Shown here piece by piece: positions 1 through 64,000 of a DNA stretch of 64,000 bases (the stretch's first letter is position 1; each line of letters begins with the position of its first letter). The stretch covers positions 21,324 to 85,323 of the forward strand of contig DATKJS010000009.1 of NCBI GenBank assembly GCA_035543515.1, given 5' to 3'. The stretch is from Terriglobales bacterium (lineage in GTDB: Bacteria; Acidobacteriota; Aminicenantia; Aminicenantales; Saccharicenantaceae). Both the position numbers and the translations under genes were made by a program. The notes under the pieces were generated by a model. That model did no database searches, had not been told where the DNA came from, and was given only the letters and a program-made list of their open reading frames with translations.

Positions 1-858
1 CGGGTCCTGATCCTGGGCGTTCTCTACGCGGCGGTCCTCATGACCATCCTGACGGCCCATGAGCTCGGCCACTACTTGACCTGCCGTCGCTACGGCCTCG
101 CGGCGACGCTGCCGTTCTTCTTCCCCGCCCCGAACCTGCCGTTTTTCATCCCGACGCCGGGTTGTATCCCGTCGCCCAGCCTGTTCGGCACGTTCGGCGC
201 GTTCATCAGGATCAAGTCGCCCATCTCGTGGAAACGTCAGCTCTTCGACATCGGCGCGGCCGGGCCGCTGGCCGGGGCCGCGCTGGCCTTTCCGGCTCTC
301 CTCGTCGGGCTGGGCTTTTCCAGGGTCGCTGCCGTCCAGGAGCCGGGCGCCATCTCCCTGGGCGAGCCCCTGCTCCTCAAGCTCGGCGGCCTGCTCTTCT
401 TCGGGCCGCATGCCGCCGGGCTCACTCTCCATCCGGTCGCTTTCGCCGGCTGGGTGGGGGTGCTCGTCACGGCCCTCAACCTCTCCCCGCTCGGCCAGCT
501 CGACGGCGGCCATATCGCCTACGCCCTGGCCGGGCGGAGAAGGAAGATCGTCTCCCGCGTCGCCCTGGCCGCGTTCCTCGTCCTGGGCGTCTTTTTCTCC
601 GTCGCCTGGCTCGTCTGGGGGACGATCGGACTCCTTTACGGGCTCGTCCTTCGCTTGAAGCGCCCGGGCCGCCTCTACCGGTTGGCGCTCCGCTGGCAGC
701 ATCCGAGAGTCGTCGACGAGGATGCTCCGCTCGACCGCCGGCGGCTCGCCCTGGCCGTCGTCATCATCATCGTCTTTGTCCTCTCGTTCATCCCGGACCC
801 GATCCAGGGCACGAGCCTCCTGGCCCTTTTAAAGCGGGCGCCGGCGGGTGTAAGATAG
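1..858 (+). CDS. Peptidase M50 (site-2 protease family) integral membrane metalloprotease; 5' end lies outside the window
   Basis: Frame 1 is open from nt 1 (the ORF track starts at internal Met 40). It has the HELGH zinc motif (TAHELGHYL), several hydrophobic spans and the second M50 signature NLSPLGQLDGGHI. Confidence 0.8.
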   Translation, partial: RVLILGVLYAAVLMTILTAHELGHYLTCRRYGLAATLPFFFPAPNLPFFIPTPGCIPSPSLFGTFGAFIRIKSPISWKRQLFDIGAAGPLAGAALAFPALLVGLGFSRVAAVQEPGAISLGEPLLLKLGGLLFFGPHAAGLTLHPVAFAGWVGVLVTALNLSPLGQLDGGHIAYALAGRRRKIVSRVALAAFLVLGVFFSVAWLVWGTIGLLYGLVLRLKRPGRLYRLALRWQHPRVVDEDAPLDRRRLALAVVIIIVFVLSFIPDPIQGTSLLALLKRAPAGVR

Positions 859-1083
859 CCGCGGCGGCATCGAAATGCCGGCCGGAATTATTCACACATT
901 TTGTGAAAAAGCTGTGGAAAAGAGGCCTCTTTCGAAACCCAATCGCCGTTGTTTGTTGCACATACGCCGGATTGCACAAAAAGTCGTCACCGCGCTAACT
1001 GATGCCTTTTCAACGAGTTATTAACTACATGAAAAATAAGGACTTCCTGGCGGACCCGCGGCCCGGGCTGGGAGACGGATAAG

Positions 1084-1884
1084 ATGTCCGACCAATTCCA
1101 CGAAGTGGCCTCGGCCTTGGCCCGCCTGAAGGCCGATTTCAGCGAGGGCGCGATCTCACAGCAGGAGTTCATCGACGCCCTGAAACAGCTCCGCATCAGG
1201 GACGATGCGGGCCGCTTTTGGATGATCGGCGTCCAGAGCGGCAAGTGGTACTGTTCCGACGGAAGCGGCTGGGTCCAGGCCGAACCGCCTTCGGCAAGCC
1301 AGCGCAAGGCCATCTGCATCTACTGCGGCTTCGAGAACGACCTCGAGGCGGAAACCTGCGCCCGCTGCGGCAGCGGCCGGGAGTCGGTCGTCGAGAGGCC
1401 GCTCTGTCCGCGGTGCGGGACACGGCTCGAGGCTCCCGGCGGGGCCTGCCCCGCCTGCCGTCCGGCCGCCGGGGCCGGGCCGGCGGCGGCCGCCGCAGCG
1501 AAGGCCGCACCGCCGGCCCCGGCCAGGACCCTCGTCATCCGGGCCGTCCAGCCGGCCTCCTTCTTCTGGTTCTTCGGCATCCTGGGCGTCTTCGGCGGCA
1601 TGCTCCTCGGCCTTCTCGTCGGCGTGACCGGCCTCTTTCCGGGGTTGGTCTCGTCGCTGCCGGGGTTCTTCACGGACACCCAGGGGAAGCTCTTGGGAGG
1701 TGTCGTCTACACGATCGCGGGGGGCCTCCTCGGCTTCATCACGGCCGGGCCGGCGGGCTTCTTTCTCGCTGCCGTTTCGAACGGCATCCTGTCGCTCGTC
1801 GGCGGCATCCGGGTGGACGTCGCTTCCGTGTCGGCTTCGCCGCCGTCCGAGCCCGAGCCGCCATCCGGGCCCCGGCGCCCCTGA
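1084..1884 (+). CDS. Hypothetical membrane-anchored protein with SHOCT-like N-terminal helix and two zinc-ribbon motifs
   Basis: N-terminal LKADFSEGAISQQEFIDALKQL resembles SHOCT. There are two CxxC pairs (CIYCG..CARCG and CPRCG..CPAC), an Ala/Pro linker and a Gly-rich hydrophobic C-terminal third. Confidence 0.55.
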   Translation: MSDQFHEVASALARLKADFSEGAISQQEFIDALKQLRIRDDAGRFWMIGVQSGKWYCSDGSGWVQAEPPSASQRKAICIYCGFENDLEAETCARCGSGRESVVERPLCPRCGTRLEAPGGACPACRPAAGAGPAAAAAAKAAPPAPARTLVIRAVQPASFFWFFGILGVFGGMLLGLLVGVTGLFPGLVSSLPGFFTDTQGKLLGGVVYTIAGGLLGFITAGPAGFFLAAVSNGILSLVGGIRVDVASVSASPPSEPEPPSGPRRP

Positions 1885-1885
1885 G

Positions 1886-4174
1886 CTAGCGTTTTGCCTG
1901 CCCCAAGTTGGCCAGCCCCCAGCCGATCTGCCCGAGCGAGAGCGACTCGTCATTCGGCGAGTAGAGGACCGGCCGCAGCACCCGGAAGCCGGCCCGGCCG
2001 AGCCGCCGGGTCGTCCGATCGAGCAGGACCCGGTTGAGGAAAACCCCTCCGGCCAGGGCGACCGTGTCCGTGCCCCGCTCTTCCCTTGTTTTCAACGCCA
2101 CCCGCAGGATGAGTCCGGCCAGCGAGTTGTGGAAGGCCGATGAGACGTGGCTAGCCGGGAGGCCTTTCCCGAGGTCGCGGACGACGGCCCTGATGAGCGG
2201 GGCGAAGGAGGCCTCGGCCGGCCGGCCCGGCCCGGCCTCCGCAAGGCCGACCGGATACGTTCCCGCCGCGCGACCTTCGGCCGCCGCCTCGAGCCGCATG
2301 GCCGCTTCGGCCTCGTACTCCATCCGCTCCGGCGCCGTGCCGCAGAGGAAAGACACGGCGTCGAAGAGCCGGCCGCAGCTCGAGGCGAGGGGGCTGCGGA
2401 CGCCGGTGCGGACGAGCTCGAGGACGGCCGCCCGCCGGGCCGCGCCGATCCTCCGCAGGGCGGCGGGGACGGGGGCGTCCGGGCCGAAGGCCTCGACGAG
2501 GTAGGCCAGGGCCATCCGCCACGGCTCGCGCGCCGCCAGGTCGCCTCCCGGGAGCGGCACGGGCCTGAAGCGGGCCACGCGCTCGTATCCGCGGTAATCG
2601 GCCAGCAGGAACTCGCCGCCCCAGGCCGTGCCGTCGTCCCCGTATCCGTACCCGTCGAGGGCGACGCCGAGGACCTTCGTCCCCGGCGCGACGCCGTGCT
2701 CGAGGAGCGCCGCAAGGACGTGGGCAAAGTGATGCTGGACCCGGTGATGGGGGAGGCCGATCCGGTCGGCGTAGCGCGTCGTCCGGAAATCGGGATGGAG
2801 GTCGGTGATGACGGCCTCCGGCCGGACGCCGAACAGCCGTTCGAGGTGGGCGAGCGTCTCCTCGAAGTAGCCGAAATTGCGGTAATCATCGAGGTCCCCC
2901 AGGAACTGGCTGGTGACGACGTACCCGTCGCGATAGACCGAGACCGTGTCCTTAAGCTCGCCGCCGAGGGCGACGAGGGTGAGGCGCTGGCGCAGGGCCT
3001 CGGGCACGGCCTGAGGATAGGGGACGTAGCCGCGGGCGCGCCGGACGAAGAGCGGGCCGTCGGCGGCGGCCTTGATCACGGAATCGTCGGCCCTCATGGC
3101 GATCGGCCGGTCGTGGGTGAGGACCGCGTCGGCGAACCGCCCGACCCCCTCTCCCTCCTCCTTCATGATCGGCGCGTCCTTCGGGTTCGAGCTCGTGGCC
3201 ACGATGAGGCCGAGGGGCGCGAGCAGGAGGTGATGGAGGGGGGTGTAAGGCAGCATGACGCCGACCTCGTCGAGGCCCGGCGCGATGAGCGGGAGGTCCT
3301 GCCGCTTCTTGAGCAGCACGATCGGCCGCCGCGAGGAGAGGAGCAGGCGGCGCTCGGCCGGACCGGCCCGGCCGACCTTGGCGGCCTCGCCCATGTCCCG
3401 GGCCATTAGGGCCAGGGGCTTGGTCCGCCGGGCCTTGGCCCGCCGCAGGCGGAGGACGGCCCGCCTGTTCGTCGGGTCGCAGACGAGATGGAACCCGCCC
3501 AGGCCCTTGACGGCCAGCACGCGGCCCTTGCGGACGAGCGCGGCCGCCTCCGCGATGCCGCCCGGAAGGACTTTCCCCGTCCGCGCGTCCTTCAGCGTCA
3601 CCCGCGGACCGCAGACCGGGCAGGCGATGGGCTGGGCGTGGTGCCGGCGGTCGAGCGGGTCCTCGTATTCCCGGCGGCAGTCCGGGCACATGGGGAAGCC
3701 GGCCATCGTCGTCCGCGGCCGGTCATAGGGGAGGCCGGTGACGATGGTGTAGCGCGGGCCGCAGTTCGTGCAATTGGTGAAGGGATAGCGGAAGCGGCGC
3801 GCGCCGGGCGTCCGGACCTCCTCCAGGCACTCGGGGCAGGTGGCGATGTCGGGCGAGATGAAGACGAAGCTCCGGCCCGCCCGGGTCCTGCGGATGGCGA
3901 AGCCGGGCCGGCCCGTCGGCCGGGACGGCCGCGCCTCGAGCCGCTCGACGCGGGCGAGCGGCGGGAGCTCCGACCGGAGGGCGGCTAGGAAGCGCGCATG
4001 GGTCGCCGGCCTGCCGCCCTCGACCTGGATCTCGACGCCGCCGCCGATGTTCTTGACCCAGCCGGCCAAGCCCAGGCGCCGGGCGAGGCGGAAGACGAAC
4101 GGCCGGAAGCCCACGCCCTGGACGACGCCGAAGGCGAGGACCCGCGTCGCCGGAACCCGGTTCCTGCCTTTCAT
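1886..4174 (-). CDS. hypF: Carbamoyltransferase HypF ([NiFe]-hydrogenase maturation type)
   Basis: Acylphosphatase-like N-terminus (VQGVGFRPFV), two zinc-finger pairs (CPECLEE..CTNCGPRY; CPDCRREY..CPVCGP), then YrdC-like and Kae1-like regions. Start moved from 4318 to ATG 4174; the extra 48 codons overlap queH and are Arg/Ala filler. Confidence 0.9.
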   Translation of the reverse strand: MKGRNRVPATRVLAFGVVQGVGFRPFVFRLARRLGLAGWVKNIGGGVEIQVEGGRPATHARFLAALRSELPPLARVERLEARPSRPTGRPGFAIRRTRAGRSFVFISPDIATCPECLEEVRTPGARRFRYPFTNCTNCGPRYTIVTGLPYDRPRTTMAGFPMCPDCRREYEDPLDRRHHAQPIACPVCGPRVTLKDARTGKVLPGGIAEAAALVRKGRVLAVKGLGGFHLVCDPTNRRAVLRLRRAKARRTKPLALMARDMGEAAKVGRAGPAERRLLLSSRRPIVLLKKRQDLPLIAPGLDEVGVMLPYTPLHHLLLAPLGLIVATSSNPKDAPIMKEEGEGVGRFADAVLTHDRPIAMRADDSVIKAAADGPLFVRRARGYVPYPQAVPEALRQRLTLVALGGELKDTVSVYRDGYVVTSQFLGDLDDYRNFGYFEETLAHLERLFGVRPEAVITDLHPDFRTTRYADRIGLPHHRVQHHFAHVLAALLEHGVAPGTKVLGVALDGYGYGDDGTAWGGEFLLADYRGYERVARFRPVPLPGGDLAAREPWRMALAYLVEAFGPDAPVPAALRRIGAARRAAVLELVRTGVRSPLASSCGRLFDAVSFLCGTAPERMEYEAEAAMRLEAAAEGRAAGTYPVGLAEAGPGRPAEASFAPLIRAVVRDLGKGLPASHVSSAFHNSLAGLILRVALKTREERGTDTVALAGGVFLNRVLLDRTTRRLGRAGFRVLRPVLYSPNDESLSLGQIGWGLANLGQAKR

Positions 4175-4187
4175 CGCGATGGCCGTT

Positions 4188-4745
4188 TCATCGGCCCCGG
4201 GCCCCCAGGGCTTCGAGGCTGTCGGCGCAGCCGCAGTAGTCCTGGCGATAGAGGCCGTGGGCGCGGCTGAGGCCGACGCTCTTCTTGAAGCCGTCCTTCT
4301 TCTTGAAGTCGGCCTCAAGGAAGCGGAGGCCGTAGCGTTCCCCGAACTGGCGGCCGATGCGGTTGATGACGGCCGCCTTCTTCCAGGGGCTGAGGCTCAT
4401 GACCGTGGCGAAGGCGTCGAAGCCGCGGGCTGCGGCCTCCTCGGCCGTCCGTTTCAGCCGGACGGCGTAGCAGACGTCGCAGCGCCGCCCCTTCTCCGGC
4501 TCGCCCCGGAACTTCCGCGTCACGGCCAGCCAGCGGTCGGGCTCGTAGGCGTCCTCGACGAGGGGAAGGGCGAGAAGGCCGGCGACCTTCCGCGCCTCCT
4601 CCAGCCGCCTCACGTATTCCGCGGCCGGGTGGATGTTGGCGTTGGAGAAGAATCCGGCGGCGTCGAATTCGTCTCGGAGGAGGCCGAGGACGTAGAGCGC
4701 GTCCGGCGCGCAGCAGACGTGGACGAGGAGCCGCGGTTTGGTCAT
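4188..4745 (-). CDS. queH: Epoxyqueuosine reductase QueH (DUF208)
   Basis: Cysteine motifs typical of QueH: HVCCAPD near the N-terminus, RCDVCY in the middle, QDYCGC near the C-terminus. Size is 185 aa. Confidence 0.85.
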   Translation of the reverse strand: MTKPRLLVHVCCAPDALYVLGLLRDEFDAAGFFSNANIHPAAEYVRRLEEARKVAGLLALPLVEDAYEPDRWLAVTRKFRGEPEKGRRCDVCYAVRLKRTAEEAAARGFDAFATVMSLSPWKKAAVINRIGRQFGERYGLRFLEADFKKKDGFKKSVGLSRAHGLYRQDYCGCADSLEALGARGR

Positions 4746-4802
4746 GCGACTATTGTATCCGGCCGGCCGGGATTAATAAAGGGCGCCCGGGGGGGACCGT
4801 CC

Positions 4803-5837
4803 CTAGCGGAGACGATCGATGCGGGCCTCGACGGCCGCGATGGCCCGGTTCACGGCGTCGATCTCAAAATAGACCGCGGCCAGCTCGTCGTGGTCGACCC
4901 GGTCCTCGTCGAGGGAGCGCCCCATGCTCTCGAAGAGGGGCTCCATGAGCCGCTCGAGGCGGACGATCTCGTCCTGGATCGTCTGCTTCTTCCTCAGCCA
5001 TTCCTGGAGCTCCCGCTCGTGGGCGCGCTCGGCCGCCGCCCGCTCCCCATCGAGCCTGGCGATCCGCCGGCCGAAGACCTCGGCCCGGTCTTCGGCCTCG
5101 GCCTGCAGCCGCTCGAGGTCCCGGCGCTCCTCATGGAGGATGGGCAGCTTCTCCTCGAGGGCGCGGATGCGGCCGGCCAGGGCGTCCGCCTTTTCCTTGA
5201 TCCGGTTGAGCCGCTCGGCCTTCTCAATGTCCGAGAGCTTCGCGTTCCCCTCGGCCGTCCGGGCTTCCCTGTCGAGGGCCTTGAGCTGGCTGCCGGCCGA
5301 ATCGACCTCCCAGGCCGCGCCGCCGATGGCGTCGAGGATCTCCGACTTCCGCGCGCCCAGCGACCGCCGCTGCTCCTCGAGCGGGCGGCGGAGGTCCTCC
5401 TGCTCCCTGACCGCCTCCCGGATCCGGCCGGTCTCCCGCTCGTGCTCGCGGCCGAGAGCCTCGATCCGCGAGTAGACTTCGTGCCAGGCCATCCGGCGGG
5501 CGTGCATCTCCTCCTCGAGGGCGGCGAGCTTCCGGCATTCCGCGGCGACCGAGGCCGCGGTGACGTCCTCGCTCCAGGCCCGCCGGCCGAGCTCCCTCCA
5601 GAGGGCGGACTTCTTCTCCTCCTCGCGCTTGAGCTTGGCTTGGAGCCGCAGGCTCAGCATCCTCCGGCGCGTCCCGGAGAGGAAGGCGCTCATGCGGCGC
5701 CGGAGGTCCTTGTCCCGGAGGAAGATCGTGGCGAGCAGGAGGAGGATGACGCAGAGGAGGAACCAGAAGAGCCAGTAGGGGAGGCCGCCGGCGATGTCCG
5801 GCGCGGCCGCCGTTTCCTGGAGCAGGACGTTTGTCAT
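4803..5837 (-). CDS. Hypothetical membrane-anchored coiled-coil protein
   Basis: One N-terminal TM (LPYWLFWFLLCVILLLLATIFL) followed by about 300 aa of Glu/Arg/Leu-rich heptad-like sequence. No enzymatic motif recognised. Confidence 0.5.
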   Translation of the reverse strand: MTNVLLQETAAAPDIAGGLPYWLFWFLLCVILLLLATIFLRDKDLRRRMSAFLSGTRRRMLSLRLQAKLKREEEKKSALWRELGRRAWSEDVTAASVAAECRKLAALEEEMHARRMAWHEVYSRIEALGREHERETGRIREAVREQEDLRRPLEEQRRSLGARKSEILDAIGGAAWEVDSAGSQLKALDREARTAEGNAKLSDIEKAERLNRIKEKADALAGRIRALEEKLPILHEERRDLERLQAEAEDRAEVFGRRIARLDGERAAAERAHERELQEWLRKKQTIQDEIVRLERLMEPLFESMGRSLDEDRVDHDELAAVYFEIDAVNRAIAAVEARIDRLR

Positions 5838-5921
5838 GTCACCCGGCTGTTTATTTATGCCATCCGGCGGGCGGAGTCAATCTCCCCGCGGTCGGCCGGG
5901 GCGCGGCGCGGCCGCGGCGGC

Positions 5922-7025
5922 TCACCACTCGATGAGCAGGGAGGCCCAGGTCAGGCCGCCGCCGAAGCTGATGACCATGACCAGGTCCCCTTTCTTGAGC
6001 AGCCCCTCCTCGACGGCCTCGCGCAGGGCGAGCAGGGACGACGTCGACGAGCAGTTGCCCCGCCGGTCGACGTTGATGTAGAACTTCTCGACGGGGATGC
6101 CGAGCTTCTTGGCCGGGAACTCGAAGATCCGGGCGTTGGCCTGGTGGGTGACGAAAAGGGCGATATCCTCCAGCCGATAGGTCCCGGGACGGCCGGCGGC
6201 CGCGTCGGCGGCGTCGAGCGTCCGGACGATGAGCTCGGGGATGATCTTGAGGACGAACTTCTGGATCTCGTGGCCCCGGATAAGGACGTTGGTCGGGATG
6301 GCGATCTGGTCCTTGCGGCTGCCCTGCCCCACGCTGTAGGCGGTCTCGGCCCCCCAAGCGTCGGTCCCGGTGAGCGAGCAAATGATGCCCTTCCCCTCGT
6401 CGGTCCTTTCCAGGACGACGGCGGCGGCCCCGTCCCCCCACAGGTCGGCGTTGCTGTCCGCGAGGTCGAGCATGCGGCTGAGGACCTCAGTGCCGAGGGC
6501 GAGCCCGTAGCGATAGCGCGTCTCGGGGAAAAGGAGCGACTTTCGGACATGGTCGATGGCGTAGAGGCCGCTCGTGCAGGCGGCGAGGATGTCGAAGGCC
6601 TGGATGCGGAGCTTCCCTCTCGCCTCGGCCTCGGTCCATTCGCCGGAGCCGACCTTCTTCCGGAGGACCTTGTTGAGGAGCAGGCAGGCCGTCGAGGGAT
6701 AGACAGCCTCGGGCGTCGACGTGCCCAAGGCCAGGACGCCGACGTCCTCCCAGCCGATCCCCGCCTCGCTCAGGGCCTTCTCCGCCGCGACGAGGCCCAT
6801 ATCGGAGGTGTTGACCTCGTCGGCCGCCCAGCGGCGCTCGCGGATGCCGACCAGGTCAACGATCTTTTGGGGCGTCAGCTCCTCCGGCGTCCAGGGCCGG
6901 CCGGCGCCCGGCCTGATGGCGCGATGGTCGAGGAGGATGCGGACGATCTCCTCGTTCGTCACGACCCGGCCCGGCACGTCGGTGCCGGGAAGGCACTTGC
7001 CGATCCCTGCGATTCTCACCGGCAT
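5922..7025 (-). CDS. 3-oxoacyl-ACP synthase III (FabH/KAS III)-like condensing enzyme
   Basis: Cys-His-Asn triad contexts (ILAACTSGLYA, FVTHQANARI, RRGNCSSTSS) and C-terminal VISFGGGLTWAS. Start set to ATG 7025 (MPVRIAGIG) behind GGAAGGAGAG; the longer ORF to 7319 has no support. Confidence 0.75.
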   Translation of the reverse strand: MPVRIAGIGKCLPGTDVPGRVVTNEEIVRILLDHRAIRPGAGRPWTPEELTPQKIVDLVGIRERRWAADEVNTSDMGLVAAEKALSEAGIGWEDVGVLALGTSTPEAVYPSTACLLLNKVLRKKVGSGEWTEAEARGKLRIQAFDILAACTSGLYAIDHVRKSLLFPETRYRYGLALGTEVLSRMLDLADSNADLWGDGAAAVVLERTDEGKGIICSLTGTDAWGAETAYSVGQGSRKDQIAIPTNVLIRGHEIQKFVLKIIPELIVRTLDAADAAAGRPGTYRLEDIALFVTHQANARIFEFPAKKLGIPVEKFYINVDRRGNCSSTSSLLALREAVEEGLLKKGDLVMVISFGGGLTWASLLIEW

Positions 7026-7173
7026 CGCGTCGCTCTCTCCTTCCTGAGGGTCGCGCGCCCGACGGCCGCCGCGCGGACCTCCATTATTCAAGTATCGGCG
7101 CGGGATGTCAATTCCCAGCCGCCGGGCGGGCGTTTGACCGGTCCCCATGTTGTATGGTAAGACCATCCTCGCC

Positions 7174-8346
7174 ATGAACGAGAGGCCCCTCGACGGCGTC
7201 CGCATCCTCGACCTGTCCCGGCTCCTGCCGGGCCCCTTCGCGACGCTTCTGCTCTCCGACCTTGGGGCGGAAGTCATCAAGGTCGAGGACGCCGCCTGCG
7301 GCGACCCCATCCGGGCCATGGGCCCCTTCAGGGCCGGGCAGGGCGCCTATTTTCTGGCCCTGAACCCGGGCAAGAAGAGCCTCGCCCTGAACCTCAAGGA
7401 CCCGCGCGGCCGCGAGGCCTTCCTCCGTCTGGCCGGCACGGCCCACGTTATCGTCGAGGGCTTTCGGCCGGGCACAGCCGACCGCCTCGGCGTCGGCTTC
7501 GAGGCCGTCCACGCCGTCAACCCCCGCCTCGTTTACTGCTCGATTTCCGGCTACGGCCTTGACGGGCCCCTGCGGGACCGGGCCGGCCACGACCTCAACT
7601 ACATCGCCCGGGCCGGCATCCTCGGCCTGTCGGGCGCGCCGGGAGGGCCGGCCGCCGTCCCGCCCGTGCAGGTGGCCGACCTCAGCTCCGGCATGTACGC
7701 GGCCGTGGCCGTCCTTGCGGCGCTCCGGGAGAGCGAGCGCACCGGCGAGGGCCGGACGATCGACATCGGGATGATGGACAGCGCCATGTCCTGGCTGATC
7801 ATGACCGTGGCCGAGTTCTCCGCCGGCGAGCGCGGGGGCCGGGGCCAGCTCCACCTGACCGGCAAGTACCCCTGCTACCACGTCTACCGGACCAAGGACG
7901 GTTACGAGTTCGCCCTGGCCGCTCTGGAGCCGAAGTTCTGGGCGGATTTCTGCCGGGCCGCGGGCCGGCCGGACCTCGCCGACCTCCAGTATTCCGAATC
8001 GCCCGAGGCCTTGGCCGAGGTCGCCGCCGTCTTTGCCGGGCGGAGCCGCGACGAGTGGGCGGCCCTGGCCAGGACTGGCGACTTTTGCTGCGAGCCGGTC
8101 CTGACGCTCGAGGAGGCCCTGCTCGATGTCCAGGCCCGCCGGCGCGGGGTGGTGCGGCTGGTGCGGGCGGGGGAGCAGACGGCGGTCGAGCTGGGCAACC
8201 CGCTCCGGCGGCTGGCGGGAGGCGAGCCGGGACCCTGCCCGGAACACGGGGAGCACACCGCGGCCCTCCTTCGCGAGCTGGGGTACTCCGACGCCGAGCT
8301 GGCCGATCTCGAGGCCGCGGGGGTCATCCCGGTCCGCCGCAGGTAG
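7174..8346 (+). CDS. Family III CoA-transferase (CaiB/BaiF/alpha-methylacyl-CoA racemase-like)
   Basis: N-terminus MNERPLDGVRILDLSRLLPGPFATLLLSDLGAEVIKVE is the canonical family III start, and GHDLNY is present. An alternative upstream ATG at 7147 adds 9 aa. Confidence 0.85.
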   Translation: MNERPLDGVRILDLSRLLPGPFATLLLSDLGAEVIKVEDAACGDPIRAMGPFRAGQGAYFLALNPGKKSLALNLKDPRGREAFLRLAGTAHVIVEGFRPGTADRLGVGFEAVHAVNPRLVYCSISGYGLDGPLRDRAGHDLNYIARAGILGLSGAPGGPAAVPPVQVADLSSGMYAAVAVLAALRESERTGEGRTIDIGMMDSAMSWLIMTVAEFSAGERGGRGQLHLTGKYPCYHVYRTKDGYEFALAALEPKFWADFCRAAGRPDLADLQYSESPEALAEVAAVFAGRSRDEWAALARTGDFCCEPVLTLEEALLDVQARRRGVVRLVRAGEQTAVELGNPLRRLAGGEPGPCPEHGEHTAALLRELGYSDAELADLEAAGVIPVRRR

Positions 8347-8358
8347 AGGGGAGACGCG

Positions 8359-8853
8359 TCAGTCCGAGAACTCCCTGAACAGCCGCAAGAGGGCCTCTTT
8401 GTCCATGGCCCCGACGTTGCGGTACCGGATCCGGCCCTTTGCATCGATGATGATCGTCGCTGGGACGAATCCGCCGGGCTTGAAGGCGGCGACGATCTCC
8501 CGCGTGGCCAGGGCGACGGGGTAGTTGACGCCGACGGTTTCGACCCAGTCCCGGAGGTCCTGCGGCGGCAGCGTGTCGACCGAGAGGCCGAGGATCTCGA
8601 GCCCGCGGCCCCTCAGCTCCTTGTAGGCGGAGACGAAATCCGGGATCTCCTCCCGGCACGGCGCGCACCATGTCGCCCAGAAGTTCAGGACGAGAACCTT
8701 GCCCTTGTAGTCGGCGAGCGAGACCGTCCGGCCGCGGAGGTCCTTGACCGTGAACTCGGGCGCCGGCTCCGCCCCGTTCTGGCTCCGGCTCGGGGTGCAG
8801 CCGAAGGCCAGGAGGACGGCCCCGACGGCCGCCATCGAGGCGAGCCGTCTCAA
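8359..8853 (-). CDS. TlpA/ResA-like thiol:disulfide oxidoreductase, probable lipoprotein
   Basis: Lipobox-like LLAFGC and thioredoxin-fold active site WATWCAPC. The TTG start overlaps the stop of the upstream beta-subunit gene (alternative ATG at 8835). Confidence 0.8.
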   Translation of the reverse strand: MRRLASMAAVGAVLLAFGCTPSRSQNGAEPAPEFTVKDLRGRTVSLADYKGKVLVLNFWATWCAPCREEIPDFVSAYKELRGRGLEILGLSVDTLPPQDLRDWVETVGVNYPVALATREIVAAFKPGGFVPATIIIDAKGRIRYRNVGAMDKEALLRLFREFSD

Positions 8854-9761
8854 GCGCCCCCCGCGCTCTTCAGCAGCCGCTCCCAGCGCTCGTCGACCTC
8901 GGCCTGGATGACCGCGACCTGTTCGGGCTTCAGGTGACGGAACCGCCCCTGGAGGCGGAGATAGTCGTCAACCGGCTTCTTGTCCTTGAGCTTCAGGTTG
9001 ATCGTGACCTTGTCCCCGTTCTCGATCTCGCAGAGCGGAAAATAGGCGTTCTGCACGGCCATCCGGGCCAGTTTGACGGTGTCGTCCGGCCGGCTTTTCC
9101 AGCCCGTCGGGCACGGCGCGTAGACGTGGAAGAAGCGCGTTCCCCTGATGGCCTTGGCCTTGGTCATCTTCCTGACGAAGTCCTCCGGGTGCGAGACGCT
9201 GGCCGTGGCGATGTACGGGATGCGGTGCGCGGCCATGATGGCCACGATGTCCTTCTTCGGCCGGGTCTTGAAGTGCTTGACCGGAGTCGTGGTCGTCCAG
9301 GCGCCGTAGGGCGTCGCCGAGGAGCGCTGGATGCCCGTATTCATGTAGGCTTCGTTGTCGTAGCAGACGTAAATGATGTCCTCGTTCCGCTCGGCCGCCC
9401 CGGACAGGGCCTGGATGCCGATGTCGAAGGTCCCGCCGTCCCCGGCCCAGGCGACGACCGTCGTCTCCTTGTCGCCCGTCATCTCCAGCCCGGCCTTGAC
9501 CCCCGTCGCCGTGGAGGCGGCCGTTTCAAAGGCGCAATGGTAGATGGGGACGTCGAGCGAGGAGTAGGGATAGGGCCCGTCGATGACGGCCCAGCAGCAG
9601 GCCGGGATGCAGAGGACGGTCTTCTGACCCAGCGCCTTCAGCATGTAGCGCATGGCCAGGGTCGCCCCGCAGCCCTGACAGGCCAAGTGGCCGCAGGCCA
9701 TCAGCTCGTCGGCCGGCAGCGTCATCGTGAACTTCTTCTCTTTCTTCGCTTCTTGGCTCAT
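8850..9761 (-). CDS. 2-oxoacid:ferredoxin oxidoreductase, beta (TPP-binding) subunit (PorB/VorA-like)
   Basis: GDGG TPP motif (WAGDGGTFDIG) and N-terminal Cys cluster (CQGCG). It overlaps the alpha-subunit stop by 4 nt. Confidence 0.85.
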   Translation of the reverse strand: MSQEAKKEKKFTMTLPADELMACGHLACQGCGATLAMRYMLKALGQKTVLCIPACCWAVIDGPYPYSSLDVPIYHCAFETAASTATGVKAGLEMTGDKETTVVAWAGDGGTFDIGIQALSGAAERNEDIIYVCYDNEAYMNTGIQRSSATPYGAWTTTTPVKHFKTRPKKDIVAIMAAHRIPYIATASVSHPEDFVRKMTKAKAIRGTRFFHVYAPCPTGWKSRPDDTVKLARMAVQNAYFPLCEIENGDKVTINLKLKDKKPVDDYLRLQGRFRHLKPEQVAVIQAEVDERWERLLKSAGGA

Positions 9762-10912
9762 TTCTTGACTCCGATCCAGACGATCTCCTCGTCGGCCCTA
9801 TCCTTGGCCAGGGCGTCCGCCGCGACCTCCTTGAACGACTCCGTGGTGATGTCGCGCCCGCCCAGCCCGGCGATGTAGCCGAAGAGCGGCGGCATGCCCG
9901 GCCGGCCGTAGACGGCGGACTTGACCTCCTGGTAGAAGATGCCGCCCGCGCCGTAGGAGCAGTTCCGGTCGACGACGGCCGCCTTCTTGGCCTTGGCGAG
10001 GACCTCGCGGACCCGGTCGAAGGGGAACGGCCGGAAGGCCTTGATGCGGACGTTCCCCGCCTTGACGCCGGAGCGGCGGAGCTCGTCCACTGCGACCCGG
10101 GCGGTGTAACCGGCCGTGCCCGAAGTGACGAACAGGAAATCGGCATCGTCCGACCGATAGGCGTCGATGAGGCCGAGGTCGCGCCCGAAGAGCCGGCCGT
10201 ACTCGCGGCCGGTCTCCTCGATGAGGGCCGGGGCCTTCTCCATGTCCTTCTCGAGCCGGTAGCGGAGCTCCATGTAGTGCTCCGACCCGGTCAGGCCGCC
10301 GAAGGCCCGAGGGTCGGCGGGGGTCAACCTGATGGCGGGCTTGAAGGGCGGCAGGTACTTGTCGACCAGGGCCTGGTCCGGGACGTCGACGACCTCGTAG
10401 GTGTGCGAGAGGGCGAAGGCGTCGAGGATGACCATGGCCGGGATCATCAGCGTCTCGGCGACCTTGAAGGCTTGGATGACCGTGTCCACGACCTCCTGGT
10501 TCGAGGCGCAGTAGAACTGCATCCAGCCCGTGTCGCGCTCGGACAGACTGTCGTTCTGGTCGGTCCAGATCGACCAGCCCGGGGCCATGGACCGGTTAAT
10601 GTTGCCCATGACGACGGGGTGGCGCCCGCCGGCGGCCCAGTGGAGCATCTCGTGCATGAGGGCCAGGCCCTGGGCCGAGGTCGCGGTGAAGGTCCGCGCC
10701 CCGGCGACCGAGGCGCCGATGCAGGAGGCCATGGCCGAGTGCTCGGACTCGACCTTGATGAACTGGGCGTCGAGGGTCCCGTCGGCGCACATCTCCGAGA
10801 GGAGCTCGACGACCTGGGTCTGCGGCGTGATGGGGTAGGCGGAGATGACCTGGGCCCGGGAGAGCATGGCGCCGTAGGACAGCGCGTGGTTGCCCATGAT
10901 GACTTTTTTCAT
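9758..10912 (-). CDS. 2-oxoacid:ferredoxin oxidoreductase, alpha subunit (PorA/VorB-like)
   Basis: MKKVIMGNHALSYGAMLSRAQVISAYPITPQT is the typical alpha-subunit N-terminus. Start set to ATG 10912, which overlaps the delta stop (ATGA); the longer ORF to 11068 overlaps the delta gene. Confidence 0.85.
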   Translation of the reverse strand: MKKVIMGNHALSYGAMLSRAQVISAYPITPQTQVVELLSEMCADGTLDAQFIKVESEHSAMASCIGASVAGARTFTATSAQGLALMHEMLHWAAGGRHPVVMGNINRSMAPGWSIWTDQNDSLSERDTGWMQFYCASNQEVVDTVIQAFKVAETLMIPAMVILDAFALSHTYEVVDVPDQALVDKYLPPFKPAIRLTPADPRAFGGLTGSEHYMELRYRLEKDMEKAPALIEETGREYGRLFGRDLGLIDAYRSDDADFLFVTSGTAGYTARVAVDELRRSGVKAGNVRIKAFRPFPFDRVREVLAKAKKAAVVDRNCSYGAGGIFYQEVKSAVYGRPGMPPLFGYIAGLGGRDITTESFKEVAADALAKDRADEEIVWIGVKK

Positions 10913-11205
10913 CGCCGCTCCTCCACCATGACGATGCACTTGGACGGGCACTCCTCGGCGCAGATGCCGCAGCCCTTGCAGTAGTCGTAATCCACGACCG
11001 GCCACTCGTCGACGATGTCGATCGACGGCTCCGGGCAGAACTTCCAGCAAATGCCGCACTTGATGCACTTGCCGCGGTCGATCTCCGGCCGGATGTTCCG
11101 CCAGGCCCCGGTCAGGTTTTGGGTCTGGTGGCCGACCGAGCAGATCATGAGCGGCATCTCCTCGGCCGAGCTGAAGACGATCTTCTTGGCCTTCTTCGGT
11201 CTCAT
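10909..11205 (-). CDS. 2-oxoacid:ferredoxin oxidoreductase, delta subunit (2x[4Fe-4S] ferredoxin-like)
   Basis: Two CxxCxxCxxxCP motifs (CIKCGICWKFCP and CKGCGICAEECP) in 98 aa. Confidence 0.85.
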   Translation of the reverse strand: MRPKKAKKIVFSSAEEMPLMICSVGHQTQNLTGAWRNIRPEIDRGKCIKCGICWKFCPEPSIDIVDEWPVVDYDYCKGCGICAEECPSKCIVMVEERR

Positions 11206-11217
11206 GGCGTCCCTCCC

Positions 11218-11760
11218 TCAGGCCTTTTCATAAGCTTCCCGGGCCGCCTGGACGTTGTCCTCCGGCTTGATGGCGATGCCGTCCCGGATGGCCGCGGCCA
11301 GGGACTCGAACTTGGTCAAGCCGAGGATCTTGATGACGGCCCCGGCGATGGCCGTGTTGACGATGGGCGCAGCCAGGCTGCCGAGCTGGTGGGCGACGGC
11401 GATCTTGGTGGCGTCGATGGCCCGGACCTTGAACTTGCCGTGGAAGGCGAACTCCTCGGGCCGGCGGTCGCTGTTGATGATGATCGTCCCGCCGGGCTTG
11501 AGACCCTCGGTGACGTCGATGGCCTCGGCCAGGGTCGGGTCGACGACGACGACATCGTCCGGCGTGTAAATGCGGCTCTTGTCATAGATGGGCTTGTCGT
11601 CGATCCGGATGAAGGCGACGACCGGAGAGCCCCGGCGCTCGACGCCGAACTCGGGATAGGCCTGGACCCAGTTGCCCTCCTTGGCGATGGCGTCGGCCAG
11701 GATCTTGGAGGCGACGACCGTGCCCTGGCCGCCGCGTCCGTGGAAACGGATTTCGACCAT
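11218..11760 (-). CDS. 2-oxoacid:ferredoxin oxidoreductase, gamma subunit
   Basis: N-terminal IRFHGRGGQGTVVASKILA (GRGGQG motif), 180 aa, first gene of the gamma-delta-alpha-beta operon. AAGGAG RBS upstream. Confidence 0.85.
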   Translation of the reverse strand: MVEIRFHGRGGQGTVVASKILADAIAKEGNWVQAYPEFGVERRGSPVVAFIRIDDKPIYDKSRIYTPDDVVVVDPTLAEAIDVTEGLKPGGTIIINSDRRPEEFAFHGKFKVRAIDATKIAVAHQLGSLAAPIVNTAIAGAVIKILGLTKFESLAAAIRDGIAIKPEDNVQAAREAYEKA

Positions 11761-11792
11761 GTCCGGCTCCTTGTTTGAAGGGATGAAGCGAT

Positions 11793-11822
11793 ATTATATG
11801 CCGGGCGGCGGGCCAAGGTCAA
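11793..11822 (-). promoter_or_regulatory. Sigma-70-type promoter of the oxidoreductase operon (TTGACC-N18-TATAAT)
   Basis: On the minus strand: TTTTTTTTGACC ttggcccgccgcccggca TATAAT. It lies about 30 nt upstream of the AAGGAG RBS and ATG 11760, with a T8 run directly upstream of the -35 hexamer. Confidence 0.55.
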
Positions 11823-11850
11823 AAAAAAGGTTCTTCTCCGGATTCCGGAG
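11821..11850 (-). terminator. Possible intrinsic terminator after the thiC/endonuclease IV-like genes
   Basis: Minus strand CTCCGG-aat-CCGGAG hairpin followed 7 nt later by T8. The stem is short and the gap to the T-run is longer than classical. Confidence 0.3.
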
Positions 11851-11904
11851 GAATCTCTCTCCCCGGCTTGGCTCAGGGCATTGCCTCTAGCTCCCCGGCC
11901 CCCT

Positions 11905-11941
11905 GGGAACCAGTTCGCACGGTTCCCCCCCGCTTCGCGGG
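11905..11941. repeat. Two adjacent GC hairpins (GGGAACC-N9-GGTTCCC, then CCCGC-TTC-GCGGG) resembling the first two hairpins of the 115-nt core repeat
   Basis: The stem sequence GGGAACC/GGTTCCC and the following CCCG..CGGG hairpin match the architecture at 59796-59840. The shared sequence is short, so the relationship is tentative. Confidence 0.25.
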
Positions 11942-11954
11942 TCCCCTCTCCAGC

Positions 11955-12821
11955 TTAGCGCGGCACCGGGGAGCTCTTGAGCGCCTGCGACCGGTAAAGG
12001 TCCTTGAGCATGAGCGCATCGCGCTCGAGGTTGGGGCTCTCGCAGATGATCAGGCCCTCCACGCCGAAGTCCCGCAGCGCCTGGAGCCACTGCTCGGTGC
12101 GGAAGTCGGCCTCGTCGAGGTTGAGGTGCTTGACCTCGCCGCCGTGGTTGTAGTGGATGCCGGCGATGTGGATGTGGGCGTTCTTGAGGGCCGATGGCCC
12201 GAGCTTGCGGGCGACCTTGCCCAGGACGCGCTCGAACTCAGCGTAGGAGTTGACCTTGCCTTCCCGCGCGTAGATGTGGGAGAAGTCCAGGCACGGCCGA
12301 AGGCCGTCGACCTCCCGGCAGAGGAGGAGGACCTCGTCGAGCGTCCCGTACTGCGACCGCTTGCCCATGGTCTCGATGCGGACGACGGCCGGGAGCCGCT
12401 CGCGCCGGACGATGGACATGACGGCCGAGACGCCCTGGCGGGTCGCGGCGTGCGCCTTCTCGGGCGTGTCCTTGCCGTAGAAGCCGGCGTGGAAAACGAC
12501 GGACCCGGCGCCGCAGGCCGAGCCGACCCGGACCGAGCTCAGGAGTCGCTCCTGGCTGTGCAGCCGGACCCCTGGGTCCTCCGAGTTGAAATTGATGTAA
12601 TAGGGAGCGTGGACGCTCAGCCGGAGGCCGAGGGCGGCGGCCTTGTCCCGGACCTTGCGGGCCGTGTCGAGGCCCATCTTGACGCCCTTGACGAACTCGA
12701 TCTCGAGCCCGTCCAGGCCGAGCTCCTTGATGCGGTCTAGGGCAGCCAGTGTCGACGCGTCGTCCGCGGAGAGGGGCACGCCGGCCGTGCCGAAGAGCAG
12801 CCGCCTAGGCGCAGCCGGCAT
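11955..12821 (-). CDS. Endonuclease IV-like AP endonuclease family 2 (xylose isomerase-like TIM barrel)
   Basis: Motifs [30 protein letters not shown] and HIHIAGI match the metal-ligand His/Asp/Glu pattern of endonuclease IV-type enzymes. Confidence 0.7.
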
Positions 12822-14112
12822 CGCCCTTCCCGTCCGGGTCGAGGAACTCGCCGACGATGCGCATGGCGCAGAAGTCCCCGCACATGGAGCAGGCCCGGGT
12901 CCGGGAGCGTCGCCGCCTCCGGACGGCGTCGAAGCGGGCCGGGTCGAGGGCGAGCGCCCTCTGCCCGTCCCAGTCGAGGCGCTTGCGGGCCCGGGACAGG
13001 GCGCGGTCCCGCTCGAGGGCGCCGGCGACGCCCTTGACGATGTCGGCGGCGTGGGCGGCGATTCTCGAGGCCATGAGCCCCTCGCGGACGTCGTCGAGCG
13101 TCGGCAGGCCCAGGTGCTCGGCCGGCGTCACGTAGCAGAGAAAGTCCGCCCCGGCCGCGGCGGCGACGGCCCCGCCGATGGCCGAGACGATGTGGTCGTA
13201 GCCGGGGGCGATGTCCGTGACGAGCGGACCCAAAACGTAGAACGGGGCTTCCTGGCAGAGCCGCTTCTCGAGGCGGATGTTCATCTCGACCTGGTCGAGC
13301 GGGACATGGCCGGGGCCCTCGACCATGACCTGAACACCGGCCTCCCGGGCCCGCCTGACGAGCTCGCCGAGGGTCAGCAGCTCCTCGACCTGCGGGCGGT
13401 CGGTCGCATCGAGGACGGAGCCGGGCCGGAGGCCGTCGCCCAGGCTCAGGGTGACGTCGCGCTTGCGAGCGATGTCGAGGAGGCGGTCAAAGCGCGCGTA
13501 GAAGGGATTCTCCCGGCCGCCATGGAGCATGCACGCCAAATGGAACGCCCCGCCGCGCGAGACGATGTCGGCCACCCGCCCCTGCTTCTTCAGCCGCTCG
13601 ACGGCGCGCAGGGTCAGGCCGGCGTGGATGGTCATGAAGTCGACGCCCTCCAGGGCCTGGGCCTCGACGGCCTCGAACAGGTCGTCCTCGGTCATGTCGA
13701 CGATGGCCTTGCGGCGCTCGATGGCCTTGACCGCGGCCTGGTAGATGGGCACGGTCCCCAGCGGCACGGGTGAGCGGGCCAGCATCGTCCGCCGGATCCG
13801 GCCGAGGTCGCCGCCGGTGCTGAGGTCCATGACCGAGTCGGCCCCGTATTCTAGGCTGACCTTGAGCTTGGCCAGCTCGTCGGCCAGGTGGGGGAAATCG
13901 CGGGAGGTGCCGAGGTTGACGTTGACCTTGGTCCGCAGCCCCCGGCCGATGGCGGAGGGACGGGGGGGGGAGTGGCGGGGGTTCGAGGGGACGACGGCCA
14001 AGCCGGCGGCGACGAGGCCGGCCAGCTCCTCCGGCGGCAGGCCCTCGGCCGCGGCCGCCTTCCTCACGGCCCGGGTGAGGATACCCTTCCTTGCACGCTC
14101 GATCTGGCCCAT
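12805..14112 (-). CDS. thiC: Phosphomethylpyrimidine synthase ThiC (radical SAM)
   Basis: Strong ThiC-like sequence throughout, with the C-terminal Fe-S motif [10 protein letters not shown]. Start set to ATG 14112 ([10 protein letters not shown]) behind GGAAAGGGAAAC; the longer ORF to 14217 runs through the predicted promoter. Confidence 0.9.
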
Positions 14113-14151
14113 GGTTTCCCTTTCCGAGGATGCCGTTCCGGCCGAAAACTC

Positions 14152-14180
14152 AGTATAGATGACCCCCCGGGGGCTGTCAA
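14152..14180 (-). promoter_or_regulatory. Sigma-70-type promoter of thiC (TTGACA-N17-TATACT)
   Basis: Minus strand: cTTGACA gcccccggggggtcatc TATACT. It leaves a leader of only about 35-45 nt before ATG 14112. Confidence 0.55.
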
Positions 14181-14200
14181 GAAAACGGACGCCTCGGACG

Positions 14201-14232
14201 GGGGGTGAGACGGCCATGGATTTCTCACCCCC
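14201..14232. other. 10-bp perfect GC-rich hairpin/palindrome (GGGGGTGAGA-N12-TCTCACCCCC)
   Basis: Inverted repeat read directly from the sequence. It sits in the divergent thiC/wzx intergenic region, upstream of the predicted thiC promoter, and the loop contains CCATGG. Confidence 0.6.
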
Positions 14233-14448
14233 GGCGGTGATGCGGGACGGGGGATTTTCACCCCTGGATTCATCCGGCCGGACGATTGTCCCCCAGGGGA
14301 GGCCCCCTTATGCTGGGCCCGTGGTGCGCCCCATGACACGCACATCGTCTTTCATGGCGGTTTTTGCTATCATGGGCTCCCTTGCCTTCCGCACCAGCCT
14401 GTAGAAGACCCGAGGACCGTGAGCGCGAGTGGGCGCTTGCCGTCCATC

Positions 14449-14460
14449 GGCGGTAGCCTG
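14449..14460 (+). promoter_or_regulatory. ops/JUMPStart-like element GGCGGTAGCCTG in the leader of the polysaccharide operon
   Basis: Exact GGCGGTAG core and 11/12 match to enterobacterial ops GGCGGTAGCGTG. It is on the sense strand, about 30 nt upstream of the wzx ATG. Confidence 0.5.
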
Positions 14461-14492
14461 TCTGAAAAGCGGCAGACCCGACGGACAAGACC

Positions 14493-16067
14493 ATGACCGA
14501 CGCCCGACGTCCCGCGCCGGACGGACCGCTGGAGATCCGCCACGGCCTGCTCTTCCGGAACACCGCCCTTAACCTCGTCGGCCTGGTCGTGCCCCTGCTC
14601 GCCGGCTTCGCCGCCATCCCCTTCGTCGTTCGCGGCCTCGGCGCACAACGCTTCGGCATCCTGTCGCTCGTCTGGGTCGTCTTCGGCTACTTCGGCCTGT
14701 TCGACCTCGGGCTGGGGCGGACGACGACGAAATACGTCGCCGAAGCCCTGGGGAAGGGCGAGACGCGGGACGTTCCCGGCTGCGTCTGGACAGCCGTCTT
14801 CCTGCAAGCGGGAATCGGCGCGGCCGGGGCCCTGCTCCTGGTCCTGCTGAGCCCGTTCGTCACCATGCATTTCCTGAAGATCCCCGGCCGGTTCGTCCCG
14901 GAGACGGTGCGGACCCTGCGCCTGGTCGGCTGGTCGCTGCCGGTCATGTTCGTCAGCTCGTCGTTCCGCGGCGTCCTCGAGGCCGCCCAGAGGTTCGACC
15001 TGGTCAACGCCGTCAAGGTTCCGGTCAATGTCCTGTTCTACGTCCTGCCGCTCGCCGGGACGGCCCTCGGCTACGGCCTGCCCGGCATCGTCGTCCTCCT
15101 CCTCGCCTCGCGCGCCGCCGGGCTTCTCGCCTGGGGCTGGCTCGGCCTCCGCGTCCTGCCCGTGCTGAGGACGCCGCCCCGGCTCGACCGGCGCCTCCTC
15201 GGGCCCCTCCTCACCTTCAGCGGCTGGCTGGCCCTTTCGAGCGTCCTCTACGCGCTGAGCTCGTCGGTCGACCGGCTGGCCATCGGCGCCGTCCTGACGG
15301 TCGGCGCGGTGACGTTCTACAGCGCCCCTTTCGAAGCGATCAATCGCGTCGGCGTCGTGCCCGGGAGCCTGGCCATGGTCCTCTTCCCGGCCTTCAGCTC
15401 GCTCAATGGCGGACGGCTCACGGAAAAGGCCGAGGAGCTCTTCGCCCGCTCGACGAAGCTGCTCCTCCTTTCGACAGGCCCGGTCCTGATCCTCCTCATC
15501 TTCTTCGCCAAAGACTTCCTGCGGCTCTGGCTGGGCGCCGACTTCGCCCGGACGAGCACGCCGGCCGTCCAGCTCCTGGCGGCCGGGTTCCTGGTCAACT
15601 GCGTCATCGCCGTGCCCAATAACTACCTGATGGGCATCGGGCGCGTGGACATCGCGCCGAAATACCAGCTGGTCGAGCTCTTCGTCTACGCGGGGCTGGC
15701 CTGGGCCGGGGCGAAGCTGTGGGGGATCACCGGCGTCGCCTTGGCCACGGCCATCAGGCTGGCCGGCTTCTCGGCCTTCCTGTTCGCCGCCTCCTTCACG
15801 GCCGGTGGGGTCCGCTTCCGGCCGTTCTGGCGGGCCGGGGCGCGGCGGGCCGTGACGGCGCTGATTCTCTATGCCGCGGCCCTCGGCCTCGACGTTTTGG
15901 CCGGGTTGTTGCATTGGGGCGCGGCCGTGATCACGGCCGGGTTCATGGCCGTGGCCTATTGCCGCCTGCTCGACCCCGCGGAGCGGGAGTTCCTCAGGAC
16001 CCGGCTCCTCTTCCACCGCGCCGGCGGGCGGCCCGTCGCCGCGGCCGGGCCGGGAGGCGTTTCATGA
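14493..16067 (+). CDS. Wzx-type polysaccharide/O-unit flippase (MOP superfamily)
   Basis: 524 aa with 12 or more hydrophobic spans. The N-terminal region (FRNTALNLVGLVVPLLAGFAAIPFVVRGLGAQRFGILSL) is typical of polysaccharide biosynthesis/export flippases. Confidence 0.75.
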   Translation: MTDARRPAPDGPLEIRHGLLFRNTALNLVGLVVPLLAGFAAIPFVVRGLGAQRFGILSLVWVVFGYFGLFDLGLGRTTTKYVAEALGKGETRDVPGCVWTAVFLQAGIGAAGALLLVLLSPFVTMHFLKIPGRFVPETVRTLRLVGWSLPVMFVSSSFRGVLEAAQRFDLVNAVKVPVNVLFYVLPLAGTALGYGLPGIVVLLLASRAAGLLAWGWLGLRVLPVLRTPPRLDRRLLGPLLTFSGWLALSSVLYALSSSVDRLAIGAVLTVGAVTFYSAPFEAINRVGVVPGSLAMVLFPAFSSLNGGRLTEKAEELFARSTKLLLLSTGPVLILLIFFAKDFLRLWLGADFARTSTPAVQLLAAGFLVNCVIAVPNNYLMGIGRVDIAPKYQLVELFVYAGLAWAGAKLWGITGVALATAIRLAGFSAFLFAASFTAGGVRFRPFWRAGARRAVTALILYAAALGLDVLAGLLHWGAAVITAGFMAVAYCRLLDPAEREFLRTRLLFHRAGGRPVAAAGPGGVS

Positions 16068-17239
16068 CGGCGCTCCCGCGGGCCGCCGTCCTCCACCCCG
16101 ACCTCCGGGGCGGGGCCGGTTCCGAGGGCGTGGCCGCCTGGCTGGCCCGGGCGCTCCGGGACACGGCCCGGGTGACGCTCGTCAGCATGGGGCCCATCGA
16201 CCTCCCGAAGCTCGATGGGCTGTACGGGACGGACCTCGCCGGCTCGGGCGTCGGAACGGTCTCCCTGCGGGTGCCGCCGGGTCCGGCCGGCCGCTTCGAT
16301 GCCCTGCGGGCCTACCGCCTGGGCCGCTGGGCCAAGGACCACGGGGCGGAATGGGATATCCTCTTTTCGGCCTATAACGTCATGGACTTCGGCCGTCCCG
16401 GAGTCCAGCTCCTCGCGGACGTCAGCTTCGACGACGGCTTGCGGCGCTCGCTCCATCCCTCCGCCGCAGGGGTGAAACGCCTGCTCTACGCGAAGTCTCC
16501 GCTGCGGTCCCTTTATCTCGGGCTCGGGCGGGCGCTGGCGGGCCAGTCCCGGCCCGGCTGGCGCCGGAACCTGACCTATGCCAGCTCGGCCTGGCTGCGG
16601 GACGTCTTCGAGCGCCGCTTCGGCTTTCCCTGCGGCGTCCTCTATCCGCCGGTCGTCGTCGCCGCCGCCGCGGCCGTGCCGTGGGAGGAGCGCGAGAACG
16701 GCTTCGTCGTCCTGGCCCGGCTGGCCCCGGAGAAGGGCGTCGAGCGCGCGATCTCGGTCCTGGATGAGGTCCGGCGATCCGCGCCGAGCGTTCATCTCCA
16801 CATCCTTGGCCGCGCCGACGACCGGGTCACGACCGAAGCCGTGCGCCGACTCTGCCGGGAGCGGGCTGGCTGGGCGAGCTACGAGGGGTGCGTGGACGGG
16901 AAGGCCAGGGACGCGCTCCTGGCCCGCCACCGCTACGGGCTCTCCGGCTGCCGCCACGAGGCCTTCGGCATCGGCGTCGCCGAGATGGTCAAGGCGGGGA
17001 TGATCGTCTGGGTCCCGGGGGCCGGCGGCCAGGTCGAGGTCGTCGGCGACGGCGACCTCGCCTACGAGGACGAGCGGGATGCGGCCCGGAAGATCGTTCC
17101 CGTCCTCGGCGACGCGGCGCGCCAGGCCGACCTTCGGCGCCGGCTGGAGGCCCGCGGCGCCCTGTTCTCAACGGACCGCTTCATCACGGAGGTCCGGGGC
17201 ATCGTGAGCGGGTTCCTCGGGCGGGAGGCGGGCCGATGA
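16064..17239 (+). CDS. Glycosyltransferase family 4 (GT-B, Glycos_transf_1)
   Basis: C-terminal EX7E-type motif (RHEAFGIGVAEM) and the LARLAPEKGV pattern. The ATG overlaps the wzx stop (ATGA). Confidence 0.75.
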   Translation: MTALPRAAVLHPDLRGGAGSEGVAAWLARALRDTARVTLVSMGPIDLPKLDGLYGTDLAGSGVGTVSLRVPPGPAGRFDALRAYRLGRWAKDHGAEWDILFSAYNVMDFGRPGVQLLADVSFDDGLRRSLHPSAAGVKRLLYAKSPLRSLYLGLGRALAGQSRPGWRRNLTYASSAWLRDVFERRFGFPCGVLYPPVVVAAAAAVPWEERENGFVVLARLAPEKGVERAISVLDEVRRSAPSVHLHILGRADDRVTTEAVRRLCRERAGWASYEGCVDGKARDALLARHRYGLSGCRHEAFGIGVAEMVKAGMIVWVPGAGGQVEVVGDGDLAYEDERDAARKIVPVLGDAARQADLRRRLEARGALFSTDRFITEVRGIVSGFLGREAGR

Positions 17240-18177
17240 GCGCCGTCCGCCGGGACCTGGCCTTCGTCGTGGCGACCATGGACCGGCCGGGGCCATTGTC
17301 CCGGTTGCTCGAAAGCCTGGCCGCGCAGACAGTCGTGCCGGCCGAGGTCGTCGTCGTCGACGGCGGCGCGGCGCCGGCCGCCGACCTCTGCTGGGGGCCA
17401 CGGCCGTTCGCCGTGCGTCATATCCCGTTCCGGCCGCCCTCGACGGCGCGGCAGCGGAACGCCGGGCTCGAGGCCGTGTCCTCGGGCATCGCCTTCGTCG
17501 GCTTCCTCGACGACGACGTCCTCCTCGAACCGGGGGCGGTCGGGGCGATGATGGCCTTCTTCGACGCCGCGGCCGCGGAGGTCGGCGGCGCGGCCTTCAA
17601 CATGTCGAACCATCCGCCGCTCCGGGCGGCCCGCTGGAAGTCGTCGCGCTTCGCCGAGCGGGCCGGCCTCTATGGCCGCCGGCCGGGGGCCGTCATGAAG
17701 TCGGGGTTCCAGACGATGATCGGGCCGCTCGCGGCCGACCTCCGCACGGACTGGCTGCCGAGCGGCGCGGTCGTCTGGCGCCGCGACGTCCTGCGCCGGA
17801 CGAAGTTCGACGATTGGTTCGCCGACTACGGCTACCTCGAGGACCTGGACCTCAGCTACCGCGCCGGCAAGTCTTCCGTCCTCGTGGCCGTGGCGGGCGC
17901 CCGCTATTCCCACCACCCGGATGCCTCGCCCCGCCCCGACCCGTACCGCTTCGGGCGGAAGGAGGTCGCCAACCGGCTCCGGTTCGTGGCCAAGAACCCG
18001 GAGCTCTCGCCGGCGCTCTGCCGGCTGGCCCTCGTCGTGCGGATGGTCATGAGCCTCTCGGACGGGCTCTTCCTCGGCCAACGCGCGGAACTCCGGCGCG
18101 TCCGGGGGAACATGGCCGGCTTCTTAGGCCCGGGGCCGGGGCCGGAGGCGGCCCGGCGGAAACGGAACGGACGATGA
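17236..18177 (+). CDS. Glycosyltransferase family 2 (GT-A)
   Basis: N-terminal LAFVVATMDRPGPLSRLLESL and the DxD-type VGFLDDDV motif. The ATG overlaps the upstream stop (ATGA). Confidence 0.8.
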   Translation: MSAVRRDLAFVVATMDRPGPLSRLLESLAAQTVVPAEVVVVDGGAAPAADLCWGPRPFAVRHIPFRPPSTARQRNAGLEAVSSGIAFVGFLDDDVLLEPGAVGAMMAFFDAAAAEVGGAAFNMSNHPPLRAARWKSSRFAERAGLYGRRPGAVMKSGFQTMIGPLAADLRTDWLPSGAVVWRRDVLRRTKFDDWFADYGYLEDLDLSYRAGKSSVLVAVAGARYSHHPDASPRPDPYRFGRKEVANRLRFVAKNPELSPALCRLALVVRMVMSLSDGLFLGQRAELRRVRGNMAGFLGPGPGPEAARRKRNGR

Positions 18178-19427
18178 CCGAACGCAAGGTCCTCATCTCC
18201 GCCTACGCCTGCAATCCGTCGGGCTCGCTCGCCCTCCACCCGGGCGAGGACCTGACAGGCTGGCGCCTGGTCGAGCAGGCGGGCCGCTTCAACGAGGTCT
18301 GGGTCATCGCCCACGCGTACAACCGGGAGGGCGTCAAGGCCGGGCTCGCCGCCGGCGGCGGGAACGGCGCCCGCTTCCATTTCCTCGAGCTGCCGCCGCC
18401 GTTCGGGCTTCTCTACCGGGTCGAGTTCGGGCAAAGGATCTATTATTACCTCTGGCAGGTCGCGGCGCTCGGCGCGGCGCGGCGGCTCCACCGAGAGGTC
18501 GGCTTCGACCTGGCCCACCACGCGACGTTCGGCAACGACTGGATCGCGAGCTGGATCGGCGCCTTCCTGCCGGTGCCCTACGTCCACGGCCCGGTCGGCG
18601 GCGGCCAGCGCACGCCGCGGCCTCTCCTCCGCGAGTACACGACCGGCGGACGGCTGTCGGAATTCGGCCGCACGGCCGCGCAGTGGCTCGGGCGCCGCGA
18701 CCCCGTACGGCGCCGGGCCCTGAGCAGGGCCCGGGCCATCCTCGTCTGCAACCGGGAGACGCGGGACCGCATCCCGGTCGCCTGCCGGGGCAAAGTCATG
18801 GAGTTCCCCGTCAACGGCATCGCCCGCGGCGACCTGGCTCCGCCGGCCCGGACGGCCGCAACGCCCGGCGTGTTCCGCGTCCTCATGGCCGGCCGCTTCC
18901 AGCGGCTCAAGGGCTTCGGCCTCGGGCTGCGCGCCTTCGCCGCGTTCGCCCTGGAGTTCCCCGGCGCCCGGTTGACGGTCGTCGGCAGCGGGCCCGAGGA
19001 GGGCCGGTTGCGCCGGACGGTCGAGGAGGCCGGCCTCGGGTCGCGGGTCGACATCGTCCCGTGGGCGCCGCGGGCCGAACTCCTCTCCGTCATGGCCGCT
19101 TCGGACGTCTTCCTCTTCCCCAGCTTCCGCGACGGCGGAGGGGCGGTCGTCGTCGAAGCCATGGCCGCGGGCCTGCCCGTCGTCTGCCTGGATTCCGGCG
19201 GGCCCGGCTTCCACGTCCGGCCGGGCTGGGGATTCAAGGTCGCCCCGGGCCCTCCCGACGCGGTCGTGGACGGGCTCGCCCGGGCCCTCATGGTCTTGGC
19301 CCGCGACCGCGACCTCTGCCGGTCCATGGGCCGGGCGGCCAGGGAGCGGGCCGAGGACTTTTACCTATGGGACAAGCATGGGGAGCGCCTCGACGCGATC
19401 TACCGGAAGGCCCGGGGCGAGGCATGA
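18174..19427 (+). CDS. Glycosyltransferase family 4 (GT-B)
   Basis: FRVLMAGRFQRLKG.., FLFPSFRDGGGAVVVEAMAAGLPVV (Glycos_transf_1 signature). ATGA overlap with the upstream gene. Confidence 0.8.
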   Translation: MTERKVLISAYACNPSGSLALHPGEDLTGWRLVEQAGRFNEVWVIAHAYNREGVKAGLAAGGGNGARFHFLELPPPFGLLYRVEFGQRIYYYLWQVAALGAARRLHREVGFDLAHHATFGNDWIASWIGAFLPVPYVHGPVGGGQRTPRPLLREYTTGGRLSEFGRTAAQWLGRRDPVRRRALSRARAILVCNRETRDRIPVACRGKVMEFPVNGIARGDLAPPARTAATPGVFRVLMAGRFQRLKGFGLGLRAFAAFALEFPGARLTVVGSGPEEGRLRRTVEEAGLGSRVDIVPWAPRAELLSVMAASDVFLFPSFRDGGGAVVVEAMAAGLPVVCLDSGGPGFHVRPGWGFKVAPGPPDAVVDGLARALMVLARDRDLCRSMGRAARERAEDFYLWDKHGERLDAIYRKARGEA

Positions 19428-19436
19428 GATAGCGCC

Positions 19437-20666
19437 GTGTTCATCACCGGGCTGCTGTGGGTCCTCGTGTGGGGAGGGATGTACAGCGACGTCTCCCGCT
19501 TCAATGCCGAGGCCCTCCTCGCCGGGCCGGCGAGCTTCGTCCTGACGATGCGGCCGTTCCTGCCGATCCTGGCCATGGCCGTCTGCCTTGTCCTCCTCGT
19601 CCGGAAGAGAACCATCGCCCTGGCCCTCGAGCCCGGCCCGTTCCTGTCCCTGTCGCTCTACGGCCTCCTCGGCGCGGCCTTCTTCTTCCTCTCGCCCGAG
19701 CCGTTCTTCTCCCTTTACTGGGGCGGGCTGTTCCTGGCCGCGCCGTTCGTCGTCTGGACGCTCGTCAACACGGGGGACGCGGAGGCCCGGCTCGGCCTGG
19801 TCATGAGCATCAACGCCGCGGTCATCCTGGTCATGGTCCTCTTCTACATCGCCGGGCCGCTCTGGCCGATCCTGCGAGGCGCCCACAACCCGCGGCTCTA
19901 CAAGCTGCCGTTCGGGCTCGGGCTGCAGACGGCCAACGGCGTCGGGCGCTTCGCCGGCGTCCTCGGCCTCATCGCCCTGTCCCGGCTCCGCGGCCCGGGC
20001 CTCGCAAAGCGCGCCCTCTGGGCCGGCCTGCTGGCGGCCTCCGTCCTCGGCCTGGCCCTTTCGGAATCGCGGACGGCCATCCTCGGCTTCATCGTCGGCT
20101 CGCTCCTCATCGTCGTCTCCGGCCGCCGCCTGACCTGGCTCGCCGCGCTGGTGCCGGGGGTCTTCTACTTCCTCTACAAGGCCTGGTTCGTCTGGCGCTT
20201 CAACGGCAGCCTGGAGAACGCTTTCTTCCTCACGGGCCGCGAAACGACCTGGCGCAAGGCCCTGGCCATCGCCCTCCGCTCGCCTCTCGCGGGTCACGGC
20301 TTCCACGCCGACCGGCTGATGCTCGAGGGCGAACACGTCCACATGGCCTACCTCCACTCGCTCATCCAGGGCGGCCTCCTCGGCGCGCTGTTCTTCACGG
20401 CGGCCATCGTCGGCCTGTGGGTCCTCGTCGTCCGCCGGCGGGTCGTCCAGCGCGCGGCCCTGGCCGAGGGCCCGGCGGCCTTCCTGGTCACCGAATCGCT
20501 GGCCGTGCTGGGGTTCCTCACGGCCCGGAGCTTCTTCGAATCGACGGCGGCCTTCTACGGCGTCGACCTGCTCCTCTTCGTGCCCGCCATGGCCTACCTC
20601 CAGGTCTGGAGCCGCGACCATCCCCCCGCTTCCGCCCTCGCGGACGCATCGGCGGTGCGGCCGTGA
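19437..20666 (+). CDS. Wzy/O-antigen ligase-family polytopic membrane protein (probable polymerase)
   Basis: About 10 TM spans and a periplasmic-loop region HGFHADRLMLEGEHVHMAYLHSLIQGGLLGALFF resembling the Wzy_C signature. GTG start. Confidence 0.65.
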   Translation: MFITGLLWVLVWGGMYSDVSRFNAEALLAGPASFVLTMRPFLPILAMAVCLVLLVRKRTIALALEPGPFLSLSLYGLLGAAFFFLSPEPFFSLYWGGLFLAAPFVVWTLVNTGDAEARLGLVMSINAAVILVMVLFYIAGPLWPILRGAHNPRLYKLPFGLGLQTANGVGRFAGVLGLIALSRLRGPGLAKRALWAGLLAASVLGLALSESRTAILGFIVGSLLIVVSGRRLTWLAALVPGVFYFLYKAWFVWRFNGSLENAFFLTGRETTWRKALAIALRSPLAGHGFHADRLMLEGEHVHMAYLHSLIQGGLLGALFFTAAIVGLWVLVVRRRVVQRAALAEGPAAFLVTESLAVLGFLTARSFFESTAAFYGVDLLLFVPAMAYLQVWSRDHPPASALADASAVRP

Positions 20667-21874
20667 GGGTCTTCCTCCACACGATGTACTTCCTGCCGGA
20701 CTTCGGCAGCGCGCCCATCCTCATGAACGAGCTGGCCGGGCATCTGGCGGCGCGCGGGCACGAGGTCGAGGTCGTCACGACCTTCCCGAGGACGGCTGCG
20801 GCGGGCGTGGGCCGGGGCCTCTGCGCGACCCGCCGGAGCGACGGCTTCGTCGTCCGGAGGTTCTGGACGAACAAGACCCCCCATCCGCTCGGCCGGCTGG
20901 CGGCCTGGAACGTGTACACGGCCGGGGCCCTGCTGAACCTCCCGGCGCTCCGGAAGGGCGACGTCTTCTTCCTGAGGACGCCGCCCCTGCAGCTCGGCCT
21001 GCCCGCCTGGGCGGCCAAGCGCCTCCGCGGCGCGCGGGTCCTGGTCAACGTCCAGGACATCCATCCGGACCTGGCCATCGAGTCGGGCATCCTGAGGAGC
21101 CCGGCCGGCATCCGCTTCGCCCGCGGCCTCGAGAGATGGGTCTACGGCGTCGCCGACCGCATCGCCGTCATCAGCGAGGGATTTAAGGCCAACCTCGCGG
21201 CCAAGGGGGTGCCCGCCGCCAAGGTCGCGGTCATCCCGAACTGGGTCGACACGGACTTCCTGCGGCCGCTCGACCGGGATAACCCGGTGTCGCGGAGATA
21301 CGGCCTCGACCGCCGCTTCGTCCTGCTCTATTCGGGGACGATCAGCATCAGCAGCGACGTCGCCCTCGGCCGGGTCCTCGAGGCGGCGCGGCTCCTGGGG
21401 TCCGACCCGGACGTTCTCTTCGTCATCGTCGGCGAGGGACTCCGCAAGCCGGCGCTCCAGGCCCGGGCCGAGGCCCTTGGCCTGAGGAACGTCGCCTTCC
21501 TGCCCTTCCAGCCGTACGGCGACCTGCCCGCCCTGCTGGCCTCGGCCGACGTCCTGCTCGTGCCGCTCGACGCCGCCAAGGCCCAGCTCTCGGTGCCCTC
21601 GAAGCTCTACAATTTCATGGCCGCAGGACGGCCGGTCCTGGGCCTGGCCGAGGCGGGTTCCGAGGTGGCGGCCCTCCTCGCCGGACGCCAATGCGGCGTC
21701 GCCGTCGCGCCGGGCGACCCGGCGGCCATCGCCGAGGCCGTCCGGGACCTCAGGCGCGACGGGGACCTCCGCCGGGCCTACGCTTCCAACGCGCGGTCGT
21801 ATGTCGTAGAATACTTCGCCAAGGACCGCGTCCTCCGCGCTTACGACGACCTCGTCGAGAGGATGGCATCCTGA
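20663..21874 (+). CDS. Glycosyltransferase family 4, WcaI-like
   Basis: VRVFLHTMYFLPDFGSAPILMNELAGHL is a WcaI-type N-terminus, and the C-terminal half contains SVPSKLYNFMAAGRPVL. GTG start overlapping the upstream stop (GTGA). Confidence 0.8.
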   Translation: MRVFLHTMYFLPDFGSAPILMNELAGHLAARGHEVEVVTTFPRTAAAGVGRGLCATRRSDGFVVRRFWTNKTPHPLGRLAAWNVYTAGALLNLPALRKGDVFFLRTPPLQLGLPAWAAKRLRGARVLVNVQDIHPDLAIESGILRSPAGIRFARGLERWVYGVADRIAVISEGFKANLAAKGVPAAKVAVIPNWVDTDFLRPLDRDNPVSRRYGLDRRFVLLYSGTISISSDVALGRVLEAARLLGSDPDVLFVIVGEGLRKPALQARAEALGLRNVAFLPFQPYGDLPALLASADVLLVPLDAAKAQLSVPSKLYNFMAAGRPVLGLAEAGSEVAALLAGRQCGVAVAPGDPAAIAEAVRDLRRDGDLRRAYASNARSYVVEYFAKDRVLRAYDDLVERMAS

Positions 21875-21891
21875 ACTCCGAGAGACCGCGG

Positions 21892-22977
21892 ATGAAGAAG
21901 TTCCTGAGATTCTGGCTGGCCCCGCTGCTGCTGATGGCCCTCGTCTTTCCCGTGGGCAACAAGGCCCTGGCCAGTCACAGGACCTACGAGATTTTCGTGG
22001 CGGCGTTCCATCGGCTCTTCCCGCACGCCTCGCGCCACGCGGCCGGGATGGGCTACGTCATCTTCCGCAAGGGCGGTCACTTCGTGACCTACGGGCTGAT
22101 GGCCGTCCTCTTCTATCGCGCCTTCCGCGGCGGCCGCCGGCCGCGCTTCCAGCCGGCCCGGCTCCTCGCGGCGGGAGCCGCGGCCGCGGCCTACGGCTTC
22201 CTCGACGAATACCTGCAGGCCTTTGTCCCGAACCGGAGCGGCAGCCCGGTCGACTGGGCCGTCGACTGCGCCGGCATCGCGCTGGCCCTGGCCCTGGCGG
22301 GATGGCGGACGCGGCTCATGGACGCGGGCCGCCGACCGTCGCCCGGTTCCCGCTCCCTGTCGCGGGCGTTGTCCCTGAAACGGTCCTTCGACATTGCCCT
22401 CTCGCTCCTCGGGCTCGTCCTCTCCCTGCCCGTCTCGGCGGCGGCCGCGCTGGCCGTGCGGCTCGAGGACGGCGGCCCCGTCCTCTACGCCCAGGAGCGC
22501 GTCGGCCGGAACGGCCGGACCTTCAAGGCCTTCAAGTTCCGCTCCATGGTCCCCGACGCCGAGAAGGGCCGGGGGCCGGTCCAGGCGGCGGAGAACGACC
22601 CGCGCGTGACCAGGGTCGGCCGGGTCCTCCGGGCCACGGCCATGGACGAGCTGCCGCAGCTCTTTAACATCCTCAGGGGCGACATGAGCTTCGTCGGGCC
22701 GCGGGCGCTGCGGCCGAGCGAGCTCGAGGCGGGCGCGAGCGCGGGCCCGGAGGCGGTCGGCGATATCCGCGGCGGCCGAGAGCGCCACGCCGTCCGCCCG
22801 GGGCTGACGGGGCTGGCCCAGGTCTACCTGCCGGGCGACACGCCCCGGAGGAGGAAGTTCCGCTACGACCTCCTTTATATAAGGACGAGGAGCTTCTGGG
22901 CGGACCTCGAGCTCATCGCCCTGTCGTTCTGGATCACCTTCCGGGGCAAGTGGGAGTGCCGCGGCGGCAAGCTCTGA
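21892..22977 (+). CDS. Fusion protein: VanZ-like N-terminal membrane domain + bacterial sugar transferase (priming polyprenyl-phosphate phosphoglycosyl transferase) C-terminal domain
   Basis: VanZ signatures: FRKGGHFVTYGLMAVL and LDEYLQAFVPNRSGSPVDWAVDCAG. Bac_transf signatures: KRSFDIALSLLGL, YAQERVGRNGRTFKAFKFRSM, DELPQLFNILRGDMSFVGPRA. Confidence 0.8.
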   Translation: MKKFLRFWLAPLLLMALVFPVGNKALASHRTYEIFVAAFHRLFPHASRHAAGMGYVIFRKGGHFVTYGLMAVLFYRAFRGGRRPRFQPARLLAAGAAAAAYGFLDEYLQAFVPNRSGSPVDWAVDCAGIALALALAGWRTRLMDAGRRPSPGSRSLSRALSLKRSFDIALSLLGLVLSLPVSAAAALAVRLEDGGPVLYAQERVGRNGRTFKAFKFRSMVPDAEKGRGPVQAAENDPRVTRVGRVLRATAMDELPQLFNILRGDMSFVGPRALRPSELEAGASAGPEAVGDIRGGRERHAVRPGLTGLAQVYLPGDTPRRRKFRYDLLYIRTRSFWADLELIALSFWITFRGKWECRGGKL

Positions 22978-22991
22978 GAGAAGAAGAGGCG

Positions 22992-24185
22992 ATGAGATCC
23001 GAGAAACGCTCCGACGTCATCGTCATCGGCGGGGGCCCGAGCGGGCTGCGCGCCGCGGCCCGTCTGGCCGCGGGCGGCCTCGACGTCCGCCTCTTCGAGC
23101 GGAAGGCGGCCGTCGGGCGGGACGTCCTCTGCACGGGGATCGTCGGCCGCGACGTCTTCGCCCGGTTCGGGCTCGGCACCGGCCCCGTCCTCAACGAGGT
23201 CGGCGAGGCCCGGCTCGTCTCGCCGTTCGGCGCCGTCGTCGCCTACGCCCACCCGCGGCCGTTCGCCTGCGTCGTCGACCGCGAGAGGTTCGACGCGGCC
23301 CTGGCCGAGTCCGCCGCGGCCGAAGGCGCCGCGCTCGAGACCGGGACGCGGGTCGAAACGATCGAGGTCGAGCCCGGCCGGGTGCGGCTCACGGTCCGCC
23401 GCGGCGACTCCGGCCCGGTCCGCCACTCCGCCGCCGTGGCCGTCATCGCCACCGGCGTCGACGGCGCCCTGCAGAGGCAGGCCGGCCTCGGCCAGCCGCG
23501 GGATTTCCTGGGCGGGGCCCAGGTCGAGCTGCCAGCCCGGCCCGGCGGGACGACCTCGATCTTCTTCGGCCGCGGCGTCGCCCCCGGCGCCTTCGCCTGG
23601 TCGGTGCCGGCCGGAGAGAGGATGCGGTTGGGCCTCCTGACGAAGGGCGAGCCCAGGGCGCTCCTGCGGAAGTTCCTGTCGGCGCGGGAAGCGGAGGCCG
23701 GACCGGCGGCCGGGGACGCCCTGGTCAGAACACGGCCGGTGGCCCAGGGGCTCGTGGCCCGGACGACGGCCGACCGAGTCCTCTCGGTCGGCGAGGCGGC
23801 CGGCCAGGTCAAGACGACGACGGGCGGCGGCATCAGCTACGGCCTCCTCTGCGCCGACCTCGCCGCCGAGACGATCCTGGCCTGTTTCCGCCGCGCGTCC
23901 TTCGGAGCGGCGGACATGGCCGCGTACGAGCGCCGCTGGCGGCAGGCCGTCGAGAAGGAGATCCTCGTCGGCTATTACGCCCGGCGGATGTGCTCGCGGC
24001 TGAGCGACGGCCGGGTCGAGGACCTCTTCCGCCTGGCCCGGACCGACGGCATCATCCCGATCATCCGGGAGACGGCGGATTTCGACTGGCACAGCGGGCT
24101 CATCCTGGCCCTCCTTGAGCGGCTGTCGTTCATGAGATACTTCCGGACGGTCAAGGACGGCATCGGCAGGATGGGGCTGTCCTAG
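22992..24185 (+). CDS. Geranylgeranyl reductase-family FAD-dependent oxidoreductase
   Basis: Rossmann motif DVIVIGGGPSGLRAAARLA and the second FAD motif GEAAGQVKTTTGGGISYG, 397 aa. Start set to ATG 22992. Confidence 0.7.
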   Translation: MRSEKRSDVIVIGGGPSGLRAAARLAAGGLDVRLFERKAAVGRDVLCTGIVGRDVFARFGLGTGPVLNEVGEARLVSPFGAVVAYAHPRPFACVVDRERFDAALAESAAAEGAALETGTRVETIEVEPGRVRLTVRRGDSGPVRHSAAVAVIATGVDGALQRQAGLGQPRDFLGGAQVELPARPGGTTSIFFGRGVAPGAFAWSVPAGERMRLGLLTKGEPRALLRKFLSAREAEAGPAAGDALVRTRPVAQGLVARTTADRVLSVGEAAGQVKTTTGGGISYGLLCADLAAETILACFRRASFGAADMAAYERRWRQAVEKEILVGYYARRMCSRLSDGRVEDLFRLARTDGIIPIIRETADFDWHSGLILALLERLSFMRYFRTVKDGIGRMGLS

Positions 24186-24223
24186 GCCCGCGGCCGGCGG
24201 CGCCCGGCCGCGCGAGAGCGCGC

Positions 24224-25486
24224 ATGAGACGATTCCCGATCCTCCTTCTGGCCGCCCTTGCCGCGGCCTTGTCCGTCCGGCTCTCCGGCCAGTCCTACCG
24301 GAGCTTCCGCGACGAATACGAGGACGCCCGGTCGCGGTCGGGATGGCGGGTCGGACCGCTCAAGCTCGTGCCGTCGCTCCGCATCGCCGATGTCGGCTAC
24401 GACTCGAACATCCTCTACCGACCGCGCGAGGAGGGGGCCGTTTCGGACACGGTGGCCGCGATCTCCCCCGAGGTCAAGGCCTACGCGTTCGTCGGGAGCT
24501 CCGTCATCCTCTCGGTCACGGAAACGCCCGAGTACGACTACTACCTCCGCGAGACGGGGCTCCGGGCGCTGACGAACAGCCTTATTCCGGCCGCCCGCGT
24601 CCTCCTCTTCCGCAGCCTGGCCCTGTCCGGGGACTATCATGTCCTCAACTTCCTGCGGCGGGCGACGAGCGAGTTCGGGGAGCCGGTCCGCAACACCCAG
24701 GACGGCTGGAATGCCCGGGTGTTCCTCGAGACGCCCCGCGGCACGTCCCTCGGCCTCGCCGCCTCGGTCGACGATTTCCGGTTCCGCAACCCTGACGTCC
24801 CGGGCGAGGCCGACGACTACGCCCGGACGCTCGACCGGCGCGAGCGGTCGGCGGCCGTCGAGCTCTACTACCGGGTCTTCTCCCAAAGCCACGTCTTCCT
24901 CACGGCCGGGGCCAGGGACTACGTCTTCGCCGACCCCGCTTCGGCCTGGCGGAACGCCTTTTCCCGCCAGGTTTCGGCCGGCCTCCGCTTCCCGCTCCTC
25001 GGCCGCGTCCGGGGGAAGATCGCCCTGGGCTACAAGTCATTCGTGCCGCGGGCGGCCGGCCGGAAGAGCTTCTCGGGGCTGACGGCCGACACGGACGCCT
25101 CGCTCACCGAAGGCCGTCTCGGGCTAGGCCTGGCCTACACGCGCGACACCTATTTTTCCTTTTTCGACACGGCCTATTATTTCGTCGAGGACGCCTTCCG
25201 GGGCCGGATGACGCTCAAGCTCCTGCCCTTCCTGCGCCTCGAGGCCGGCTGGCAGGCCTCGGCGTGGCGCTACCCGGAGCCCCAGGAGGTCTGGTGGGGC
25301 GGCGGGCCCGTCGTCGTCGACAGCCGCCGCGACCGGACGCGCGTCCTGTCGGCGGGGCTGGCCGTCAAGGTCACGGGCCACGCCGGGCTCGGCGTCAGCT
25401 ACAACCTCTACCGGCGCCGGTCGAACGCGCCCGGATTCGATATCGACCGGCATTTCGTCGGCGCGACGCTGGCCTACGATTTTTGA
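24224..25486 (+). CDS. Outer-membrane beta-barrel protein of the polysaccharide locus
   Basis: Signal peptide (MRRFPILLLAALAAALSV), alternating hydrophobic beta-strand pattern rich in Y/R/G/S, and a C-terminal aromatic residue (..TLAYDF). Confidence 0.6.
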   Translation: MRRFPILLLAALAAALSVRLSGQSYRSFRDEYEDARSRSGWRVGPLKLVPSLRIADVGYDSNILYRPREEGAVSDTVAAISPEVKAYAFVGSSVILSVTETPEYDYYLRETGLRALTNSLIPAARVLLFRSLALSGDYHVLNFLRRATSEFGEPVRNTQDGWNARVFLETPRGTSLGLAASVDDFRFRNPDVPGEADDYARTLDRRERSAAVELYYRVFSQSHVFLTAGARDYVFADPASAWRNAFSRQVSAGLRFPLLGRVRGKIALGYKSFVPRAAGRKSFSGLTADTDASLTEGRLGLGLAYTRDTYFSFFDTAYYFVEDAFRGRMTLKLLPFLRLEAGWQASAWRYPEPQEVWWGGGPVVVDSRRDRTRVLSAGLAVKVTGHAGLGVSYNLYRRRSNAPGFDIDRHFVGATLAYDF

Positions 25487-25508
25487 TGCGGGCGCCAAGG
25501 AGTCTCAG

Positions 25509-26363
25509 ATGAAGATCGCACCGATGATCATCGGAGCGGCGGCCCTGGCCTTAGCCCTGGCGGCGGCCGCCGGCCCGGCGGCCCAGCAGCCCGCCAGCGC
25601 CGAATACCGGGTCGGGCCCAAGGACGTCCTCGAGGTCACGGCCCTGGGCGTCGCCGAGATCCAGAAGTTCGTCGTCCGCGTCTCGGAGGAGGGCCGGATC
25701 ACCCTGCCTCTCGTCGGCGAGGTCGATGTCAACAACCTGACCCAGTCCGAGGTCGAGCGCAAGCTCGTCGCCGTCCTGGGCGAGAAGTACCTCGTCAACC
25801 CGCAGGTCACTGTCTTCATCCGGGAATACGAGAGCCGGCGGGTCAACGTCCTCGGCGCCGTCGAGAAGCCCGGACCCTACCGGCTCCTCGGCCGGCAGAC
25901 CGTGATGTCCGTCATCTCCCAGGCCGGCGGCATGACCCGGGACGCCGGCAGCGAGATCATCGTCATCCGCCAGTTCGCCGACGGCTCGTCGACGTCCATC
26001 CGCATCTCCGTCGACGACCTCTTCGTCAGGGGGGACGCCAAGCTCAACATCGCCCTCGAGCCGAACGACATCGTCAACATCCCCGTCGACAAGGTCGTCA
26101 CGATCTACGTTTTCGGCCAAGTCAAGAACCCGGGCGCCCTCCAGGTCCGGCGGTCCAGCCTGCCGTCGCTGACCCAGGCCATCGCCCAGGCCGGCGGCTT
26201 CTCCGACCGGGCCGCCCGCGGCGCCGTTCGCATCCGGCGCCGGGCGGCCTCCGGCCAGGAGATCGAGATCAAGGTCAACGCCAGGGACATCCTCAAGGGC
26301 AAGGTCAAGGATATCCCCCTCATGGAGAACGATACGGTCTACGTCCCCGAGAGCCTTTTCTGA
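25509..26363 (+). CDS. Polysaccharide export protein, Wza/Poly_export + SLBB family (short form)
   Basis: YRVGPKDVLEVTALG.., GRITLPLVGEVDVNNLTQSEVERKL.., PQVTVFIREYESRRVNVLGAV are classic Poly_export motifs. AAGGAG RBS. Confidence 0.85.
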   Translation: MKIAPMIIGAAALALALAAAAGPAAQQPASAEYRVGPKDVLEVTALGVAEIQKFVVRVSEEGRITLPLVGEVDVNNLTQSEVERKLVAVLGEKYLVNPQVTVFIREYESRRVNVLGAVEKPGPYRLLGRQTVMSVISQAGGMTRDAGSEIIVIRQFADGSSTSIRISVDDLFVRGDAKLNIALEPNDIVNIPVDKVVTIYVFGQVKNPGALQVRRSSLPSLTQAIAQAGGFSDRAARGAVRIRRRAASGQEIEIKVNARDILKGKVKDIPLMENDTVYVPESLF

Positions 26364-26404
26364 AACGCCGGGCCGCCCGGACGGCCGGGCGAAGGGAGTC
26401 CGCC

Positions 26405-28735
26405 ATGAACGGTCTGAGCAGCACGCCTCCGCGGAAGGAGATCGACCTCCTCGAGTCCTGGAGGACCGTCGTCAAGCGCAAGTGGGTCCTGGCGGCATTC
26501 GCCGGGGCCGTCGTCGCCCTCGTCGCCGTCCTGTCCTTCACGGCGACGCCCCTCTATCGGGCCACGGCCACGATCCTCATCGACGAGCCGAGCGCGAGCC
26601 TCGTCAACATCCAGGACGTCCTCAACTCGGGCGGCTACTACCAGAGCGACTACCTGGGCACGTACTTCAACACCCAGCTCAAGCTCCTGACAAGCCGGTC
26701 CCTGGCCGAGCGCGTGGCCAAGAAGCTCAACCTCGGCGCCCGGCCGGAGTTCCGCACCGCCCGGACCTCGCGGACGAGCCCGCTCCAGGCCGTCAAGGGG
26801 CTCCTCTCGCTCCGCTGGGTCTTCCCGGCGAAGAAGGCGGCGGCGGGCCCGGCGGCCGCGCCCGCGGCGAGCTTTGCTTTCGCCGTCCTCGACGGGCTCG
26901 TCATCGCGCCCGTGCCCGAGACCAGGCTCGTCCAGGTCGGCTACACGTCGTCGCAGCCCGTCCTGGCGGCCGACATCGTCAACACCCTGGTCGAGGAGTT
27001 CGTCAGCTACTCGGTCGAGACACGCTACGAGGCGACCAAGCAGACCTCGGAGTTCCTGAGCGAGACGATCGCCCAGCTCCGGGACGACCTCAAGAAGAAG
27101 GAGGAGGACCTCCAGAAGTACGGCGAGGAGAAAAAGCTCCTCTTCCTCAACGACAAGGAGAGCTCGGTCGTCAACAAGTTCTCCGACGTCAACACGGCCT
27201 TCACCGAGGCCCAGATCGACCGCTTTAAGAAGGAGGCCCTCTATCGGGAGCTCCGCGACCTCAACATCGACGCCCTGCCGGAGTCCGTGACGAACCCCGT
27301 CATCCAGGCCCTCAAGACCTCCTACGCCCAGGCCAAGTCCGAGTACGAGGAGAAGAGCAAGTTCTATCGCCCCGACTATCCTGAGATGGTCAAGCTCAAG
27401 GCCCGGCTCGAAAGCGCCGCCTCGGCCCTTCAGGACGAGATCCGCAAGGCTGTCGGCGCGGCCGAGGCCGACTACCGGGCGGCCGCGAACAAGGAGCGGT
27501 CGCTCCAGGGCCTGCTCGACTCGCAGCGGACCGACGTCGTCAAGATGAACAACAACGCCATCCTCTACCGGAGCCTCCAGATCGAGGTCGAGAACATGCG
27601 GACGCTTCTCGGCACGCTCGTCTCCAAGCAGAACGAGATCCAGGTCTCGAGCCAGCTCGGCGGCCTGCGGACGAGCAACATCAAGATCGTCGACCGGGCT
27701 CTCGTGCCCGCCGCGCCGTTCACGCCCAACGTCCGGCGGAACCTCATGATGGCCCTGCTCCTCGGCCTTTTCGGCGGGCTCGGCCTCGCCTTCCTCGTCG
27801 ATTATGTCGATAACACCGTCAAGGGCCCGGGCGACATCGAGAAGCTGACGGGACTGCCCTCCTTGGGCATCATCCCCTACCTCCCGGCCGATGGGCTGAG
27901 GCGCAAGGCGGCGCCCTACGGGAGCTACCGCTATTCCTACGGCGTCGAGGGCGAGGCCCGGGAGGAAGGGCTGCCCGAGAGCTGCGAGATCGAGCTCATC
28001 AACCACCTCTTCCCCAAGTTCTCCATCGCCGAGGACTACCGGACCGTCCGGACCTCGATCCTCTTCTCCCACGCCGACAGCTCGCCCAAGACCGTCTGCT
28101 TCACGAGCACCGTGCCCCAGGAGGGCAAGACGGCCACGGTCTCGAACATGGCCATCTCCTTCGCCCAGCTCGAGGGCAAGGTCCTGCTCGTCGACGCCGA
28201 CCTGCGCAAGCCCCGCCTCCACAAGGTCTTCCAGACGAGGAACATGGTCGGGCTGAGCGGCTTCCTGACGGGCAAGCTGGCCTTCGACGAGGCCATCCTG
28301 AAGACGAGCATCGAGAACATCTGGATCATCCCGAGCGGTCCGCACCCGCCGAACCCGGCCGAGCTCCTCAACTCGACGCGCATGCGGGACCTCCTCTCGC
28401 GGGTCAAGGACCGCTTCGACACGGTCCTCATCGACACGCCGCCCGTCCTCGCCGTCATCGACCCGGTCATCGTCAGCTCTCTCGCCGACAGCACCGTCTT
28501 CGTCGTCCAGGCCGGCAAGACGACGCGCCGGGCCCTGGCCAAGGCCGTCGAAGAGGTCCGCAAGGCCAAGGCCGAGATCATCGGCGTCGTCTTCAACGAG
28601 GTCAAGATGGGACGGCAGGGGAGGAACGCGCCCTACTACCACTATTACCAATACGAGTACGCCGCGAGCGGGGAGCATGACCCGGCTGCGCGGAAGCGGC
28701 CGGGCTCCGGCGGTCCGGGCCAGGAAGGGTCCTGA
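26405..28735 (+). CDS. Wzc-like polysaccharide co-polymerase / tyrosine autokinase
   Basis: N-terminal Wzz/GumC chain-length domain, long coiled coil and a second TM. C-terminal BY-kinase with Walker A (VPQEGKTATVSN), A' (LLVDADLRKP), B (VLIDTPPV) and a terminal Tyr cluster YYHYYQYEY. Confidence 0.85.
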   Translation: MNGLSSTPPRKEIDLLESWRTVVKRKWVLAAFAGAVVALVAVLSFTATPLYRATATILIDEPSASLVNIQDVLNSGGYYQSDYLGTYFNTQLKLLTSRSLAERVAKKLNLGARPEFRTARTSRTSPLQAVKGLLSLRWVFPAKKAAAGPAAAPAASFAFAVLDGLVIAPVPETRLVQVGYTSSQPVLAADIVNTLVEEFVSYSVETRYEATKQTSEFLSETIAQLRDDLKKKEEDLQKYGEEKKLLFLNDKESSVVNKFSDVNTAFTEAQIDRFKKEALYRELRDLNIDALPESVTNPVIQALKTSYAQAKSEYEEKSKFYRPDYPEMVKLKARLESAASALQDEIRKAVGAAEADYRAAANKERSLQGLLDSQRTDVVKMNNNAILYRSLQIEVENMRTLLGTLVSKQNEIQVSSQLGGLRTSNIKIVDRALVPAAPFTPNVRRNLMMALLLGLFGGLGLAFLVDYVDNTVKGPGDIEKLTGLPSLGIIPYLPADGLRRKAAPYGSYRYSYGVEGEAREEGLPESCEIELINHLFPKFSIAEDYRTVRTSILFSHADSSPKTVCFTSTVPQEGKTATVSNMAISFAQLEGKVLLVDADLRKPRLHKVFQTRNMVGLSGFLTGKLAFDEAILKTSIENIWIIPSGPHPPNPAELLNSTRMRDLLSRVKDRFDTVLIDTPPVLAVIDPVIVSSLADSTVFVVQAGKTTRRALAKAVEEVRKAKAEIIGVVFNEVKMGRQGRNAPYYHYYQYEYAASGEHDPAARKRPGSGGPGQEGS

Positions 28736-28745
28736 GGCGGTCCCG

Positions 28746-30206
28746 ATGGTGAAACCCCTCCAGGCCGCGGGCCCGGCTCCGCCGCCGGCCGTGGACGGAA
28801 GCCGACGCTCGTTCCTGCGCCGGGCCATTGACGCCGGCCTTATGGCCCTGCTCGTCCTGAGCCCGCTGCCGGCCGCATCCGTCAACGCCTGGTCGGTCCT
28901 CGCCATCGAGCTCGCCGTGGGGCTGATGGCCGCGGCCTATGTCGTCCTCGAGCCCAAGCCGCCGCTGAACGAAGGGATGCGCCGGGACCTGCGCGGGGTG
29001 CGCTGGGTCGCCGCGGGGCTCGCCGGGTTCGTCGGCCTGCAGGTCCTGCCGTTGCCCACGGCCGTCGTCCGCCTCCTCTCGCCGGGAACCTATGCCTTCC
29101 GGAAGCTCTACGACCCCGGCTTCGCCCGGCTGAAGCTCATGACCCTCTCGGTCGCGCCGTCCCGGACGCTCGAGGCCGGGCTCGAGCTCATGGCCTACGT
29201 CCTTCTCGGCTTCCTCGTCCTCCGCGGCGTCACCCGGGGTAGGCAGGTCCGGACCCTCCTCTACATCCTGGCCGGGTCCGGCGCGTTCCAGGCCCTCTAC
29301 GGGCTCGCCGAGCTCTCCGCCCGCCGGCCGCGCATCCTCTTCTATGCCAAGGCGTTCAGCCTGGAATCGGTAACGGGGACGTTCGTCAACCGCAGCCACC
29401 TTTCGGGCTACCTGGAAATGATCGTGCCGCTGGCCGTCGGCCTCCTCATCGCCCGGATGAACCTCTTCTCCTTCGGCGTCAAGGGCTTCCGAGAGCGGCT
29501 GGCGCTGATGATGTCGCAAGGCGTCGCCGGCAACCTCCTCCTGGCCGCCGCCGTCATCATCATGTCCGTCGGCATCGTCCGCTCGAGCTCCAGGGCGGGG
29601 CTGGTCGTTCTCGTCAGCGGTTTCTTCCTCTTCGTCGGCCTCGCCGTCCTGGCCGTCGGGCGCGTCCGCTATCGCGACCTGCGGATCAGGAACTTCATCC
29701 GAGTCACGGTCCTCGTCGTCCTGGCCGCGGCCCTCTATGTCGGCGTCGGGACGACGATCCAGCGCTTCTCGCTCGACAACCTCCTCCACGAGGACCGGCC
29801 GCTCTACTGGGCCAACGCCATGGGCATGGTCCGGGATTTCCCCCTCTTCGGCACGGGGCTCGGCACATTCGCCGCGGCTTACCCGGCCTACGAGCAGCGG
29901 GGCGGGCCCGAGATGCTCCTTGCCCACGCCCACAACGACTACCTGGAGGCGCTGGCCGAGCTCGGCGTCCTCGGCGCCGCCCTCCTCTTGGGCCTCGTCA
30001 TTGTCCTGGCCGTCCGGGCTTGCCTGGCCTGGCGCGAGCGGAGGAGCCCGGAGGCGAAGGGCATCGCCCTCGGCGGCATCGTCTCGCTGGCCGGCGCGGG
30101 CATCCACGCCGTGACCGACTTCAACCTGCATATCCCGGCCAACGCCGTTCTCTTCGCCGTCGTCCTGGCGTTGACGTTCGTCTCCGCCCACTGCCGGAAA
30201 GCCTGA
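28746..30206 (+). CDS. O-antigen ligase-like (Wzy_C family) polytopic membrane protein
   Basis: 10 or more TM spans and the loop motif GTGLGTFAAAYPAYE..LLAHAHNDYLEALAELGVLGA typical of the O-antigen ligase family. Start set to ATG 28746, just after the wzc stop. Confidence 0.7.
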   Translation: MVKPLQAAGPAPPPAVDGSRRSFLRRAIDAGLMALLVLSPLPAASVNAWSVLAIELAVGLMAAAYVVLEPKPPLNEGMRRDLRGVRWVAAGLAGFVGLQVLPLPTAVVRLLSPGTYAFRKLYDPGFARLKLMTLSVAPSRTLEAGLELMAYVLLGFLVLRGVTRGRQVRTLLYILAGSGAFQALYGLAELSARRPRILFYAKAFSLESVTGTFVNRSHLSGYLEMIVPLAVGLLIARMNLFSFGVKGFRERLALMMSQGVAGNLLLAAAVIIMSVGIVRSSSRAGLVVLVSGFFLFVGLAVLAVGRVRYRDLRIRNFIRVTVLVVLAAALYVGVGTTIQRFSLDNLLHEDRPLYWANAMGMVRDFPLFGTGLGTFAAAYPAYEQRGGPEMLLAHAHNDYLEALAELGVLGAALLLGLVIVLAVRACLAWRERRSPEAKGIALGGIVSLAGAGIHAVTDFNLHIPANAVLFAVVLALTFVSAHCRKA

Positions 30207-30213
30207 GGCCCCC

Positions 30214-31947
30214 ATGAAAAAGACGCTCCTGCTCGCCGGCCTGGCCGTGGTCGCGGTTTTCGAGTCCGCCGTCTACTGGAATTCGCGGCTCCTCGAGCGG
30301 GCCGAGGCGGCGGCCGGGGCCGCGGCGGAGAGGGTCCGGCTTCTGGAGCGGGCCGGCCGCGCTTATCCGTGGAACGCCCGCGTCTCGCTCGAGCTCGGCA
30401 AGGCCTGGTTCGAGACAGGGGCGCAGGCGCTGGCCGACGTCGCGACCCGGGACGCGGCCTTCGAGAAGTCCGTGGGCTGGTTCCTGCGCTCCCTCCGGCT
30501 CGAGCCCGGGTCGGCGGCGGCCCACTTCGAGCTGGCCCAGGCCCTGCAATACATGAGCTACCTCGCGCTCCCGGCGCCAGCGACGCCGTTCGAGGAGTAC
30601 AAGAAGGCGGCCGCCTTGACCGGCCATAATAGCCAGATCTACGCCGAGGTCGGCAAGGTCTTCCTCGGCCGCTGGAGCTCGCTCGGCCCGGACGAGCGGG
30701 CCTTCGCCCTGGAGATCATCGGCAAGACGCTCGCCGGCCGCGACCCCGGACGGCTCCGGGACCTGCTCGAGGTCTGGTACCTCCATGTTCGCGACTTCGC
30801 CGTGATCGAAGGCGTCCTGCCCGAGGACGCCGGCGTCCTGCGCGATTACGCCCGCTTCCTCGGAGAGAAGGCCCTGTCTCTCGAGGCCCGCGAGAAGGCG
30901 CTCTCGCGGGCCGAGGCCATCGATTTCGCCGAGGCGGCGAGGGAGGTCGAGCGGGCCCAGAGGAGCTTCGAATACGGCCAGGTCGAGGACGCGGCCGCCC
31001 GCGTCTCGACCGGGCTGCGGCTTCTCCGGTCCATCGCCTTCTACCAGGACCTCGTCCGGGAGGCGCGGATCGAGCGGCAGGAATACGCCCGGATCCTGAA
31101 GACGGCCTGCCTCCTCGCCGCCGAGGGCCGCATCGAAGCGACCCGGAGCCTGGACGACCCGGACGGCTTCATCGAGTCCTACCTCGCCCTCGAGGACGAC
31201 CCGCTGGCCGTGGGCGAGTTCGAGAAGTTCCTTTCCGAGCGGGGCCTCATAGGCGACGACGCCGCGGCCGGGTCCCGGCCGAGGGACCTTCGAGCCCTGG
31301 CTCTCGAGCTCGGCCTCGATTTCAAGCAGAACAGGTACCGGGACGTCACCAAGGCCGGCGAGGCGCTGGAGAGCGGCGCCTTCGTCATCCCCGAGGCCGC
31401 CCGTCCTCTTTACGCCCGCGTCTTCGGACTGGTCGGCGATTCCTATCAGAAGCTGGACTACCTCTACGAGGCGGAACGGGCTTACCTCAAGGCGGTCGAA
31501 GCCGCCCCCGGGCGCGTGGAGGACTTGGCCCGACTGGCCCGGTGCTATGAAAGGCTGGGGAGCGAGCGCAAGCTGGCCGACGTGCGGGCGCGGATGGCGG
31601 CGCTCCTCGCCCCCCGCTCGAGGGACCTCGGGCGCCGGCCTGTCGAGCCCGGCCGTCCGGCCCGCATCAACGTCGCCTGCGAGGCCGGTCCCTCGGCCTG
31701 GACGCTAGGCTTCGAGGCGGCGCGGCCGGGAGGCCGTCCCCTCGTGACCGTGCTCTGGAACGGGCGGGTTGTCCGGGAGGCCTACGTCGAAGGGGGGGGC
31801 CTGACGTTCGCGGCGAAGGCCGTCTCCGGCGAGAACTCCCTCGTCGTCGGGTCCGTCTGCGAGTCGCTCACCCTGCTCGCCCTGGAGCGCGCCGCGGCCC
31901 CGCTCGCCGAGGGGAGCGGCTTGACAAAGCCGCCCGAGCGCGATTAA
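30214..31947 (+). CDS. Signal-anchored TPR-like repeat protein
   Basis: N-terminal hydrophobic segment, then Ala/Leu/Glu/Arg-rich helical repeats with TPR-like A..Y..A spacing. No catalytic motif. Confidence 0.5.
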   Translation: MKKTLLLAGLAVVAVFESAVYWNSRLLERAEAAAGAAAERVRLLERAGRAYPWNARVSLELGKAWFETGAQALADVATRDAAFEKSVGWFLRSLRLEPGSAAAHFELAQALQYMSYLALPAPATPFEEYKKAAALTGHNSQIYAEVGKVFLGRWSSLGPDERAFALEIIGKTLAGRDPGRLRDLLEVWYLHVRDFAVIEGVLPEDAGVLRDYARFLGEKALSLEAREKALSRAEAIDFAEAAREVERAQRSFEYGQVEDAAARVSTGLRLLRSIAFYQDLVREARIERQEYARILKTACLLAAEGRIEATRSLDDPDGFIESYLALEDDPLAVGEFEKFLSERGLIGDDAAAGSRPRDLRALALELGLDFKQNRYRDVTKAGEALESGAFVIPEAARPLYARVFGLVGDSYQKLDYLYEAERAYLKAVEAAPGRVEDLARLARCYERLGSERKLADVRARMAALLAPRSRDLGRRPVEPGRPARINVACEAGPSAWTLGFEAARPGGRPLVTVLWNGRVVREAYVEGGGLTFAAKAVSGENSLVVGSVCESLTLLALERAAAPLAEGSGLTKPPERD

Positions 31948-31974
31948 CATTGCGAATTGGCTAAGGAGTCCGGC

Positions 31975-32769
31975 ATGTGTCGAGGTTTCAAAGGGATCGC
32001 CTGCTGTGGTTTCGCTCTTTCGCTGGGTTTCTGGGGAGCCGCGCTCTTGCTCGGCGCCCAGGCGCCGGCCAAGGGCCGCCTGGTCGGCTTCGTTTTCGGC
32101 GAGGACGGCTCGACCCCCGTGGCCGGGGCCGTGGTCGTCGCCAAGAACGTCTCGACCGGAGCCCTCGTCGAGAGCGCGAAGACCGATGCCCTGGGCGTGT
32201 TCAAGGTTGAGGGCCTGGAGGCCGGGATCTACGCCCTGGGCGTGACCTCGGCCGAAGGAGGCTACAATTCCCAGGACCTCGTCGGCGTCAAGCCCGACGA
32301 GACGGCCAAGATCTCCATCGCCCTGAACACCTACGGCCGCGACGCCGTCGCCGAGGCCCAGGCCGTGGCCCGAGAAGAAAAGGAGCGAGGCGAGTCCCGC
32401 GTCGGCAAGGTCGTCTCCTACTTCCCGGCGGCGAAGGAGGCCCTGGTCGCGATCGAGCGGGGGCTCATCCAGGTCGGCGACCGCCTCCGGTTCCGGGGCG
32501 GGGCGACGGACTTTGCCCAAGACCTTAAGGTCCTCAGGGTCCAGGGCGCCCGGGCCAAGATGTGCTTGACCGGCGACCAGGCCCTCTTCCCCGTCGTGAG
32601 GCCCTGCGCCGTCGGGGACAACGTCTACGTCGTTTGCAAGCGCGGCGTGCCGCCGATCTTCCTGGCCCCCCTGGGCCTGGCCGCCATCGTCGCCGGCAGC
32701 GCCAGCCTGGTCTCTCTCGAGCAAGAGGAGCAGGTCAGTCCAACCAAACCGGGCAAGATCAAGAGCTGA
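31975..32769 (+). CDS. Secreted carboxypeptidase-regulatory-like (CarboxypepD_reg) domain protein with C-terminal hydrophobic anchor
   Basis: Signal peptide, then GRLVGFVFGEDGSTPVAGAVVVAKNVSTGA..TDALGVFKVEGLEAGIYALGV (CarboxypepD_reg pattern). C-terminal hydrophobic stretch IFLAPLGLAAIVAGSASLVSL. ATG 31975 preferred over TTG 31957 because of the AAGGAG RBS. Confidence 0.5.
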   Translation: MCRGFKGIACCGFALSLGFWGAALLLGAQAPAKGRLVGFVFGEDGSTPVAGAVVVAKNVSTGALVESAKTDALGVFKVEGLEAGIYALGVTSAEGGYNSQDLVGVKPDETAKISIALNTYGRDAVAEAQAVAREEKERGESRVGKVVSYFPAAKEALVAIERGLIQVGDRLRFRGGATDFAQDLKVLRVQGARAKMCLTGDQALFPVVRPCAVGDNVYVVCKRGVPPIFLAPLGLAAIVAGSASLVSLEQEEQVSPTKPGKIKS

Positions 32770-32839
32770 GGCGCCGTCTTTTCCAAGCGGCGTCCCGCCG
32801 GCGAGGCCGTCCGTTCGCGCCGGCCTCTTTCCTCATCCC

Positions 32840-34036
32840 ATGACAGACCTCCCGTCCCGAGAGGCGTCCGTCGCTGCGGCTTCCCGGCTGCTCGTCCTCT
32901 GCGCACGTCCGGGGCTTGCCGCCGCGGACGCGCCCGAAGTCCGCGGCCTCCTCGGTCGGGGGATGGCGTGGCCGCGGCTCATGGAGAGGGCGGAGGAGGA
33001 AGGCGTCCTGCCGCTCCTCTACTGGAACCTCAAGGAAATGCCGGAGGATTTGCCCGCCGACGCCCTTGCGCGTCTCAAAGGCCGCTATCTCGCGAACCTG
33101 GCCCGGACTCTCCGCGTGGCGAAAGAGGTCGGGCCGCTCCTCGGCGCGGTCCGGGCCGCGGGTCGCACCGCCGTCCTGACCAAGGGTCTGCGGATGGCCC
33201 AGACGGTCTATCCCGACCTCGGGCTCCGGCCCTTCTGGGACGTCGACCTCGTCGTCCAGGCCGCAGACTGGCCGGACGTGCGTGGGATGCTCGAGGCGGC
33301 GGGATTCGTGGAGGCGACGGAGGGGGAGCCCGGCCGGGGCCTGCCGATCTCGGCGCCAGGCTGGACCTATTCCCCCTATTTCCTTCGCGGGGACCTCGCC
33401 CTCGAAATCCACTTCAATGTCTTCGGCCTCCATTTCCCGGCCGGGCCTTTGCCGCCCGATGTCCTCGGCCGGATGCCGTTGCCGGCCGGTGGCGGGGAGG
33501 CGACCGTTCTCTCGCCCGCCTTCGAGTTCTGCTATCTCTGCCTGCACGCCCAGCAGCACTCCTACCGCCGGCTCATCTGGCTCACGGACATCGCCCTGAT
33601 GGCGGCCGGAGGCGGCATCCCCTGGGACGAGGCCGCGCGGGTCGCCGCGGCCTACGGCCTTCGCGCTCCCGTCTTCCTTGGGCTCGCCCTGGCGGAGCGC
33701 CTCTGGCCGGGCACGGTCGCGCCGAACGTCCTGGCGCGCTTCCGTCCGGGCCCCGCAACCAGGGCTGCCCTCGGCCTGCTCTGGCCGGGCACGGCCGCCG
33801 CCGAACGGACGCTCACCCCCTGGCCCTATTACATGCCGTCGCTCTTCTCGCTTTGGGAAAGGCGGTCGGCCGTCCTGGCGGCGCGGTCGCTGCCCTCCAT
33901 CCTCTTTCCCCCGCGGGCCTGGCTGGCCGGAGCTTCGGGCCTGCCGAAGGGCTCCGCCCGGCTCACCCGCCAATACGGCCGGCGTCTGCTGAGGCCGTTC
34001 GGCCTGGCCGTCCGTCGCCTCCGAGGTGCGCGATGA
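32840..34036 (+). CDS. Uncharacterised nucleotidyltransferase-family protein (NTP_transf_5-like)
   Basis: FWDVDLVVQAADWPDVRGMLEAAGF and the overall size and helical N-terminus resemble the PF14907-type family. Assignment is from memory of the family pattern. Confidence 0.5.
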   Translation: MTDLPSREASVAAASRLLVLCARPGLAAADAPEVRGLLGRGMAWPRLMERAEEEGVLPLLYWNLKEMPEDLPADALARLKGRYLANLARTLRVAKEVGPLLGAVRAAGRTAVLTKGLRMAQTVYPDLGLRPFWDVDLVVQAADWPDVRGMLEAAGFVEATEGEPGRGLPISAPGWTYSPYFLRGDLALEIHFNVFGLHFPAGPLPPDVLGRMPLPAGGGEATVLSPAFEFCYLCLHAQQHSYRRLIWLTDIALMAAGGGIPWDEAARVAAAYGLRAPVFLGLALAERLWPGTVAPNVLARFRPGPATRAALGLLWPGTAAAERTLTPWPYYMPSLFSLWERRSAVLAARSLPSILFPPRAWLAGASGLPKGSARLTRQYGRRLLRPFGLAVRRLRGAR

Positions 34037-34845
34037 ACCCGTCCGCGGCCGTCTCCGTCGACGGACTGGTCAAGCGCTACCCGGTCTTCGGCGGCTTTCG
34101 GGACCTCGCCCGCCATCCGTTCAGGCGACCGACCCGGGCCGCCCTCGACGGGGTCAGCCTCGAGGTCGGGCCGGGCCGCGCCTTCTGCCTGCTCGGACCG
34201 AACGGCGCCGGCAAGACGACCCTGATCAAGGTCCTGACGACCCTTGTCCTGCCCGACGGAGGGCGGGCCTTCGTCGCCGGCCACGACGTCGAGCGGTCGC
34301 CGGCCGCGGTCAAGCGGGCCGTCGGCTACGCCATCAACGACGAGCGGAGCTTCTACTGGCGGCTGACCGGGCGTCAGAACCTTGAGTTCTTCGGCGCCCT
34401 GGCCGGGCTCGGCGGCCGCCGTCGGGACGAAAGGGTCGCCGGCGTGCTCTGCCTGACCGGCCTCGAGTCCGCCGCCGACGTCAGGTTCAACGCCTATTCC
34501 ACGGGCATGCGGCAGATGCTGTCCATCGCTCGGGCCCTGCTCGCCGACGCCGCCATCCTCTTTGTCGACGAGCCGACCCGCTCGCTCGACCCGAAGGCCG
34601 CGGCCGCCGTCCGGGCGTTCCTGAGGCGCGAGCTCGTCGACGCCCGGAAGAAGACCGTCTTCTGGGCCACCCACGACCTGGCCGAGGCGGCCGAGTTCGG
34701 CCACGAGGCGGCCGTTATCGACCGCGGCCGGATTATGGCCCGCGGCCCGGTCGACCGGCTGACCGAGGGCGGGCGCCTCTCCCTAAGGCAAGTCTACGAC
34801 CGGGCCTTGGCGGCCGCGGGGGCGGAGGGGGAGGCCGGCTCATGA
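34033..34845 (+). CDS. ABC transporter ATP-binding protein
   Basis: Walker A GPNGAGKTT, signature YSTGMRQML, Walker B ILFVDEPTRSLD, H-loop ATHDL. ATGA overlap with the upstream gene. Confidence 0.9.
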   Translation: MNPSAAVSVDGLVKRYPVFGGFRDLARHPFRRPTRAALDGVSLEVGPGRAFCLLGPNGAGKTTLIKVLTTLVLPDGGRAFVAGHDVERSPAAVKRAVGYAINDERSFYWRLTGRQNLEFFGALAGLGGRRRDERVAGVLCLTGLESAADVRFNAYSTGMRQMLSIARALLADAAILFVDEPTRSLDPKAAAAVRAFLRRELVDARKKTVFWATHDLAEAAEFGHEAAVIDRGRIMARGPVDRLTEGGRLSLRQVYDRALAAAGAEGEAGS

Positions 34846-35675
34846 ATCCCACGGCCCGGAGCGCGGGCCTCGTCGTGACGCGGCTCAGCGCCTTCCTCCG
34901 CCGCGACCTCCGCGAAGCCCTGAGCTACAAGTTCACCTTCGTCTCTTCCCTTGCCGGCATCTTCTTCTCTACGGCGACGTTCTTCTTCGTGGCCAAGCTC
35001 GTCCCGCCCGGCGCCGCTTCGCTCGCCGCGTACGGGGGCAACTACTTCTCCTTCGCCGTCGTCGGCGTCGCTTTTTCGAGCCTCCTCGGTATCTTCCAGG
35101 CCGGGCTGCCCTCCGTCATCCGGAACGCCCAGGTCTCCGGAACGCTCGAGGCCGTGCTGGCGACGCCTGCGTCCGTCCCGACCGTCCTCGTCGGTTCGTC
35201 CCTCTACTCGTTCGTTTTCCAGACCTTCCGGACGATGCTCCACCTGGCCGTGGCCGTCCTTGTTTTCGGCATGGTCCTCGGCCCCGTGAACTGGGCCGGC
35301 GTCGCCGCCGTCTTCGCCCTGACGGCCCTGGCCTTCCTTTCCGTGGGCATGCTTTCGGCGAGCTTCATCCTCGTCTACAAGCTCGGGAACCCGTTCGGCT
35401 GGCTGCTCTTGGGCATCTCGGGCCTGCTCGGCGGCGTGGTGTTTCCCGTGACCCTCCTCCCGCCGTGGCTCCGCTGGGCGTCGTCGCTCCTGCCGGTGAC
35501 CTATGCCCTCGACGGCATGCGCCGCAGCCTCCTCGCCCCGACCGGGTTCGCCGCGCTCGTCCCCGACATCGTCGCCCTGGCGGCCTTCGACGTCGTCCTG
35601 TTGCCGCTCGGCCTCGTTCTCTTCCGAGTCGCGGTGCGCAAGGCCAAGCGGGACGGCACGCTCTCACACTACTGA
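34842..35675 (+). CDS. ABC-2 type transporter permease
   Basis: Six hydrophobic spans, 277 aa. ATGA overlap with the ATPase gene. Confidence 0.8.
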   Translation: MNPTARSAGLVVTRLSAFLRRDLREALSYKFTFVSSLAGIFFSTATFFFVAKLVPPGAASLAAYGGNYFSFAVVGVAFSSLLGIFQAGLPSVIRNAQVSGTLEAVLATPASVPTVLVGSSLYSFVFQTFRTMLHLAVAVLVFGMVLGPVNWAGVAAVFALTALAFLSVGMLSASFILVYKLGNPFGWLLLGISGLLGGVVFPVTLLPPWLRWASSLLPVTYALDGMRRSLLAPTGFAALVPDIVALAAFDVVLLPLGLVLFRVAVRKAKRDGTLSHY

Positions 35676-35870
35676 CCGGCGCGGCTCTCCCCACGTTCTT
35701 GATCAAGGAAAGAATCCTACCTATCGGCGGAGGGGTCCTGTCCGTGTGCCGAAGCCCTCGGGGATGGCCTCCCCTCCGGAGTGCGGCTTGCGCTAAGCCG
35801 CACATGACGTTCCGGCCGTTCCCCTTCGGCTCTCGTCCGATGCCGGACGGGTGGCCGGTGCCAGTCGCGG

Positions 35871-35899
35871 CCGAACGGAGGGAGCACCCCGAGCTCGAC
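35871..35899 (+). repeat. 29-nt motif S (CCGAACGGAGGGAGCACCCCGAGCTCGAC), copy 1
   Basis: 26/29 identical to 60078-60106 in the same orientation. Confidence 0.6.
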
Positions 35900-35924
35900 T
35901 TCCCCATGACGGGGACGTGCGGCG

Positions 35925-36039
35925 GGTGGCGCCGAGGCCGTGCGAAAGACCCCGTTTGGAAGGGGGCCCGTCGGCCTTGCGACGGGGGAAACGGGACAGG
36001 TTCCCGGGGCCGGGGGATAAGGACGGCCTTGGCGCCACC
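35925..36039 (-). repeat. 115-nt core repeat, copy A (inverted relative to copy B)
   Basis: The reverse complement matches 59762-59876 at 108/115 positions by hand alignment. It is closed by GGTGGCGCC/GGCGCCACC and contains three internal hairpins. Confidence 0.9.
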
Positions 36040-36130
36040 GCACGGGGACGCACACGGACAGGACCCCGCCGCCGATAGATCCGCGTTTGGCCTGACCGGT
36101 CGAATCTGCTAACATGAGGGGCGGAGACAG

Positions 36131-36709
36131 ATGTTGGGCAAGAGAACGCTGACCATCGCGGCGGCCGGGCTCCTGGCCGTCTCCGGCTTCGCGGCGCCGC
36201 CGACGCTCGCGCCGGAGGTCAAGGAGCGGGCCCTCAAGGTCATCGCCCTGCTCGAGGGGCTCGAGAAGGACCGGGCCCGGCACCCGGAGCGTCCCGGCGG
36301 CAGCGGCGCCGTCGCCGAGGCCGACGTTAACGCCTGGATCGCCTACCGCATCGCCACGGAAGGGGAGTCCTACGTCCGGTCGTGCGAGCTCCGCCTCCTC
36401 GACGGCGACCGGGCCGAGGGCAAGCTCGTTATCGACCTCAGCCGGACCCCTGCCTCGACCGTGCTTCCGGCGCAGGCGGAGGTCTTCTTCGCCGCCTCGG
36501 CCGAGACGCGCGACGGCAAGATCCGCATCATCATGGAGCGGCTCTTCCTCGGCACCCAGAGCCTGCCGCCGTCCTTCCTCGACACGGTCATCGGCATCGT
36601 CGCCGGCCTCGAGGGGCAGCCGGCGCAGAGCCTGCGCGACTGGTATCCGCTGCCCTACGGTATCCGGCGGCTGGAATCGCGTGCCGGCCGCCTCATCTGC
36701 CATTATTAA
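36131..36709 (+). CDS. Hypothetical secreted protein
   Basis: Signal peptide (MLGKRTLTIAAAGLLAVSGFA). No recognisable motif. Confidence 0.45.
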   Translation: MLGKRTLTIAAAGLLAVSGFAAPPTLAPEVKERALKVIALLEGLEKDRARHPERPGGSGAVAEADVNAWIAYRIATEGESYVRSCELRLLDGDRAEGKLVIDLSRTPASTVLPAQAEVFFAASAETRDGKIRIIMERLFLGTQSLPPSFLDTVIGIVAGLEGQPAQSLRDWYPLPYGIRRLESRAGRLICHY

Positions 36710-36738
36710 GGAAGGGAGGGCCGGGGGAGGCGAGGGAC

Positions 36739-37299
36739 ATGATCCGGGTCATCAACGGGATCTACAAGGGCCGCCGGCTCAAGCTCGTCCCCAGTCCTTC
36801 GGTCCGCCCCATGCAGGACAAGGTCAAAGGCGCGCTCTTCAACATCATCCAGGACCGCGTGGCCGGGAGCGTCTGCCTCGACGGGTTCGCCGGGACGGGC
36901 TCCATCGGCCTCGAGGCCCTCAGCCGCGGCGCCAGGACGGCCGTCTTCGTCGATGAGTTCTATCCCGCGGTCAAGGTCATCCGTGCCAACGTCGAGAAGT
37001 GCGGCGCCGCGGACAGCGCGGTCGTCCTCCACCGGGAGTTCAACCGGGCCGTCATCGACCTCGCCAACGAGGGCGTCCAGTTCGACCTCATCTTCCTCGA
37101 CCCGCCCTACCGGCTGCTCGAGGAGCGCAACCCCCTGCGCGTCATCCGCCGCCGCGGCGTCCTCCGGCCAGGCGGCATGATCGTCCTCCGCCACTATTTC
37201 AAGGTCCACCCGCGGACCGGCGACTTCGCCCTCGACCGCCGCGTCCAGATAGGCGACGACATCCTGCTGTTCTTCACCCAACCCCCGTCCGATGACTGA
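36739..37299 (+). CDS. rsmD: 16S rRNA (guanine966-N2)-methyltransferase RsmD
   Basis: MIRVINGIYKGRRL.., DGFAGTGSIGLEALSRGA (SAM motif I), FLDPPY catalytic motif, 186 aa. Confidence 0.85.
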   Translation: MIRVINGIYKGRRLKLVPSPSVRPMQDKVKGALFNIIQDRVAGSVCLDGFAGTGSIGLEALSRGARTAVFVDEFYPAVKVIRANVEKCGAADSAVVLHREFNRAVIDLANEGVQFDLIFLDPPYRLLEERNPLRVIRRRGVLRPGGMIVLRHYFKVHPRTGDFALDRRVQIGDDILLFFTQPPSDD

Positions 37300-37379
37300 G
37301 CCCGTCCGCCCTGGCTTGCGCCCGCGGGGGCGATGCTCTAGAATAATGGCCGGACTGGAGGGAGGGCGAGACGCCGAAG

Positions 37380-38264
37380 ATGAAGAGACCGGACCGGAAG
37401 GACGCGCCGCTTTGGCAGGAGGCGCCCCTCGTCGAGGAGGGCGAGATCTTCTCCGACATGGCCGTCCGGAAGACAAGCTCCCTCCTCCTCGGCCGCTATT
37501 CCCTGAACGAGGTCATCTCCGTCCTCGCTAAGAAGGGCTTCCTCCGGGAGGCCCGCAAGCGGTTCCTTTGGCCCCTGGCCTTCGAGCTCAACTCGACCGA
37601 ATATCCTCTCCAGCGGCTCCAGATCTTCTTCCGCGAGAAGAGGGCCGAGAACCTCATCGTCGACTTCAAGTTCCGCGAGATGGACTTCGCCGCGGCGCCC
37701 CTCCCCGGCATCCCGTCGTCCCTGCCGCCGCAGAAGACCCTGGCCTTTGAGTGGCTGACGCTCCAGAACCCGCTCCACCGCTTCTCCGAGTCGTTCACCC
37801 CCCTGCCAGGCCAGACCCGACCGGGGCTGAACATGCGCAAGTCGATCATGGACCTCTTCGTCTACCTCGGCCGGCTGACGCGAAAGGACGCGCTGCTCGC
37901 CTTCCCCGCCTATTTCCACAACGCCCTGCTCTTCTCGCGCTACTTCCGCTTCTGGAACCCGGTCAAGCAGGGTGAGGTCCTGGCCATCCGCAAGGTTTTC
38001 AGCCACGCCCCGCTCAAGCAACTGGCCTGGATCGTCTACCTCAACTGCCTCCGGCGCGCCGACGGCTCGACCTACGAGTGGGCGGCCGAGGAGCAGCTCT
38101 TCCCGCTGACCCGGCCGCTCAAGGACTACTTCGCCTCCCGCCCCTATCGGGAGGCGGTCAAGGCCGGGCAGAGGGCCCTCGGCTTCTCCGTCGACTGGGC
38201 CGCCTTCGAGAAGAAGTCCGCCGAGATCCCGTCCTTTTGCGGCGGCACCTGGAATTTGCTATAA
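37380..38264 (+). CDS. Hypothetical protein
   Basis: 294-aa ORF with coding-like composition, preceded by a TTGCGC-N17-TAGAAT promoter-like sequence (37316-37344). No motif recognised. Confidence 0.45.
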
Positions 38265-38287
38265 TAGCGCGTCTGAGGAGACCGACG

Positions 38288-38503
38288 ATGAAGAAAGACA
38301 TCCATCCCGAATACCAGGAAGCCATCGTCACGTGCGCCTGCGGGAACACCTTCAAGACCCGCTCGACCAAAAAGGAGATCCGGGTCGAGATCTGCTCCCA
38401 GTGCCACCCGTTCTTCACCGGGAAGCAGAAGCTCGTGGACAGCGCCGGCCGCGTCGAGAAGTTCCGGAAGAAATACGGTCCGGCTAAAAAACCGGCCCGA
38501 TGA
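38288..38503 (+). CDS. rpmE: 50S ribosomal protein L31
   Basis: [26 protein letters not shown], the canonical zinc-binding L31, 71 aa. Confidence 0.95.
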
Positions 38504-39597
38504 TCCAGGAACTCCGCGCTCTCGAGGACAAGTACCGCCGCCTGACCCTGTCCCTTTCCGACCCCGCCCTCTCGGGGAATCCCCAGAAGCTCCGCGACCT
38601 GGCCAAGGAACGGGCGGAGCTCGAGCCCGTCGTCCGCAAGTTCGAGGAATGGCGGAAGGTCCGTCAGGGGATCGAGGACGCGCGTCACATCCTCGCCGCC
38701 GCCTCGGCCGAGCCGGAGCTGCGGCTCCTGGCCGAGGGCGAGCTCGAAACGCTCGGCCGGCGGGACAAAGCCCTCGAAGCCGAGCTGCGGCGGATGCTCC
38801 TCCCCAAGGACCCGTACGACGAGAAGAACGTCATCCTCGAGGTCCGGGCCGGGGCCGGCGGCGACGAGGCCTCGCTCTTCGCCCAGGACCTCCTCCGGAT
38901 GTACGCCCGGTTCGCCGAGCACAAGGGCTGGAAGTTCGAGGTCATGGACACCAGCCTCTCGCCGATCGGCGGCATCAAGGAGGCGGTGGCCAGCATCCGG
39001 GGCAAGGGCGCCTATTCCCTGTTGAAATTCGAGAGCGGCGTCCACCGCGTCCAGCGGGTGCCGAAGACCGAGGCCTCCGGCCGCATCCACACCTCGACCG
39101 CCACCGTCGCCGTGCTGCCCGAAGCCGACGAGATCGACATCAAGATCGACCCCAGGGACCTCAAGATCGAGGCCTTCGGCTCCTCGGGCCCCGGCGGGCA
39201 GAACGTCAACCGCAACTACACGGCCATCCGCATCACCCACAAGCCCTCCGGCCTCGTCGTCTCCTGCCAGGATGAGAAATCCCAGCACCGGAACAAGGAG
39301 AAGGCCCTGCGTGTCCTCCGCTCGAGGTTGATGGACATCGCCGAGAGGGAACAGAGCGCCGAGATCGCCCAGCACCGCCGCTCCCAGGTCGGGACGGGGG
39401 AGCGGAGCGAGAAGATCCGGACGTACAATTTCCCGCAGTCGCGGGTGACCGACCATCGTCTGAGCGCGAGTTTCCACAACCTGGCGGCTCTCCTCGACGG
39501 CGACCTGGACGACCTCGTCGGCCAGCTCGTCCTCCAGTCCCAGGCCCTCGGGGAGACGGCGTCGGGCGCGGGCCTGGCACGGGACAGTGAACCCTAG
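38500..39597 (+). CDS. prfA: Peptide chain release factor 1
   Basis: GGQ motif ([10 protein letters not shown]) and a PxT-type anticodon tripeptide (RVPKTE). ATGA overlap with rpmE. Confidence 0.95.
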
Positions 39598-40438
39598 GAC
39601 GGAGACGCTTCAGGAGGTCTTCCGCCTCGGAGCCTCGCTCCTCGAGGGCAGCCCGCATGCGCTCGTCGAGGCCAAGGTCCTCCTCCTCCGCGCCGCCCGG
39701 CTCTCGGAGGAGGTTTTCCTGGCCGCCCCGCAGGCCGGGCTCGCCCCCCCCGCCAGGGCGTTCTTCCTCCGCCTCGTCGAGAAGCGGAGGCGGGGCGTGC
39801 CCTTGTCCTACCTGACCGGGACGAGGGAATTCTGGTCCATCCCGCTCGGCGTCTCGGCTTCCGTCCTCATCCCGCGCCCGGAGACCGAGGTCCTCGTCGA
39901 GAAGGTCCTCGAGCTCTCCTCCCGCGAGCGGGAGACGATCCTGGACGTCGGCACGGGCAGCGGCAACATCGCCATCGCCCTGGCCAAGGAGCTGCCGCGC
40001 GCCCGCATCCTGGCCGCCGACGTCTCGCTCCGGGCCCTGTGCGTGGCCCGGCGGAACGCCGAGCGCCTCAAGGCCCGCCGGGTCGAGTTCCTGCAGAGCG
40101 ATATGTTCTCGGCCTTCCGGGGTACGGGCGTCCGCTTCGACTTCATCGTTTCCAATCCCCCTTATGTTTCGGCGCGGGAATGGCAGGTCTTGCCGCCGGA
40201 GGTCCGCGATTACGAACCGCGGCGCGCCCTGCTCGCGGGGGAGTCCGGGCTCGAGGTCATCCGGCGGCTGGTCGGCCGGGCCGGACGCTTCCTGCGGCCC
40301 GGCGGCTACCTCATTTTCGAGATCGGGGACGGCCAGCGGGACGAAGTCCTCGGCCTGTTCGGCAAGCGCTGGACGGAGATCGAAACGGCCTGGGACCTGG
40401 CCGGCAAGCCCCGCGTCATCACCGCCCGCCGCGCCTGA
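39587..40438 (+). CDS. prmC: Release factor glutamine N5-methyltransferase PrmC
   Basis: SAM motif ILDVGTGSGNIAI and catalytic NPPY (VSNPPYV). GTG start overlapping the end of prfA. Confidence 0.85.
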   Translation: MNPRTETLQEVFRLGASLLEGSPHALVEAKVLLLRAARLSEEVFLAAPQAGLAPPARAFFLRLVEKRRRGVPLSYLTGTREFWSIPLGVSASVLIPRPETEVLVEKVLELSSRERETILDVGTGSGNIAIALAKELPRARILAADVSLRALCVARRNAERLKARRVEFLQSDMFSAFRGTGVRFDFIVSNPPYVSAREWQVLPPEVRDYEPRRALLAGESGLEVIRRLVGRAGRFLRPGGYLIFEIGDGQRDEVLGLFGKRWTEIETAWDLAGKPRVITARRA

Positions 40439-40447
40439 GCGGTCCCG

Positions 40448-41200
40448 TCATTTCCTCGCCCGGGAGGGCGCGTAGCCGTCCTCGACGGGGAGGATCCGCG
40501 TCGTCTGGAAGCGGACCTTTTCCCAGACGGCGAGCTCCGTGCCGGCAAAGACCGCCACGACCCGCGGGTCGAACTGCCTTCCGGCCTGGCGGACGATCTC
40601 GGCCCGGGCCGCGGGGAAGTCCGCGGCCTCGCGGTAGGGCCGGTGCGAGGTAATGGCGTCGAGCGCGTCCGCAACGGCGAAGATGCGGGCCTCGGCCGGG
40701 ATGGCCTCGCCCTTGAGCCCGCGCGGGTAGCCCGAGCCGTCGAAGCGCTCGTGGTGGCAAAGGATAATGTTCCCGACCTCGGCGACGAGCCGGACGTCCT
40801 TGATCAGCCCGTAGCCCACCGTGGGATGGCGCCGGATCTTCTCCCACTCGGCGGCCGAGAGCGGGCCCGGCTTTTTCAGGATGGCGTCCGGGATGGCGAT
40901 CTTGCCGGCGTCGTGGAGGAGGGCCCCCCGCCGGATGTTCTCGAGCGTCCTTGGGTCCCGGACGCCCAGGGCCTCGGCCAGGACCTGGGTGTAGCGGGCC
41001 ACGGTCTTGGAGTGGCCGTAGGTCTCGACGTCCCTCATGTCCAAGGCGGTCATGAAGTTCTCGAGGGTCGTTTCGTAGGTCTCCTCGATCTCGGCGGCGC
41101 GGCGGGCCTGCTCCGCGCGCTCCCGCCGCAGCCGCGTGAGGCTGCGGCGGAGGGCCGCGACCTCGCGGTCCCGTCCCGTGTCCTTGGCGCTCGTCGTCAC
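40448..41200 (-). CDS. HD-GYP domain c-di-GMP phosphodiesterase
   Basis: HSKTVARY.., LLHDAGKIAIPD, CHHERFDGSGYPRGLKG (HD and GYP motifs). Confidence 0.85.
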   Translation of the reverse strand: MTTSAKDTGRDREVAALRRSLTRLRRERAEQARRAAEIEETYETTLENFMTALDMRDVETYGHSKTVARYTQVLAEALGVRDPRTLENIRRGALLHDAGKIAIPDAILKKPGPLSAAEWEKIRRHPTVGYGLIKDVRLVAEVGNIILCHHERFDGSGYPRGLKGEAIPAEARIFAVADALDAITSHRPYREAADFPAARAEIVRQAGRQFDPRVVAVFAGTELAVWEKVRFQTTRILPVEDGYAPSRARK

Positions 41201-41248
41201 GTCTGCGTTCCTCCGCCCTTATATACCTTTTTCCCCGTCCGGATTCAA

Positions 41249-41273
41249 GCCGCGGCGCGGACCGCGCCGCGGC
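41249..41273. promoter_or_regulatory. 25-bp perfect palindrome GCCGCGGCGCGG-A-CCGCGCCGCGGC in the divergent promoter region
   Basis: 12-bp arms are exactly complementary. It lies between the HD-GYP start (41200) and the promoter of the 41346 gene. Confidence 0.5.
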
Positions 41274-41290
41274 AAGCGGGAAAATCCTCC

Positions 41291-41319
41291 TTGACTTGAC
41301 CCGGCGACACCCCTAAGAT
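41291..41319 (+). promoter_or_regulatory. Sigma-70-type promoter (TTGACT-N17-TAAGAT)
   Basis: Read directly. It is followed by a TAAGGAGGT RBS and ATG 41346. Confidence 0.5.
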
Positions 41320-41345
41320 AAGGGCCGAGGCTAAGGAGGTCGCCT

Positions 41346-42569
41346 ATGGGCCAAGAGAGGGACGTCCTTAAGGACCCGTCTGAAGTCATCCAGGAGATCG
41401 AGACCCAGCTCGACCGCCTCCTCGAGCGCAAGGTCGGGGACATCGAGCGCGAGCTCTCCGCCCGCATCGACCGGGAGCGCGAGGAGGCCAAGAGGCGCCG
41501 CGAGGAGGTCGAGCGGGAATTCCTAAAGGAGCGCGAGGCCCTCGCCGACTACCGGACCGTCGTCCGGGCCGCCGACGAGGAGAGGGCCGCGCTCCTCGAC
41601 GAGGCCCACCGGCGCTTCGACCGCGTTCTCCAGCTCCAATCCGAGATCGAAGGGCTGGCCAAGGCCACGGTCGAGGAGATCCGGAAGGTCACCGAGCTTC
41701 AGGAACGGATGGAGAGTCTCCGCTCCCGCACCGCCGAGCGCGCCGGCTTCCTCAAGACCGATTTGAGGGAGCGCTTCGGCATCGTCGCCGACGTCCTGGG
41801 CGAGTCGGAACGGCCGGCCGGCCTCGACCTCGACGGGGAGCTCGACAAGCTGAGGAAGATCAAGGAGCTGCTGGCCGTCGAATCGGCCGCCGCCGGGCTC
41901 GGCGGGACGCGCGCCGCGGCCTCGGGCGCCGAGGCCTTCACCCCGCTCGAGGTCCCCGAGCCGCCGGCCGAAGTCCGCATCCCCGAGATCCGGGACCTCG
42001 TCGCCGAGATGTCCCCGGAGCCCCAGCCCGCATCCGCCGCCGCGCCCGCGCCTCCGGAGGCGCCGGAGGAGAGCGAGGAGACGCTGGCCGCGGCCCTCGA
42101 ATCCTGGCGGAGGATCGAGCCCGCCAACGGCTGCGGCGAGATCCACTACTTCCAGAAGGACGCCCGGATGCTCGTCGACGCGGAGAGCCTCTTCTCCTCC
42201 GTCGACAAGACCGTGGAGGAGGCCGAACGGCTGTCGGCCAAGCTCTCCCGGACGGAATCCCCCAAGGATCAATTCTTCATCAAGCAGGAGCTCATCAACT
42301 GGCAGGAGGGGCTGCGGGCCCTCTTCCTGCGGGTCATCAAGATGATCGAGAAGAGGGTCTGGGAGCTCCCCGATTGCACCGCCGACGTCCTGAGCGTGGT
42401 TTCCCTGCGCGGCCTGCTCGAGCGGCTGAGCATGGAAAACTGGAGCAATCCCGACGAGTTCGCCTCGTTCCGGGCCGCGGCGGGAGAACTCGAAAAGGCC
42501 TTTCTGTCCCGCCTTTCCCCCAGGGTCGCCTACCTCCGCGCCCTCAAGAAAGAGCTCGAGTCCCGCTAG
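41346..42569 (+). CDS. Hypothetical coiled-coil protein
   Basis: The N-terminal 200 aa are Glu/Arg/Leu-rich coiled coil, followed by an Ala/Pro linker and a globular C-terminal domain. No motif recognised. Confidence 0.45.
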   Translation: MGQERDVLKDPSEVIQEIETQLDRLLERKVGDIERELSARIDREREEAKRRREEVEREFLKEREALADYRTVVRAADEERAALLDEAHRRFDRVLQLQSEIEGLAKATVEEIRKVTELQERMESLRSRTAERAGFLKTDLRERFGIVADVLGESERPAGLDLDGELDKLRKIKELLAVESAAAGLGGTRAAASGAEAFTPLEVPEPPAEVRIPEIRDLVAEMSPEPQPASAAAPAPPEAPEESEETLAAALESWRRIEPANGCGEIHYFQKDARMLVDAESLFSSVDKTVEEAERLSAKLSRTESPKDQFFIKQELINWQEGLRALFLRVIKMIEKRVWELPDCTADVLSVVSLRGLLERLSMENWSNPDEFASFRAAAGELEKAFLSRLSPRVAYLRALKKELESR

Positions 42570-42578
42570 CCGCCGCTC

Positions 42579-44603
42579 TCAATCGGCGGCCACGCCCTTG
42601 CGCCGGTGCTGGAGGATGTAATCCTCGAGCGCCCGGATCTCCCCCGTGGTCAGGTCCCGGAACTTCAGCCCCGAATAGAAGAAGGGCGGACCGCCTTCCC
42701 GCCGGTCCGAGTAGATGACGTCGCCGCGGAGGAGGCCCGCCTTCTCGCCGAGGACGAGGATCATGTCCACCGTCTTGGCCAGCGGCAGCTTCGAGTCCGA
42801 GACGACCCTGGCCCCGCCGAGGCTGATGTTGACCGTCTTGGCGACGGTGAAGCTGCCGTCCTCTCGGACCAGGGCCACGGCCGACGCGTTCGTGCGCTCG
42901 AACTTCCGCCGCTCCCGGCCCGGCCGCTCGGCCGCGGCCGGCGCCTCCGGCCTCGCGGCCTCGCCGGCCCGGCCCGCGTGGAAGGTCGTGACTCGGTTCT
43001 TGACCAGGTCGGCCTCGGCCCCCCGCCGCCCCTCGAGCCCGGCCCGGCGCTTGCCCTTGGCCTCGGCCATGGCCAGGTCCGCCTCCGCCGCCAGCTGCTT
43101 CAGGTCGGAGCGGGTCATGGCCGCGAGGGGCTCCTCCCTGGGCTTGGGGTAGACGGTGACGCCGAAGGACATGGTCAGGTTGTTCTGCGGCTGGAACTCC
43201 TGGAACTCGAAAAAATGGTCCTCGACGTTCTTGCGGATGCGGTCGGTCAGGGCCACGGCGTCCTCGGGCCCCTTGACCCCGCTCAGGCAGAAGAGGAACT
43301 CCTCGCCCCCGTAGCGGCAGAGGAGGTCTTCCTCGCGGATCGAGAGCTTGAGGACGTGGGCCAGCTCGCGGAGCAGCCGGTTGCCGGCCTCGTGGCCGTT
43401 GCGGTCGTTGTAGGCTTTGAACCAGTCGACGTCGCCCATGACGATGGCCAGCCCGCCCTCCTCGGTGCGCCGCTTGCCCAGGGCGTTGACCTTCTGGAGG
43501 ACCTTCTCGAAGAAAGGCTCGGGCCGGAGGAGGCCGGTCAGGGCATCGTACTGGATGAGATTGAGCTTCAGCATGGCGATGGCCATGTGTTCCGACAGGC
43601 CCTGGAGGATCTGCTGGTCCTCGCGGCTGAAGCCCTCCGGGCTCGACTTGCCCTGGACGATCTTGTTGTAGACCTCGACGACGCCGATGACCTTGCGGTC
43701 GTGCATGATGGGCACGGCCAGGAGGCTCTTCAGCGGCGAGCGGAGGTATTCCGCGTACCGCTTGGTCAGGCGGCGGTCGAAGGCCAGGTCGGTCGTGTTG
43801 ATCCCCTGGCCGTAGCGGGCGACGGTGGCGGCGAAGTCCTGGGCGTCCCACAGGGCGATGTACTTGGAGAACTCGGCGTGGGAGAGGTACGCGTTGTCCC
43901 AGACGAGCGGCTTGAGGTAGCGGCCGAGGACTTCGTTCGTCTCGATGATGTAGACCGTGGCGCTCGAGGCCCGGACAATGTCGCGGAGGTCGGGGACGAG
44001 GTCGAGGAGGCTGCTGACGTCGTCGGAGGCGTAGATCTTGCGGAGGATCGTCTCGACCCGCTGGCGCTCCTTCTGGAACCAGACGTACTTGGTCTCGATG
44101 GCGATCCGCTTCTCGATCTCGGAGAGAAAGTTGGCGTTGATGAGGCCCTTGATCTCCTGGATCTCCGCGTAGACGTCCCGGACCTTTGTCTCCTGCTGGG
44201 CGAGGGAGCGGCGGAGGTCCTCCGCCTCGGCCTTCAGCCGGGCGTGCTCGACGGCCCGCTCGAGGGAGCGGAGGAGGAAGCGGTCCCGGGGATCGCCGGG
44301 GGGGGCGACGAACGGGTCGACGTAGAAGGCGGGCGGCCACTCCTCGGCGGCCCGGCGGAGGGCGGCCTCGTCGGGGCCGGTGAGGATGACGGCCGTGGAC
44401 GGCCCGAGGACGTCCCGGATGTCGGCGTAGCGGACGAGCCCGGCCTCGATGACGGCCGCGGCCACGGACACCCCGGCCAGGCGCGAGGCGAGGTCCGCCG
44501 CGGCCGTCCCGGCCGTGACCGGCCCGAACATCGAGGCCAGCCGCGACAGGCGGTCGACCTCGGCGGGCGATGGGTGCAGAATGAGGATGTGTCTCTGGCT
44601 CAT
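42579..44603 (-). CDS. Diguanylate cyclase: pseudo-receiver + coiled coil + GAF + GGDEF (GGEEF) + C-terminal PilZ domain
   Basis: RYGGEEFLF active site and the PilZ motifs RRKFERTNA .. NISLGGARV at the C-terminus. The N-terminal ILILHP receiver-like fold lacks the acidic pocket. Start set to ATG 44603. Confidence 0.85.
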
Positions 44604-44752
44604 GGGCCGGCCGCTTCCCTCGAACGATGGAGGAACCCGATCGTTCTTCCCCTGTCCTTGAAACCTTGGCTCCGTCGCGGGTCGGACTCGAAAGCGAACC
44701 CCGGGGCGGGCCGCCCTCCGCTGACCCGCCCCTAAATTACAATACGGCCGGG

Positions 44753-44773
44753 CCCCCGTCAAGGGGGATTTTT
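44753..44773 (+). terminator. Terminator-like hairpin CCCCC-gtcaa-GGGGG followed by ATTTTT
   Basis: Read directly. There is no upstream plus-strand CDS to terminate, and the stem is only 5 bp. Confidence 0.25.
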
Positions 44774-44812
44774 GACCCTGGCCTCTTATCTTCTTTCGTG
44801 CCGAAGCCGCTC

Positions 44813-44842
44813 TTGGCCCGCCCGGGGGCGATATGGTATATT
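44813..44842 (+). promoter_or_regulatory. Possible hutU promoter (TTGGCC-N18-TGgTATATT, extended -10)
   Basis: Read directly. It lies about 50 nt upstream of the GAGGAGGA RBS and ATG 44894. Confidence 0.4.
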
Positions 44843-44893
44843 CGGAATGGCCGGACGCCGTCCGCACGACGCCCGCCGGCGAGGAGGACCGAC

Positions 44894-46564
44894 ATGGCCC
44901 CGTCAGCACAGACACCCGTCACCGGCATCCGCGCTCCCAGGGGCTCCCGCCTGCGCACCAAGGGCTGGTCGCAGGAGGGGGCGCTGCGCATGCTCATGAA
45001 CAACCTCGACCCGGCCGTGGCCGAGAAGCCGCAGGAGCTCATCGTTTACGGCGGGACCGGCAAGGCCGCCAGGAACTGGGAGTGCTACCGGGCCATCGTG
45101 GCCAGCCTGAAGAAGCTCGAGAACGACGAGACCCTCCTCGTCCAATCCGGCAAGCCCGTGGCCGTGTTCCGGACCCACGCCGAGGCGCCGCGCGTCCTCA
45201 TTTCCAACGCCATGCTCGTCCCCAAGTGGGCGACCTGGGACGAGTTCCGGCGCCTGGAGGCGCTCGGGCTGACGATGTACGGGCAGATGACCGCGGGCAG
45301 CTGGATCTATATCGGGACCCAGGGCATCCTCCAGGGGACCTACGAGACGCTGGCCGCCGCGGCCCGGCGCCATTTCGGCGGCTCCCTCAGGGGAAAGCTC
45401 GTCCTGACGGCCGGCCTCGGCGGCATGGGCGGGGCTCAGCCGCTGGCCGTGACCATGAACGACGGCGTGGCCATCGTCGTCGAAGTCGACCCGGACCGCA
45501 TCCGGCGCCGGCTCGAAACGAGATACGTCGACACCATGACCGGCAGCCTCGACGAAGCCCTGCGGCTGGCGGGCGAGGCCAAGCGCAAGGGCGAGCCGCT
45601 CTCGGTCGCCCTCTTGGGCAACGCCGCCGACGTCCTGCCCGAGTTCGTCCGCCGCGGCCTCGTCCCCGATGTCCTGACCGACCAGACCTCGGCCCACGAC
45701 GAGCTCAACGGCTACGTGCCGAACGGCCTGCCCTACGAGGAGGCCGTCCGGTTGCGGCGGGACGACCCGGCCGATTACATCCGCCGCTCCTTCCAGGCCA
45801 TGGCCGCCCACGTCGAGGCCATGCTGGAGCTGAGGCGGAGGGGGGCGCGGGCCTTCGACTACGGCAACAACATCCGCGGCCAGGCTCAGAAGGCCGGCGT
45901 CCGCGACGCTTTCGACATCCCCGGTTTCGTGCCTGAGTACATCCGCCCCCTGTTCTGCGTGGGCAAGGGACCCTTCCGCTGGGCCGCGCTGTCCGGGAAG
46001 CCTTCGGACATCTACGCCACCGACGAGGCCGTGCTGCGGGAGTTTCCCGAGGACGAGGGGCTGGCGCGTTGGATCCGGAAGGCCCGGAGCGGCTTCAAGT
46101 TCCAGGGGCTGCCGGCCCGCATCTGCTGGCTCGGCTACGGCGAGCGGGCCCGCTTCGGCGCGGTCATCAACCACCTCGTCCGCAAGGGAAGGATCAGTGC
46201 GCCCGTCGTCATCGGCCGCGACCACCTCGACACAGGCTCCGTGGCCTCGCCGAACCGCGAGACCGAGGGGATGCGCGACGGCTCCGACGCCATCGCCGAC
46301 TGGCCCATCCTCAACGCCCTCCTCAACGCCGTGAGCGGCGCCTCGTGGGTCTCCGTCCACCACGGCGGCGGCGTCGGCATCGGGCTGTCCATCCACGCCG
46401 GGATGGTCATCGTAGCGGACGGCACCCCGGCCATGGGCCGGCGCCTCGAGCGCGTCCTGACCGTCGACCCCGGACTGGGCGTCGCCCGGCACGCCGACGC
46501 CGGCTATCCCGAGGCCGTCGCCTGCGCCCGGGAGAAGGGGATCAAGGTCCCGCTCCTCAAGTAA
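44894..46564 (+). CDS. hutU: Urocanate hydratase
   Basis: [54 protein letters not shown] and a full-length match to the HutU pattern, 556 aa. Confidence 0.95.
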
Positions 46565-46679
46565 CGGCCACAGGGCCCGGCCGAGCCGGGCCGAGCGCCC
46601 GGCGGCCGCGCCCGCCGTGTCACGTTTTGTGCCGCGGCGCGCCCCGCATCCCTCTGACCTTGAAGAAGATGCGCCGGGG

Positions 46680-46696
46680 CGGCACAAACTGTGCCG
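46680..46696. promoter_or_regulatory. Perfect palindrome CGGCACA-aac-TGTGCCG, candidate enhancer-binding-protein site (UAS)
   Basis: About 100-115 bp upstream of the sigma-54 -24 element. The half-site TGTGCCGCG recurs at 46628-46636 (62 bp upstream). Confidence 0.5.
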
Positions 46697-46792
46697 CGCC
46701 GGGCCCGATTTGCCGTTCTTATCCGTCTCGCGGCCTGTCATTAATATATTTATAATCAACACCATATAACCAATGGGGGCTGGGCCTCGCCC

Positions 46793-46808
46793 TGGCACGC
46801 GCCTTGCA
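46793..46808 (+). promoter_or_regulatory. Sigma-54 (RpoN) promoter, TGGCACG-N4-TTGCA
   Basis: CTGGCACGcgccTTGCA matches every conserved position of the -24/-12 consensus YTGGCACG-N4-TTGCW. The -12 element ends 26 nt before ATG 46835, with an AAGGAG RBS in between. Confidence 0.75.
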
Positions 46809-46834
46809 AGAAGGAAGGCCGAAAGGAGCCGCCG

Positions 46835-47053
46835 ATGAAAAAAACATGCCTGTGGGCCCTGGTCGGGCTCATCCTCTTTTCCTCAGTCCTTCTCTTCCCT
46901 CTCTCGGTCCGCGCCCGTGACGTGAACGAGTGCTATCGCAACCACCAAGCGTGCCGCGAAAGGGCGCTGGCCATGGATGGGGCCTGGACCAAGATCGCCA
47001 TTTACCTCACCGTCTGTGATGTGGCGCTCGGCAGATGCATCCTGATCGCCTAG
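46835..47053 (+). CDS. Secreted 72-aa mini-protein with twin Cx6C motifs
   Basis: Good RBS and a signal peptide (MKKTCLWALVGLILFSSVLLFPLSVRA). The 45-aa mature part has C33-x6-C40 and C61-x6-C68. It is visibly less GC-rich than its neighbours. Confidence 0.55.
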   Translation: MKKTCLWALVGLILFSSVLLFPLSVRARDVNECYRNHQACRERALAMDGAWTKIAIYLTVCDVALGRCILIA

Positions 47054-47124
47054 AAGCGACGAGCGGAGGGCCCTCCACGGCGGAGGGCCCTCTCTCTCCG
47101 CCGGTGCGCGAGGAGGGCGCGGCC

Positions 47125-48120
47125 ATGGGACCGATCTTGAGGCAGGCCATCGTCTACCTGGCCCTGACGTCCGGCATCCCGCCGGCCGCGGCCATCACCC
47201 CGGCCGACGCGCCGGTCCGGCGGCTGGCGGCCGAGGACGTGACCAGCCGGGACGCACGTCCCGACGAGGCCTGGCTCGGCTTGGCCGCCGCCCTGGCCTA
47301 TGACGCCGAGCGTGTTTACGCCGTCGACGCCGAGGACTGCGCGGTCAAGGTCTTCACCAAGTCCGGCCGGTTCGAGGCCGTCATCGGCCGGAGCGGGCAC
47401 GGGCCCGGCGAGTTCTCGTTCCCTTCGGGCGTGGCCGTCCTCGGCGGCCGGCTGTTCGTTGCCGACAAGCTCAACCGGCGCATCCAGGTCCTCGACCTGT
47501 CCGGGCGGTTCCTGCGGAGCTTCGCCCTGCCCTTCGCGCCCGACAGGGTCCTCGTCCTGGCCGCCGACCGGCTCGTCGTCACGCGGCGTCCCTCCGGCCG
47601 CCCGGCCGGCGAGAGGATCCTCCACTTTCTCAGCGCCTCGGGTGAGCCGCTGCGCGAGGAGCTCGTCGCGCGCACCGGCGGCGACCCCGTCCTCGACGCC
47701 TTCCTCAACATGGTCCTCGTCAGCCCGGGGCCGCGGGGGGACCTCTTCGTCATCTTCAAGTGCCAGGAAAGGGCGGTCCTCCATTACGGGCCCGACGGCG
47801 GCCTCGCCGGCCGCGTCCCGGTCGACCGCCGCTACGGCTCCAAGGCCGTGTCCCTGCCGGTCCGCGGCGGGCGGAGGACGGTCGAGGCCTTCTGCTGGGA
47901 GAGCGCCCAGGACCGGGGACGGATCTTCCTCCTCGCGCCCGAGTATACGGACGGCGGGGACATCGGGCCCGGGGACAGGGTCTACGTCATCGACACGGCC
48001 GGCCGCCTCGAAGCCAGGATCGAGCTGCCGGCCCGCGTTTCGCGCCTGGCCGTCGAGGGCGACAGGATCTTCGCCGTCGACCTCGCCGGCGAGCTCCGGG
48101 TGTTCCGGGTGGCGCGATGA
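47125..48120 (+). CDS. NHL-repeat / six-bladed beta-propeller protein, signal-anchored
   Basis: GHGPGEFSFPSGVAVLGGRLFVADKLNRRIQVLDLSGRFLRSF is a classic NHL repeat, with further degenerate blades. Start ATG 47125 behind GAGGAGGG. Confidence 0.7.
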   Translation: MGPILRQAIVYLALTSGIPPAAAITPADAPVRRLAAEDVTSRDARPDEAWLGLAAALAYDAERVYAVDAEDCAVKVFTKSGRFEAVIGRSGHGPGEFSFPSGVAVLGGRLFVADKLNRRIQVLDLSGRFLRSFALPFAPDRVLVLAADRLVVTRRPSGRPAGERILHFLSASGEPLREELVARTGGDPVLDAFLNMVLVSPGPRGDLFVIFKCQERAVLHYGPDGGLAGRVPVDRRYGSKAVSLPVRGGRRTVEAFCWESAQDRGRIFLLAPEYTDGGDIGPGDRVYVIDTAGRLEARIELPARVSRLAVEGDRIFAVDLAGELRVFRVAR

Positions 48121-48584
48121 GCGTGCGGGGAGCGGCGCTCATCCTCCTGGCCGTCTCCGTGGCTGGGACGGCCTCCTGGCCGGCCGGGATCGAGGTCCGG
48201 CTCTGCCGGACGCTCGAAGAGGCCGCGCCGCCCGGCGCCGGCGCCGCGCTTCTCGTCTTCTTCTCGACGGAATGCCCGGTCTGCTACGACGGGCTCTTCG
48301 AATCGCGCCGCCTCGTCGAGAAGGGCGGCTGGCCGGTGCGGGTGGTCGGCGTCGCCTCCGGCCCGGCGGACTCGGTCCGCTCCTTCCTCGAAAAATTCGG
48401 CTGGACGCAGCCTGTCGTTCACGACCGACGAAGGTCCCTGGCCCGGAGGTTCCGCGTCGACTTCGTCCCCGACTGGGTCCTCCTCGTCGGGGGAGAGCCG
48501 GTCTGCCGGAGCGATCCGCGGGCCGGCCCCGTCCGAGGCATGGAGGGCCTCGCCGCATGCTTAAAACGAACGTTTTCCCGCTGA
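48117..48584 (+). CDS. Secreted thioredoxin-fold (redoxin/TlpA-like) protein, CPVC active site
   Basis: Signal peptide, then LLVFFSTECPVCYDGL.., VRVVGVA.., FGWTQPVVHD.., VPDWVLLVGG. ATGA overlap with the NHL gene. Confidence 0.7.
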   Translation: MSVRGAALILLAVSVAGTASWPAGIEVRLCRTLEEAAPPGAGAALLVFFSTECPVCYDGLFESRRLVEKGGWPVRVVGVASGPADSVRSFLEKFGWTQPVVHDRRRSLARRFRVDFVPDWVLLVGGEPVCRSDPRAGPVRGMEGLAACLKRTFSR

Positions 48585-49291
48585 CGGCGCGCCTGGCCGG
48601 CCTGAGGCTGCGCTCCTCGCGGCTGGTCCCGGCCGTGGCCGCCGCCCTGCCGGTCTTCCTCCTCGGCCTAGGCCTGAAGGAGTCGCCGGCGACGGCCTTG
48701 AAGGTCTTCCTCCTCTTCTTTCCCTACATTTTCCTCCTCGCTTCGCAGGACATGTCCGCGTCGGAAACGCAGGGCGGCGGGCTCGAGAACGTCCTCTTCC
48801 TCGACGGCCGGTTCCGGACCTATCTCTGGCAGAAGAACCTCGTCCTGGCCGCCGCCGGCGGCGTCTACGCATGCGCGGTCTTCGTCGGGCTCGCCGCGTG
48901 GCATCTCGGCCGCGGCACGTTCGAGCCCGCCTCCGTCCTCCAGCTCGGCCTGGGGCTCCTCGCCGGCGCCTATTACGTCGCCGTGGCCGGGGCGCTGGGC
49001 TTCGTCCTCAGGGCGGGCTCCAACGTCGTCGTCCTCCTCCTCGCCCAGGCCGCGGCCCTCATCGGTCTCATCCTCTCGACGACCCTCCGCACCGGGTTCA
49101 TCGACCACCTCGCCTCCGGGCGATTCCCCGGCTTCGGCTCGAAGCTCCTCTTCGCCGGCCTGGCGGCCGTCTTCCCCAACCTCATCGTCGCGCGCCGGCT
49201 TTCCCGCGGCGGCGCCGTCGTCCTGGCCGGGCTCGTCCTGGCCTTGCTCGTCCAGCGGGCCCGCCTGCGGCGGCTCGAGCTCACGAAATAG
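48557..49291 (+). CDS. Polytopic membrane protein (about 6 TM), probable permease partner of the downstream ABC ATPase
   Basis: Hydrophobic spans throughout. The only in-frame ATG is 48557, giving a 28-nt overlap with the upstream gene. Confidence 0.55.
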   Translation: MLKTNVFPLTARLAGLRLRSSRLVPAVAAALPVFLLGLGLKESPATALKVFLLFFPYIFLLASQDMSASETQGGGLENVLFLDGRFRTYLWQKNLVLAAAGGVYACAVFVGLAAWHLGRGTFEPASVLQLGLGLLAGAYYVAVAGALGFVLRAGSNVVVLLLAQAAALIGLILSTTLRTGFIDHLASGRFPGFGSKLLFAGLAAVFPNLIVARRLSRGGAVVLAGLVLALLVQRARLRRLELTK

Positions 49292-49301
49292 GAAGGCGGA
49301 G

Positions 49302-49997
49302 ATGCTGCGCGCCGACGGACTCTGGAAAAGCTATGGGCCCGTCCGGGCCTTGCGGGGGGTCGGCTTCTCGCTCGAGAGGGGTCGCGTCACGGCCCTCCTC
49401 GGCGAGAACGGGGCGGGCAAGACGACAACGCTGCGGGTCGTCCTCGGCATCCTCGCCCCGGACGCCGGCGCGGTCGAGCGCGAGGCCGGACGCGTCGGCT
49501 ACGTCCCCGACCAGCCGGCCTTCTTCCCATGGCTCCGCGGCCGGGACGTCCTCGACCTGACAAGGCGCTCGGCCGGGGCGGGGCGGGAGGAGTGGGGGGC
49601 GCGGGTCCGGGACCTCGCGGCGGCCCTCCGCTTCGACGCCGCGCTCCTCGACCGGCCGCCGCGGACCTATTCGGCCGGGAACGCCAAAAAACTCGCCTTC
49701 CTCCAGAGCCTGGCCCTGGAGCCGGACCTCCTCGTCGCCGACGAGCCGTTCGCGGCCCTCGACCCGCCCTCCGTCAAGCGGGCGCGCGACCTCCTCATCG
49801 GGGCGAGGGACCGCGGCGCCGCCGTCCTCCTGAGCTCCCACATGCTGGCCGAGATGACCCGGGTGAGCGACGATTTCATCGTCCTGCGGCACGGAAAGGT
49901 CGCCGCCCGGTCCGGCCTCGCGGAGTTCCTGGAGCGGGCCCGGCCGGCCTCGGCCGGGGAGGTCGAGGCGGCCTTCCTGGGCCTGATCCAGGGCTGA
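49302..49997 (+). CDS. ABC transporter ATP-binding protein
   Basis: Walker A GENGAGKTT, signature YSAGNAKKL, Walker B LLVADEPFAALD, H-loop SSHML. Confidence 0.85.
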   Translation: MLRADGLWKSYGPVRALRGVGFSLERGRVTALLGENGAGKTTTLRVVLGILAPDAGAVEREAGRVGYVPDQPAFFPWLRGRDVLDLTRRSAGAGREEWGARVRDLAAALRFDAALLDRPPRTYSAGNAKKLAFLQSLALEPDLLVADEPFAALDPPSVKRARDLLIGARDRGAAVLLSSHMLAEMTRVSDDFIVLRHGKVAARSGLAEFLERARPASAGEVEAAFLGLIQG

Positions 49998-50013
49998 GAC
50001 GGCGGGCCGCAGG

Positions 50014-52284
50014 TCACTTGGCCGCTGCGAGTTCCTCGATGGCCGCGGCCACCCTGGCCCGGTAGTCGAGCAGGACGCGGGGGTCCTTGGTGTACGCCTT
50101 CCCCGAGCTGAAGATCGAGCCCGGGATATCGAGCAGCGCGGCGGCCCGGCGCGCCGCCTTGGGCGCCCGCGACGCGGCGGCGGCGACGGCCTTCTCGAGG
50201 AGCTTGAAATACTCGTAGTCCTCGATGCCCTCCCGGAGGACCTCCCAGCGGATGGAGTTGACCGGCCCCGTCAGATGCTTCGACGTGTCCTTTCCCGGCG
50301 CCCGGTTCGGCGGGTAGAGGAACCGGCCGTCGCCGTTCCCCCAATAGTTGACCTGGCCGTACGGGACGCCGTAGCCGACCGTGTAGGACATCGGGTCCTG
50401 CCAGGGGTTCTGGAGGGCGCCGGCGGGGAAGACGGTCGGGCTCGACCAGTAATTGGCGCGCCAGACGAGGATCCCCTGGAGGCCCCACTTGTAGGACATC
50501 CACAGCCACATCCGCAGGTTGATGGCCGGGTGGTCGATGAAGAGCGTCACCCACGGACCCTTGGGCCCCGTGCAGAGGTAGGACCAGAACTGGCGCCCCT
50601 GCGGCCGGAGCCGGGCCACGGCGGCCGGGTCGACCCGGTCGAAGATCGTGCAGCCGATCTCGGAGACGTCCATGATGTCCGGGCCCGGCCGGTGCTCGGT
50701 GATGAACCGGGTCAGCTTGGACGCGTTCCTGCGGATGTTAAGCATCCCTTCGCGCACGAACGGGTAGTCCTTCGGGTCCGGCTCGTCGAACCAGTAGACG
50801 TATTCCTTGCCCAGCCAGCCGTTGGCCGCGAGGTGCTCCTGGACCTGGCCGAGGTGCATGCTGAGAAGGCGGTCGTATTCGGCCGTGCCCTGGCGGAAGC
50901 CGCCGAACAGCCCCTCTTGGCGGGAATAGAATGAGCCCGAGCCGATGCCCTTGACCGAAAGGTCGAAGGCGTTGAAGCCGAATTCGTCGAGCAGCAGGCG
51001 GGCCCCGCGGTCGAATTCCGTGAAATCCGTCTCGACCGACATCGCCTCGGCCGGCATCTCGAAGTCGCCGCCGGGCACGAGGTTCGGGCCGCCCGCGGCG
51101 GCGGCAAGAGAGACGTCGTCGAACCAGGCTGCGCCCGTGGCCGTGCCCGCCTCGTCGCGGAAGGTCGGGAAGAGGCGGATGACGACGGACCGGACCTCCG
51201 GCGGATAGGCCGGCACGTCCAGGCGCCCCTCCTTCCAATCGGCCGTCCCCTTGAAGACCTGCACTTGGTTGAGGCGATGGATGGGCTCTCCGCGGCCGTC
51301 GAGGGGCTGGAGGAAGACCGTACCGTCCTGGCCGTCCTTCTCCGTCCGCGCCCACCACGACAGCCGGTAGGGGACGCCGGCGGCGACGGGGATGGGCTCG
51401 GCGCTGCGGGCCTCGACCGCCTCGGCCGGGCTGTCGTCGACGACCCGGAGCGCGCGGCGGCCGGAGTGGACCGGCGCCGTCACGAACTCGCCGCCCCGCC
51501 AGGGGATGCCCCCGAAGCGGACGTCGATCGGGTAGAGCTCGGCGAACGAAGTCGGGGCGACACGATGGGCGCGGAAGTTCTCGAGGTAGAGCCGGTAGAC
51601 CTTCTCCAGCTCCTCCCGCGTCGTCAGGTTGTGGTAGGCCTTGATGTCCGAGACGACGAGGCCGAACGAGGAGCGGATGCTGGGCGTCGCCGGCAGGGTG
51701 AAATCCCAGACGTGGAGGCGGACGGGGACGGCGATGGGCGACGGCCAGTCTTCGGAAGAGAGGGCGACCGAGCCGCGATAATCCCCGGCCCGCGCCGTCG
51801 GCGGAACGTAGACCGTGATCCAGAGAGCCGAGTTCTCGCCGGCCGGCGCGGCGAACGGGCCGTCGTAGGGCGGCAGGGGGTCCGGCCAATCGCCGGCGGC
51901 GCCGTAGGCGTCCGTGGGCAGGTTGACGTGGACATAGGCGACGCGCGCGACGGTGACGTTCGTGACGGCGATCTCCGCCCCCGATTCCTGGCGGAGCGGG
52001 CCCGCCTCGACCCGGACATTGGCCGTGGCCTTCGCGGGGACGAGGACGACCTGGAAGGGCTCGTACTCGTTCCGCGCCGCGCGAATGACGACGGCGTCCG
52101 ACCTCCCGAGCGGCAGGGGGTCGGTCTTGCGGACCTTGGTCGCTCCGGGCGCCCACCAGACCGCGAAGAGCGGGCTGCGGGTGATGAGGAGCCCGTCCGT
52201 CCCCGCCCCCGCGCCCGAGGCCCGGGGGCCGGGGAGGAGCAGGGCCGCCGCCAGGATGATCATGACCAGGAGTTCGCGTTTCAT
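50014..52284 (-). CDS. Secreted DUF4091-type glycoside hydrolase-like protein
   Basis: Signal peptide. The C-terminal region WVTLFIDHPAINLRMWLWMSYKWGLQGILVW .. NGDGRFLYPP .. SIRWEVLREGIEDYEYFKLL matches the DUF4091 pattern as I remember it. Confidence 0.6.
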   Translation of the reverse strand: MKRELLVMIILAAALLLPGPRASGAGAGTDGLLITRSPLFAVWWAPGATKVRKTDPLPLGRSDAVVIRAARNEYEPFQVVLVPAKATANVRVEAGPLRQESGAEIAVTNVTVARVAYVHVNLPTDAYGAAGDWPDPLPPYDGPFAAPAGENSALWITVYVPPTARAGDYRGSVALSSEDWPSPIAVPVRLHVWDFTLPATPSIRSSFGLVVSDIKAYHNLTTREELEKVYRLYLENFRAHRVAPTSFAELYPIDVRFGGIPWRGGEFVTAPVHSGRRALRVVDDSPAEAVEARSAEPIPVAAGVPYRLSWWARTEKDGQDGTVFLQPLDGRGEPIHRLNQVQVFKGTADWKEGRLDVPAYPPEVRSVVIRLFPTFRDEAGTATGAAWFDDVSLAAAAGGPNLVPGGDFEMPAEAMSVETDFTEFDRGARLLLDEFGFNAFDLSVKGIGSGSFYSRQEGLFGGFRQGTAEYDRLLSMHLGQVQEHLAANGWLGKEYVYWFDEPDPKDYPFVREGMLNIRRNASKLTRFITEHRPGPDIMDVSEIGCTIFDRVDPAAVARLRPQGRQFWSYLCTGPKGPWVTLFIDHPAINLRMWLWMSYKWGLQGILVWRANYWSSPTVFPAGALQNPWQDPMSYTVGYGVPYGQVNYWGNGDGRFLYPPNRAPGKDTSKHLTGPVNSIRWEVLREGIEDYEYFKLLEKAVAAAASRAPKAARRAAALLDIPGSIFSSGKAYTKDPRVLLDYRARVAAAIEELAAAK

Positions 52285-52308
52285 GTCCCTTCCTCCTTCG
52301 CCGCCGGC

Positions 52309-53583
52309 TTAGATGACCGTGCCGTCGGGGATGACGGCGTTCTTGGGCACGACAATGATGCCGTTGACGATGGCGTAGCTCTCCGCCGCCGCGGCGGCGA
52401 CGCCTTCGCCGTTGACGAGCCGGACGCCCCGGCCGATGCGGGCGTTCTTGTCGATGATGGCGTTACGGACCTCCGAGTCGGCGCCGATGCCGATTCCCGG
52501 GAGGCCCGACTCCCGGCTCTGCTCCAGCCCTTCCTTTGACTCGAAATAATCGGCGCCCATGACGACCGTCCGCTCGATCCGACAATTCTCGCCGATCCGG
52601 GAGCGGATGCCGATGATGGACTCGCGGATGCGGGAGCGGTCGACGATGCTCCCCTCGCAGAGGATGGCGCTGGCGACGTCGGAGGCCAGAATCTTGCTCC
52701 CGGGCAGGAAGCGGGCGTGGGTGAAGATCGGCTTCTGCTCGTCGTAGAAGTTGAACTTCGGCAGCGGGCGGGTCAGGTCCATGTGGGCCTCGAAGAAGCT
52801 CGGGATGGTCCCGATGTCTTCCCAATAGCCGTCGAAGAAATAGCCGTGGACCTTGCGGTCGAAGATGGCGCGGGGGATGACCTCCCTGCCGAAGTCGCTG
52901 GCGTCGGTGTGGGAGAGGAGCTCCCGGAGGACGGGGCCGTTGAAGAGGTAAACTCCCATCGAGGCGAGGTGCGTCCGGTCCGCGGCGACGCCGGCCCGCC
53001 GCAGGACCTCAACCGGGACCCCCATCCGGTCGATGTCCGCCGCCGCGCTGGGCTTCTCGAAGAACTCCGTGATCCGCCCCTGCGGGTCGACCTTCATGAC
53101 GCCGAACTCGGGGGCCTGGGCCGCGGCAACGGGGGTCACGGCGATGGTGATCTCGGCGCCCGAGGCGAGGTGGGCTTCGACGAACTTCCGATAGTCCATG
53201 CGGTAAAGATGGTCGCCCGAGAGGACGAGGACGAGGTCGCCGGCGTCCAGGATGAAGCCGAGGTTCTGTCGGACGGCGTCGGCCGTGCCCTGGTACCAGT
53301 CCCGGTTCTCCAGGGTCTGCTGGGCCGAGAGGAGGGTGATGAAATCCGGGTGGAAGTTGTCGAAGCGGTAGGTCGTGAAGATATGGCGGTGGAGGGATTC
53401 GCTGGCGAACTGGGTCAGGACGAAGATCCGGCGGAAGTCCGAGTGGATGCAGTTCGAGATGGAGATATCGATGAGCCGGAACTTCCCGGCGATGGGTACG
53501 GCCGGCTTGCTCCGGACCTTGGTCAGGGGATAGAGCCGGCTGCCCTGGCCGCCCGCCAGGATGATCGTGACGACGTTGGCCAT
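52309..53583 (-). CDS. glgC: Glucose-1-phosphate adenylyltransferase
   Basis: ILAGGQGSRLYPLTKVRSKPAVPIAGKFRLIDISISNCIHS, and a left-handed beta-helix C-terminal half. Confidence 0.9.
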   Translation of the reverse strand: MANVVTIILAGGQGSRLYPLTKVRSKPAVPIAGKFRLIDISISNCIHSDFRRIFVLTQFASESLHRHIFTTYRFDNFHPDFITLLSAQQTLENRDWYQGTADAVRQNLGFILDAGDLVLVLSGDHLYRMDYRKFVEAHLASGAEITIAVTPVAAAQAPEFGVMKVDPQGRITEFFEKPSAAADIDRMGVPVEVLRRAGVAADRTHLASMGVYLFNGPVLRELLSHTDASDFGREVIPRAIFDRKVHGYFFDGYWEDIGTIPSFFEAHMDLTRPLPKFNFYDEQKPIFTHARFLPGSKILASDVASAILCEGSIVDRSRIRESIIGIRSRIGENCRIERTVVMGADYFESKEGLEQSRESGLPGIGIGADSEVRNAIIDKNARIGRGVRLVNGEGVAAAAAESYAIVNGIIVVPKNAVIPDGTVI

Positions 53584-53661
53584 GTCCGCACCTCGCGCGC
53601 CGGTTTCGTGACCGCCTTATTTTAACACACGCCGTGATGGCGGCCATGCCGCCGCGCCCCC

Positions 53662-54783
53662 CTAGCGGACGGGCCCGACGGCCTCCCGGACGGCGGCGAG
53701 CTTCTCGGGAGACTCGGCCAAGGCCGGCCAGTTCCAGAAGACGACGCCGCGCGAGGGCGGCCTGAGGGCCTCGAGGAGCGCCGCCCGGAATTCGGCCGGC
53801 GTTTCCGGGCCGGGGATGTAGGCCTCCTTGACCTGGATGCTGGGCAGGACGGCGGCGCCGGACACACGCGCCGCGTCCACGACGACCGAATGGACCCACT
53901 CCGGCGTCCGCTTGACCATGTGGTGGTAGCACATCGGCGAGATGAAGTCGACGAGCGGCGCCAGCCGGGCCAAGTCCTGGCCGGCCACGGCGCGGACGGC
54001 TCCGCCGAAATCGCCGGCGCGCCACGGCACGGCGTGGAGGTTGACCTTGATGCCGGGCTTGGCCCGGCGGGCGGCGGCGGCCAGCTCGCGGACCGTATCG
54101 GCGATGACGCCGCACTTCCAGTCCGCCCATTCCCGGGCGTGACGGTCCAGGATCCAGCGGGCGACCTCCGGCGTCCCGGAGAGCGCAGGCGGCACGGCGA
54201 TGCCCGTCTTGCGGGAGAAGTCCTCGAGGCAGGAGGCGTCGAAGCACGTCTGCGGCAGCGACTCCGGCCTCCGGTCGGGATAGACCATTTCCCAGAAGAC
54301 GAAGAAGCGGATGAAGTCCAGGCTGACGCCGTCCGGGTCGGCCTCGCGGACGATCCTCTCCAGGGCGGCGGCCTTCTCCGCCCGGTAATCGGCGCGGGTC
54401 GGACAGACGAACCTCACCCAGTCGTCGGCGGCCCGGCCGCCCTTGTCGGTCGTGGCATAGAGGTCCGGCCGCCGGGCGAGCGCCTCGGCATCGAAGAAGA
54501 CGGGGAAGATGACGAAGGTCGCAACGCCATTCTTCTTCGCCAGGGCCCGGAATTCGGAGTTGGAGAGAAGGGCCGGGCTGACGAAGGCCGCGTTGATGCC
54601 GGCCTCGCGCCAGGCGGAGAAGAGGGCGGAGAGGTCGCCGGCGTGCTCGTAGACCTTGACCCCGACGAGCGGCCGCTCCCGGCGGGAGCCGCCCGCCCGC
54701 CGGGGCAGGGAAAAGACGATGGCGACGGCGGCCACGGCGATGAGAAGGATAACGACCGGGCTCGTCATCCTCTTATGGGGCAT
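53662..54783 (-). CDS. Signal-anchored TIM-barrel glycoside-hydrolase-like protein (uncharacterised family)
   Basis: N-terminal TM and alternating beta/alpha pattern (GVSLDFIRFFVFWE, CYHHM). The family is not identified with confidence. Start set to ATG 54783 behind GGGAGG. Confidence 0.4.
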   Translation of the reverse strand: MPHKRMTSPVVILLIAVAAVAIVFSLPRRAGGSRRERPLVGVKVYEHAGDLSALFSAWREAGINAAFVSPALLSNSEFRALAKKNGVATFVIFPVFFDAEALARRPDLYATTDKGGRAADDWVRFVCPTRADYRAEKAAALERIVREADPDGVSLDFIRFFVFWEMVYPDRRPESLPQTCFDASCLEDFSRKTGIAVPPALSGTPEVARWILDRHAREWADWKCGVIADTVRELAAAARRAKPGIKVNLHAVPWRAGDFGGAVRAVAGQDLARLAPLVDFISPMCYHHMVKRTPEWVHSVVVDAARVSGAAVLPSIQVKEAYIPGPETPAEFRAALLEALRPPSRGVVFWNWPALAESPEKLAAVREAVGPVR

Positions 54784-55014
54784 CACGGCCGCCTCCCTTC
54801 CGCCGGCCCGTCGGCCGGCAGGATGTCCCTCATCAAGAATCGACCCGGATGAGGCCGATGTCCCGGCCGTTCGGCGCACGCCGGCGCCGGGAGGAGCGGG
54901 CCGGCGAGCAGGGCGAACCGGACGCGGGCCTTTGGGTCGTCGGCGGCGGTCATGCGAAAGCATCCTATCCCAGCCCGGGAACAGCCGTCAAGGACCGGGC
55001 CCGGCGGTTGTGCT

Positions 55015-56544
55015 ATGATGGGGGCGATGGTCGACGTCGTCGTGATCGGCGCCGGGCTGGGCGGGTTGATGGCGGCGGCCAAGCTCGCCCGCCGCGGCCG
55101 CAAGGTCCTCGTCCTGGAGAAAAAATCTCTGCCGGGCGGGACGAGCTACGTCTTCCGGCGCGGCGGCTACGCCTTTCCCATGGGCCCTCTCTCGTTCAGC
55201 TTCCCGGGGCGGGTCCGGGATCTCCTGGCCCAGGCGGGAGTCGACGAGCCCGTGGCCTTCCGACGGAGCGGGTTCGAGCTCCGCACCCCCTTCCTTGACG
55301 TCATGATGTCCAAGCCGCTCGAAGACCTCGAGCAGGACCTCCTCGCCGCCTTCCCCGGCGAGGCGGCCGGCCTGACCGAATTCCTCGGCCAGCTCAAGTC
55401 CGCCATCGCGGTCTCGAAAGACATGGACCTCTGGCACCCCGAGTTCGGCGGGGGGGAGCGGAAGCGGGGCCGGGGGCCGCGCCAGGATGTCGGAGCGGCG
55501 GCGAGGGCGGCCGAAGTCCGGCGGCTGGCCGCGACGCCGGCCGCGGACGTCCTCGGCCGGCTCGTCGCGAGCGTCCCCCTCCGGAACTTCCTCGGCTCCA
55601 TGGGCAGCCATCGGCCGGAGATGTCGCTCCTCAACCTCGCGCTGATGTGGAACATCATGGCGGAGGAAGGGATCTGGTTCCCCTCCTGCGGCGTCCACGG
55701 CCTGGCCGACCTCCTCCGGCGCAAGGTCGCGGACTTCGGAGGCGAGGTCCGGCTGTCCGAGCCCGTCTCGCGGATCCTCATCCGCGACGGCCGGGCCGCG
55801 GGGGCCGTCACGGCCGGCGGGGCGACGGTCGAGGCGCGGTGGGTCGTCTCCAACGCGGACTACAAGACGACCTTCCTCGAGCTCCTCGACCCGGCGGACA
55901 TCCCCGGGATCGACCTCGGCCCGGTCCGGGCCGCGCCCTACACGGAGTCGGAGCTCTGCGTCTATCTCGGGCTCGTGCCGGAGCGCGTCGACCTCGGCGC
56001 GGTCCACGCGGAGCACCTGTTCTTCAGGAAAGAGGTCCGGCAGGAAGGCGTCTCGGGCCCGGAGGATTTCGACGGCCGCGAGGTCGAGGTCTGCCACTGG
56101 TCCCGCCAGGCCCCCGAGCTTGCGCCGGCGGGCCGCGCCTCGCTCGTCCTGCGCGTCGGCTTTCCCTACGGGCATTTCGCCGCCTGGCGGACCGGAGAGA
56201 AGACGAGGAAGCACGGATACAGGGAAGAAAAGGCGCGCCTGGCCGGCAAGCTCATCCGGACGGTCGAGACGATCCTGCCCGGTCTCTCGACCGCCGTCGA
56301 GGTCATGGAATCGGCGACGCCCCTGACGTACCGGGATTGGGGCGGGAGGTACCAGGGCTCGATCGCGGGCTGGAGCTGGGGGGCGGGAGCGTCCGGCGTC
56401 CTTCCGGGGAAGCTCCTCGTCCGGACCCCGGTCCCCGGGCTCCTCGCCGCCGGGGCGTACGCCGCCTCGGAGCTTTTCCTGGGCGGCGTGCCGACCGCGC
56501 TCTGCACGGGCAGCCTCGCGGCGGATTATATTCTGGGCGGCTGA
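55015..56544 (+). CDS. Phytoene desaturase (CrtI)-family NAD(P)/FAD-dependent oxidoreductase
   Basis: VDVVVIGAGLGGLMAAAKLARRGRKVLVLEKKSLPGG dinucleotide fold and a CrtI-like C-terminus (GLLAAGAYA..GGVPTA). The start could be 55015, 55018 or 55027. Confidence 0.7.
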   Translation: MMGAMVDVVVIGAGLGGLMAAAKLARRGRKVLVLEKKSLPGGTSYVFRRGGYAFPMGPLSFSFPGRVRDLLAQAGVDEPVAFRRSGFELRTPFLDVMMSKPLEDLEQDLLAAFPGEAAGLTEFLGQLKSAIAVSKDMDLWHPEFGGGERKRGRGPRQDVGAAARAAEVRRLAATPAADVLGRLVASVPLRNFLGSMGSHRPEMSLLNLALMWNIMAEEGIWFPSCGVHGLADLLRRKVADFGGEVRLSEPVSRILIRDGRAAGAVTAGGATVEARWVVSNADYKTTFLELLDPADIPGIDLGPVRAAPYTESELCVYLGLVPERVDLGAVHAEHLFFRKEVRQEGVSGPEDFDGREVEVCHWSRQAPELAPAGRASLVLRVGFPYGHFAAWRTGEKTRKHGYREEKARLAGKLIRTVETILPGLSTAVEVMESATPLTYRDWGGRYQGSIAGWSWGAGASGVLPGKLLVRTPVPGLLAAGAYAASELFLGGVPTALCTGSLAADYILGG

Positions 56545-56594
56545 GAAGGGGGACGCGCGGCTGGGCGCGGGCCCTCAGCCCTCACCGTCGGCCG

Positions 56595-57566
56595 CTAGGC
56601 GAGGACCTTGAGCAGGTGATAGTCGTCGCCGACCTCGCACGTCTTCGGGCGGATGGCGGTTTCCAGGGGCACGTGCTCCAGCGCCCCGTGCCTGAAGCTG
56701 ACGCAGATGTCGGAGGCGCCTCCGGCCAGGGCCTCGACGGCGGCGTGGCCGAGGCGGGCGGCCAGGATCCGGTCGAGGGCCGTCGGCCGGCCGCCCCGCT
56801 GGATGTGACCGAGGACGGCGATCCTCGTTTCGAGCCCCGTCTCCCGGGTGACGGCGGCGCCCACGTCCTCGGCCCTGGCCCTGCCTTCGGCGACGATGAC
56901 GATCCAGCTGGCCTTGCCGCGCGAGCGGCCCTCGGTGATCTCCCGGCACATCGCCGCGAGGTCGAAGTCCCGCTCGGGCAGAAGGACCTCCTCGCAGCCG
57001 CCCGCCAGGGCGACCTGCATGGCGATGTAGCCGCAGCGCCGGCCCATGACCTCGACGATGAAGATCCTCTCCAGGCTCGTGGCCGTGTCGCGGATCTTGT
57101 CCAGGGCGTCCAGGGCGACGTTGACGGAGGTGTCGGCGCCGATCGTGAGGTCGACGCCGTTGACGTCATTGTCGATCGTCGCCGGGACGCCGACGACCTG
57201 GACCCCGTAACGCGTGGCAAGGACGTGGGCGCCCGTCAGGGAGCCGTTCCCGCCGATCACGACGAGGCCGTCCACGGCGCGGTCGCGGAGGGCGCGCGCG
57301 GCACGGGCCTGCCCTTCCTCGGTGAAGAAGCGCCCAGAGCGGGAGCTCTTGAGGATCGTGCCGCCGAGGTTGATGATGCTCGAGACCGAGCGGCGGTCGA
57401 GGGGCACGAGGTCGGCGTCGACAAGCCCGTCGTAGCCGCGCAGGACGCCGAGCACGTCGAGCCCGGCCGAGGTCGCGGTGCGGACGGCGGCCCGGATGGC
57501 GGCGTTGACCCCGGCGCAGTCCCGGGTCAGGATGGCGATGCGGTCCACCGCGCCATTATACCTCAA
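56595..57566 (-). CDS. pfkA: 6-phosphofructokinase family protein with atypical nucleotide-binding motifs
   Basis: PATIDND, VEVMGRRCGYIA and LGHIQRGG are conserved. However, the N-terminal GGDAPGMN loop reads RDCAGVN (two residues shorter) and GGDGS reads GGNGS. Confidence 0.75.
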   Translation of the reverse strand: MRYNGAVDRIAILTRDCAGVNAAIRAAVRTATSAGLDVLGVLRGYDGLVDADLVPLDRRSVSSIINLGGTILKSSRSGRFFTEEGQARAARALRDRAVDGLVVIGGNGSLTGAHVLATRYGVQVVGVPATIDNDVNGVDLTIGADTSVNVALDALDKIRDTATSLERIFIVEVMGRRCGYIAMQVALAGGCEEVLLPERDFDLAAMCREITEGRSRGKASWIVIVAEGRARAEDVGAAVTRETGLETRIAVLGHIQRGGRPTALDRILAARLGHAAVEALAGGASDICVSFRHGALEHVPLETAIRPKTCEVGDDYHLLKVLA

Positions 57567-57785
57567 TTCGGGAGGGACAGTCCGCCCTTCCAGGAAGTAT
57601 CGCGAGGGTCCTGTCGCGGCTTGAAAGCAGGATCTTCACTCAAGGTATTTCCCAGAGGCGAGGCGCCGGGTCACTCCGCCTCACTTCTGCCGGTCGCTTC
57701 TAAGGATCCGCTCCCTGCCGGCCGGGGGCCTCTGGGCCGCGCCCCCCGATCACGACTGGAGTCCCGCGGGACTATCCCTTCCTTC

Positions 57786-57814
57786 TTGATATTGGAAGCC
57801 TCCGGCCGTAGAAT
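57786..57814 (+). promoter_or_regulatory. Sigma-70-type promoter of the lemA operon (TTGATA-N17-TAGAAT)
   Basis: Read directly, about 55 nt upstream of ATG 57869. Confidence 0.5.
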
Positions 57815-57868
57815 GGAATGCGGCTCCCGCGGCGCGGGGGCTATTCTCGGAGAAAGGGAGGTCCACGC

Positions 57869-58474
57869 ATGGCCAACAAGAGATTCGCCATCGGCTGCCT
57901 GGTCGTCCTCGTCCTGGCGGTCCTCATCGTCGGGCTGTACGCGGCCGGCGTCTACAACTCGCTCGTCAGGCTCGACCAGAAGGTTCAGTCTCAATGGGCC
58001 CAGGTCGAGAACCAGTACCAGAGGCGGGCGGACCTCGTCCCGAACCTCGTCGAGACGGTCAAGGGCGCGGCGGATTTCGAGAAGTCGACCTTCACCGCCG
58101 TCACCGAGGCCCGGGCCAAGGTCGGCCAGGTCCAGATCGCTCCCGGCCAGCTCAACGCCGAGAACTTCGCCAAGTTCCAGGAGGCGCAGGACGGGCTGTC
58201 CTCGGCCCTGTCGCGGCTGCTCGTCGTCATGGAAAAATACCCCGACCTCAAGGCCACCGAGAATTTCAAGACCCTCCAGGCCCAGCTCGAAGGCACCGAG
58301 AATCGGATCGCCGTCGAGCGCATGCGCTTCAACGAGGCGGCCCAGGCCTTCAACACGCGGCGGATGAGCTTCCCGGCCGTCCTCATCGCCGGGCTCTTCG
58401 GCTCGCGCTTCGCCGAGAAGCCTTACTTCAAGGCCCAGGCCGGCGCCGAGACGGCCCCCAAGGTCAAGTTCTAG
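57869..58474 (+). CDS. lemA: LemA family protein
   Basis: N-terminal TM, then YNSLVRLDQKVQSQWAQVENQYQRRADLVPNLVETVKG (LemA signature). Confidence 0.9.
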   Translation: MANKRFAIGCLVVLVLAVLIVGLYAAGVYNSLVRLDQKVQSQWAQVENQYQRRADLVPNLVETVKGAADFEKSTFTAVTEARAKVGQVQIAPGQLNAENFAKFQEAQDGLSSALSRLLVVMEKYPDLKATENFKTLQAQLEGTENRIAVERMRFNEAAQAFNTRRMSFPAVLIAGLFGSRFAEKPYFKAQAGAETAPKVKF

Positions 58475-58484
58475 GCGCCCGTCC

Positions 58485-59252
58485 GTGACCGTCCGAGCCC
58501 GCCTCCGCCCGCTCGCCCTCCTCGCGGCCCTGCTGCTGGCCGCGGCCGGAGGCCTCCGCGCCGCCGAGGAGGCGAGGATCCCGCCGGCGCCCACGCGCTG
58601 GGCGACGGACGCGGCCGGGTTCCTCTCCGCCGACACGGTCGATTCCCTGGACGTACGGCTCGAGGCCTTCGAGCACGAAACCGGCCACCAGGTCCTCGTC
58701 TACGTCGGCCGGACGACGAACGGCGTCCCGATCGAAGATTGGGCGGTCAAGGCTTTCGAGGCCTGGAAGGTCGGCCGAAAGGGCCTCGACGACGGCCTCG
58801 TCCTGTTCATCATGGCCGAGGACCGGAAGGTCAAGATCGAAGTCGGCTATGGGCTCGAGGACCGCGTGACCGACGCCGAGGCCTCCCGGGTCATCAACGA
58901 CATCCTCATCCCGGGGTTCCGCAACGGGCAGCAGGACGCGGCCGTCTCGGAGGCCGTCACGAGCCTCCTCGCGACGATCTACGGACGCGACGAGGGGCGG
59001 GGACTGGAACGTCCTGCGGGACCCTCGGCCAACAGGCGCGGCCGTTCGACCGTCGGCACGGTCTTCATCATCATCGCCGGCATCTTCTTCCTCATCCTCC
59101 TCGTCACCCACCCCGCCCTGGCCCTGTGGCTTCTCTTCAACATCTTTTCCGGCGGCGGCCGCGGCGGGGGAGGCTGGGGCGGAGGCGGGGGCGGCGGCTA
59201 CAGCGGCGGCGGCGGCCGCTCGGGCGGCGGCGGCGCCTCCGGGTCGTGGTGA
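58485..59252 (+). CDS. TPM domain protein (YgcG-like) with Gly-rich C-terminal tail
   Basis: Signal peptide, then VLVYVGRTTNG.., DDGLVLFIMAEDRKVKIEVGYGLE, a TM and GGGRGGGGWGGGGGGGYSGGGG. GTG start. Confidence 0.85.
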   Translation: MTVRARLRPLALLAALLLAAAGGLRAAEEARIPPAPTRWATDAAGFLSADTVDSLDVRLEAFEHETGHQVLVYVGRTTNGVPIEDWAVKAFEAWKVGRKGLDDGLVLFIMAEDRKVKIEVGYGLEDRVTDAEASRVINDILIPGFRNGQQDAAVSEAVTSLLATIYGRDEGRGLERPAGPSANRRGRSTVGTVFIIIAGIFFLILLVTHPALALWLLFNIFSGGGRGGGGWGGGGGGGYSGGGGRSGGGGASGSW

Positions 59253-59263
59253 GGGAGGGTGCG

Positions 59264-59713
59264 ATGACGGTCCGCGGCAGGCGCAAGCTGATGAAGGCGG
59301 TCGACATCGAGCGGGTCAAGACGGCCATCCGCGAGGCCGAGCGCGAGACCTCCGGGGAGATCCGGGTCTCCGTGGCCCCGTATTTCTGGGGCCCGGTCCG
59401 GCGCGTCGCCGAGCGGGCCTTCGAGCGGCTGGGCATGCGCAAGACCCGGCAGCGCAACGGCATCCTGTTTTTCTTCGTCCCCTCACGCCGCCGCTTCGTC
59501 GTCCTCGGCGACGAGGGCATCGACGCCGCGGTCGGGCAGGACTTCTGGGACTCCCTGGCCTCCATCCTGTCCGCCCACTTCCGCAAGGGCGAATTCACCG
59601 AGGGGCTGGTCCGGGCCATCGGCGAGGCGGGGGCCAAGCTGGCCGCCCATTTCCCTTGCGACCCCGCGACCGACGTCAACGAGCTCCCCGACGACGTCGA
59701 CTTCGGAAAATAG
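59264..59713 (+). CDS. TPM domain protein (cytoplasmic type)
   Basis: ETSGEIRVSVAP.., RNGILFFFVPSRRRFVVLGDEGI. The LemA-TPM-TPM gene order is typical. RBS GAGGGAGGG. Confidence 0.75.
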   Translation: MTVRGRRKLMKAVDIERVKTAIREAERETSGEIRVSVAPYFWGPVRRVAERAFERLGMRKTRQRNGILFFFVPSRRRFVVLGDEGIDAAVGQDFWDSLASILSAHFRKGEFTEGLVRAIGEAGAKLAAHFPCDPATDVNELPDDVDFGK

Positions 59714-59761
59714 GGTTCGCTCCCTGCCGGACGGGTCCCGTCCGCGCCGGTCCACGGTCAT

Positions 59762-59876
59762 GGTGGCGCCAAGGCCGTCCTTATCCCCCGGCCCCGGGAA
59801 CCTGTCCCGGTTCCCCCGTCGCAAGGTTGACGGGCCCCCCTCCAAACGGGGGCTTTCGGACGGCCCCGGCGCCACC
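59762..59876 (+). repeat. 115-nt core repeat, copy B
   Basis: 108/115 identical to the reverse complement of 35925-36039. Predicted fold: P1 GGUGGCGCC/GGCGCCACC, P2 GGCCGUCC/GGACGGCC, and hairpins GGGAACC-N6-GGUUCCC, CCCGUCG-N6-UGACGGG (with a G-U pair) and CCCCC-N8-GGGGG. Confidence 0.9.
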
Positions 59877-60077
59877 TGCGCCTGCCTCCGCCCGTCCTCA
59901 AGGGAGTCGGCGGGACTGGCACCGGCCGCTTGCCCGCTTCAGCTAAATGAAACGGAGAGCGTAGGGGCGGTTCCCGAAGGGAGGCATGGGCAGGCCGAGC
60001 GGGCACGGATGGGCATCGAAGGTCCCAGAGCGAGGCCTGTCCTTGAGCGGGTTGGACTCGCCGGGGCCAACCAGCGT

Positions 60078-60106
60078 CCGAACGCAGGGAACACCCCGAG
60101 CTCGAT
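60078..60106 (+). repeat. 29-nt motif S, copy 2 (CCGAACGCAGGGAACACCCCGAGCTCGAT)
   Basis: 26/29 identical to 35871-35899 in the same orientation, 85 nt upstream of ATG 60191. Confidence 0.6.
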
Positions 60107-60190
60107 CTCGTTATGGCGGGCGCGTTTTGACGCCGGCGGCCGGAATGTGCTACAAATCCCCTCTTCGCAGCCTGATCGAAGGGAGGACGG

Positions 60191-62314
<2,124 letters not shown>

Positions 62315-62411
62315 GGGCCCGCTTTCGGGAAGAAGGGATCGCTTCGGGGGACCGGCCCGCGGGGGCGGTCTCCCGGGCCTCTTGGGGGAAGGACGCGGAC
62401 GTCGCGGGAAC

Positions 62412-62966
62412 CTAGCGCTTGTCCGGCGCGCCCTGCTTGCCGGCCTCGACCTGGCCCTTGAGCCGGGCCACCTCGTCCTGAACGCGCTGGAGCTTCTGCG
62501 TCGTGGTCTCGATCTGCTGGAGGATGGCGTCTTTGGGCGTCATCGTGTCGAGGCTGTTGGACTGTTGCATCAGCGAGTTCAGCTTGGTCGTCAGCAGGTC
62601 GACGAGCTCCTCGGCCGCCTTCAGCCGGGAGGCCGTGTCCGCGCCCGGGCCGGACTCGGCCTTGCTGAAGAGCTCGGGACCGTTCTTGATGACCGTCGGG
62701 TTCATGACGACCCCGTCCGCGCCGGCCGGCTCGCCGCTCGGCAGGACCGTGGGTTGGTTCGGGTCCTGCGCCTCGTCCGGGGTGCCGACGACGACGGCGG
62801 GTGTCTTGCGGACGGCGGCCAGGTCGGCGTTGGTGACGACCTTGGCCCGGTTCGTGCCGAGGGCGGCCCGGCGGGCCTTTTCCTGCTTGGCCAGGTCGGA
62901 GACGCTCTGGGCGTAGAGCGACCCGACGAGGGCCGCGAAAACCGCGATAACGATCGTTTTCTTCAT
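62412..62966 (-). CDS. Hypothetical secreted protein with C-terminal coiled coil
   Basis: Signal peptide MKKTIVIAVFAALVGSLYA, a low-complexity middle region and a Gln/Leu-rich C-terminal helix. Confidence 0.5.
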   Translation of the reverse strand: MKKTIVIAVFAALVGSLYAQSVSDLAKQEKARRAALGTNRAKVVTNADLAAVRKTPAVVVGTPDEAQDPNQPTVLPSGEPAGADGVVMNPTVIKNGPELFSKAESGPGADTASRLKAAEELVDLLTTKLNSLMQQSNSLDTMTPKDAILQQIETTTQKLQRVQDEVARLKGQVEAGKQGAPDKR

Positions 62967-63036
62967 CTTCGAACCACCTTCGTCATTGTCCCACGCCGGC
63001 CGGCCACCGTCAAGGCGGCCCCGGTTCCCGATGCGA

Positions 63037-63073
63037 AGAGGGGACAGTCCCCCCGGGAGGGGACTGTCCCTCT
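63037..63073 (-). terminator. 15-bp GC hairpin after the pilY1-like stop (possible terminator without a U-tract)
   Basis: Minus strand: AGAGGGACAGTCCCC-tcccgg-GGGGACTGTCCCCTCT with one bulge, 10 nt after the stop at 63083. No T-run follows. Confidence 0.4.
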
Positions 63074-63082
63074 GGACGAGCG

Positions 63083-64000
63083 TCAGCGGATGACCTGGTA
63101 GACCTCGCGCCAGGACTTGATCTGGAGCAGCGCCCCGACCGGGTTGGCCAGCATTTCGATGGTCGAGTTGTACTCCTGCATGAAGACCTCTCTCTTGCTG
63201 ATGCTCTCCGGCGCCGGCGTCCTCTGGATCTCGCCCAGGGTCACGGCCCGGCGGGCCTTGCTGACCATCTGCATGTACTCCGGAGGCACGGTGCTCGACG
63301 ACCGCAGGGCCGAGCCGCCGATGGGGATGCCCGAGGCGACCCGGAGCTGGCGGGAATAGAGCCGGCCCGCCGCGTCCAGGTTCAGGCAGGGATTGACGTT
63401 CTCGATGCTGCCCGGCAGGGTCGTGAAATAGACCGTGAAGTCGGCCACGACCGGGTCGGCCCAGACCTTGTAGCCCGCGCCGAGCTCGCCTTCCTTCTTG
63501 TCGGAGGAGAGGTTGAGGGCCGTGGGGTTGCCCATGTACCAGTCGATGGTGACGCCCGACGCGCCGAGGTCCGAGAGGGCGATGAAGGAGTAGTCGCGGT
63601 TGGCCGGCGCGGCGTCGTCGCCGCCCGTGCCGAAGTAGACCTGGGGAATTCGGGTGTCGGAGTAGGGATTGATCCAGACGGCCGGCTTGGTGATGATCGG
63701 GTAGTTGCTGTAGTCCGTGTAGATCGTCGAGAACGTCCAGGAGCCGAGGGAGGAGTTGCCGACGTCCAGCCGGTAGAGGCGGCCGTCGAGGTCGGCGGCG
63801 TAGACGTAGTTGACGTAGCCGTCGGAGTTCGTGTCCACGGTCGTCGGCGAGGCCACGAAGGCCGGCTGGATGTCGGTGTAGGCGGAGCGCGGCGCCGTGA
63901 AGAGGCTCGTGTCGACGTCGCCGACCGTCGTCGTCCAGAGGACGGCCCCGGTATCGATGCGGACGACGTAGAAGGTGCGGCCGGCGACCTTCTGGCCGAT
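63083..64000 (-). CDS. PilY1-like type IV pilus tip-associated protein, C-terminal part; 5' end outside the window
   Basis: DTNSDGYVNYVYAADLDGRLYRLDV is the PilY1/PilC beta-propeller signature. The frame stays open from 63857 to the window edge, so the GTG at 63856 is not the real start. Confidence 0.7.
   Translation of the reverse strand: MGQKVAGRTFYVVRIDTGAVLWTTTVGDVDTSLFTAPRSAYTDIQPAFVASPTTVDTNSDGYVNYVYAADLDGRLYRLDVGNSSLGSWTFSTIYTDYSNYPIITKPAVWINPYSDTRIPQVYFGTGGDDAAPANRDYSFIALSDLGASGVTIDWYMGNPTALNLSSDKKEGELGAGYKVWADPVVADFTVYFTTLPGSIENVNPCLNLDAAGRLYSRQLRVASGIPIGGSALRSSSTVPPEYMQMVSKARRAVTLGEIQRTPAPESISKREVFMQEYNSTIEMLANPVGALLQIKSWREVYQVIR

Follow-up and report, generated by a model that had tools for sequence, protein, structure and literature searches.

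In the stretch of DNA analysed here (64,000 nucleotides, hereafter the window), the spacer between an ABC-2 permease gene, which ends at 35675, and the following gene, which starts at 36131, is 455 nt long and contains a 358-bp segment (element A, 35721-36078) closed by inverted arms. A first-pass annotation of this locus had offered three readings of the segment: a large structured non-coding RNA, a MITE, or a BIME/REP-like mosaic. The question is which of these describes element A, and what its conserved part may be.

The features from which these readings had been drawn were found again in the sequence, including the spacer and both gene boundaries. The two arms (35721-35749 and 36050-36078, 29 nt each and separated by 300 nt) are complementary at 28 of 29 positions (97%), and the arm sequence occurs at two sites only in the 64-kb window, against 0.00 expected from 100 shuffles. 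All four hairpins named in the first-pass annotation are present, namely GGGGA-TGGCC-TCCCC (35761-35775), GTGCGGCTT-gcgct-AAGCCGCAC (35781-35803), CGTCCG-atgc-CGGACG (35835-35850) and TCCCC-atgac-GGGGA (35901-35915), as is the closed 115-nt core (35925-36039), which is bounded by a 17-nt inverted repeat (35925-35941 / 36023-36039). The term "hyper-structured" was also justified: the plus strand of 35715-36085 has a predicted minimum free energy of -235.5 kcal/mol, where dinucleotide shuffles give -189.5 +/- 6.0 (z = -7.6), and the minus strand gives z = -6.1. The downstream gene encodes a 192-aa protein without Pfam domains and is followed by rsmD. As had been reported, no transposase, RAYT or reverse transcriptase gene lies near element A, whose neighbours encode an ABC transporter, RsmD, L31, RF1, PrmC and similar housekeeping functions. 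A TTGGCC-17 nt-TAACAT block at 36087-36115, outside element A, is conserved in every orthologue of the downstream gene and looks like a putative promoter of that gene.

The core of element A is repeated. In the window, a second copy (copy B, 59762-59876, minus strand) is 94% identical to it and carries a T-like tail at about 59720-59761; it is antisense to both of its neighbours, the genes for a TPM-domain protein (end 59713) and a prolyl oligopeptidase (start 60191). An exact 24-mer of the core was found in 41 stretches of species-representative genomes, nearly all of them in three Candidatus Aminicenantes MAGs, JBBISK (20, about half at contig ends), CAWDTC (17) and CAWCND (4), with taxonomy as named in the sequence records. 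A degenerate pattern, which purposely excluded this type 1 at one loop base, detected a diverged core subtype with a different loop base (type 2) in more than 120 metagenome stretches among the matches listed. Copy numbers are lower bounds, since the scans relied on exact patterns and the type-2 figure is an "at least" count. A covariance model built from 35 core copies matched the sense strand 51, 64 and 33 times in three locus sets. BLASTN of element A against plasmid and phage collections returned no match, and a scan of viral contigs with the core pattern gave 0 matches.

Element A was then cut into pieces, each of which was searched against comparison loci (L-numbers) from related genomes and metagenomes. 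Every interior piece recurred elsewhere, be it the left arm, a module M, the 35851-35924 block, the core or the tail, and order and orientation varied, while the immediate flanks, 35676-35720 (45 nt) and 36079-36130 (52 nt), were unique among the loci searched. The left closing arm (T', 35721-35749, minus strand) is a reverse-oriented copy of a dispersed module of about 28 nt, T, which has the consensus GACGCACACGGACAGGACCCCTCCGACC with a small internal hairpin (CGGAC-AGGACCC-GTCCG) and gave 41 matches in type-1 loci. Module M (35748-35830, plus strand), which holds the first two of the hairpins listed above, recurs as a dispersed unit of about 80 nt whose ends, CCGAAG...CTTCGG, are inverted copies of each other. 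It matched 11 other loci (L038, twice, L020, L035, L029, L036, L009, L041, L033, L027, L002 and L039) with 26-52 nt aligned at 92-97% identity, the nearest core pointing either the same way or the opposite way. A 19-nt match of M at 10018-10036 of the window sits in a coding region and was set aside as chance.

The next block (35831-35924, plus strand) comprises the hairpin at 35835-35850, a 14-mer (35853-35866), a 28-mer (35871-35898), the hairpin at 35901-35915 and a short core leader. The 14-mer is found again at 59914-59927 on the minus strand and, as part of a 16-nt stretch, in L024; the 28-mer is found again at 60078-60105 in plus orientation, inverted relative to core copy B, and, as part of a 34-nt stretch, in L012. 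The spacer of copy B shares both oligomers with element A, in another order and orientation relative to the core. The conserved core itself (35925-36039, plus strand, 115 nt) leads into a tail with the forward T module (36040-36078, plus strand), of which 36050-36078 is the right closing arm, and most type-1 copies have this tail after the core. Cover by more than 10 other copies runs to about 36070 and then falls to zero. The unit common to most copies is a short leader, the 115-nt core and a tail of about 35 nt, which is the T module.

The same modules are combined differently elsewhere. L029, from another MAG, has the T'-M-core-T order of element A without the 35831-35924 block, L036 is a compact T'-core-T version of about 220 nt, and other loci have the core and T with part of M only. 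Inverted T'/T pairs bracket cores in L029, L033 and L036, and minimal T'-T hairpins without a core also occur. Between paired repeat arms there are only about 60-370 nt, in no case with a gene. Because its modules recur separately, element A is a mosaic, in which two T modules account for the 29-bp terminal inverted repeat. Among the three readings first proposed, recurring modules, unique flanks and the layout of L029 all speak for a mosaic or MITE.

The consensus fold of the core is a 19-bp outer stem, P1 (35925-35943 / 36021-36039), closing hairpins P2, P3 and P4 and G-rich junctions. In element A, these parts are J1/2 GAAAGA (35944-35949), P2 CCCC-GTTTGGAA-GGGG (35950-35965), P3 CCCGTCG-GCCTTG-CGACGGG (35967-35986), P4 GGGA-CAGGT-TCCC (35993-36005, with the alternative pairing GGAAAC/GGTTCC) and the G-rich junction GGGGCCGGGGGATAA (36006-36020). 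Over 129 distinct copies, pairwise identity is 78-89% in the core interior and 52-53% in the P1 arms, and 36 core columns are at least 95% conserved. Pairing of P1 is kept nevertheless. In 64 type-2 copies, all 19 pairs have changes on both sides and 95.5% of the cells are paired, in a covariance-model alignment that is biased towards the structure of the model and nearly ungapped in P1; the observed values were reached in 0 of 500 shuffles, and sliding the partner by 1-3 columns lowered pairing to about 50%. Among the non-Watson-Crick cells of P1, G-U/U-G outnumber A-C/C-A by 66 to 19 in the type-2 set (p = 3e-7 in a binomial test that treats related copies as independent) and by 59 to 11 in the type-1 set. 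Relatedness among the copies makes the shuffle and binomial values look more significant than they are. G-U and A-C would be equally frequent in a double-stranded palindrome or under neutral decay; the excess of G-U therefore indicates that folding is important for a single strand, namely the strand that reads GG...GGGACNGGTTCCC...

P3 has three covarying pairs and varies in length (17, 27 or 37 nt), tolerates inserts of more than 100 nt, and carries nested insertions in its loop; as its length steps are not multiples of 3, the core is non-coding. One base in the P2 loop and one in the P4 loop are A:U in 93 of 93 type-2 copies and U:A in 36 of 36 type-1 copies. This switch is consistent with a three-base loop-loop contact (UAG/CUG versus UUG/CAG), and it represents a single evolutionary event confounded with the search pattern, in which A at that position was excluded. 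The P2, P4 and junction helices are essentially invariant across copies and, because they never vary, are neither supported nor refuted by covariation. Alternative interior helices, between the 5' C-run and the 3' G-run and between GGGGAACC and GGTTCCCC, were dropped, the informative outliers (L115, L084, L060 and L078) being few and conflicting in direction, and a tRNA-like cloverleaf for the core was unsupported. An optional domain in L035 and L040 carries compensatory changes.

Outside P1, metagenome copies have a further inverted repeat that is specific to each subfamily, the largest subfamily having AT-rich arms, and from one lineage to another the core carries outer arms that are not related to each other. 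Core and outer arms together make up a hairpin of about 200 nt, the conserved core forming its apex. The core family is the real entity, a long hairpin in which the stems need only to pair and an asymmetric apical region of about 70 nt is nearly constant. The core strand also contains five G runs of at least 3, with a GC skew of +0.15 at 35850-36149.

The behaviour of the repeats across genomes resembles that of mobile sequences. Relatives keep the gene order Wzz, Wzy, NTP_transf_5, ABC ATPase, ABC-2 permease, spacer, a gene of about 190 aa, rsmD, L31 and RF1, so that the spacer between the permease and the 192-aa gene can be followed from genome to genome. It is 455 nt long with the full mosaic in the window and near-identical strains, and element A is conserved with few SNPs in the latter (L042-L046). 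In L051/L052 (72% protein identity) it is 174 nt long with a solo reversed T (T'), and in L053 (66% protein identity) it is 259 nt long with a diverged core on the opposite strand. In the JBBISK MAG (88% identity), the contig begins 167 nt upstream of the 192-aa gene, and this stretch has no core. Orthologous spacers that lack element A or hold an inverted, diverged core are further support for the mosaic or MITE reading.

Similar variation was seen at other sites. L053 has an additional copy between rsmD and the next gene, missing from the other genomes, and other orthologous sites are filled in one genome and unfilled in another. Two intergenic sites are occupied in diverged genomes (L028/L152 and L120/L091), the core lying in opposite orientations in L120 and L091. 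In-situ compensatory evolution at the L028/L152 site was considered and dropped, since the arms of L152 belong to a dispersed subfamily and an independent insertion is equally likely there. Near-identical type-2 elements with sharp ends (TAATACGAACGC...GCGTTCGTATTA) and 12-nt perfect terminal repeats lie at three unrelated sites. In one derivative, deletion between two GGGCGGC direct repeats has removed the core, and short-read contigs repeatedly terminate inside the repeat. The core interior remains 78-89% identical between genomes whose syntenic proteins are merely 66-88% identical.

The repeat ends, CTA...TAG in element A and TA...TA in type 2, fall within the inverted repeat. No target-site duplication was readable in the filled/empty pairs L039/L006, L009/L169 and L053/L051, which are too diverged or contain other repeats. 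A CTAG target with TA duplication, as for IS630, was considered and could not be told apart from the repeat ends.

Gene context was scored with a crude GC3-based gene caller, so the calls are approximate. For the 37 copies with both neighbours called, 12 were co-directional in sense, 9 co-directional in antisense, 11 between convergent and 5 between divergent genes, and none of the 37 lay within a called gene; a looser count gave 11, 7, 10 and 1, respectively. By these neighbour counts, the copies are intergenic, unbiased in orientation and somewhat depleted between divergent genes. Pfam assigned 95 families among the 61 proteins flanking type-1 copies and 210 among the 148 flanking type-2 copies. 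No family, transposases included, recurred among these 209 proteins, and none of the most frequent families belonged to mobile elements. The first-pass annotation had regarded dozens of copies beside a RAYT or IS gene as the sign of an ordinary REP or MITE; dozens of copies were indeed found, and no RAYT or IS gene adjoins any of them. In a tblastn search of 1.29 Mb, a small and biased genome sample, RAYT and IS608 TnpA queries detected no Y1 enzyme. The weak match in L142 (E = 0.13) is a response-regulator gene, not a Y1 transposase. Scans for sigma-70 promoters and intrinsic terminators around both window copies found none.

Taken together, these features suggest, with a probability of roughly 0.6, that element A is a MITE/REPIN/BIME-like interspersed repeat, composite and non-coding, which forms hairpins and belongs to a new non-autonomous family. 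Element A is closed by two inverted T modules, with M, smaller shared blocks and the 115-nt core within, and the outer, lineage-specific extensions of P1 look like terminal inverted repeats. Copying would depend on a trans-acting enzyme whose gene lies at another place in the genome; the enzyme may act on a folded single strand of fixed polarity and use the constant apex as recognition platform. HUH/Y1 enzymes act on folded single-stranded DNA, and the likeliest candidate would be a HUH/Y1 tyrosine transposase of the RAYT/TIRYT type. New copies would settle in intergenic DNA, often in or beside older repeats, and so could give rise to mosaics such as element A, while inversion between arms would flip the core. 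Read-through transcripts of resident copies would carry a very stable hairpin, any effects on mRNA ends probably being secondary. Repetition, boundaries, modularity, maintained pairing, strand asymmetry, insertion polymorphism, nesting and the lack of gene association are direct observations; from the sequences compared, we infer both mobility via a single-stranded intermediate and the class of the enzyme. Pairing is strand-specific and placement does not depend on orientation, a combination that suggests an intermediate or product in single-stranded form, and not simply read-through mRNA.

As a counterpoint to a plain MITE, the payload of this family is constant and its terminal repeats are variable, the core being found with unrelated arms from lineage to lineage.

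A tentative alternative, clearly less probable than the composite repeat, is that the 115-135-nt core represents a new class of functional structured RNA: P1 would close a four-way junction, possibly held by a contact between the P2 and P4 loops, and the RNA element would have been multiplied in the genome, the surrounding repeats being incidental to it. It could serve, for example, as a protein-binding or processing element or as a ribozyme, and might be made from its own start or within transcripts of its neighbours. An RNA reading survives for the core only, because a conserved interior, covarying stems and a strand-specific excess of G-U are atypical of a MITE. In its favour are the two-sided changes that keep pairing in all 19 pairs of P1 and in P3, the predominance of G-U over A-C on one strand alone and the 36 columns at least 95% conserved in 129 copies. 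The bases of the P2 and P4 loops switch together in 93 + 36 copies with no exception; against this, their covariation amounts to one event and is confounded with the search pattern. P3, which accepts changes of length and large structured inserts in the manner of a variable arm, and the compensatory domain of L035/L040 would also suit an RNA, whereas the invariance of the P2, P4 and junction helices leaves them without a covariation test. Moreover, when quasi-palindromic DNA is repaired by template switching, the result can look like stem covariation. Around the two window copies, neither a conserved promoter nor a conserved terminator was detected, the copies have no gene association, and their unbiased orientation (12 sense, 9 antisense) means that read-through cannot supply sense RNA in many of them. 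The repeats also resemble transposons in copy number, insertion polymorphism, nesting and the assembly breaks they cause. The conservation of the core across genomes with 66-88% protein identity nevertheless argues for a function of the core, which could be exerted as RNA.

Somewhat more speculatively, the core may belong to an undescribed class of structured nucleic acid and be the working component of a mobile system; joined to one set of outer arms or another, it would have spread among Aminicenantes and their relatives. Folded as a four-way junction of RNA or single-stranded DNA with a loop-loop contact, it could direct its own copying or processing, for example by acting as a ribozyme or by serving an enzyme as its specific substrate or guide.

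It is improbable that the copies are chromosomal DNA sites, whether bound by a host protein or acting structurally or as G-quadruplexes or cruciforms, with a role in nucleoid organisation, supercoiling control or replication. E. coli BIMEs, which bind IHF and gyrase, offer a parallel, and such sites would fit the placement of every context-scored copy between predicted genes, the constant apex with arms that need only to pair, the five G runs of at least 3 and GC skew of +0.15 on the core strand, and the shared occupied sites of diverged genomes (L028/L152 and L120/L091). However, a double-stranded site gives no reason for the skew of G-U over A-C, orthologous sites are frequently empty, near-identical copies at unrelated sites indicate recent copying, and no candidate protein is known. 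Least probable, and not supported here, is the single large structured RNA gene of 358 nt with a 29-bp terminal helix, for which the exceptional predicted stability (z = -7.6), the closed layout and the conservation with few SNPs in L042-L046 would speak, but which is contradicted by modules found independently elsewhere in either orientation, by most copies sharing the core and its tail of about 35 nt alone, by relatives at 72% and 66% protein identity without the element at the orthologous site, by the lack of any Rfam, tRNA or tmRNA match and by the position of the promoter-like block of the downstream gene outside the element.

Aminicenantes are abundant uncultured bacteria of sediments and soils, and their genomes are known almost only from MAGs. 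Dozens of copies of such a repeat explain why short-read assemblies of Aminicenantes are fragmented at these points, and the family provides a marker for strain-level rearrangement. Because it reverses the pattern of miniature transposons and adds strand-specific pairing, it is well suited to testing how hairpin repeats are copied, whether by HUH enzymes acting on single strands or in some other way, and also to asking whether RNA elements are to be found among 'junk' repeats. The roughly 130 aligned copies make the question directly testable.

The core matches no described RNA or transposon family among Rfam, phages, plasmids, viral contigs and the searched literature. Rfam 15 at gathering score gave no match in the window, in a type-2 element or in 14 related loci, in agreement with the earlier failure to recognise RNase P, tmRNA, 6S or SRP, and with element A in the permissive E-value mode only chance-level matches appeared (best E = 0.04, with a 27-nt frameshift-site model). 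ARAGORN found no tRNA or tmRNA in the sequence. The searched literature contained no link of Aminicenantes to REP elements or structured non-coding RNA and did not contain the core sequence, and a large MITE survey (PMC11602168) held nothing relevant. An integron attC site, expected in one-orientation cassette arrays beside an integrase, was rejected, as copies are single, in either orientation, among unrelated housekeeping genes. Omega RNA, bridge RNA and retron RNA were rejected as well, TnpB/IscB, the IS110 recombinase and reverse transcriptase being absent from the frequent flanking Pfam families. HEARO/omega RNA (IscB-TnpB), IS110 bridge RNA and retron RNA resemble the core in having a conserved fold with variable flanks in many copies. 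Unlike the core copies, they adjoin the gene of a partner protein, and the core has no Rfam match.

Like MITEs, the family is short and non-coding, with terminal inverted repeats, many dispersed copies and insertion polymorphism. ERIC, Correia/NEMIS, RUP and Nezha are similarly non-coding elements of 100-350 bp with terminal inverted repeats, present in dozens of intergenic, insertion-polymorphic copies that would form strong hairpins if transcribed; the type-2 ends, TA...TA, are a further likeness. In classical MITEs, however, the terminal repeats, as transposase sites, are kept while the interior drifts, whereas here the interior is constant and the arms vary yet pair, and no parent IS with matching ends is known for the core family.

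The BIMEs, REP clusters and REPINs of proteobacteria are likewise scattered, extragenic palindromic units arranged in mosaics of alternating orientation with other short motifs, and T, M and the core also occur in both orientations and in several combinations. In those systems too, inverted pairs make long hairpins, one strand is apparently functional and most copies have no adjoining transposase. They differ in their unit, which is a palindrome of 20-40 nt, whereas the core is a multi-hairpin structure of 115-135 nt with a near-invariant, asymmetric interior. REP palindromes have a GTAG (or CGTC) tag at one end, and the RAYT gene is typically flanked by repeats. Here GTAG occurs only inside the P2 loop of type 2 (GTAGCGGA); type 1 has GTTT, and the T module has no tag.

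Aminicenantes fall within Acidobacteriota in GTDB. Among Acidobacteria, the RAYT-like transposases known as TIRYTs stand out as a well-delimited group; long inverted repeats flank them, and some are accompanied by repeated inverted-repeat families (Di Nocera et al. 2013, PMC3733652). The repeats of TIRtrons and TIRYT-associated families are long, some of them self-complementary, and moderately abundant; they occur as singles, dimers and clusters and contain the motif GGGGWSAS (PMC3733652). This motif is absent from the T and core consensus, and no TIRYT gene was found in the 1.29 Mb examined. The tie to TIRYT repeats is offered as a literature lead: both are families of long inverted repeats from the same broad phylum, and the action of a Y1 enzyme on single strands would fit the strand asymmetry of the core.

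The conserved 115-nt core of the hairpin-rich element lies in opposite orientations between genomes at two orthologous intergenic sites, as seen when the copy at L120:4027-4157 is compared with that at L091:903-1045, and when the window copy (35925-36039) is compared with that at L053:7773-7905. These opposite orientations fit either recombination between the element's own arms, the inverted repeats that close it, with inversion of the core, or repeated independent insertion into the same spacer.

The core also differs in content among its copies. In two MAGs, a larger structured insert takes the place of the P2 hairpin (L035:3500-3700 and L040:6900-7010), with a length of about 190 nt in L035. 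The stems of this insert show compensatory changes between the two MAGs, GAGAAGCTCGGC...GCCGAGCTCCTC in one versus CAGAAGTACGGC...GCCGTACTTCTG in the other. The insert contains an additional repeated module, GGTCGCT...CGCTCCCTGCC, which is also nested inside the P3 loop of the L121 and L085 copies and is found upstream of the L088 core copy. As to composition, there are five runs of at least three G on the core strand between window positions 35950 and 36020 versus only three matching C runs, and the GC skew is +0.15 at 35850-36149 and negative in the flanking genes. A G-quadruplex on the folded strand of the core is conceivable.

Downstream of the element, a TTGGCC-17 nt-TAACAT block (window 36087-36115) is followed by GAGGGGCGGAG and by the ATG of the 192-aa gene at 36131. 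This arrangement is kept in all orthologous spacers (L050, L051 and L053), while the remainder of these spacers is divergent. The block and GAGGGGCGGAG probably serve the 192-aa gene as its promoter and RBS. With a score of 8/12, the block fell under the threshold of the sigma-70 consensus scan.

Short-read contigs very often end or start within the core or the surrounding mosaic, as in L003, L006, L007, L012, L013, L015 and L031 of MAG JBBISK and in L043-L049. Assemblies of these MAGs thus break repeatedly because of the repeat.

The taxonomic labels conflict. The 192-aa protein (P0001, window 36131-36709) is found in nr under a 'Terriglobales bacterium' MAG, whereas genomes with the same repeat and synteny carry the label Candidatus Aminicenantes. 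A 315-kb contig with one clear copy of the core (L040) is assigned to 'uncultured Eubacteriales' by its label. An exact 24-nt core match also occurs in a 'Candidatus Zipacnadia' MAG (L032:956-979, locus GC 60%); its surroundings show no further similarity to the core, and it could be a chance match or a fragment. Among known RNAs, Acido-1 RNA gave a weak, sub-threshold match at window 36254-36314, within the 192-aa coding region (20.2 bits, E = 0.51; gathering score 50), most likely a chance similarity in GC-rich sequence.

What the first reader, a model, noticed from the sequence alone, without database searches (positions are those of the whole stretch)
46835..49997. Five-gene cassette with no named equivalent: twin-Cx6C secreted mini-protein + NHL propeller + CPVC thioredoxin-fold protein + 6-TM protein + ABC ATPase
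Five co-directional genes are tightly packed: an ATGA overlap at 48117, a 28-nt overlap at 48557 and a 10-nt gap before 49302.
- Gene 1 encodes a 72-aa pre-protein. It has a signal peptide (cleavage predicted after VRA27) and a 45-aa mature part with C33-x6-C40 and C61-x6-C68. This spacing would let two disulfides staple a helical hairpin. Its DNA is visibly less GC-rich than the flanks.
- Gene 2 is a signal-anchored six-bladed NHL propeller.
- Gene 3 is a secreted thioredoxin-fold protein (CPVC) that could oxidise or isomerise gene 1.
- Genes 4-5 are a permease-then-ATPase ABC pair.

I know of no described system with this composition. From memory, small-peptide plus beta-propeller pairs exist in Bacteroidota (NVEALA neighbourhoods), but that motif is absent here. 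Candidate roles are a disulfide-stapled signal, toxin or bacteriocin-like peptide with its own maturation, export or immunity genes.
Basis: partly seen in the sequence, partly recalled or inferred. Interest (0 to 1): 0.75.

Follow-up and report, generated by a model that had tools for sequence, protein, structure and literature searches.

The report
Sigma-54 operon for exported four-cysteine mini-protein
A real, conserved and so far undescribed operon of the uncultured Aminicenantes bacteria: it makes a small exported four-cysteine helical-hairpin protein together with a propeller protein and a thiol-redox enzyme, usually also a transporter, and its function is still unknown.

Summary
All five genes exist at the stated coordinates, with the stated overlaps. 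The 72-aa mini-ORF is a genuine gene. It has a conserved RBS, dN/dS of about 0.15-0.3, four invariant Cys with fixed spacing, and a confident AlphaFold helix-loop-helix model.

An exhaustive HMM search of 1.84 billion proteins found only 24 clusters of this mini-protein. No member matches any Pfam family. Every relative that carries a taxonomic name is labelled Aminicenantes, Acidobacteriota or, in two MAGs, Eubacteriales.

In about 30 related loci (35-72% GC), mini-protein, NHL/DUF5128 propeller and TlpA/ResA-like CxxC redoxin always occur together in this order. This trio is the core. The ABC-2 permease (nearest fold NosY, then PmtD) and its ATPase are present in most lineages but missing in at least two.

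Two features are new here:
- A canonical sigma-54 promoter, with two upstream palindromes and an IHF-like site, precedes the mini-gene.
- A conserved GC-rich hairpin follows the mini-gene's stop codon, which implies the peptide is made in excess.

No described system matches. The function is inferred, not shown. The most likely reading is an inducible envelope module in which the redoxin acts on the peptide's cysteines, the propeller is the scaffold, and the transporter is an accessory.

The parts
46619..46633 (+). Upstream palindrome 1 (GTCACGTTTTGTGCC), a candidate enhancer-binding-protein site
   Evidence: It fits the pattern GkCAC-N5-GTGmC and lies at -216 from the g1 ATG. A site at the same position occurs in L003-L006, L009, L015, L018 and L023.
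46681..46695 (+). Upstream palindrome 2 (GGCACAAACTGTGCC, a perfect palindrome), a candidate enhancer-binding-protein site
   Evidence: It lies at -154 from the ATG. The position is conserved in L003-L007 and L009.
46754..46766 (+). IHF-like site (AATCAACACCATA) inside an AT-rich stretch
   Evidence: It lies at about -80 from the ATG in 10 of 19 loci. The ATCA core is invariant in alignment A7. This is a consensus match only.
46793..46808 (+). Sigma-54 (-24/-12) promoter, TGGCACGCGCCTTGCA
   Evidence: It is the only match to TGGCAY-N5-TTGCW in the 64 kb window, against 0.02 expected. The motif, or its CGGCAC variant, sits at -39 to -43 from the ATG in 36 of 43 locus entries checked (35 of 41 once the two duplicate entries L016 and L024 are dropped).
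46821..46828 (+). Ribosome-binding site GAAAGGAG of g1
   Evidence: It is invariant in alignment A7 and present in all loci, including those with 35% GC.
46835..47053 (+). g1: 72-aa pre-protein with a Sec signal peptide and a 45-aa twin-Cx6C helix-loop-helix
   Evidence: pLDDT is above 95 over residues 31-70. Four Cys plus T59 and D62 are invariant. Helix 1 is polar and helix 2 is hydrophobic.
47065..47093 (+). GC-rich 12-bp hairpin, 12 nt after the g1 stop codon (attenuator, terminator or stabiliser)
   Evidence: Three of its pairs show compensatory changes. A comparable hairpin is present in 15 of 16 and in 20 of 22 further loci, including genomes of 35-42% GC. Several of these are followed by U-runs.
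47125..48120 (+). g2: exported six-bladed NHL/DUF5128 beta-propeller
   Evidence: A GAGGAGG ribosome-binding site lies upstream.
48117..48584 (+). g3: exported TlpA/ResA-like thioredoxin-fold protein (CPVC)
   Evidence: C53, C56 and the cis-Pro P118 are invariant.
48557..49291 (+). g4: ABC-2 (type V) six-helix permease, an accessory gene
   Evidence: The best fold matches are NosY at TM 0.62 and PmtD at TM 0.56. One orthologue gives a weak ABC2_membrane_5 hit.
49302..49997 (+). g5: ABC ATPase (DrrA-like), an accessory gene

Best explanation
This is a sigma-54-dependent, inducible envelope operon of the Aminicenantes.

**Proposed sequence of events**
1. An unidentified enhancer-binding protein acts from two upstream palindromes and switches on a -24/-12 promoter.
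2. The first gene is made in excess, because a conserved hairpin follows it. It encodes a Sec-exported peptide of about 45 residues that folds into a helix-loop-helix, with two cysteines per helix on facing sides.
3. The co-translated periplasmic pair works together on those four cysteines. The TlpA/ResA-like CxxC protein (g3) carries out thiol-disulfide exchange, most likely forming or editing the C33-C68 and C40-C61 staples. The NHL propeller (g2) holds the hydrophobic second helix. This is the same domain pair that is fused in NHLRC2 and SOQ1.
4. The hydrophobic hairpin then stays bound to the propeller or in the membrane.
5. The ABC-2 pump (g4/g5), coupled to g3 by a 28-nt overlap, handles or expels the peptide, or energises the complex. 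It is dispensable, because some lineages lack it.

**Shown**
- Gene reality, folds and motifs.
- The fixed order of the trio across relatives.
- The promoter and hairpin motifs and their conservation.

**Inferred**
- Which protein touches which.
- The direction of the redox step.
- The disulfide pattern.
- The role of the pump and the inducing signal.
For: **Trio always together.** g1, g2 and g3 occur in the same order in every locus with enough flanking sequence. This covers about 30 non-identical loci, 35-72% GC, g1 identity down to about 31%, and two different chromosomal neighbourhoods.

**Cysteine pattern.** The only cysteines conserved across the whole module are the four in g1 and the CxxC of g3. 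The g2 cysteines are not conserved.

**g1 structure and constraint.**
- The AlphaFold model is a confident hairpin.
- The C1-C4 span is 36 residues in 23 of 24 members.
- g1 is the most constrained of the three genes tested, g1, g3 and g5.
- Helix 2 has mean Kyte-Doolittle hydropathy +1.45 and a low hydrophobic moment, so it needs a partner or the membrane.

**Link between g2 and g3.** The g2 profile hits the NHL domains of the Trx-NHL fusion proteins NHLRC2 and SOQ1. Papers on these describe disulfide-exchange or Msr-type chemistry. The ATGA overlap and the 28-nt overlap are conserved.

**Regulation.** Sigma-54 promoter, upstream sites and IHF-like site. Hairpin after g1, with compensatory changes.

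**g4 fold.** ABC-2 type, nearest NosY and PmtD.
Against: - No physical or expression data exist, and no multimer model could be run.
- g3 is not specifically the NHLRC2/SOQ1 type of thioredoxin domain. Its nearest solved relatives are ResA and StoA, which are reductants.
- In the AlphaFold secondary structure the loop (residues 46-50) is not centred on the symmetry point of the Cys pattern (50.5). The two-staple register is therefore not proven.
- In the window's clade, helix 2 is hydrophobic enough (Kyte-Doolittle 2.0) to be a transmembrane segment.
- Co-occurrence is largely vertical inheritance within one class, so it counts as few independent events.
- No enhancer-binding protein is encoded in the window.
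- Three trio-only low-GC lineages lack the sigma-54 motif.
Confidence: 0.4

Rival explanations
1. Metal or sulfur handling. The four Cys of g1 stay reduced and bind a thiophilic metal (Cu, Zn or similar) or carry sulfur. g3 would be the TlpA-like reductant that keeps them reduced, as TlpA does for ScoI and CoxB. The NosFY-like ABC-2 complex and the propeller would form a periplasmic delivery or detoxification machine analogous to NosDFYL.
For: - The nearest solved relatives of g3 are reductive TDORs.
- The best fold match of g4 is NosY of NosDFY.
- Beside the Cys, g1 has an invariant Asp62 and a near-invariant His37 within the close family.
- Sigma-54 control is known for metal-stress periplasmic proteins such as ZraP (general knowledge).
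Against: - His37 is not conserved in distant members.
- The g2 propeller has no invariant His or Cys that could hold a metal site.
- NosD, NosL, NosZ or other metalloprotein genes are not adjacent in any locus.
- The ABC pair is dispensable.
- The TM-scores for NosY (0.62) and PmtD (0.56) are too close to discriminate.
Confidence: 0.15
2. Sec-dependent bacteriocin, toxin or surfactant-like membrane-active peptide. g3 would be the dedicated disulfide-forming helper, like PedC for pediocin or BdbA/B for sublancin. The ABC-2 pump would provide self-immunity or expulsion, like LanFEG or PmtCD.
For: - g1 is a small exported hydrophobic Cys peptide and the first gene of the operon.
- It is followed by a hairpin, the classic layout of a structural-peptide gene.
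- An ABC-2 pump of the PmtD fold class is present.
- General knowledge of the pediocin and sublancin operons supports the analogy.
Against: - The locus is single-copy, vertically inherited and at the same chromosomal slot in most sampled relatives.
- dN/dS is 0.15-0.3, with no hypervariability.
- The mature peptides are neutral to anionic.
- There is no double-glycine leader, C39 peptidase or immunity-protein gene.
- Lineages that lack the pump still keep the peptide.
- A propeller is not part of known bacteriocin operons.
Confidence: 0.15
3. g1 is a small single-pass (type I) membrane protein. After signal-peptide cleavage, helix 2 would span the membrane and helix 1 would lie in the periplasm. 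It would act as a subunit or regulator of the propeller/redoxin/ABC complex, not as a free hairpin.
For: - Helix 2 has Kyte-Doolittle hydropathy of about 2.0 in the window's clade and a very low hydrophobic moment.
- The invariant polar stripe T59-D62-G66 on an otherwise hydrophobic helix resembles a helix-helix contact surface.
Against: - AlphaFold packs helix 2 back onto helix 1 with pLDDT above 95.
- Mean hydropathy across the family is only 1.45, with some members at 0.75.
- The helix ends at the C-terminus with no positively charged cytoplasmic tail, and often with an acidic tail.
- The symmetric Cx6C/Cx6C pattern with an invariant 36-residue span is hard to explain without inter-helix pairing.
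Confidence: 0.15
4. There is no common function. The genes are neighbours only because of conserved synteny within one clade.
For: Most loci share the whole block GGDEF - hutU - cassette - glgC.
Against: - The trio stays intact when the neighbourhood changes (L019, L021, L047, L048).
- The trio also stays intact while GH123 and the ABC pair come and go.
- The overlapping start and stop codons are conserved.
- A single conserved promoter precedes g1, and no other promoter-like site was found inside the operon.
Confidence: 0.03

Closest known systems
NHLRC2 (animals, bacteria) and SOQ1 (chloroplast lumen): fused thioredoxin-like + NHL propeller proteins
   Same: The same two domains work together in an extracytoplasmic-type compartment. 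The g2 profile hits their NHL domains. The literature on these proteins proposes disulfide exchange or Msr-type redox action on a small partner protein.
   Different: - Here the two domains are separate genes in the reverse order (NHL, then Trx).
- The g3 thioredoxin is ResA/TlpA-like with a CPxC motif, and its profile does not retrieve the NHLRC2 or SOQ1 chains among its PDB hits.
- A dedicated four-Cys mini-protein and an ABC-2 pump are attached.
- The NHLRC2 paper reports that bacterial NHLRC2 homologues are not in operons.
NosDFY(L) ABC-2 complex of nitrous oxide reductase maturation
   Same: g4 has its best fold match in NosY (probability 1.0, TM about 0.6). Both are an ABC-2 permease plus ATPase encoded beside exported periplasmic partner proteins.
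   Different: No NosD beta-helix, NosL or NosZ is present. Sequence similarity is only 19-22%. The ABC pair is dispensable here.
PmtCD and LanFEG-type ABC-2 pumps, which expel small amphipathic or hydrophobic peptides from the producer's membrane
   Same: The membrane domain belongs to the same fold class (PmtD TM 0.56). The pump is encoded beside a small hydrophobic helical peptide.
   Different: PSMs and lantibiotics are not Sec-exported Cys hairpins. No propeller or redoxin is involved in those systems. The peptide here is not cationic.
Bacteriocin operons with a dedicated thiol-disulfide helper (pediocin PedC; sublancin BdbA/BdbB). This comparison is from general knowledge.
   Same: A small Cys peptide gene is followed by its own thioredoxin-fold helper and an ABC transporter.
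   Different: Those systems use double-glycine leaders and C39-peptidase ABC exporters, are patchy and mobile, and have no propeller. None of these features is met here.
Twin-CxnC helical hairpins: CHCH proteins (twin Cx9C, oxidised by Mia40) and plant alpha-hairpinins (twin Cx3C)
   Same: A helix-loop-helix with two Cys per helix in a symmetric pattern, placed in an oxidising compartment. A dedicated oxidoreductase is encoded for it. A walnut vicilin hairpin peptide superposes on the model (TM 0.82 relative to the target, not significant).
   Different: The spacing is Cx6C. There is no sequence relationship. It is bacterial and Sec-exported. The disulfides have not been demonstrated.
Bacteroidota DUF5128 propeller / NVEALA small-protein neighbourhoods.
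   Same: g2 and its orthologues match Pfam DUF5128. In both cases a small exported protein of about 70-85 aa is encoded next to the propeller.
   Different: No member of the g1 family matches the NVEALA model. That neighbourhood is itself uncharacterised. The full-text library holds no paper containing either term.

Membership tests
NHL-repeat / DUF5128 six-bladed beta-propeller (PF01436, PF17170) | Score above the Pfam gathering threshold, and repeated NHL motifs across the length | tested here: met
   DUF5128 scores 40.2 bits against a cutoff of 22.9. NHL scores 28.4 against 20. The orthologue profile hits the Thin and TRIM71 NHL domains at E=4e-52 to 1e-39, with 4-5 matched stretches.
Thioredoxin-fold TlpA/ResA-like thiol-disulfide oxidoreductase | CxxC active site, cis-Pro loop and an export signal | tested here: met
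   AhpC-TSA scores 30.5 bits against a cutoff of 26. C53, C56 and P118 are invariant in 17 orthologues. The profile hits ResA and StoA at 1e-6.
Named equivalogs ResA / StoA / MauD / CcmG | Score above the NCBIfam equivalog cutoff | tested here: not met
   StoA scores 19 against 210, ResA 17 against 170 and MauD 12 against 189.
ABC-2 (type V) exporter | Six-helix membrane domain of the ABC-2 fold, encoded next to a DrrA-type ATPase with intact motifs | tested here: met
   Foldseek returns NosY, PmtD, Wzm and ABCG as top hits, with probability up to 1.0 and TM 0.55-0.63. The ATPase Walker A (GENGAGKTT), Walker B (DEPF) and H-loop are conserved. The sequence models fail: no Pfam hit for the window protein, and only one orthologue gives a weak ABC2_membrane_5 hit.
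NosDFY(L) system | NosD periplasmic beta-helix, NosL and NosZ in the cluster | tested here: not met
   None of these genes appears in the gene tables of any locus examined.
Methylamine dehydrogenase (mau) cluster | MauA light chain, MauB seven-bladed heavy chain, and MauD/MauE equivalogs | tested here: not met
   MauD scores 12.3 bits against a cutoff of 188.6. g1 has 4 Cys in 45 aa and no Pfam match. g4 is coupled to an ATPase and has the ABC-2 fold.
Class II bacteriocin / lantibiotic operon | Double-glycine or lanthipeptide leader, C39-peptidase ABC exporter or modification enzymes, and patchy, variable distribution | tested here: not met
   g1 has a Sec-type signal with an AxA cleavage site. 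g5 and g4 carry no peptidase domain. The locus is syntenic and single-copy. dN/dS is 0.15-0.3.
NVEALA small proteins (PF14055) | Match to the NVEALA model or motif | tested here: not met
   None of the 24 family members matches, even at E<=10.
NHLRC2/SOQ1 Trx-NHL proteins | Trx-like and NHL domains in one polypeptide, with that family's specific Trx-like domain | tested here: not met
   The domains are separate genes joined by an ATGA overlap. The g3 profile does not retrieve the NHLRC2 or SOQ1 chains at E<=0.01. Only the NHL part matches.
Sigma-54-dependent promoter | GG at -24 and GC at -12 in TGGCAC-N5-TTGCW, upstream activator sites, and a cognate enhancer-binding protein | tested here: inconclusive
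   The motif and its spacing are met and conserved. Upstream palindromes and an IHF-like site are present. No GAFTGA activator is encoded in the window, and no transcription data exist.

The most novel reading that the evidence does not exclude
The trio would be a self-contained periplasmic oxidative-folding or redox-relay system for a twin-Cx6C hairpin. That would make it a bacterial counterpart of the Mia40/twin-CxnC logic. It would also be the first case in which the widespread but enigmatic thioredoxin-NHL module (NHLRC2, SOQ1) is encoded next to its natural small-protein client. The hairpin would act as a sigma-54-induced membrane or envelope effector, with the ABC-2 pump positioning or recycling it.
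Probability: 0.2. Interest if true: 0.8.

Novelty: new variant of a known kind. Interest (0 to 1): 0.58.

Why it matters
Aminicenantes are abundant in anoxic sediments, peat and digesters but remain uncultured. A conserved, tightly regulated envelope operon specific to them points to lineage-defining physiology.

The mini-protein family is unnamed: 24 clusters among 1.84 billion representative proteins, with no Pfam match. It comes with clear, testable predictions:
- the transcription start site;
- a short, abundant transcript covering g1 only;
- the signal-peptide cleavage site;
- the disulfide map;
- the binding partners.

If the redoxin-propeller pair really acts on the hairpin, it would provide a simple bacterial model for what thioredoxin-NHL proteins do. 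Those proteins include NHLRC2, which is linked to FINCA disease, and plant SOQ1.

Tried and rejected
**Searches that found nothing useful**
- Pfam and NCBIfam for g1 and g4 gave no family.
- PDB sequence searches for g1 and g4 gave nothing meaningful.
- Foldseek of the g1 model returned only generic helical hairpins, all with E>1.
- Rfam on 46400-50200 gave nothing above noise.
- The sigma-70 promoter scan found no site.
- A tblastn of g2 against plasmids returned only generic NHL-repeat matches covering 24% of the query.
- Literature searches for NVEALA/DUF5128, for Aminicenantes with NHL, and for Cx6C hairpins returned nothing relevant.
- A GAFTGA scan found no enhancer-binding protein in the window.
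- The window has no paralogue of g1-g4.

**A scan that had to be repeated**
It was repeated with a narrower alignment.

**Readings rejected**
- mau cluster, Nos system, NVEALA family and classical bacteriocin operon: see the membership tests.
- The apparent 227-aa g3 in L023: its extra 70 residues are low-complexity read-through that overlaps glgC.
- g2 starting at 47035: orthologues, the ribosome-binding site and the intervening hairpin all support 47125.

Full report
**1. Observation**

The window is about 70% GC.
- g1: 46835-47053, 72 aa.
- g2: 47125-48120, 331 aa. The longer ORF from 47035 is not used by orthologues.
- g3: 48117-48584, ATGA overlap with g2.
- g4: 48557-49291, 28-nt overlap with g3.
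- g5: 49302-49997, 10-nt gap after g4.

GC drops to 55-65% over g1 and its leader. g1 has a GAAAGGAG ribosome-binding site 6 nt upstream of the ATG, and g2 has GAGGAGG.

The flanking genes are:
- urocanase hutU, upstream on the + strand;
- a GH123-like glycosidase and glgC, downstream on the - strand;
- a GAF-GGDEF-PilZ gene, further upstream on the - strand.

**2. The parts**

*g2.* It matches DUF5128 and NHL above the Pfam thresholds. A profile of its orthologues hits solved NHL propellers: Thin at 4e-52, TRIM71, TRIM2/3 and Brat. It also hits the NHL domains of NHLRC2 and SOQ1, and weakly the peptidylglycine amidating lyase.

*g3.* It is a thioredoxin-fold protein (AhpC-TSA/Redoxin) whose nearest solved relatives are ResA and StoA. 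Across 17 orthologues its CxxC motif and cis-Pro are invariant, while the dipeptide inside the CxxC varies (PV, PS, AS, HV, HA, QV, AT).

*g4.* It has no sequence-level family. Its AlphaFold model (pLDDT 84, pTM 0.84) is an ABC-2/type V membrane domain. The best matches are NosY of NosDFY (probability 1.0, TM about 0.6), then PmtD, Wzm and ABCG.

*g5.* It is a DrrA-like ATPase with intact catalytic motifs.

**3. The mini-protein is real and new**

- A first search found 20 homologues at 67-89% identity.
- An exhaustive HMM search of 1.84 billion representatives, using only the mature part, found 24 clusters. All are 68-129 aa with the match at the C-terminal end, and most are 70-76 aa.
- A profile search then found 65 proteins.
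- Across the family only M1, C33, C40, T59, C61, D62 and C68 are invariant.
- The C1-C4 span is 36 residues in 23 of 24 members.
- The N-terminal 25-28 residues vary like a Sec signal peptide and end in an AxA-type site.
- dN/dS against 11 orthologues is 0.14-0.37 for the mature part. This is lower than for g3 (0.25-0.65) or g5 (0.34-0.72), with the caveat that dS is saturated.
- AlphaFold gives helix 2-45, loop 46-50 and helix 51-71, with pLDDT above 95 over residues 31-70.
- No Pfam, PDB or fold relative exists.
- Helix 1 is polar (mean Kyte-Doolittle -1.0).
- Helix 2 is uniformly hydrophobic (mean +1.45, and 2.0 in the window) apart from an invariant T59-D62-G66 stripe.
- Mature peptides carry net charge -5 to +2.

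A free, soluble, cationic peptide is therefore unlikely. The hairpin must bury helix 2 in a partner, an oligomer or the membrane. The two-staple disulfide pattern (33-68, 40-61) fits the symmetric Cx6C/Cx6C layout but was not verified.

**4. Co-occurrence**

*Species genomes.* Ten species-level MAGs carry the cassette. They are labelled Aminicenantes/Aminicenantales, Acidobacteriota or, in two cases, Eubacteriales. All carry g1-g5 in order between hutU and (GH123)/glgC.

*Distant g4 homologues.* The most distant ones (40% identity) sit in the same context.

*More divergent g1 homologues.* Their contexts vary:
- L018, L020, L022, L025 and L026 have all five genes, in several cases with a longer ATPase and different downstream genes.
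- L023/L024 have only g1-g3, in the same hutU-glgC slot.
- L019 and L021 (42% and 35% GC) have only g1-g3, in a different neighbourhood.

*Metagenome scan.* It added 22 loci. Wherever the contig reaches far enough, g1 is followed by g2 and g3. g4 and g5 are absent in L044, L047 and L048.

*Conclusion.* The invariant unit is the trio, and the ABC pair is a frequent accessory. Most of this is vertical inheritance within one class, so the number of independent events is small. The trio nevertheless stays intact through relocation, loss of the ABC pair, gain or loss of GH123, and a shift of GC from 35% to 72%.

The window's own g4 is identical to an NCBI MAG protein labelled 'Terriglobales bacterium'.

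**5. Regulation (not in the original finding)**

Aligning the hutU-g1 spacers of nine loci shows an invariant TGGCA(C/T)-N5-TTGC block.

- *Promoter.* In the window it reads TGGCACGCGCCTTGCA at 46793-46808. This is the textbook sigma-54 -24/-12 consensus and the only such match in 64 kb, against 0.02 expected. The motif, or a CGGCAC variant, lies 39-43 nt upstream of the ATG in 36 of 43 locus entries checked (35 of 41 once the two duplicate entries L016 and L024 are dropped). It is missing in the low-GC trio-only lineages (L019, L021, L044, L047, L048). L013 and L015 (duplicate L016) have GGCAC-N5-TTGC with a C in place of the leading T.
- *Predicted start.* This places transcription initiation near 46819.
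- *Upstream palindromes.* Two sites of the form GkCAC-N5-GTGmC sit at 46619-46633 and 46681-46695. Their positions (-216 and -154 from the ATG) recur in many loci.
- *IHF-like site.* An AT-rich stretch between the palindromes and the promoter carries an IHF-like site at 46754-46766.

Together these form the classical layout of enhancer sites, bend and -24/-12 promoter. No GAFTGA-type activator is encoded in the window.

**6. Hairpin after g1**

A 12-bp GC-rich stem-loop (47065-47093) lies 12 nt after the g1 stop codon. In the alignment of nine loci, three of its ten pairs show compensatory double changes. A comparable hairpin follows g1 in 15 of 16 and in 20 of 22 further loci. These include genomes of 35-42% GC, where a GGGCCCUC stem stands out. 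Several hairpins are followed by U-runs. The simplest reading is a leaky terminator or a stabiliser that makes g1 mRNA more abundant than g2-g5 mRNA. That would mean g1 is a product or client, not a 1:1 subunit.

**7. Mechanism**

*Shown:*
- a sigma-54-type promoter and a post-g1 hairpin, both conserved;
- an exported four-Cys helical hairpin;
- an exported NHL propeller;
- an exported CxxC thioredoxin;
- an optional ABC-2 transporter;
- overlapping reading frames from g2 to g4.

*Inferred:* g3 acts on the g1 cysteines. These, together with the g3 CxxC, are the only cysteines conserved across the module. g2 is the binding platform. The Trx+NHL pairing recurs as a fusion in NHLRC2 and SOQ1, for which disulfide exchange or Msr-type activity on a small partner has been proposed. 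The pump handles the hydrophobic peptide or energises the complex.

I rate this at about 0.4. The rivals are:
- a reduced-Cys metal or sulfur carrier with a TlpA-like reductant and a Nos-like machine (0.15);
- a Sec-dependent membrane-active peptide with its own pump (0.15). This is weakened by the peptide charge, the selection pattern, the synteny, and lineages that have no pump;
- a single-pass membrane subunit (0.15);
- mere synteny (0.03).

**8. Comparison and novelty**

Each protein fold is ordinary. The ensemble is not described in Pfam, NCBIfam, the PDB or the searchable literature. The membership tests for Nos, mau, NVEALA, bacteriocin operons and NHLRC2/SOQ1 all fail on at least one defining feature.

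I file it as a new variant of a known kind: a small exported Cys peptide with a dedicated thiol-redox helper and an ABC transporter. Its distinguishing features are a new peptide family, a propeller partner and sigma-54 control. It is restricted to one uncultured class.

Interest is moderate to high (0.58). The operon is clean, conserved and experimentally tractable, but its function remains inferred.

Noticed in passing
window 44627-46564 (+) and 42579-44915 (-): The mechanical ORFs of hutU (645 aa) and of the GAF-GGDEF-PilZ gene (778 aa) overlap head-to-head by about 290 nt. Orthologue alignments begin near residue 89 of hutU (a start near 44891, giving about 557 aa) and near residue 85-100 of the GGDEF protein. 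Both real starts are therefore probably internal, and the genes are divergent rather than overlapping.
   Followed up: partly
window 50014-52284 (-), compared with L008, L009, L011, L023 and L025: The GH123-like glycosidase between the cassette and glgC is present in some relatives and absent in others. The cassette and glgC stay in place. GH123 behaves as a variable insertion and is not part of the operon.
   Followed up: partly
L002 (CAWDTC010000040.1) 5700-10400; L017 6471-7807: In these long-read MAG contigs hutU, g2, g3 and g4 are broken into several frames (L002), or g2 is not called at all (L017). These are most likely assembly indel errors rather than pseudogenes.
   Followed up: no
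P0021; L007 and L011: The taxonomic labels are inconsistent. The window's identical g4 protein is deposited as 'Terriglobales bacterium'. Two syntenic MAGs are labelled 'uncultured Eubacteriales bacterium'. All other relatives are labelled Aminicenantes, Aminicenantales or Acidobacteriota. The synteny suggests these odd labels are wrong.
   Followed up: no
window 46607-46707: The two upstream palindromes are themselves part of a 29-nt imperfect inverted repeat (79% complementary, 43 nt apart) just after the hutU stop codon. It could alternatively, or additionally, fold as a hutU terminator structure.
   Followed up: partly
L019 15184-16109 and L021 7156-8076: In the two low-GC trio-only loci a cytoplasmic-type thioredoxin gene and a MarR-family regulator lie just downstream of the trio. 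A NIF3-like gene lies upstream. No sigma-54 motif is present, which suggests a different mode of regulation in that lineage.
   Followed up: no
L018 10006-10860, L020 10579-11460, L022 10561-11445, L026 10558-11436: In these lineages the ABC ATPase is 284-294 aa instead of 231 aa. It carries an extra C-terminal domain of about 60 residues of unknown role, and its start overlaps the end of the permease gene by 4 nt.
   Followed up: no
window 34141-34776 (+): A second ABC ATPase is encoded in the window, 31% identical to g5. It is unrelated to the cassette.
   Followed up: no

Follow-up and report, generated by a model that had tools for sequence, protein, structure and literature searches.

The two inverted copies, A and B, of a roughly 115-nt sequence in the 64,000-nt stretch of DNA analyzed here (the window) belong to a previously undescribed family of folded intergenic repeats. 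The basic unit, of about 115–120 nt, is a 19-bp closing helix around a more conserved four-way junction with three hairpins, two of them near-invariant and the other variable in length. With a probability of roughly 60%, we regard these sequences as a new multicopy mosaic repeat family of the MITE/REPIN/BIME kind, non-autonomous and either mobile now or recently so.

Results

The two copies in the window

A sequence-only reading of the window had aligned 59762–59876 with the reverse complement of 35925–36039 at 108 of 115 positions, which blastn reproduced exactly (93.9%, E = 1.8e-47). A repeat search returned a single long inverted pair in the window, 35922–36039 and 59762–59879 (118 nt, 93% complementary, including a 48-nt perfect stretch), the runner-up measuring 52 nt at 71%. 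The covariation model matched copy B at 59759–59877 (132 bits, E = 4.6e-25) and copy A at 35924–36042 on the minus strand (118.6 bits); in a filter-free search of the 64 kb with this model no third core was found, and the next matches, at 27 bits or less, were the reverse strands of A and B. The cores and the parts of copy B are located as follows.

59762–59879, plus strand (the B-plus sense of the sequence-only reading): core unit, copy B, from the inverted-repeat arm, blastn, the covariation model and the fold
35922–36039, minus strand: core unit, copy A, from the inverted-repeat arm and the covariation model
59762–59780, plus strand: 5' arm of the closing helix, copy B (GGTGGCGCCAAGGCCGTCC), pairing with 59858–59876, from covariation
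59858–59876, plus strand: 3' arm of the closing helix, copy B (GGACGGCCCCGGCGCCACC), from fold and covariation
59796–59815, plus strand: near-invariant hairpin P3 (GGGAACC-TGTCCC-GGTTCCC), in its preferred pairing
59816–59833, plus strand: variable hairpin P4 (CCGTCG-CAAGGT-TGACGG in copy B), differing in length and sequence among copies
59834–59853, plus strand: hairpin P5 (GCCCCC-CTCCAAAC-GGGGGC), with invariant C-G pairs

Fold of the core and the strand that probably forms it

The closing stem with three hairpins that had been predicted from the letters is real. On both strands, both copies fold far below shuffled sequences in energy (z = -4.3 to -5.3; -5.2 for the copy B core), and covariation backs the closing helix (helix 1 of alignment A2), in which 17 of the 19 pairs have changed on both sides and 89% of the cells are paired, a result that none of 500 shuffles reached. 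Over the whole fold, double changes are carried by 20 of the 36 pairs, in 123 cells against 31 ± 9 in shuffles, and 91% of cells are paired vs. 33–51% with the partners slid. Compensated stems could also come from DNA-level correction of one arm against the other. Pairwise diversity per site is 0.25 in the helix arms and 0.08–0.11 at those junction and P5 positions that lie outside the search word. Several details first seen by eye hold as well: P2 is perfect in copy B and has one C/C mismatch in copy A, the C/G hairpin is longer in copy B than in copy A, the G-U in the copy B hairpin CCCGUCG/UGACGGG is visible, and the core is conserved more than its surroundings. Two central A/C positions of the copy B closing helix are mismatched.

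The hairpins differ in what they reveal. For P3, the pairing GGGAACC/GGUUCCC is preferred over the CCGGGA/UCCCGG proposed earlier, because copies with insertions keep it: an extra G (L072, L088) or a longer loop (L125, L124) extends or spares the former and would bulge the latter. Its sequence is invariant in 107 of 120 occurrences, but it belonged to the search word. P4 ranges from 18 to about 40 nt, differs in sequence between subfamilies and is absent in L030 and L080; its aligned basal pairs give weak compensatory counts only (2 of 5). P5 has four to five invariant C-G pairs and no covariation, and in one subfamily a second repeat family (family X, below) stands in place of its loop and 3' strand. 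P3 and P5 are without covariation because they hardly vary, P3 being in addition fixed by the search word.

The B-plus/A-minus sense, which had been deduced from one G-U pair, is not favored by the mismatches of the closing helix. In that sense A·C outnumbers G·U by 111 to 42 over 72 distinct stems, and by 50 to 24 (p = 0.003) with the stems clustered into 24 groups, an excess that favors the opposite strand. A purely double-stranded role predicts a ratio of 1:1; the skew is a single-strand signature, and to judge from these alignments the family folds as a single strand, probably in the A-plus/B-minus sense. A·C mismatches of the closing helix occur in both senses, and about 11% of the helix cells are unpaired.

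Composite elements and their modules

The flanks had been described as simply diverged around a conserved core; the core is indeed kept, but the flanks are mosaics of recurrent modules: besides terminal inverted repeats they contain a second hairpin unit, an end of the second repeat family, and modules W and N. Composites of 210–470 nt, bounded by terminal inverted repeats of about 30 nt that extend the closing helix, hold about half of the cores. The other half are bare, without terminal repeats, and have the most divergent stems, which are paired nonetheless. In the module maps the terminal repeat, the core, modules P, M, W and N, and family X occur in many orders and orientations. The window holds two composites, with these parts.

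35721–36078, minus strand: whole composite element A, 358 nt, from comparison of intergenic gaps and fold
35721–35749, plus strand: outer terminal inverted repeat of composite A, far end (CTATCGGCGGAGGGGTCCTGTCCGTGTGC), with an exact GGGTCCTGTCCG at 35733–35744, pairing with 36050–36078
36050–36078, minus strand: outer terminal inverted repeat of composite A, core-proximal end, with an exact GGGTCCTGTCCG on the minus strand at 36055–36066
35752–35815, minus strand: second hairpin unit of composite A, holding GTGCGGCTT-GCGCT-AAGCCGCAC at 35781–35803 and a module M match at 35798
35853–35866, minus strand: module W, copy A, exact 14-mer
35871–35898, plus strand: module N, copy A, from blastn
59714–60105, plus strand: whole composite element B, from the repeat-depth profile of a 477-nt gap, right boundary uncertain
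59718–59730, plus strand: family X terminus (CGCTCCCTGCCGG), abutting the left module of copy B
59729–59753, plus strand: left terminal-repeat module of copy B (GGACGGGTCCCGTCCGCGCCGGTCC), from motif matches, containing the 15-nt palindrome GGACGGGTCCCGTCC
59914–59927, plus strand: module W (GACTGGCACCGGCC), copy B, exact 14-mer
60078–60105, plus strand: module N, copy B, 28 nt, 92.9% identical to 35871–35898

Composite A occupies most of a 455-nt intergenic gap, and the whole element folds at z = -8.9 on the plus and -7.8 on the minus strand; its outer repeats are perfect over 12 nt inside an imperfect stretch of about 29 nt. The motif GGGTCC(T/C)GTCCG is shared between the copies as had been noticed (59733–59744, plus; 36055–36066, minus), with an additional site at 35733–35744 (plus): the second, perfect terminal inverted repeat that closes composite A had been omitted. 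Copy B, too, reaches past the end first given to it, as far as module N, and its right terminal repeat is degenerate (around 59994–60012). The second hairpin unit recurs in L014, L036, L066, L069 and L118, with its own 18-bp closing stem in L066. Module W, the shared 14-mer, is present in both copies as reported and, with one mismatch allowed, has 23 occurrences over the window and fetched loci; more than 10 other loci also contain the module N stretch, which is direct between copies A and B, whereas the cores are inverted. The left terminal-repeat module lies about 62 nt ahead of the core center in about half of all cores, and an end module stands alone in L120 and as doublets flanking the core elsewhere. 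The heptamer CCTGTCC is found in the left terminal repeat and the P3 loop, and its complement in the right terminal repeat. Family X has an exact reverse-strand match to GGCAGGGAGCG at 59718–59728, and its junction with the left module is also seen in L054, L086, L090, L096 and L032.

Family size, hosts and genomic setting

Exact-word scans placed a 21-mer of the core at nine sites in two Candidatus Aminicenantes MAGs and a 22-mer in 101 metagenome stretches. The window pair is therefore not special: copies A and B, at first taken for a dedicated pair, belong to a family of which more than 100 copies were sampled. The covariation model gave 106 matches (E ≤ 0.001) in 100 fetched loci, contig ends cutting about 15 of these, and many copies are truncated or rearranged. 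Outside called genes lie 106 of 116 cores. They adjoin housekeeping genes, are associated with no gene class and are randomly oriented, the 5'-side neighbor being opposite in 54 cases and the same in 42, and the 3'-side neighbor the same in 45 and opposite in 41. In this sample only Candidatus Aminicenantes-type bacteria, living in peat, soil and sediment, carry the family.

Gain and loss at orthologous sites

The intergenic site of copy A measures 455 nt in the window, 174 nt in L120 and L121, which keep a lone terminal-repeat remnant, and 70 nt in L122 and L123, where it is empty; in L119, from a related species, it holds an element of opposite internal polarity. The window, L090 and L125 have a core after the TPM gene, L124 has a degenerate one and L126–L129 have none; compared with copy B, U-A has become A-U and C-G has become U-A in the L125 core. 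No orthologous copies were found after distant TPM genes at 46–49% identity. The same two loci hold copies in species whose flanking proteins are only 67–72% identical, which could reflect long vertical retention under selection instead of mobility. Even with the empty site for comparison, the boundaries of copy A are ambiguous, and those of copy B are unmapped by this means because its relatives have no synteny downstream of the TPM gene.

Searches against known RNAs and mobile elements

No match reached the gathering score of any of 4227 Rfam families over the whole window; at E ≤ 10 there was none around copy B, and around copy A only four at chance level (10.5–15.1 bits). ARAGORN returned no tRNA or tmRNA gene and the tandem-repeat search no array in the window. 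Promoter and terminator scans gave nothing inside either window copy or the canonical composite in L066, the sole terminator-like site found, in L066, belonging to the upstream gene. A sigma-54 promoter at GACTGGCACCGGCC was rejected, as the TGGCAC-to-TTGC spacing in copy B is 7 nt and not 5, and copy A has no TTGC. Phage and plasmid collections gave no blastn match, and viral contigs contain none of the core or terminal-repeat words; two short module words do occur there, by chance, the similarity not extending beyond them. Clustering of 585 predicted neighbor proteins all-against-all, with Pfam scans of the recurrent ones, uncovered only housekeeping families and spurious ORFs in place of an associated protein or transposase; the window genes tested are all housekeeping, with no transposase or recombinase, and no RAYT (Y1 transposase) gene was seen in the fetched loci. 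The seven elements with both terminal repeats have no consistent direct flanking repeat that could be a target-site duplication. The sequence-only reading had named membership of a known mobile-element end as grounds for its own refutation: the core does belong to a repeat with terminal inverted repeats at its ends, but this is not a known element. A full-text literature search for Aminicenantes repeats or RNA motifs found nothing, and we know of no record of repeats in this group.

Discussion

A probable mobile mosaic repeat

On the reading that we favor, a non-autonomous mobile element spreads, or recently spread, to intergenic sites, its folded single-stranded form being recognized by an enzyme encoded elsewhere in the genome. 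Mobilization would take place in trans, and the folded strand may be either RNA or single-stranded DNA. Once inserted, the element would be co-transcribed with its neighbors as a very stable hairpin structure, and may influence these genes.

Some features sit less easily with mobility: the target duplication is not definable, no transposase was found, about half of the cores are without terminal repeats, and the conserved part is the interior and not the ends. One subfamily, moreover, propagates without the P5 3' strand, and P3 and P5 have no covariation support.

Known small repeats resemble the family in different respects. Like MITEs, which are non-autonomous derivatives of DDE transposons under about 600 bp long, it is small (composites of 209–472 nt), non-coding and dispersed, with over 100 copies sampled, and the sites of copies A and B are occupied in some relatives and empty in others; the seven elements with both terminal repeats have no target-site duplication of fixed length, no autonomous partner with the same ends and a transposase appeared among the 585 neighbor proteins, and the modules are not in viral contigs. 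The Correia elements of Neisseria, the enterobacterial ERIC/IRU and bcr1 of Bacillus cereus, bacterial MITEs whose RNA folds into hairpins, are likewise small, non-coding, multicopy and intergenic, lie in either orientation near housekeeping genes, form a whole-element hairpin through their terminal inverted repeats and are present or absent at orthologous sites. They share no sequence similarity with this family, which has no definable target duplication or known parent insertion sequence, and here the internal multi-branch junction is the most conserved part and half of the copies have no terminal repeats. In classical MITEs and in REPINs, the ends are the conserved part.

REPs are simple palindromes of 20–40 nt with a conserved tetranucleotide, and REPINs are mobilized by RAYT (Y1 HUH) transposases. 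As in the REP/REPIN (RAYT) and BIME systems, short palindromic end modules occur here singly (L120) or as inverted doublets and there is no target duplication; as in REP/REPIN, the hairpin form appears to be under selection with a single-stranded form implicated, and as in the BIMEs of E. coli several module types form mosaics of variable order and orientation. However, the unit here is a 115-nt four-way junction, the cargo between the end modules is far larger than in REPINs, and the copy density appears lower, with two in the 64 kb of the window and, in related loci not selected for the element, none over about 90 kb. Pneumococcal BOX elements (boxA-boxB-boxC) are also modular, with optional or variable internal modules between conserved ends and stable structures predicted in transcripts, but are unrelated in sequence and host phylum and have no conserved multi-branch core or covarying closing helix. 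The omega RNAs of IS200/IS605 TnpB/IscB and the bridge RNAs of IS110 similarly join a conserved multi-hairpin scaffold, tied to mobile DNA, to an adjoining variable segment; here there is no adjacent tnpB, iscB or IS110 recombinase gene and no Rfam match, and the variable part is base-paired and not a free guide.

Alternative readings

Part of the evidence would also suit a core that functions as a structured RNA, be it a small RNA gene present in many copies or an element within neighboring transcripts (a decay barrier or a protein-binding scaffold), with selection keeping the four-way junction and the modules being secondary, through hitch-hiking or past mobility. The compensatory variation in the closing helix and, weakly, in P4, an interior 2.5–3 times more conserved than the stems and the strand-asymmetric mismatches all agree with it, as do the bare cores (L030, L035, L125), which keep different stems perfect or near-perfect, and the core kept after the TPM gene in L125 despite its base-pair exchanges. 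Foreign sequence is confined to the hairpin positions P4 and P5, with none in the junctions, and the copies in L052 and L082 are squeezed in 6–9 nt past a stop codon, with about 32 nt separating them from the next start, in the same direction. Yet neither strand has a promoter- or terminator-like signal at a fixed distance, orientation relative to the neighbors is random with no gene class associated, the helix has its unpaired cells and its A·C mismatches in both senses, many copies are truncated or rearranged, and none of the 4227 Rfam families matches, even at E ≤ 10 for copy B, so that we entertain this RNA reading only tentatively. More doubtful still is that the near-invariant junction of about 80 nt represents a functional folded nucleic acid of a new class, whether RNA or single-stranded DNA, recognized by an enzyme as REP hairpins are by RAYTs or scaffold RNAs by TnpB or IS110 recombinases; were it so, the structure would require the 19-bp closing helix, which varies freely but is always paired, and retention at the same loci across species would reflect a host-level function and not mere persistence.

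It is improbable that the repeats act in double-stranded form, as DNA sites for gyrase, a site-specific recombinase or a nucleoid-associated protein, with the hairpins a by-product of palindromic sites. E. coli REP/BIME elements bind gyrase and IHF, and random orientation, intergenic location and the heptamer recurring in the terminal repeats and the P3 loop would fit such a role, although this heptamer could be shared by chance in DNA of 70% G+C. A duplex site predicts as many A·C as G·U mismatches, whereas the ratio is 2–2.6 to 1 and persists after clustering; the helix sequence is, besides, free to vary so long as it is paired, unlike a sequence-specific duplex site. Least probable of all is that the inverted cores recombine by homology and so flip the 23.7-kb segment that they enclose. 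The sequence-only reading had proposed that the pair could mediate inversion, and in principle inverted arms of this length and identity with their perfect stretch allow it, as would the opposite internal polarity of the element at the copy A locus in L119. But the genes to either side of copy A (ABC transporter genes, then a 192-aa gene, L31, RF-1 and PrmC, on to urocanase) have the same order and strand as in relatives without the full element, and this colinearity places the assembled segment in the ancestral orientation; all six independent metagenome contigs that span this junction have the orientation of the window, no recombinase was found nearby among the window genes tested, and a family of more than 100 members follows no pairing rule. 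An inverton (a phase-variable invertible promoter) was rejected as well, with no promoter-like site inside, same-species contigs in one orientation, the opposite polarity only in another species, and no recombinase nearby.

Significance for Aminicenantes genomes

Aminicenantes are abundant, uncultured bacteria of sediments and peat. Among bacterial interspersed repeats, the combination of a conserved internal multi-branch junction with a compensated, drifting closing helix and a strand-specific mismatch pattern is unusual, and it makes the family a tractable system for learning in which form a repeat is kept: RNA, single-stranded DNA or nothing more than selfish DNA. A cognate enzyme, should there be one, could be identified by profiling which genes co-occur with the repeat across Aminicenantia genomes. 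A model of the family also explains contig breaks and long "empty" intergenic regions in Aminicenantes assemblies and would prevent such regions from being mis-called as genes: copies often lie at contig breaks, contigs with the neighboring 192-aa gene start or end near the element, and several spurious ORFs have been called through it.

The inverted pair and its surroundings

The inverted duplication noticed in the sequence-only reading is confirmed as real and reproducible: its 108/115 match was recovered by blastn (59762-59876 against 36039-35925, E = 1.8e-47), the shared 14-mer and the GGGTCC(T/C)GTCCG motifs were found where it had placed them, and the closing stem with three hairpins that it proposed appears in the predicted structure as a long closing helix and three hairpins (P3, P4, and P5). 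On both strands, the predicted folds of the two copies are far better than those of shuffled sequences (z = -4.3 to -5.3). In a repeat search, the arms 35922-36039 and 59762-59879 (118 nt, 93% complementary) form the single outstanding inverted repeat of the window, the remaining inverted pairs being at most 52 nt long and about 70-85% complementary. Each copy occupies an unusually long gap between plus-strand genes.

Repeat features of the window
35922-36039, minus strand: core of copy A, in the 455 nt that separate an ABC-2 permease gene (34842-35675) from a gene for a 192-aa protein with no function assigned (36131-36709)
35721-35749 and 36050-36078: paired terminal repeats of composite A (CTATCGGCGGAGGGGTCCTGTCCGTGTGC at the former), 358 nt as a whole
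59762-59879, plus strand: core of copy B, in the 477 nt that separate a prolyl oligopeptidase gene (60191-62314) from the second of two TPM-domain genes (end 59713)
60078-60105 and 35871-35898: module N, 28 nt, 93% identical, in direct orientation despite the inverted cores
57640-57722: right half of X, a second repeat family, on its own and ending in CGCTCCCTGCCGG, in the 251-nt gap 57567-57817 between the phosphofructokinase and LemA genes

The genes separating the copies belong to ordinary metabolism and translation (L31, RF-1, PrmC, urocanase, phosphofructokinase, GlgC, LemA/TPM), with no recombinase or transposase among those tested, and the protein adjoining copy A is identical to one from a MAG labelled Terriglobales at NCBI, which makes the host an acidobacterial or Aminicenantes-type bacterium. 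The window holds no tRNA genes and no Rfam family at the gathering score, and permissive Rfam searches around both copies gave no credible match. Three more gaps of 470-574 nt between called genes (4319-4802, 17240-17813, and 46565-47034) had neither an Rfam match nor similarity to any fetched locus, and may be missed genes.

A family of intergenic repeats

Copies A and B are members of a family and not a special pair. The core 21-mer occurs at nine sites, five in the MAG JBBISK01 and four in CAWDTC01, both labelled Candidatus Aminicenantes, and the central 22-mer in 101 stretches of JGI peat, soil, and sediment metagenomes. A covariation model was based on 73 distinct intact cores from MAG and metagenome sites (alignment A2); with all filters off, it found only the two known copies in the whole window (132 and 118.6 bits), the next matches (27 and 18.5 bits) being their reverse strands. 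On 100 fetched loci it gave 106 matches at E <= 0.001, about 15 of them cut by a contig end, as is typical of repeats in short-read assemblies; contigs carrying the 192-aa gene also tend to start or stop near the element.

With genes called by codon-position G+C, 106 of 116 non-redundant cores lie outside genes, and the other ten are in open reading frames that traverse the G+C-rich repeat. The genes on either side lie on the same strand as often as on the opposite one, and the recurrent neighbours encode housekeeping proteins (histidine kinase, sigma factor, Na+/H+ antiporter, AMP-binding enzyme, peptidases). Some frames through the repeat are long, have good codon-position G+C, and cluster with one another (L043 1192-1827, L049 628-1515, L040 219-1370, all in fetched loci); they are probably spurious, and frames of this type are a likely origin of false "hypothetical proteins" in these MAGs.

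Fold of the core and its strand

The closing helix is an uninterrupted 19 bp in most copies, and in alignment A2 17 of its 19 pairs show two-sided changes, with 89% of cells being standard pairs. For the whole structure, the observed values were reached by 0/500 column shuffles, and sliding the 3' partners by 1-3 columns lowered pairing from 91% to 33-51%. Stems nearly unrecognisable by sequence are still paired, as in L035 (GCGGCATACAAGCCCTCC/GGAGGGCTTGTATGCCGC) and L030 (GGGACATTGGAGCCGTCC/GGGCGGCTCCAGTGTCCC). The middle hairpin, P4, ranges from about 18 to 40 nt, differs in sequence among subfamilies, and is absent from L030 and L080. P3, P5, and the joining strands are almost invariant, P3 partly because it lies within the search word; P5 and the junction, which do not, have a pairwise diversity per site of 0.08-0.11, against 0.25 in the helix arms. 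For P3, two kinds of copy favour GGGAACC/GGUUCCC over the CCGGGA/UCCCGG hairpin drawn previously: L072 and L088, which have an extra G, and the divergent L125 and L124, with a longer loop.

From one G-U pair in P4 of copy B, the sequence-only reading had chosen the B-plus/A-minus strand, a choice opposed by the mismatches of the closing helix: read in that sense, 72 distinct stems contain 111 A.C mismatches, against 42 G.U pairs and 41 mismatches of other kinds. A.C exceeds G.U at 13 helix positions and the reverse holds at three (sign test p = 0.02); when similar stems were clustered against shared ancestry, the 24 clusters gave 50 A.C and 24 G.U (p = 0.003). Transitions in duplex DNA are expected to yield the two at 1:1, so the excess suggests that one particular strand matters when single-stranded, and this would be the G-rich strand (A plus/B minus), on which the A.C positions become G.U (G.T in DNA). 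The frequent U.G at the second P5 pair agrees with the earlier choice, but 16 copies have no pair at this position, and the pair may not form. The folded strand is thus probably A plus/B minus, and the mismatch bias fits RNA and single-stranded DNA alike.

Composite elements and site polymorphism

In about half of the cores, a terminal-repeat module (consensus GGTCCYGTCCGYGTGCGTC) stands some 62 nt ahead of the core centre; a short palindrome, GGACGGGTCCCGTCC for example, precedes the module, and in many cores its inverted partner lies 150-400 nt past the core. The whole of composite A has a predicted fold of z = -8.9 (plus) and -7.8 (minus). Optional modules between the core and the far terminal repeat are a second hairpin unit, closed by an 18-bp stem of its own (clear in L066), W (a 14-mer), and N, which in copy B lies beyond the end previously assigned to the element. 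From copy A to copy B, W is inverted along with the core and N is not; the flanks are therefore mosaics and not, as had been supposed, diverged homologues.

The X family ends in CCGGCAGGGAGCG, and complete members are about 190 nt long with terminal inverted repeats of roughly 45 nt (e.g., L016). The right half seen alone in the window is common to 12 other loci. An X terminus also directly adjoins the left terminal-repeat module of copy B (59718-59730), and this junction recurs in L054, L086, L090, L096, and L032, where CCCTGCCGG is followed, directly or via ACG, by the GGTCCYGTCC repeat. X can even stand within the core: in one subfamily (L016, L085, L050, L077) it takes the place of the P5 loop, the P5 3' strand, and the next joiner, with junctions CCCCCTCC|GGCAGGGAGCG and CCCTGCCGG|ACGGCC, and in L034 and L096 its right half substitutes for P4 while the remaining core is intact.

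At the site of copy A, L122/L123 (flanking protein 69% identical) have an orthologous permease/192-aa gap of 70 nt, and L120/L121 (72%) one of 174 nt that retains only a single terminal-repeat module and some 40 nt. In L119 1-167 (MAG JBBISK01 contig 12, 88%), whose contig begins within the element, the second hairpin unit, not the core, faces the 192-aa gene, so the element has the polarity opposite to that in the window. At the site of copy B, a divergent core (L125 3465-3591, 74.6 bits; flanking protein 67% identical) lies 29 nt past the TPM gene in a lower-G+C relative; its flanks are A+T-rich, and its closing helix is a perfect 22 bp in which several pairs have changed on both sides compared with copy B. 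A degenerate core whose P5 loop holds an insertion of about 150 nt occupies the same site in L124 (7297-7510), and none follows the TPM gene in L126-L129. The gene after the LemA-TPM-TPM cluster varies among the lineages of the window, L124, L125, and L126 (prolyl oligopeptidase in the window, molybdopterin oxidoreductase, M20 peptidase, and a gene without assigned function), which places a synteny break exactly at copy B (60191 onward). These differences indicate that copies of the family come and go and are rearranged at particular sites, but can also persist at one site across species.

Nature of the repeat

The family is most likely a bacterial interspersed structured repeat of the MITE/REPIN/BIME type, given its many intergenic copies without a rule of orientation, its housekeeping neighbours, its mosaic make-up with terminal inverted repeats, the polymorphism of its sites, and the contig breaks at its copies. 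Searches of Rfam and of phage and plasmid sequences gave no match, words from the core and the terminal repeat do not occur in viral contigs, and two shorter module words gave chance matches only; by these comparisons, the family does not derive from any element that could be matched. No transposase was found among the neighbours and tested genes, and no target duplication was found. Our reading is a non-autonomous repeat, mobilised in trans, that would be recognised and maintained as a folded single strand, RNA or DNA. Unlike typical members of this class, it conserves the interior junction and not the ends, exists also as bare units without terminal repeats, and has a strand-specific mismatch spectrum in its helix. 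These three features leave room for a core that acts as a functional RNA, a reading to which we give roughly one chance in four. 

We keep to the interspersed repeat as the preferred reading: the family is new but its general kind is known, and its conserved fold is unusually well defined. It would gain in interest if the junction turned out to act as a functional RNA or to be the structure by which a new enzyme recognises the element. The arms have the length needed for occasional homologous recombination, by which the segment between the copies could invert, as had been proposed, but no evidence supports such an inversion: gene order and strands flanking copy A match those of relatives without the full element, six of six independent same-species contigs across the copy A junction have the arrangement seen in the window, and nothing sets the two copies apart from other members of the family.

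Immediately downstream of the repeat at copy A, a promoter-like TTGGCC (36087-36092) and TAACAT (36110-36115), separated by a 17-nt spacer, precede the 192-aa gene; we call them native, as they are kept in L119-L123 whether the repeat is present or not.
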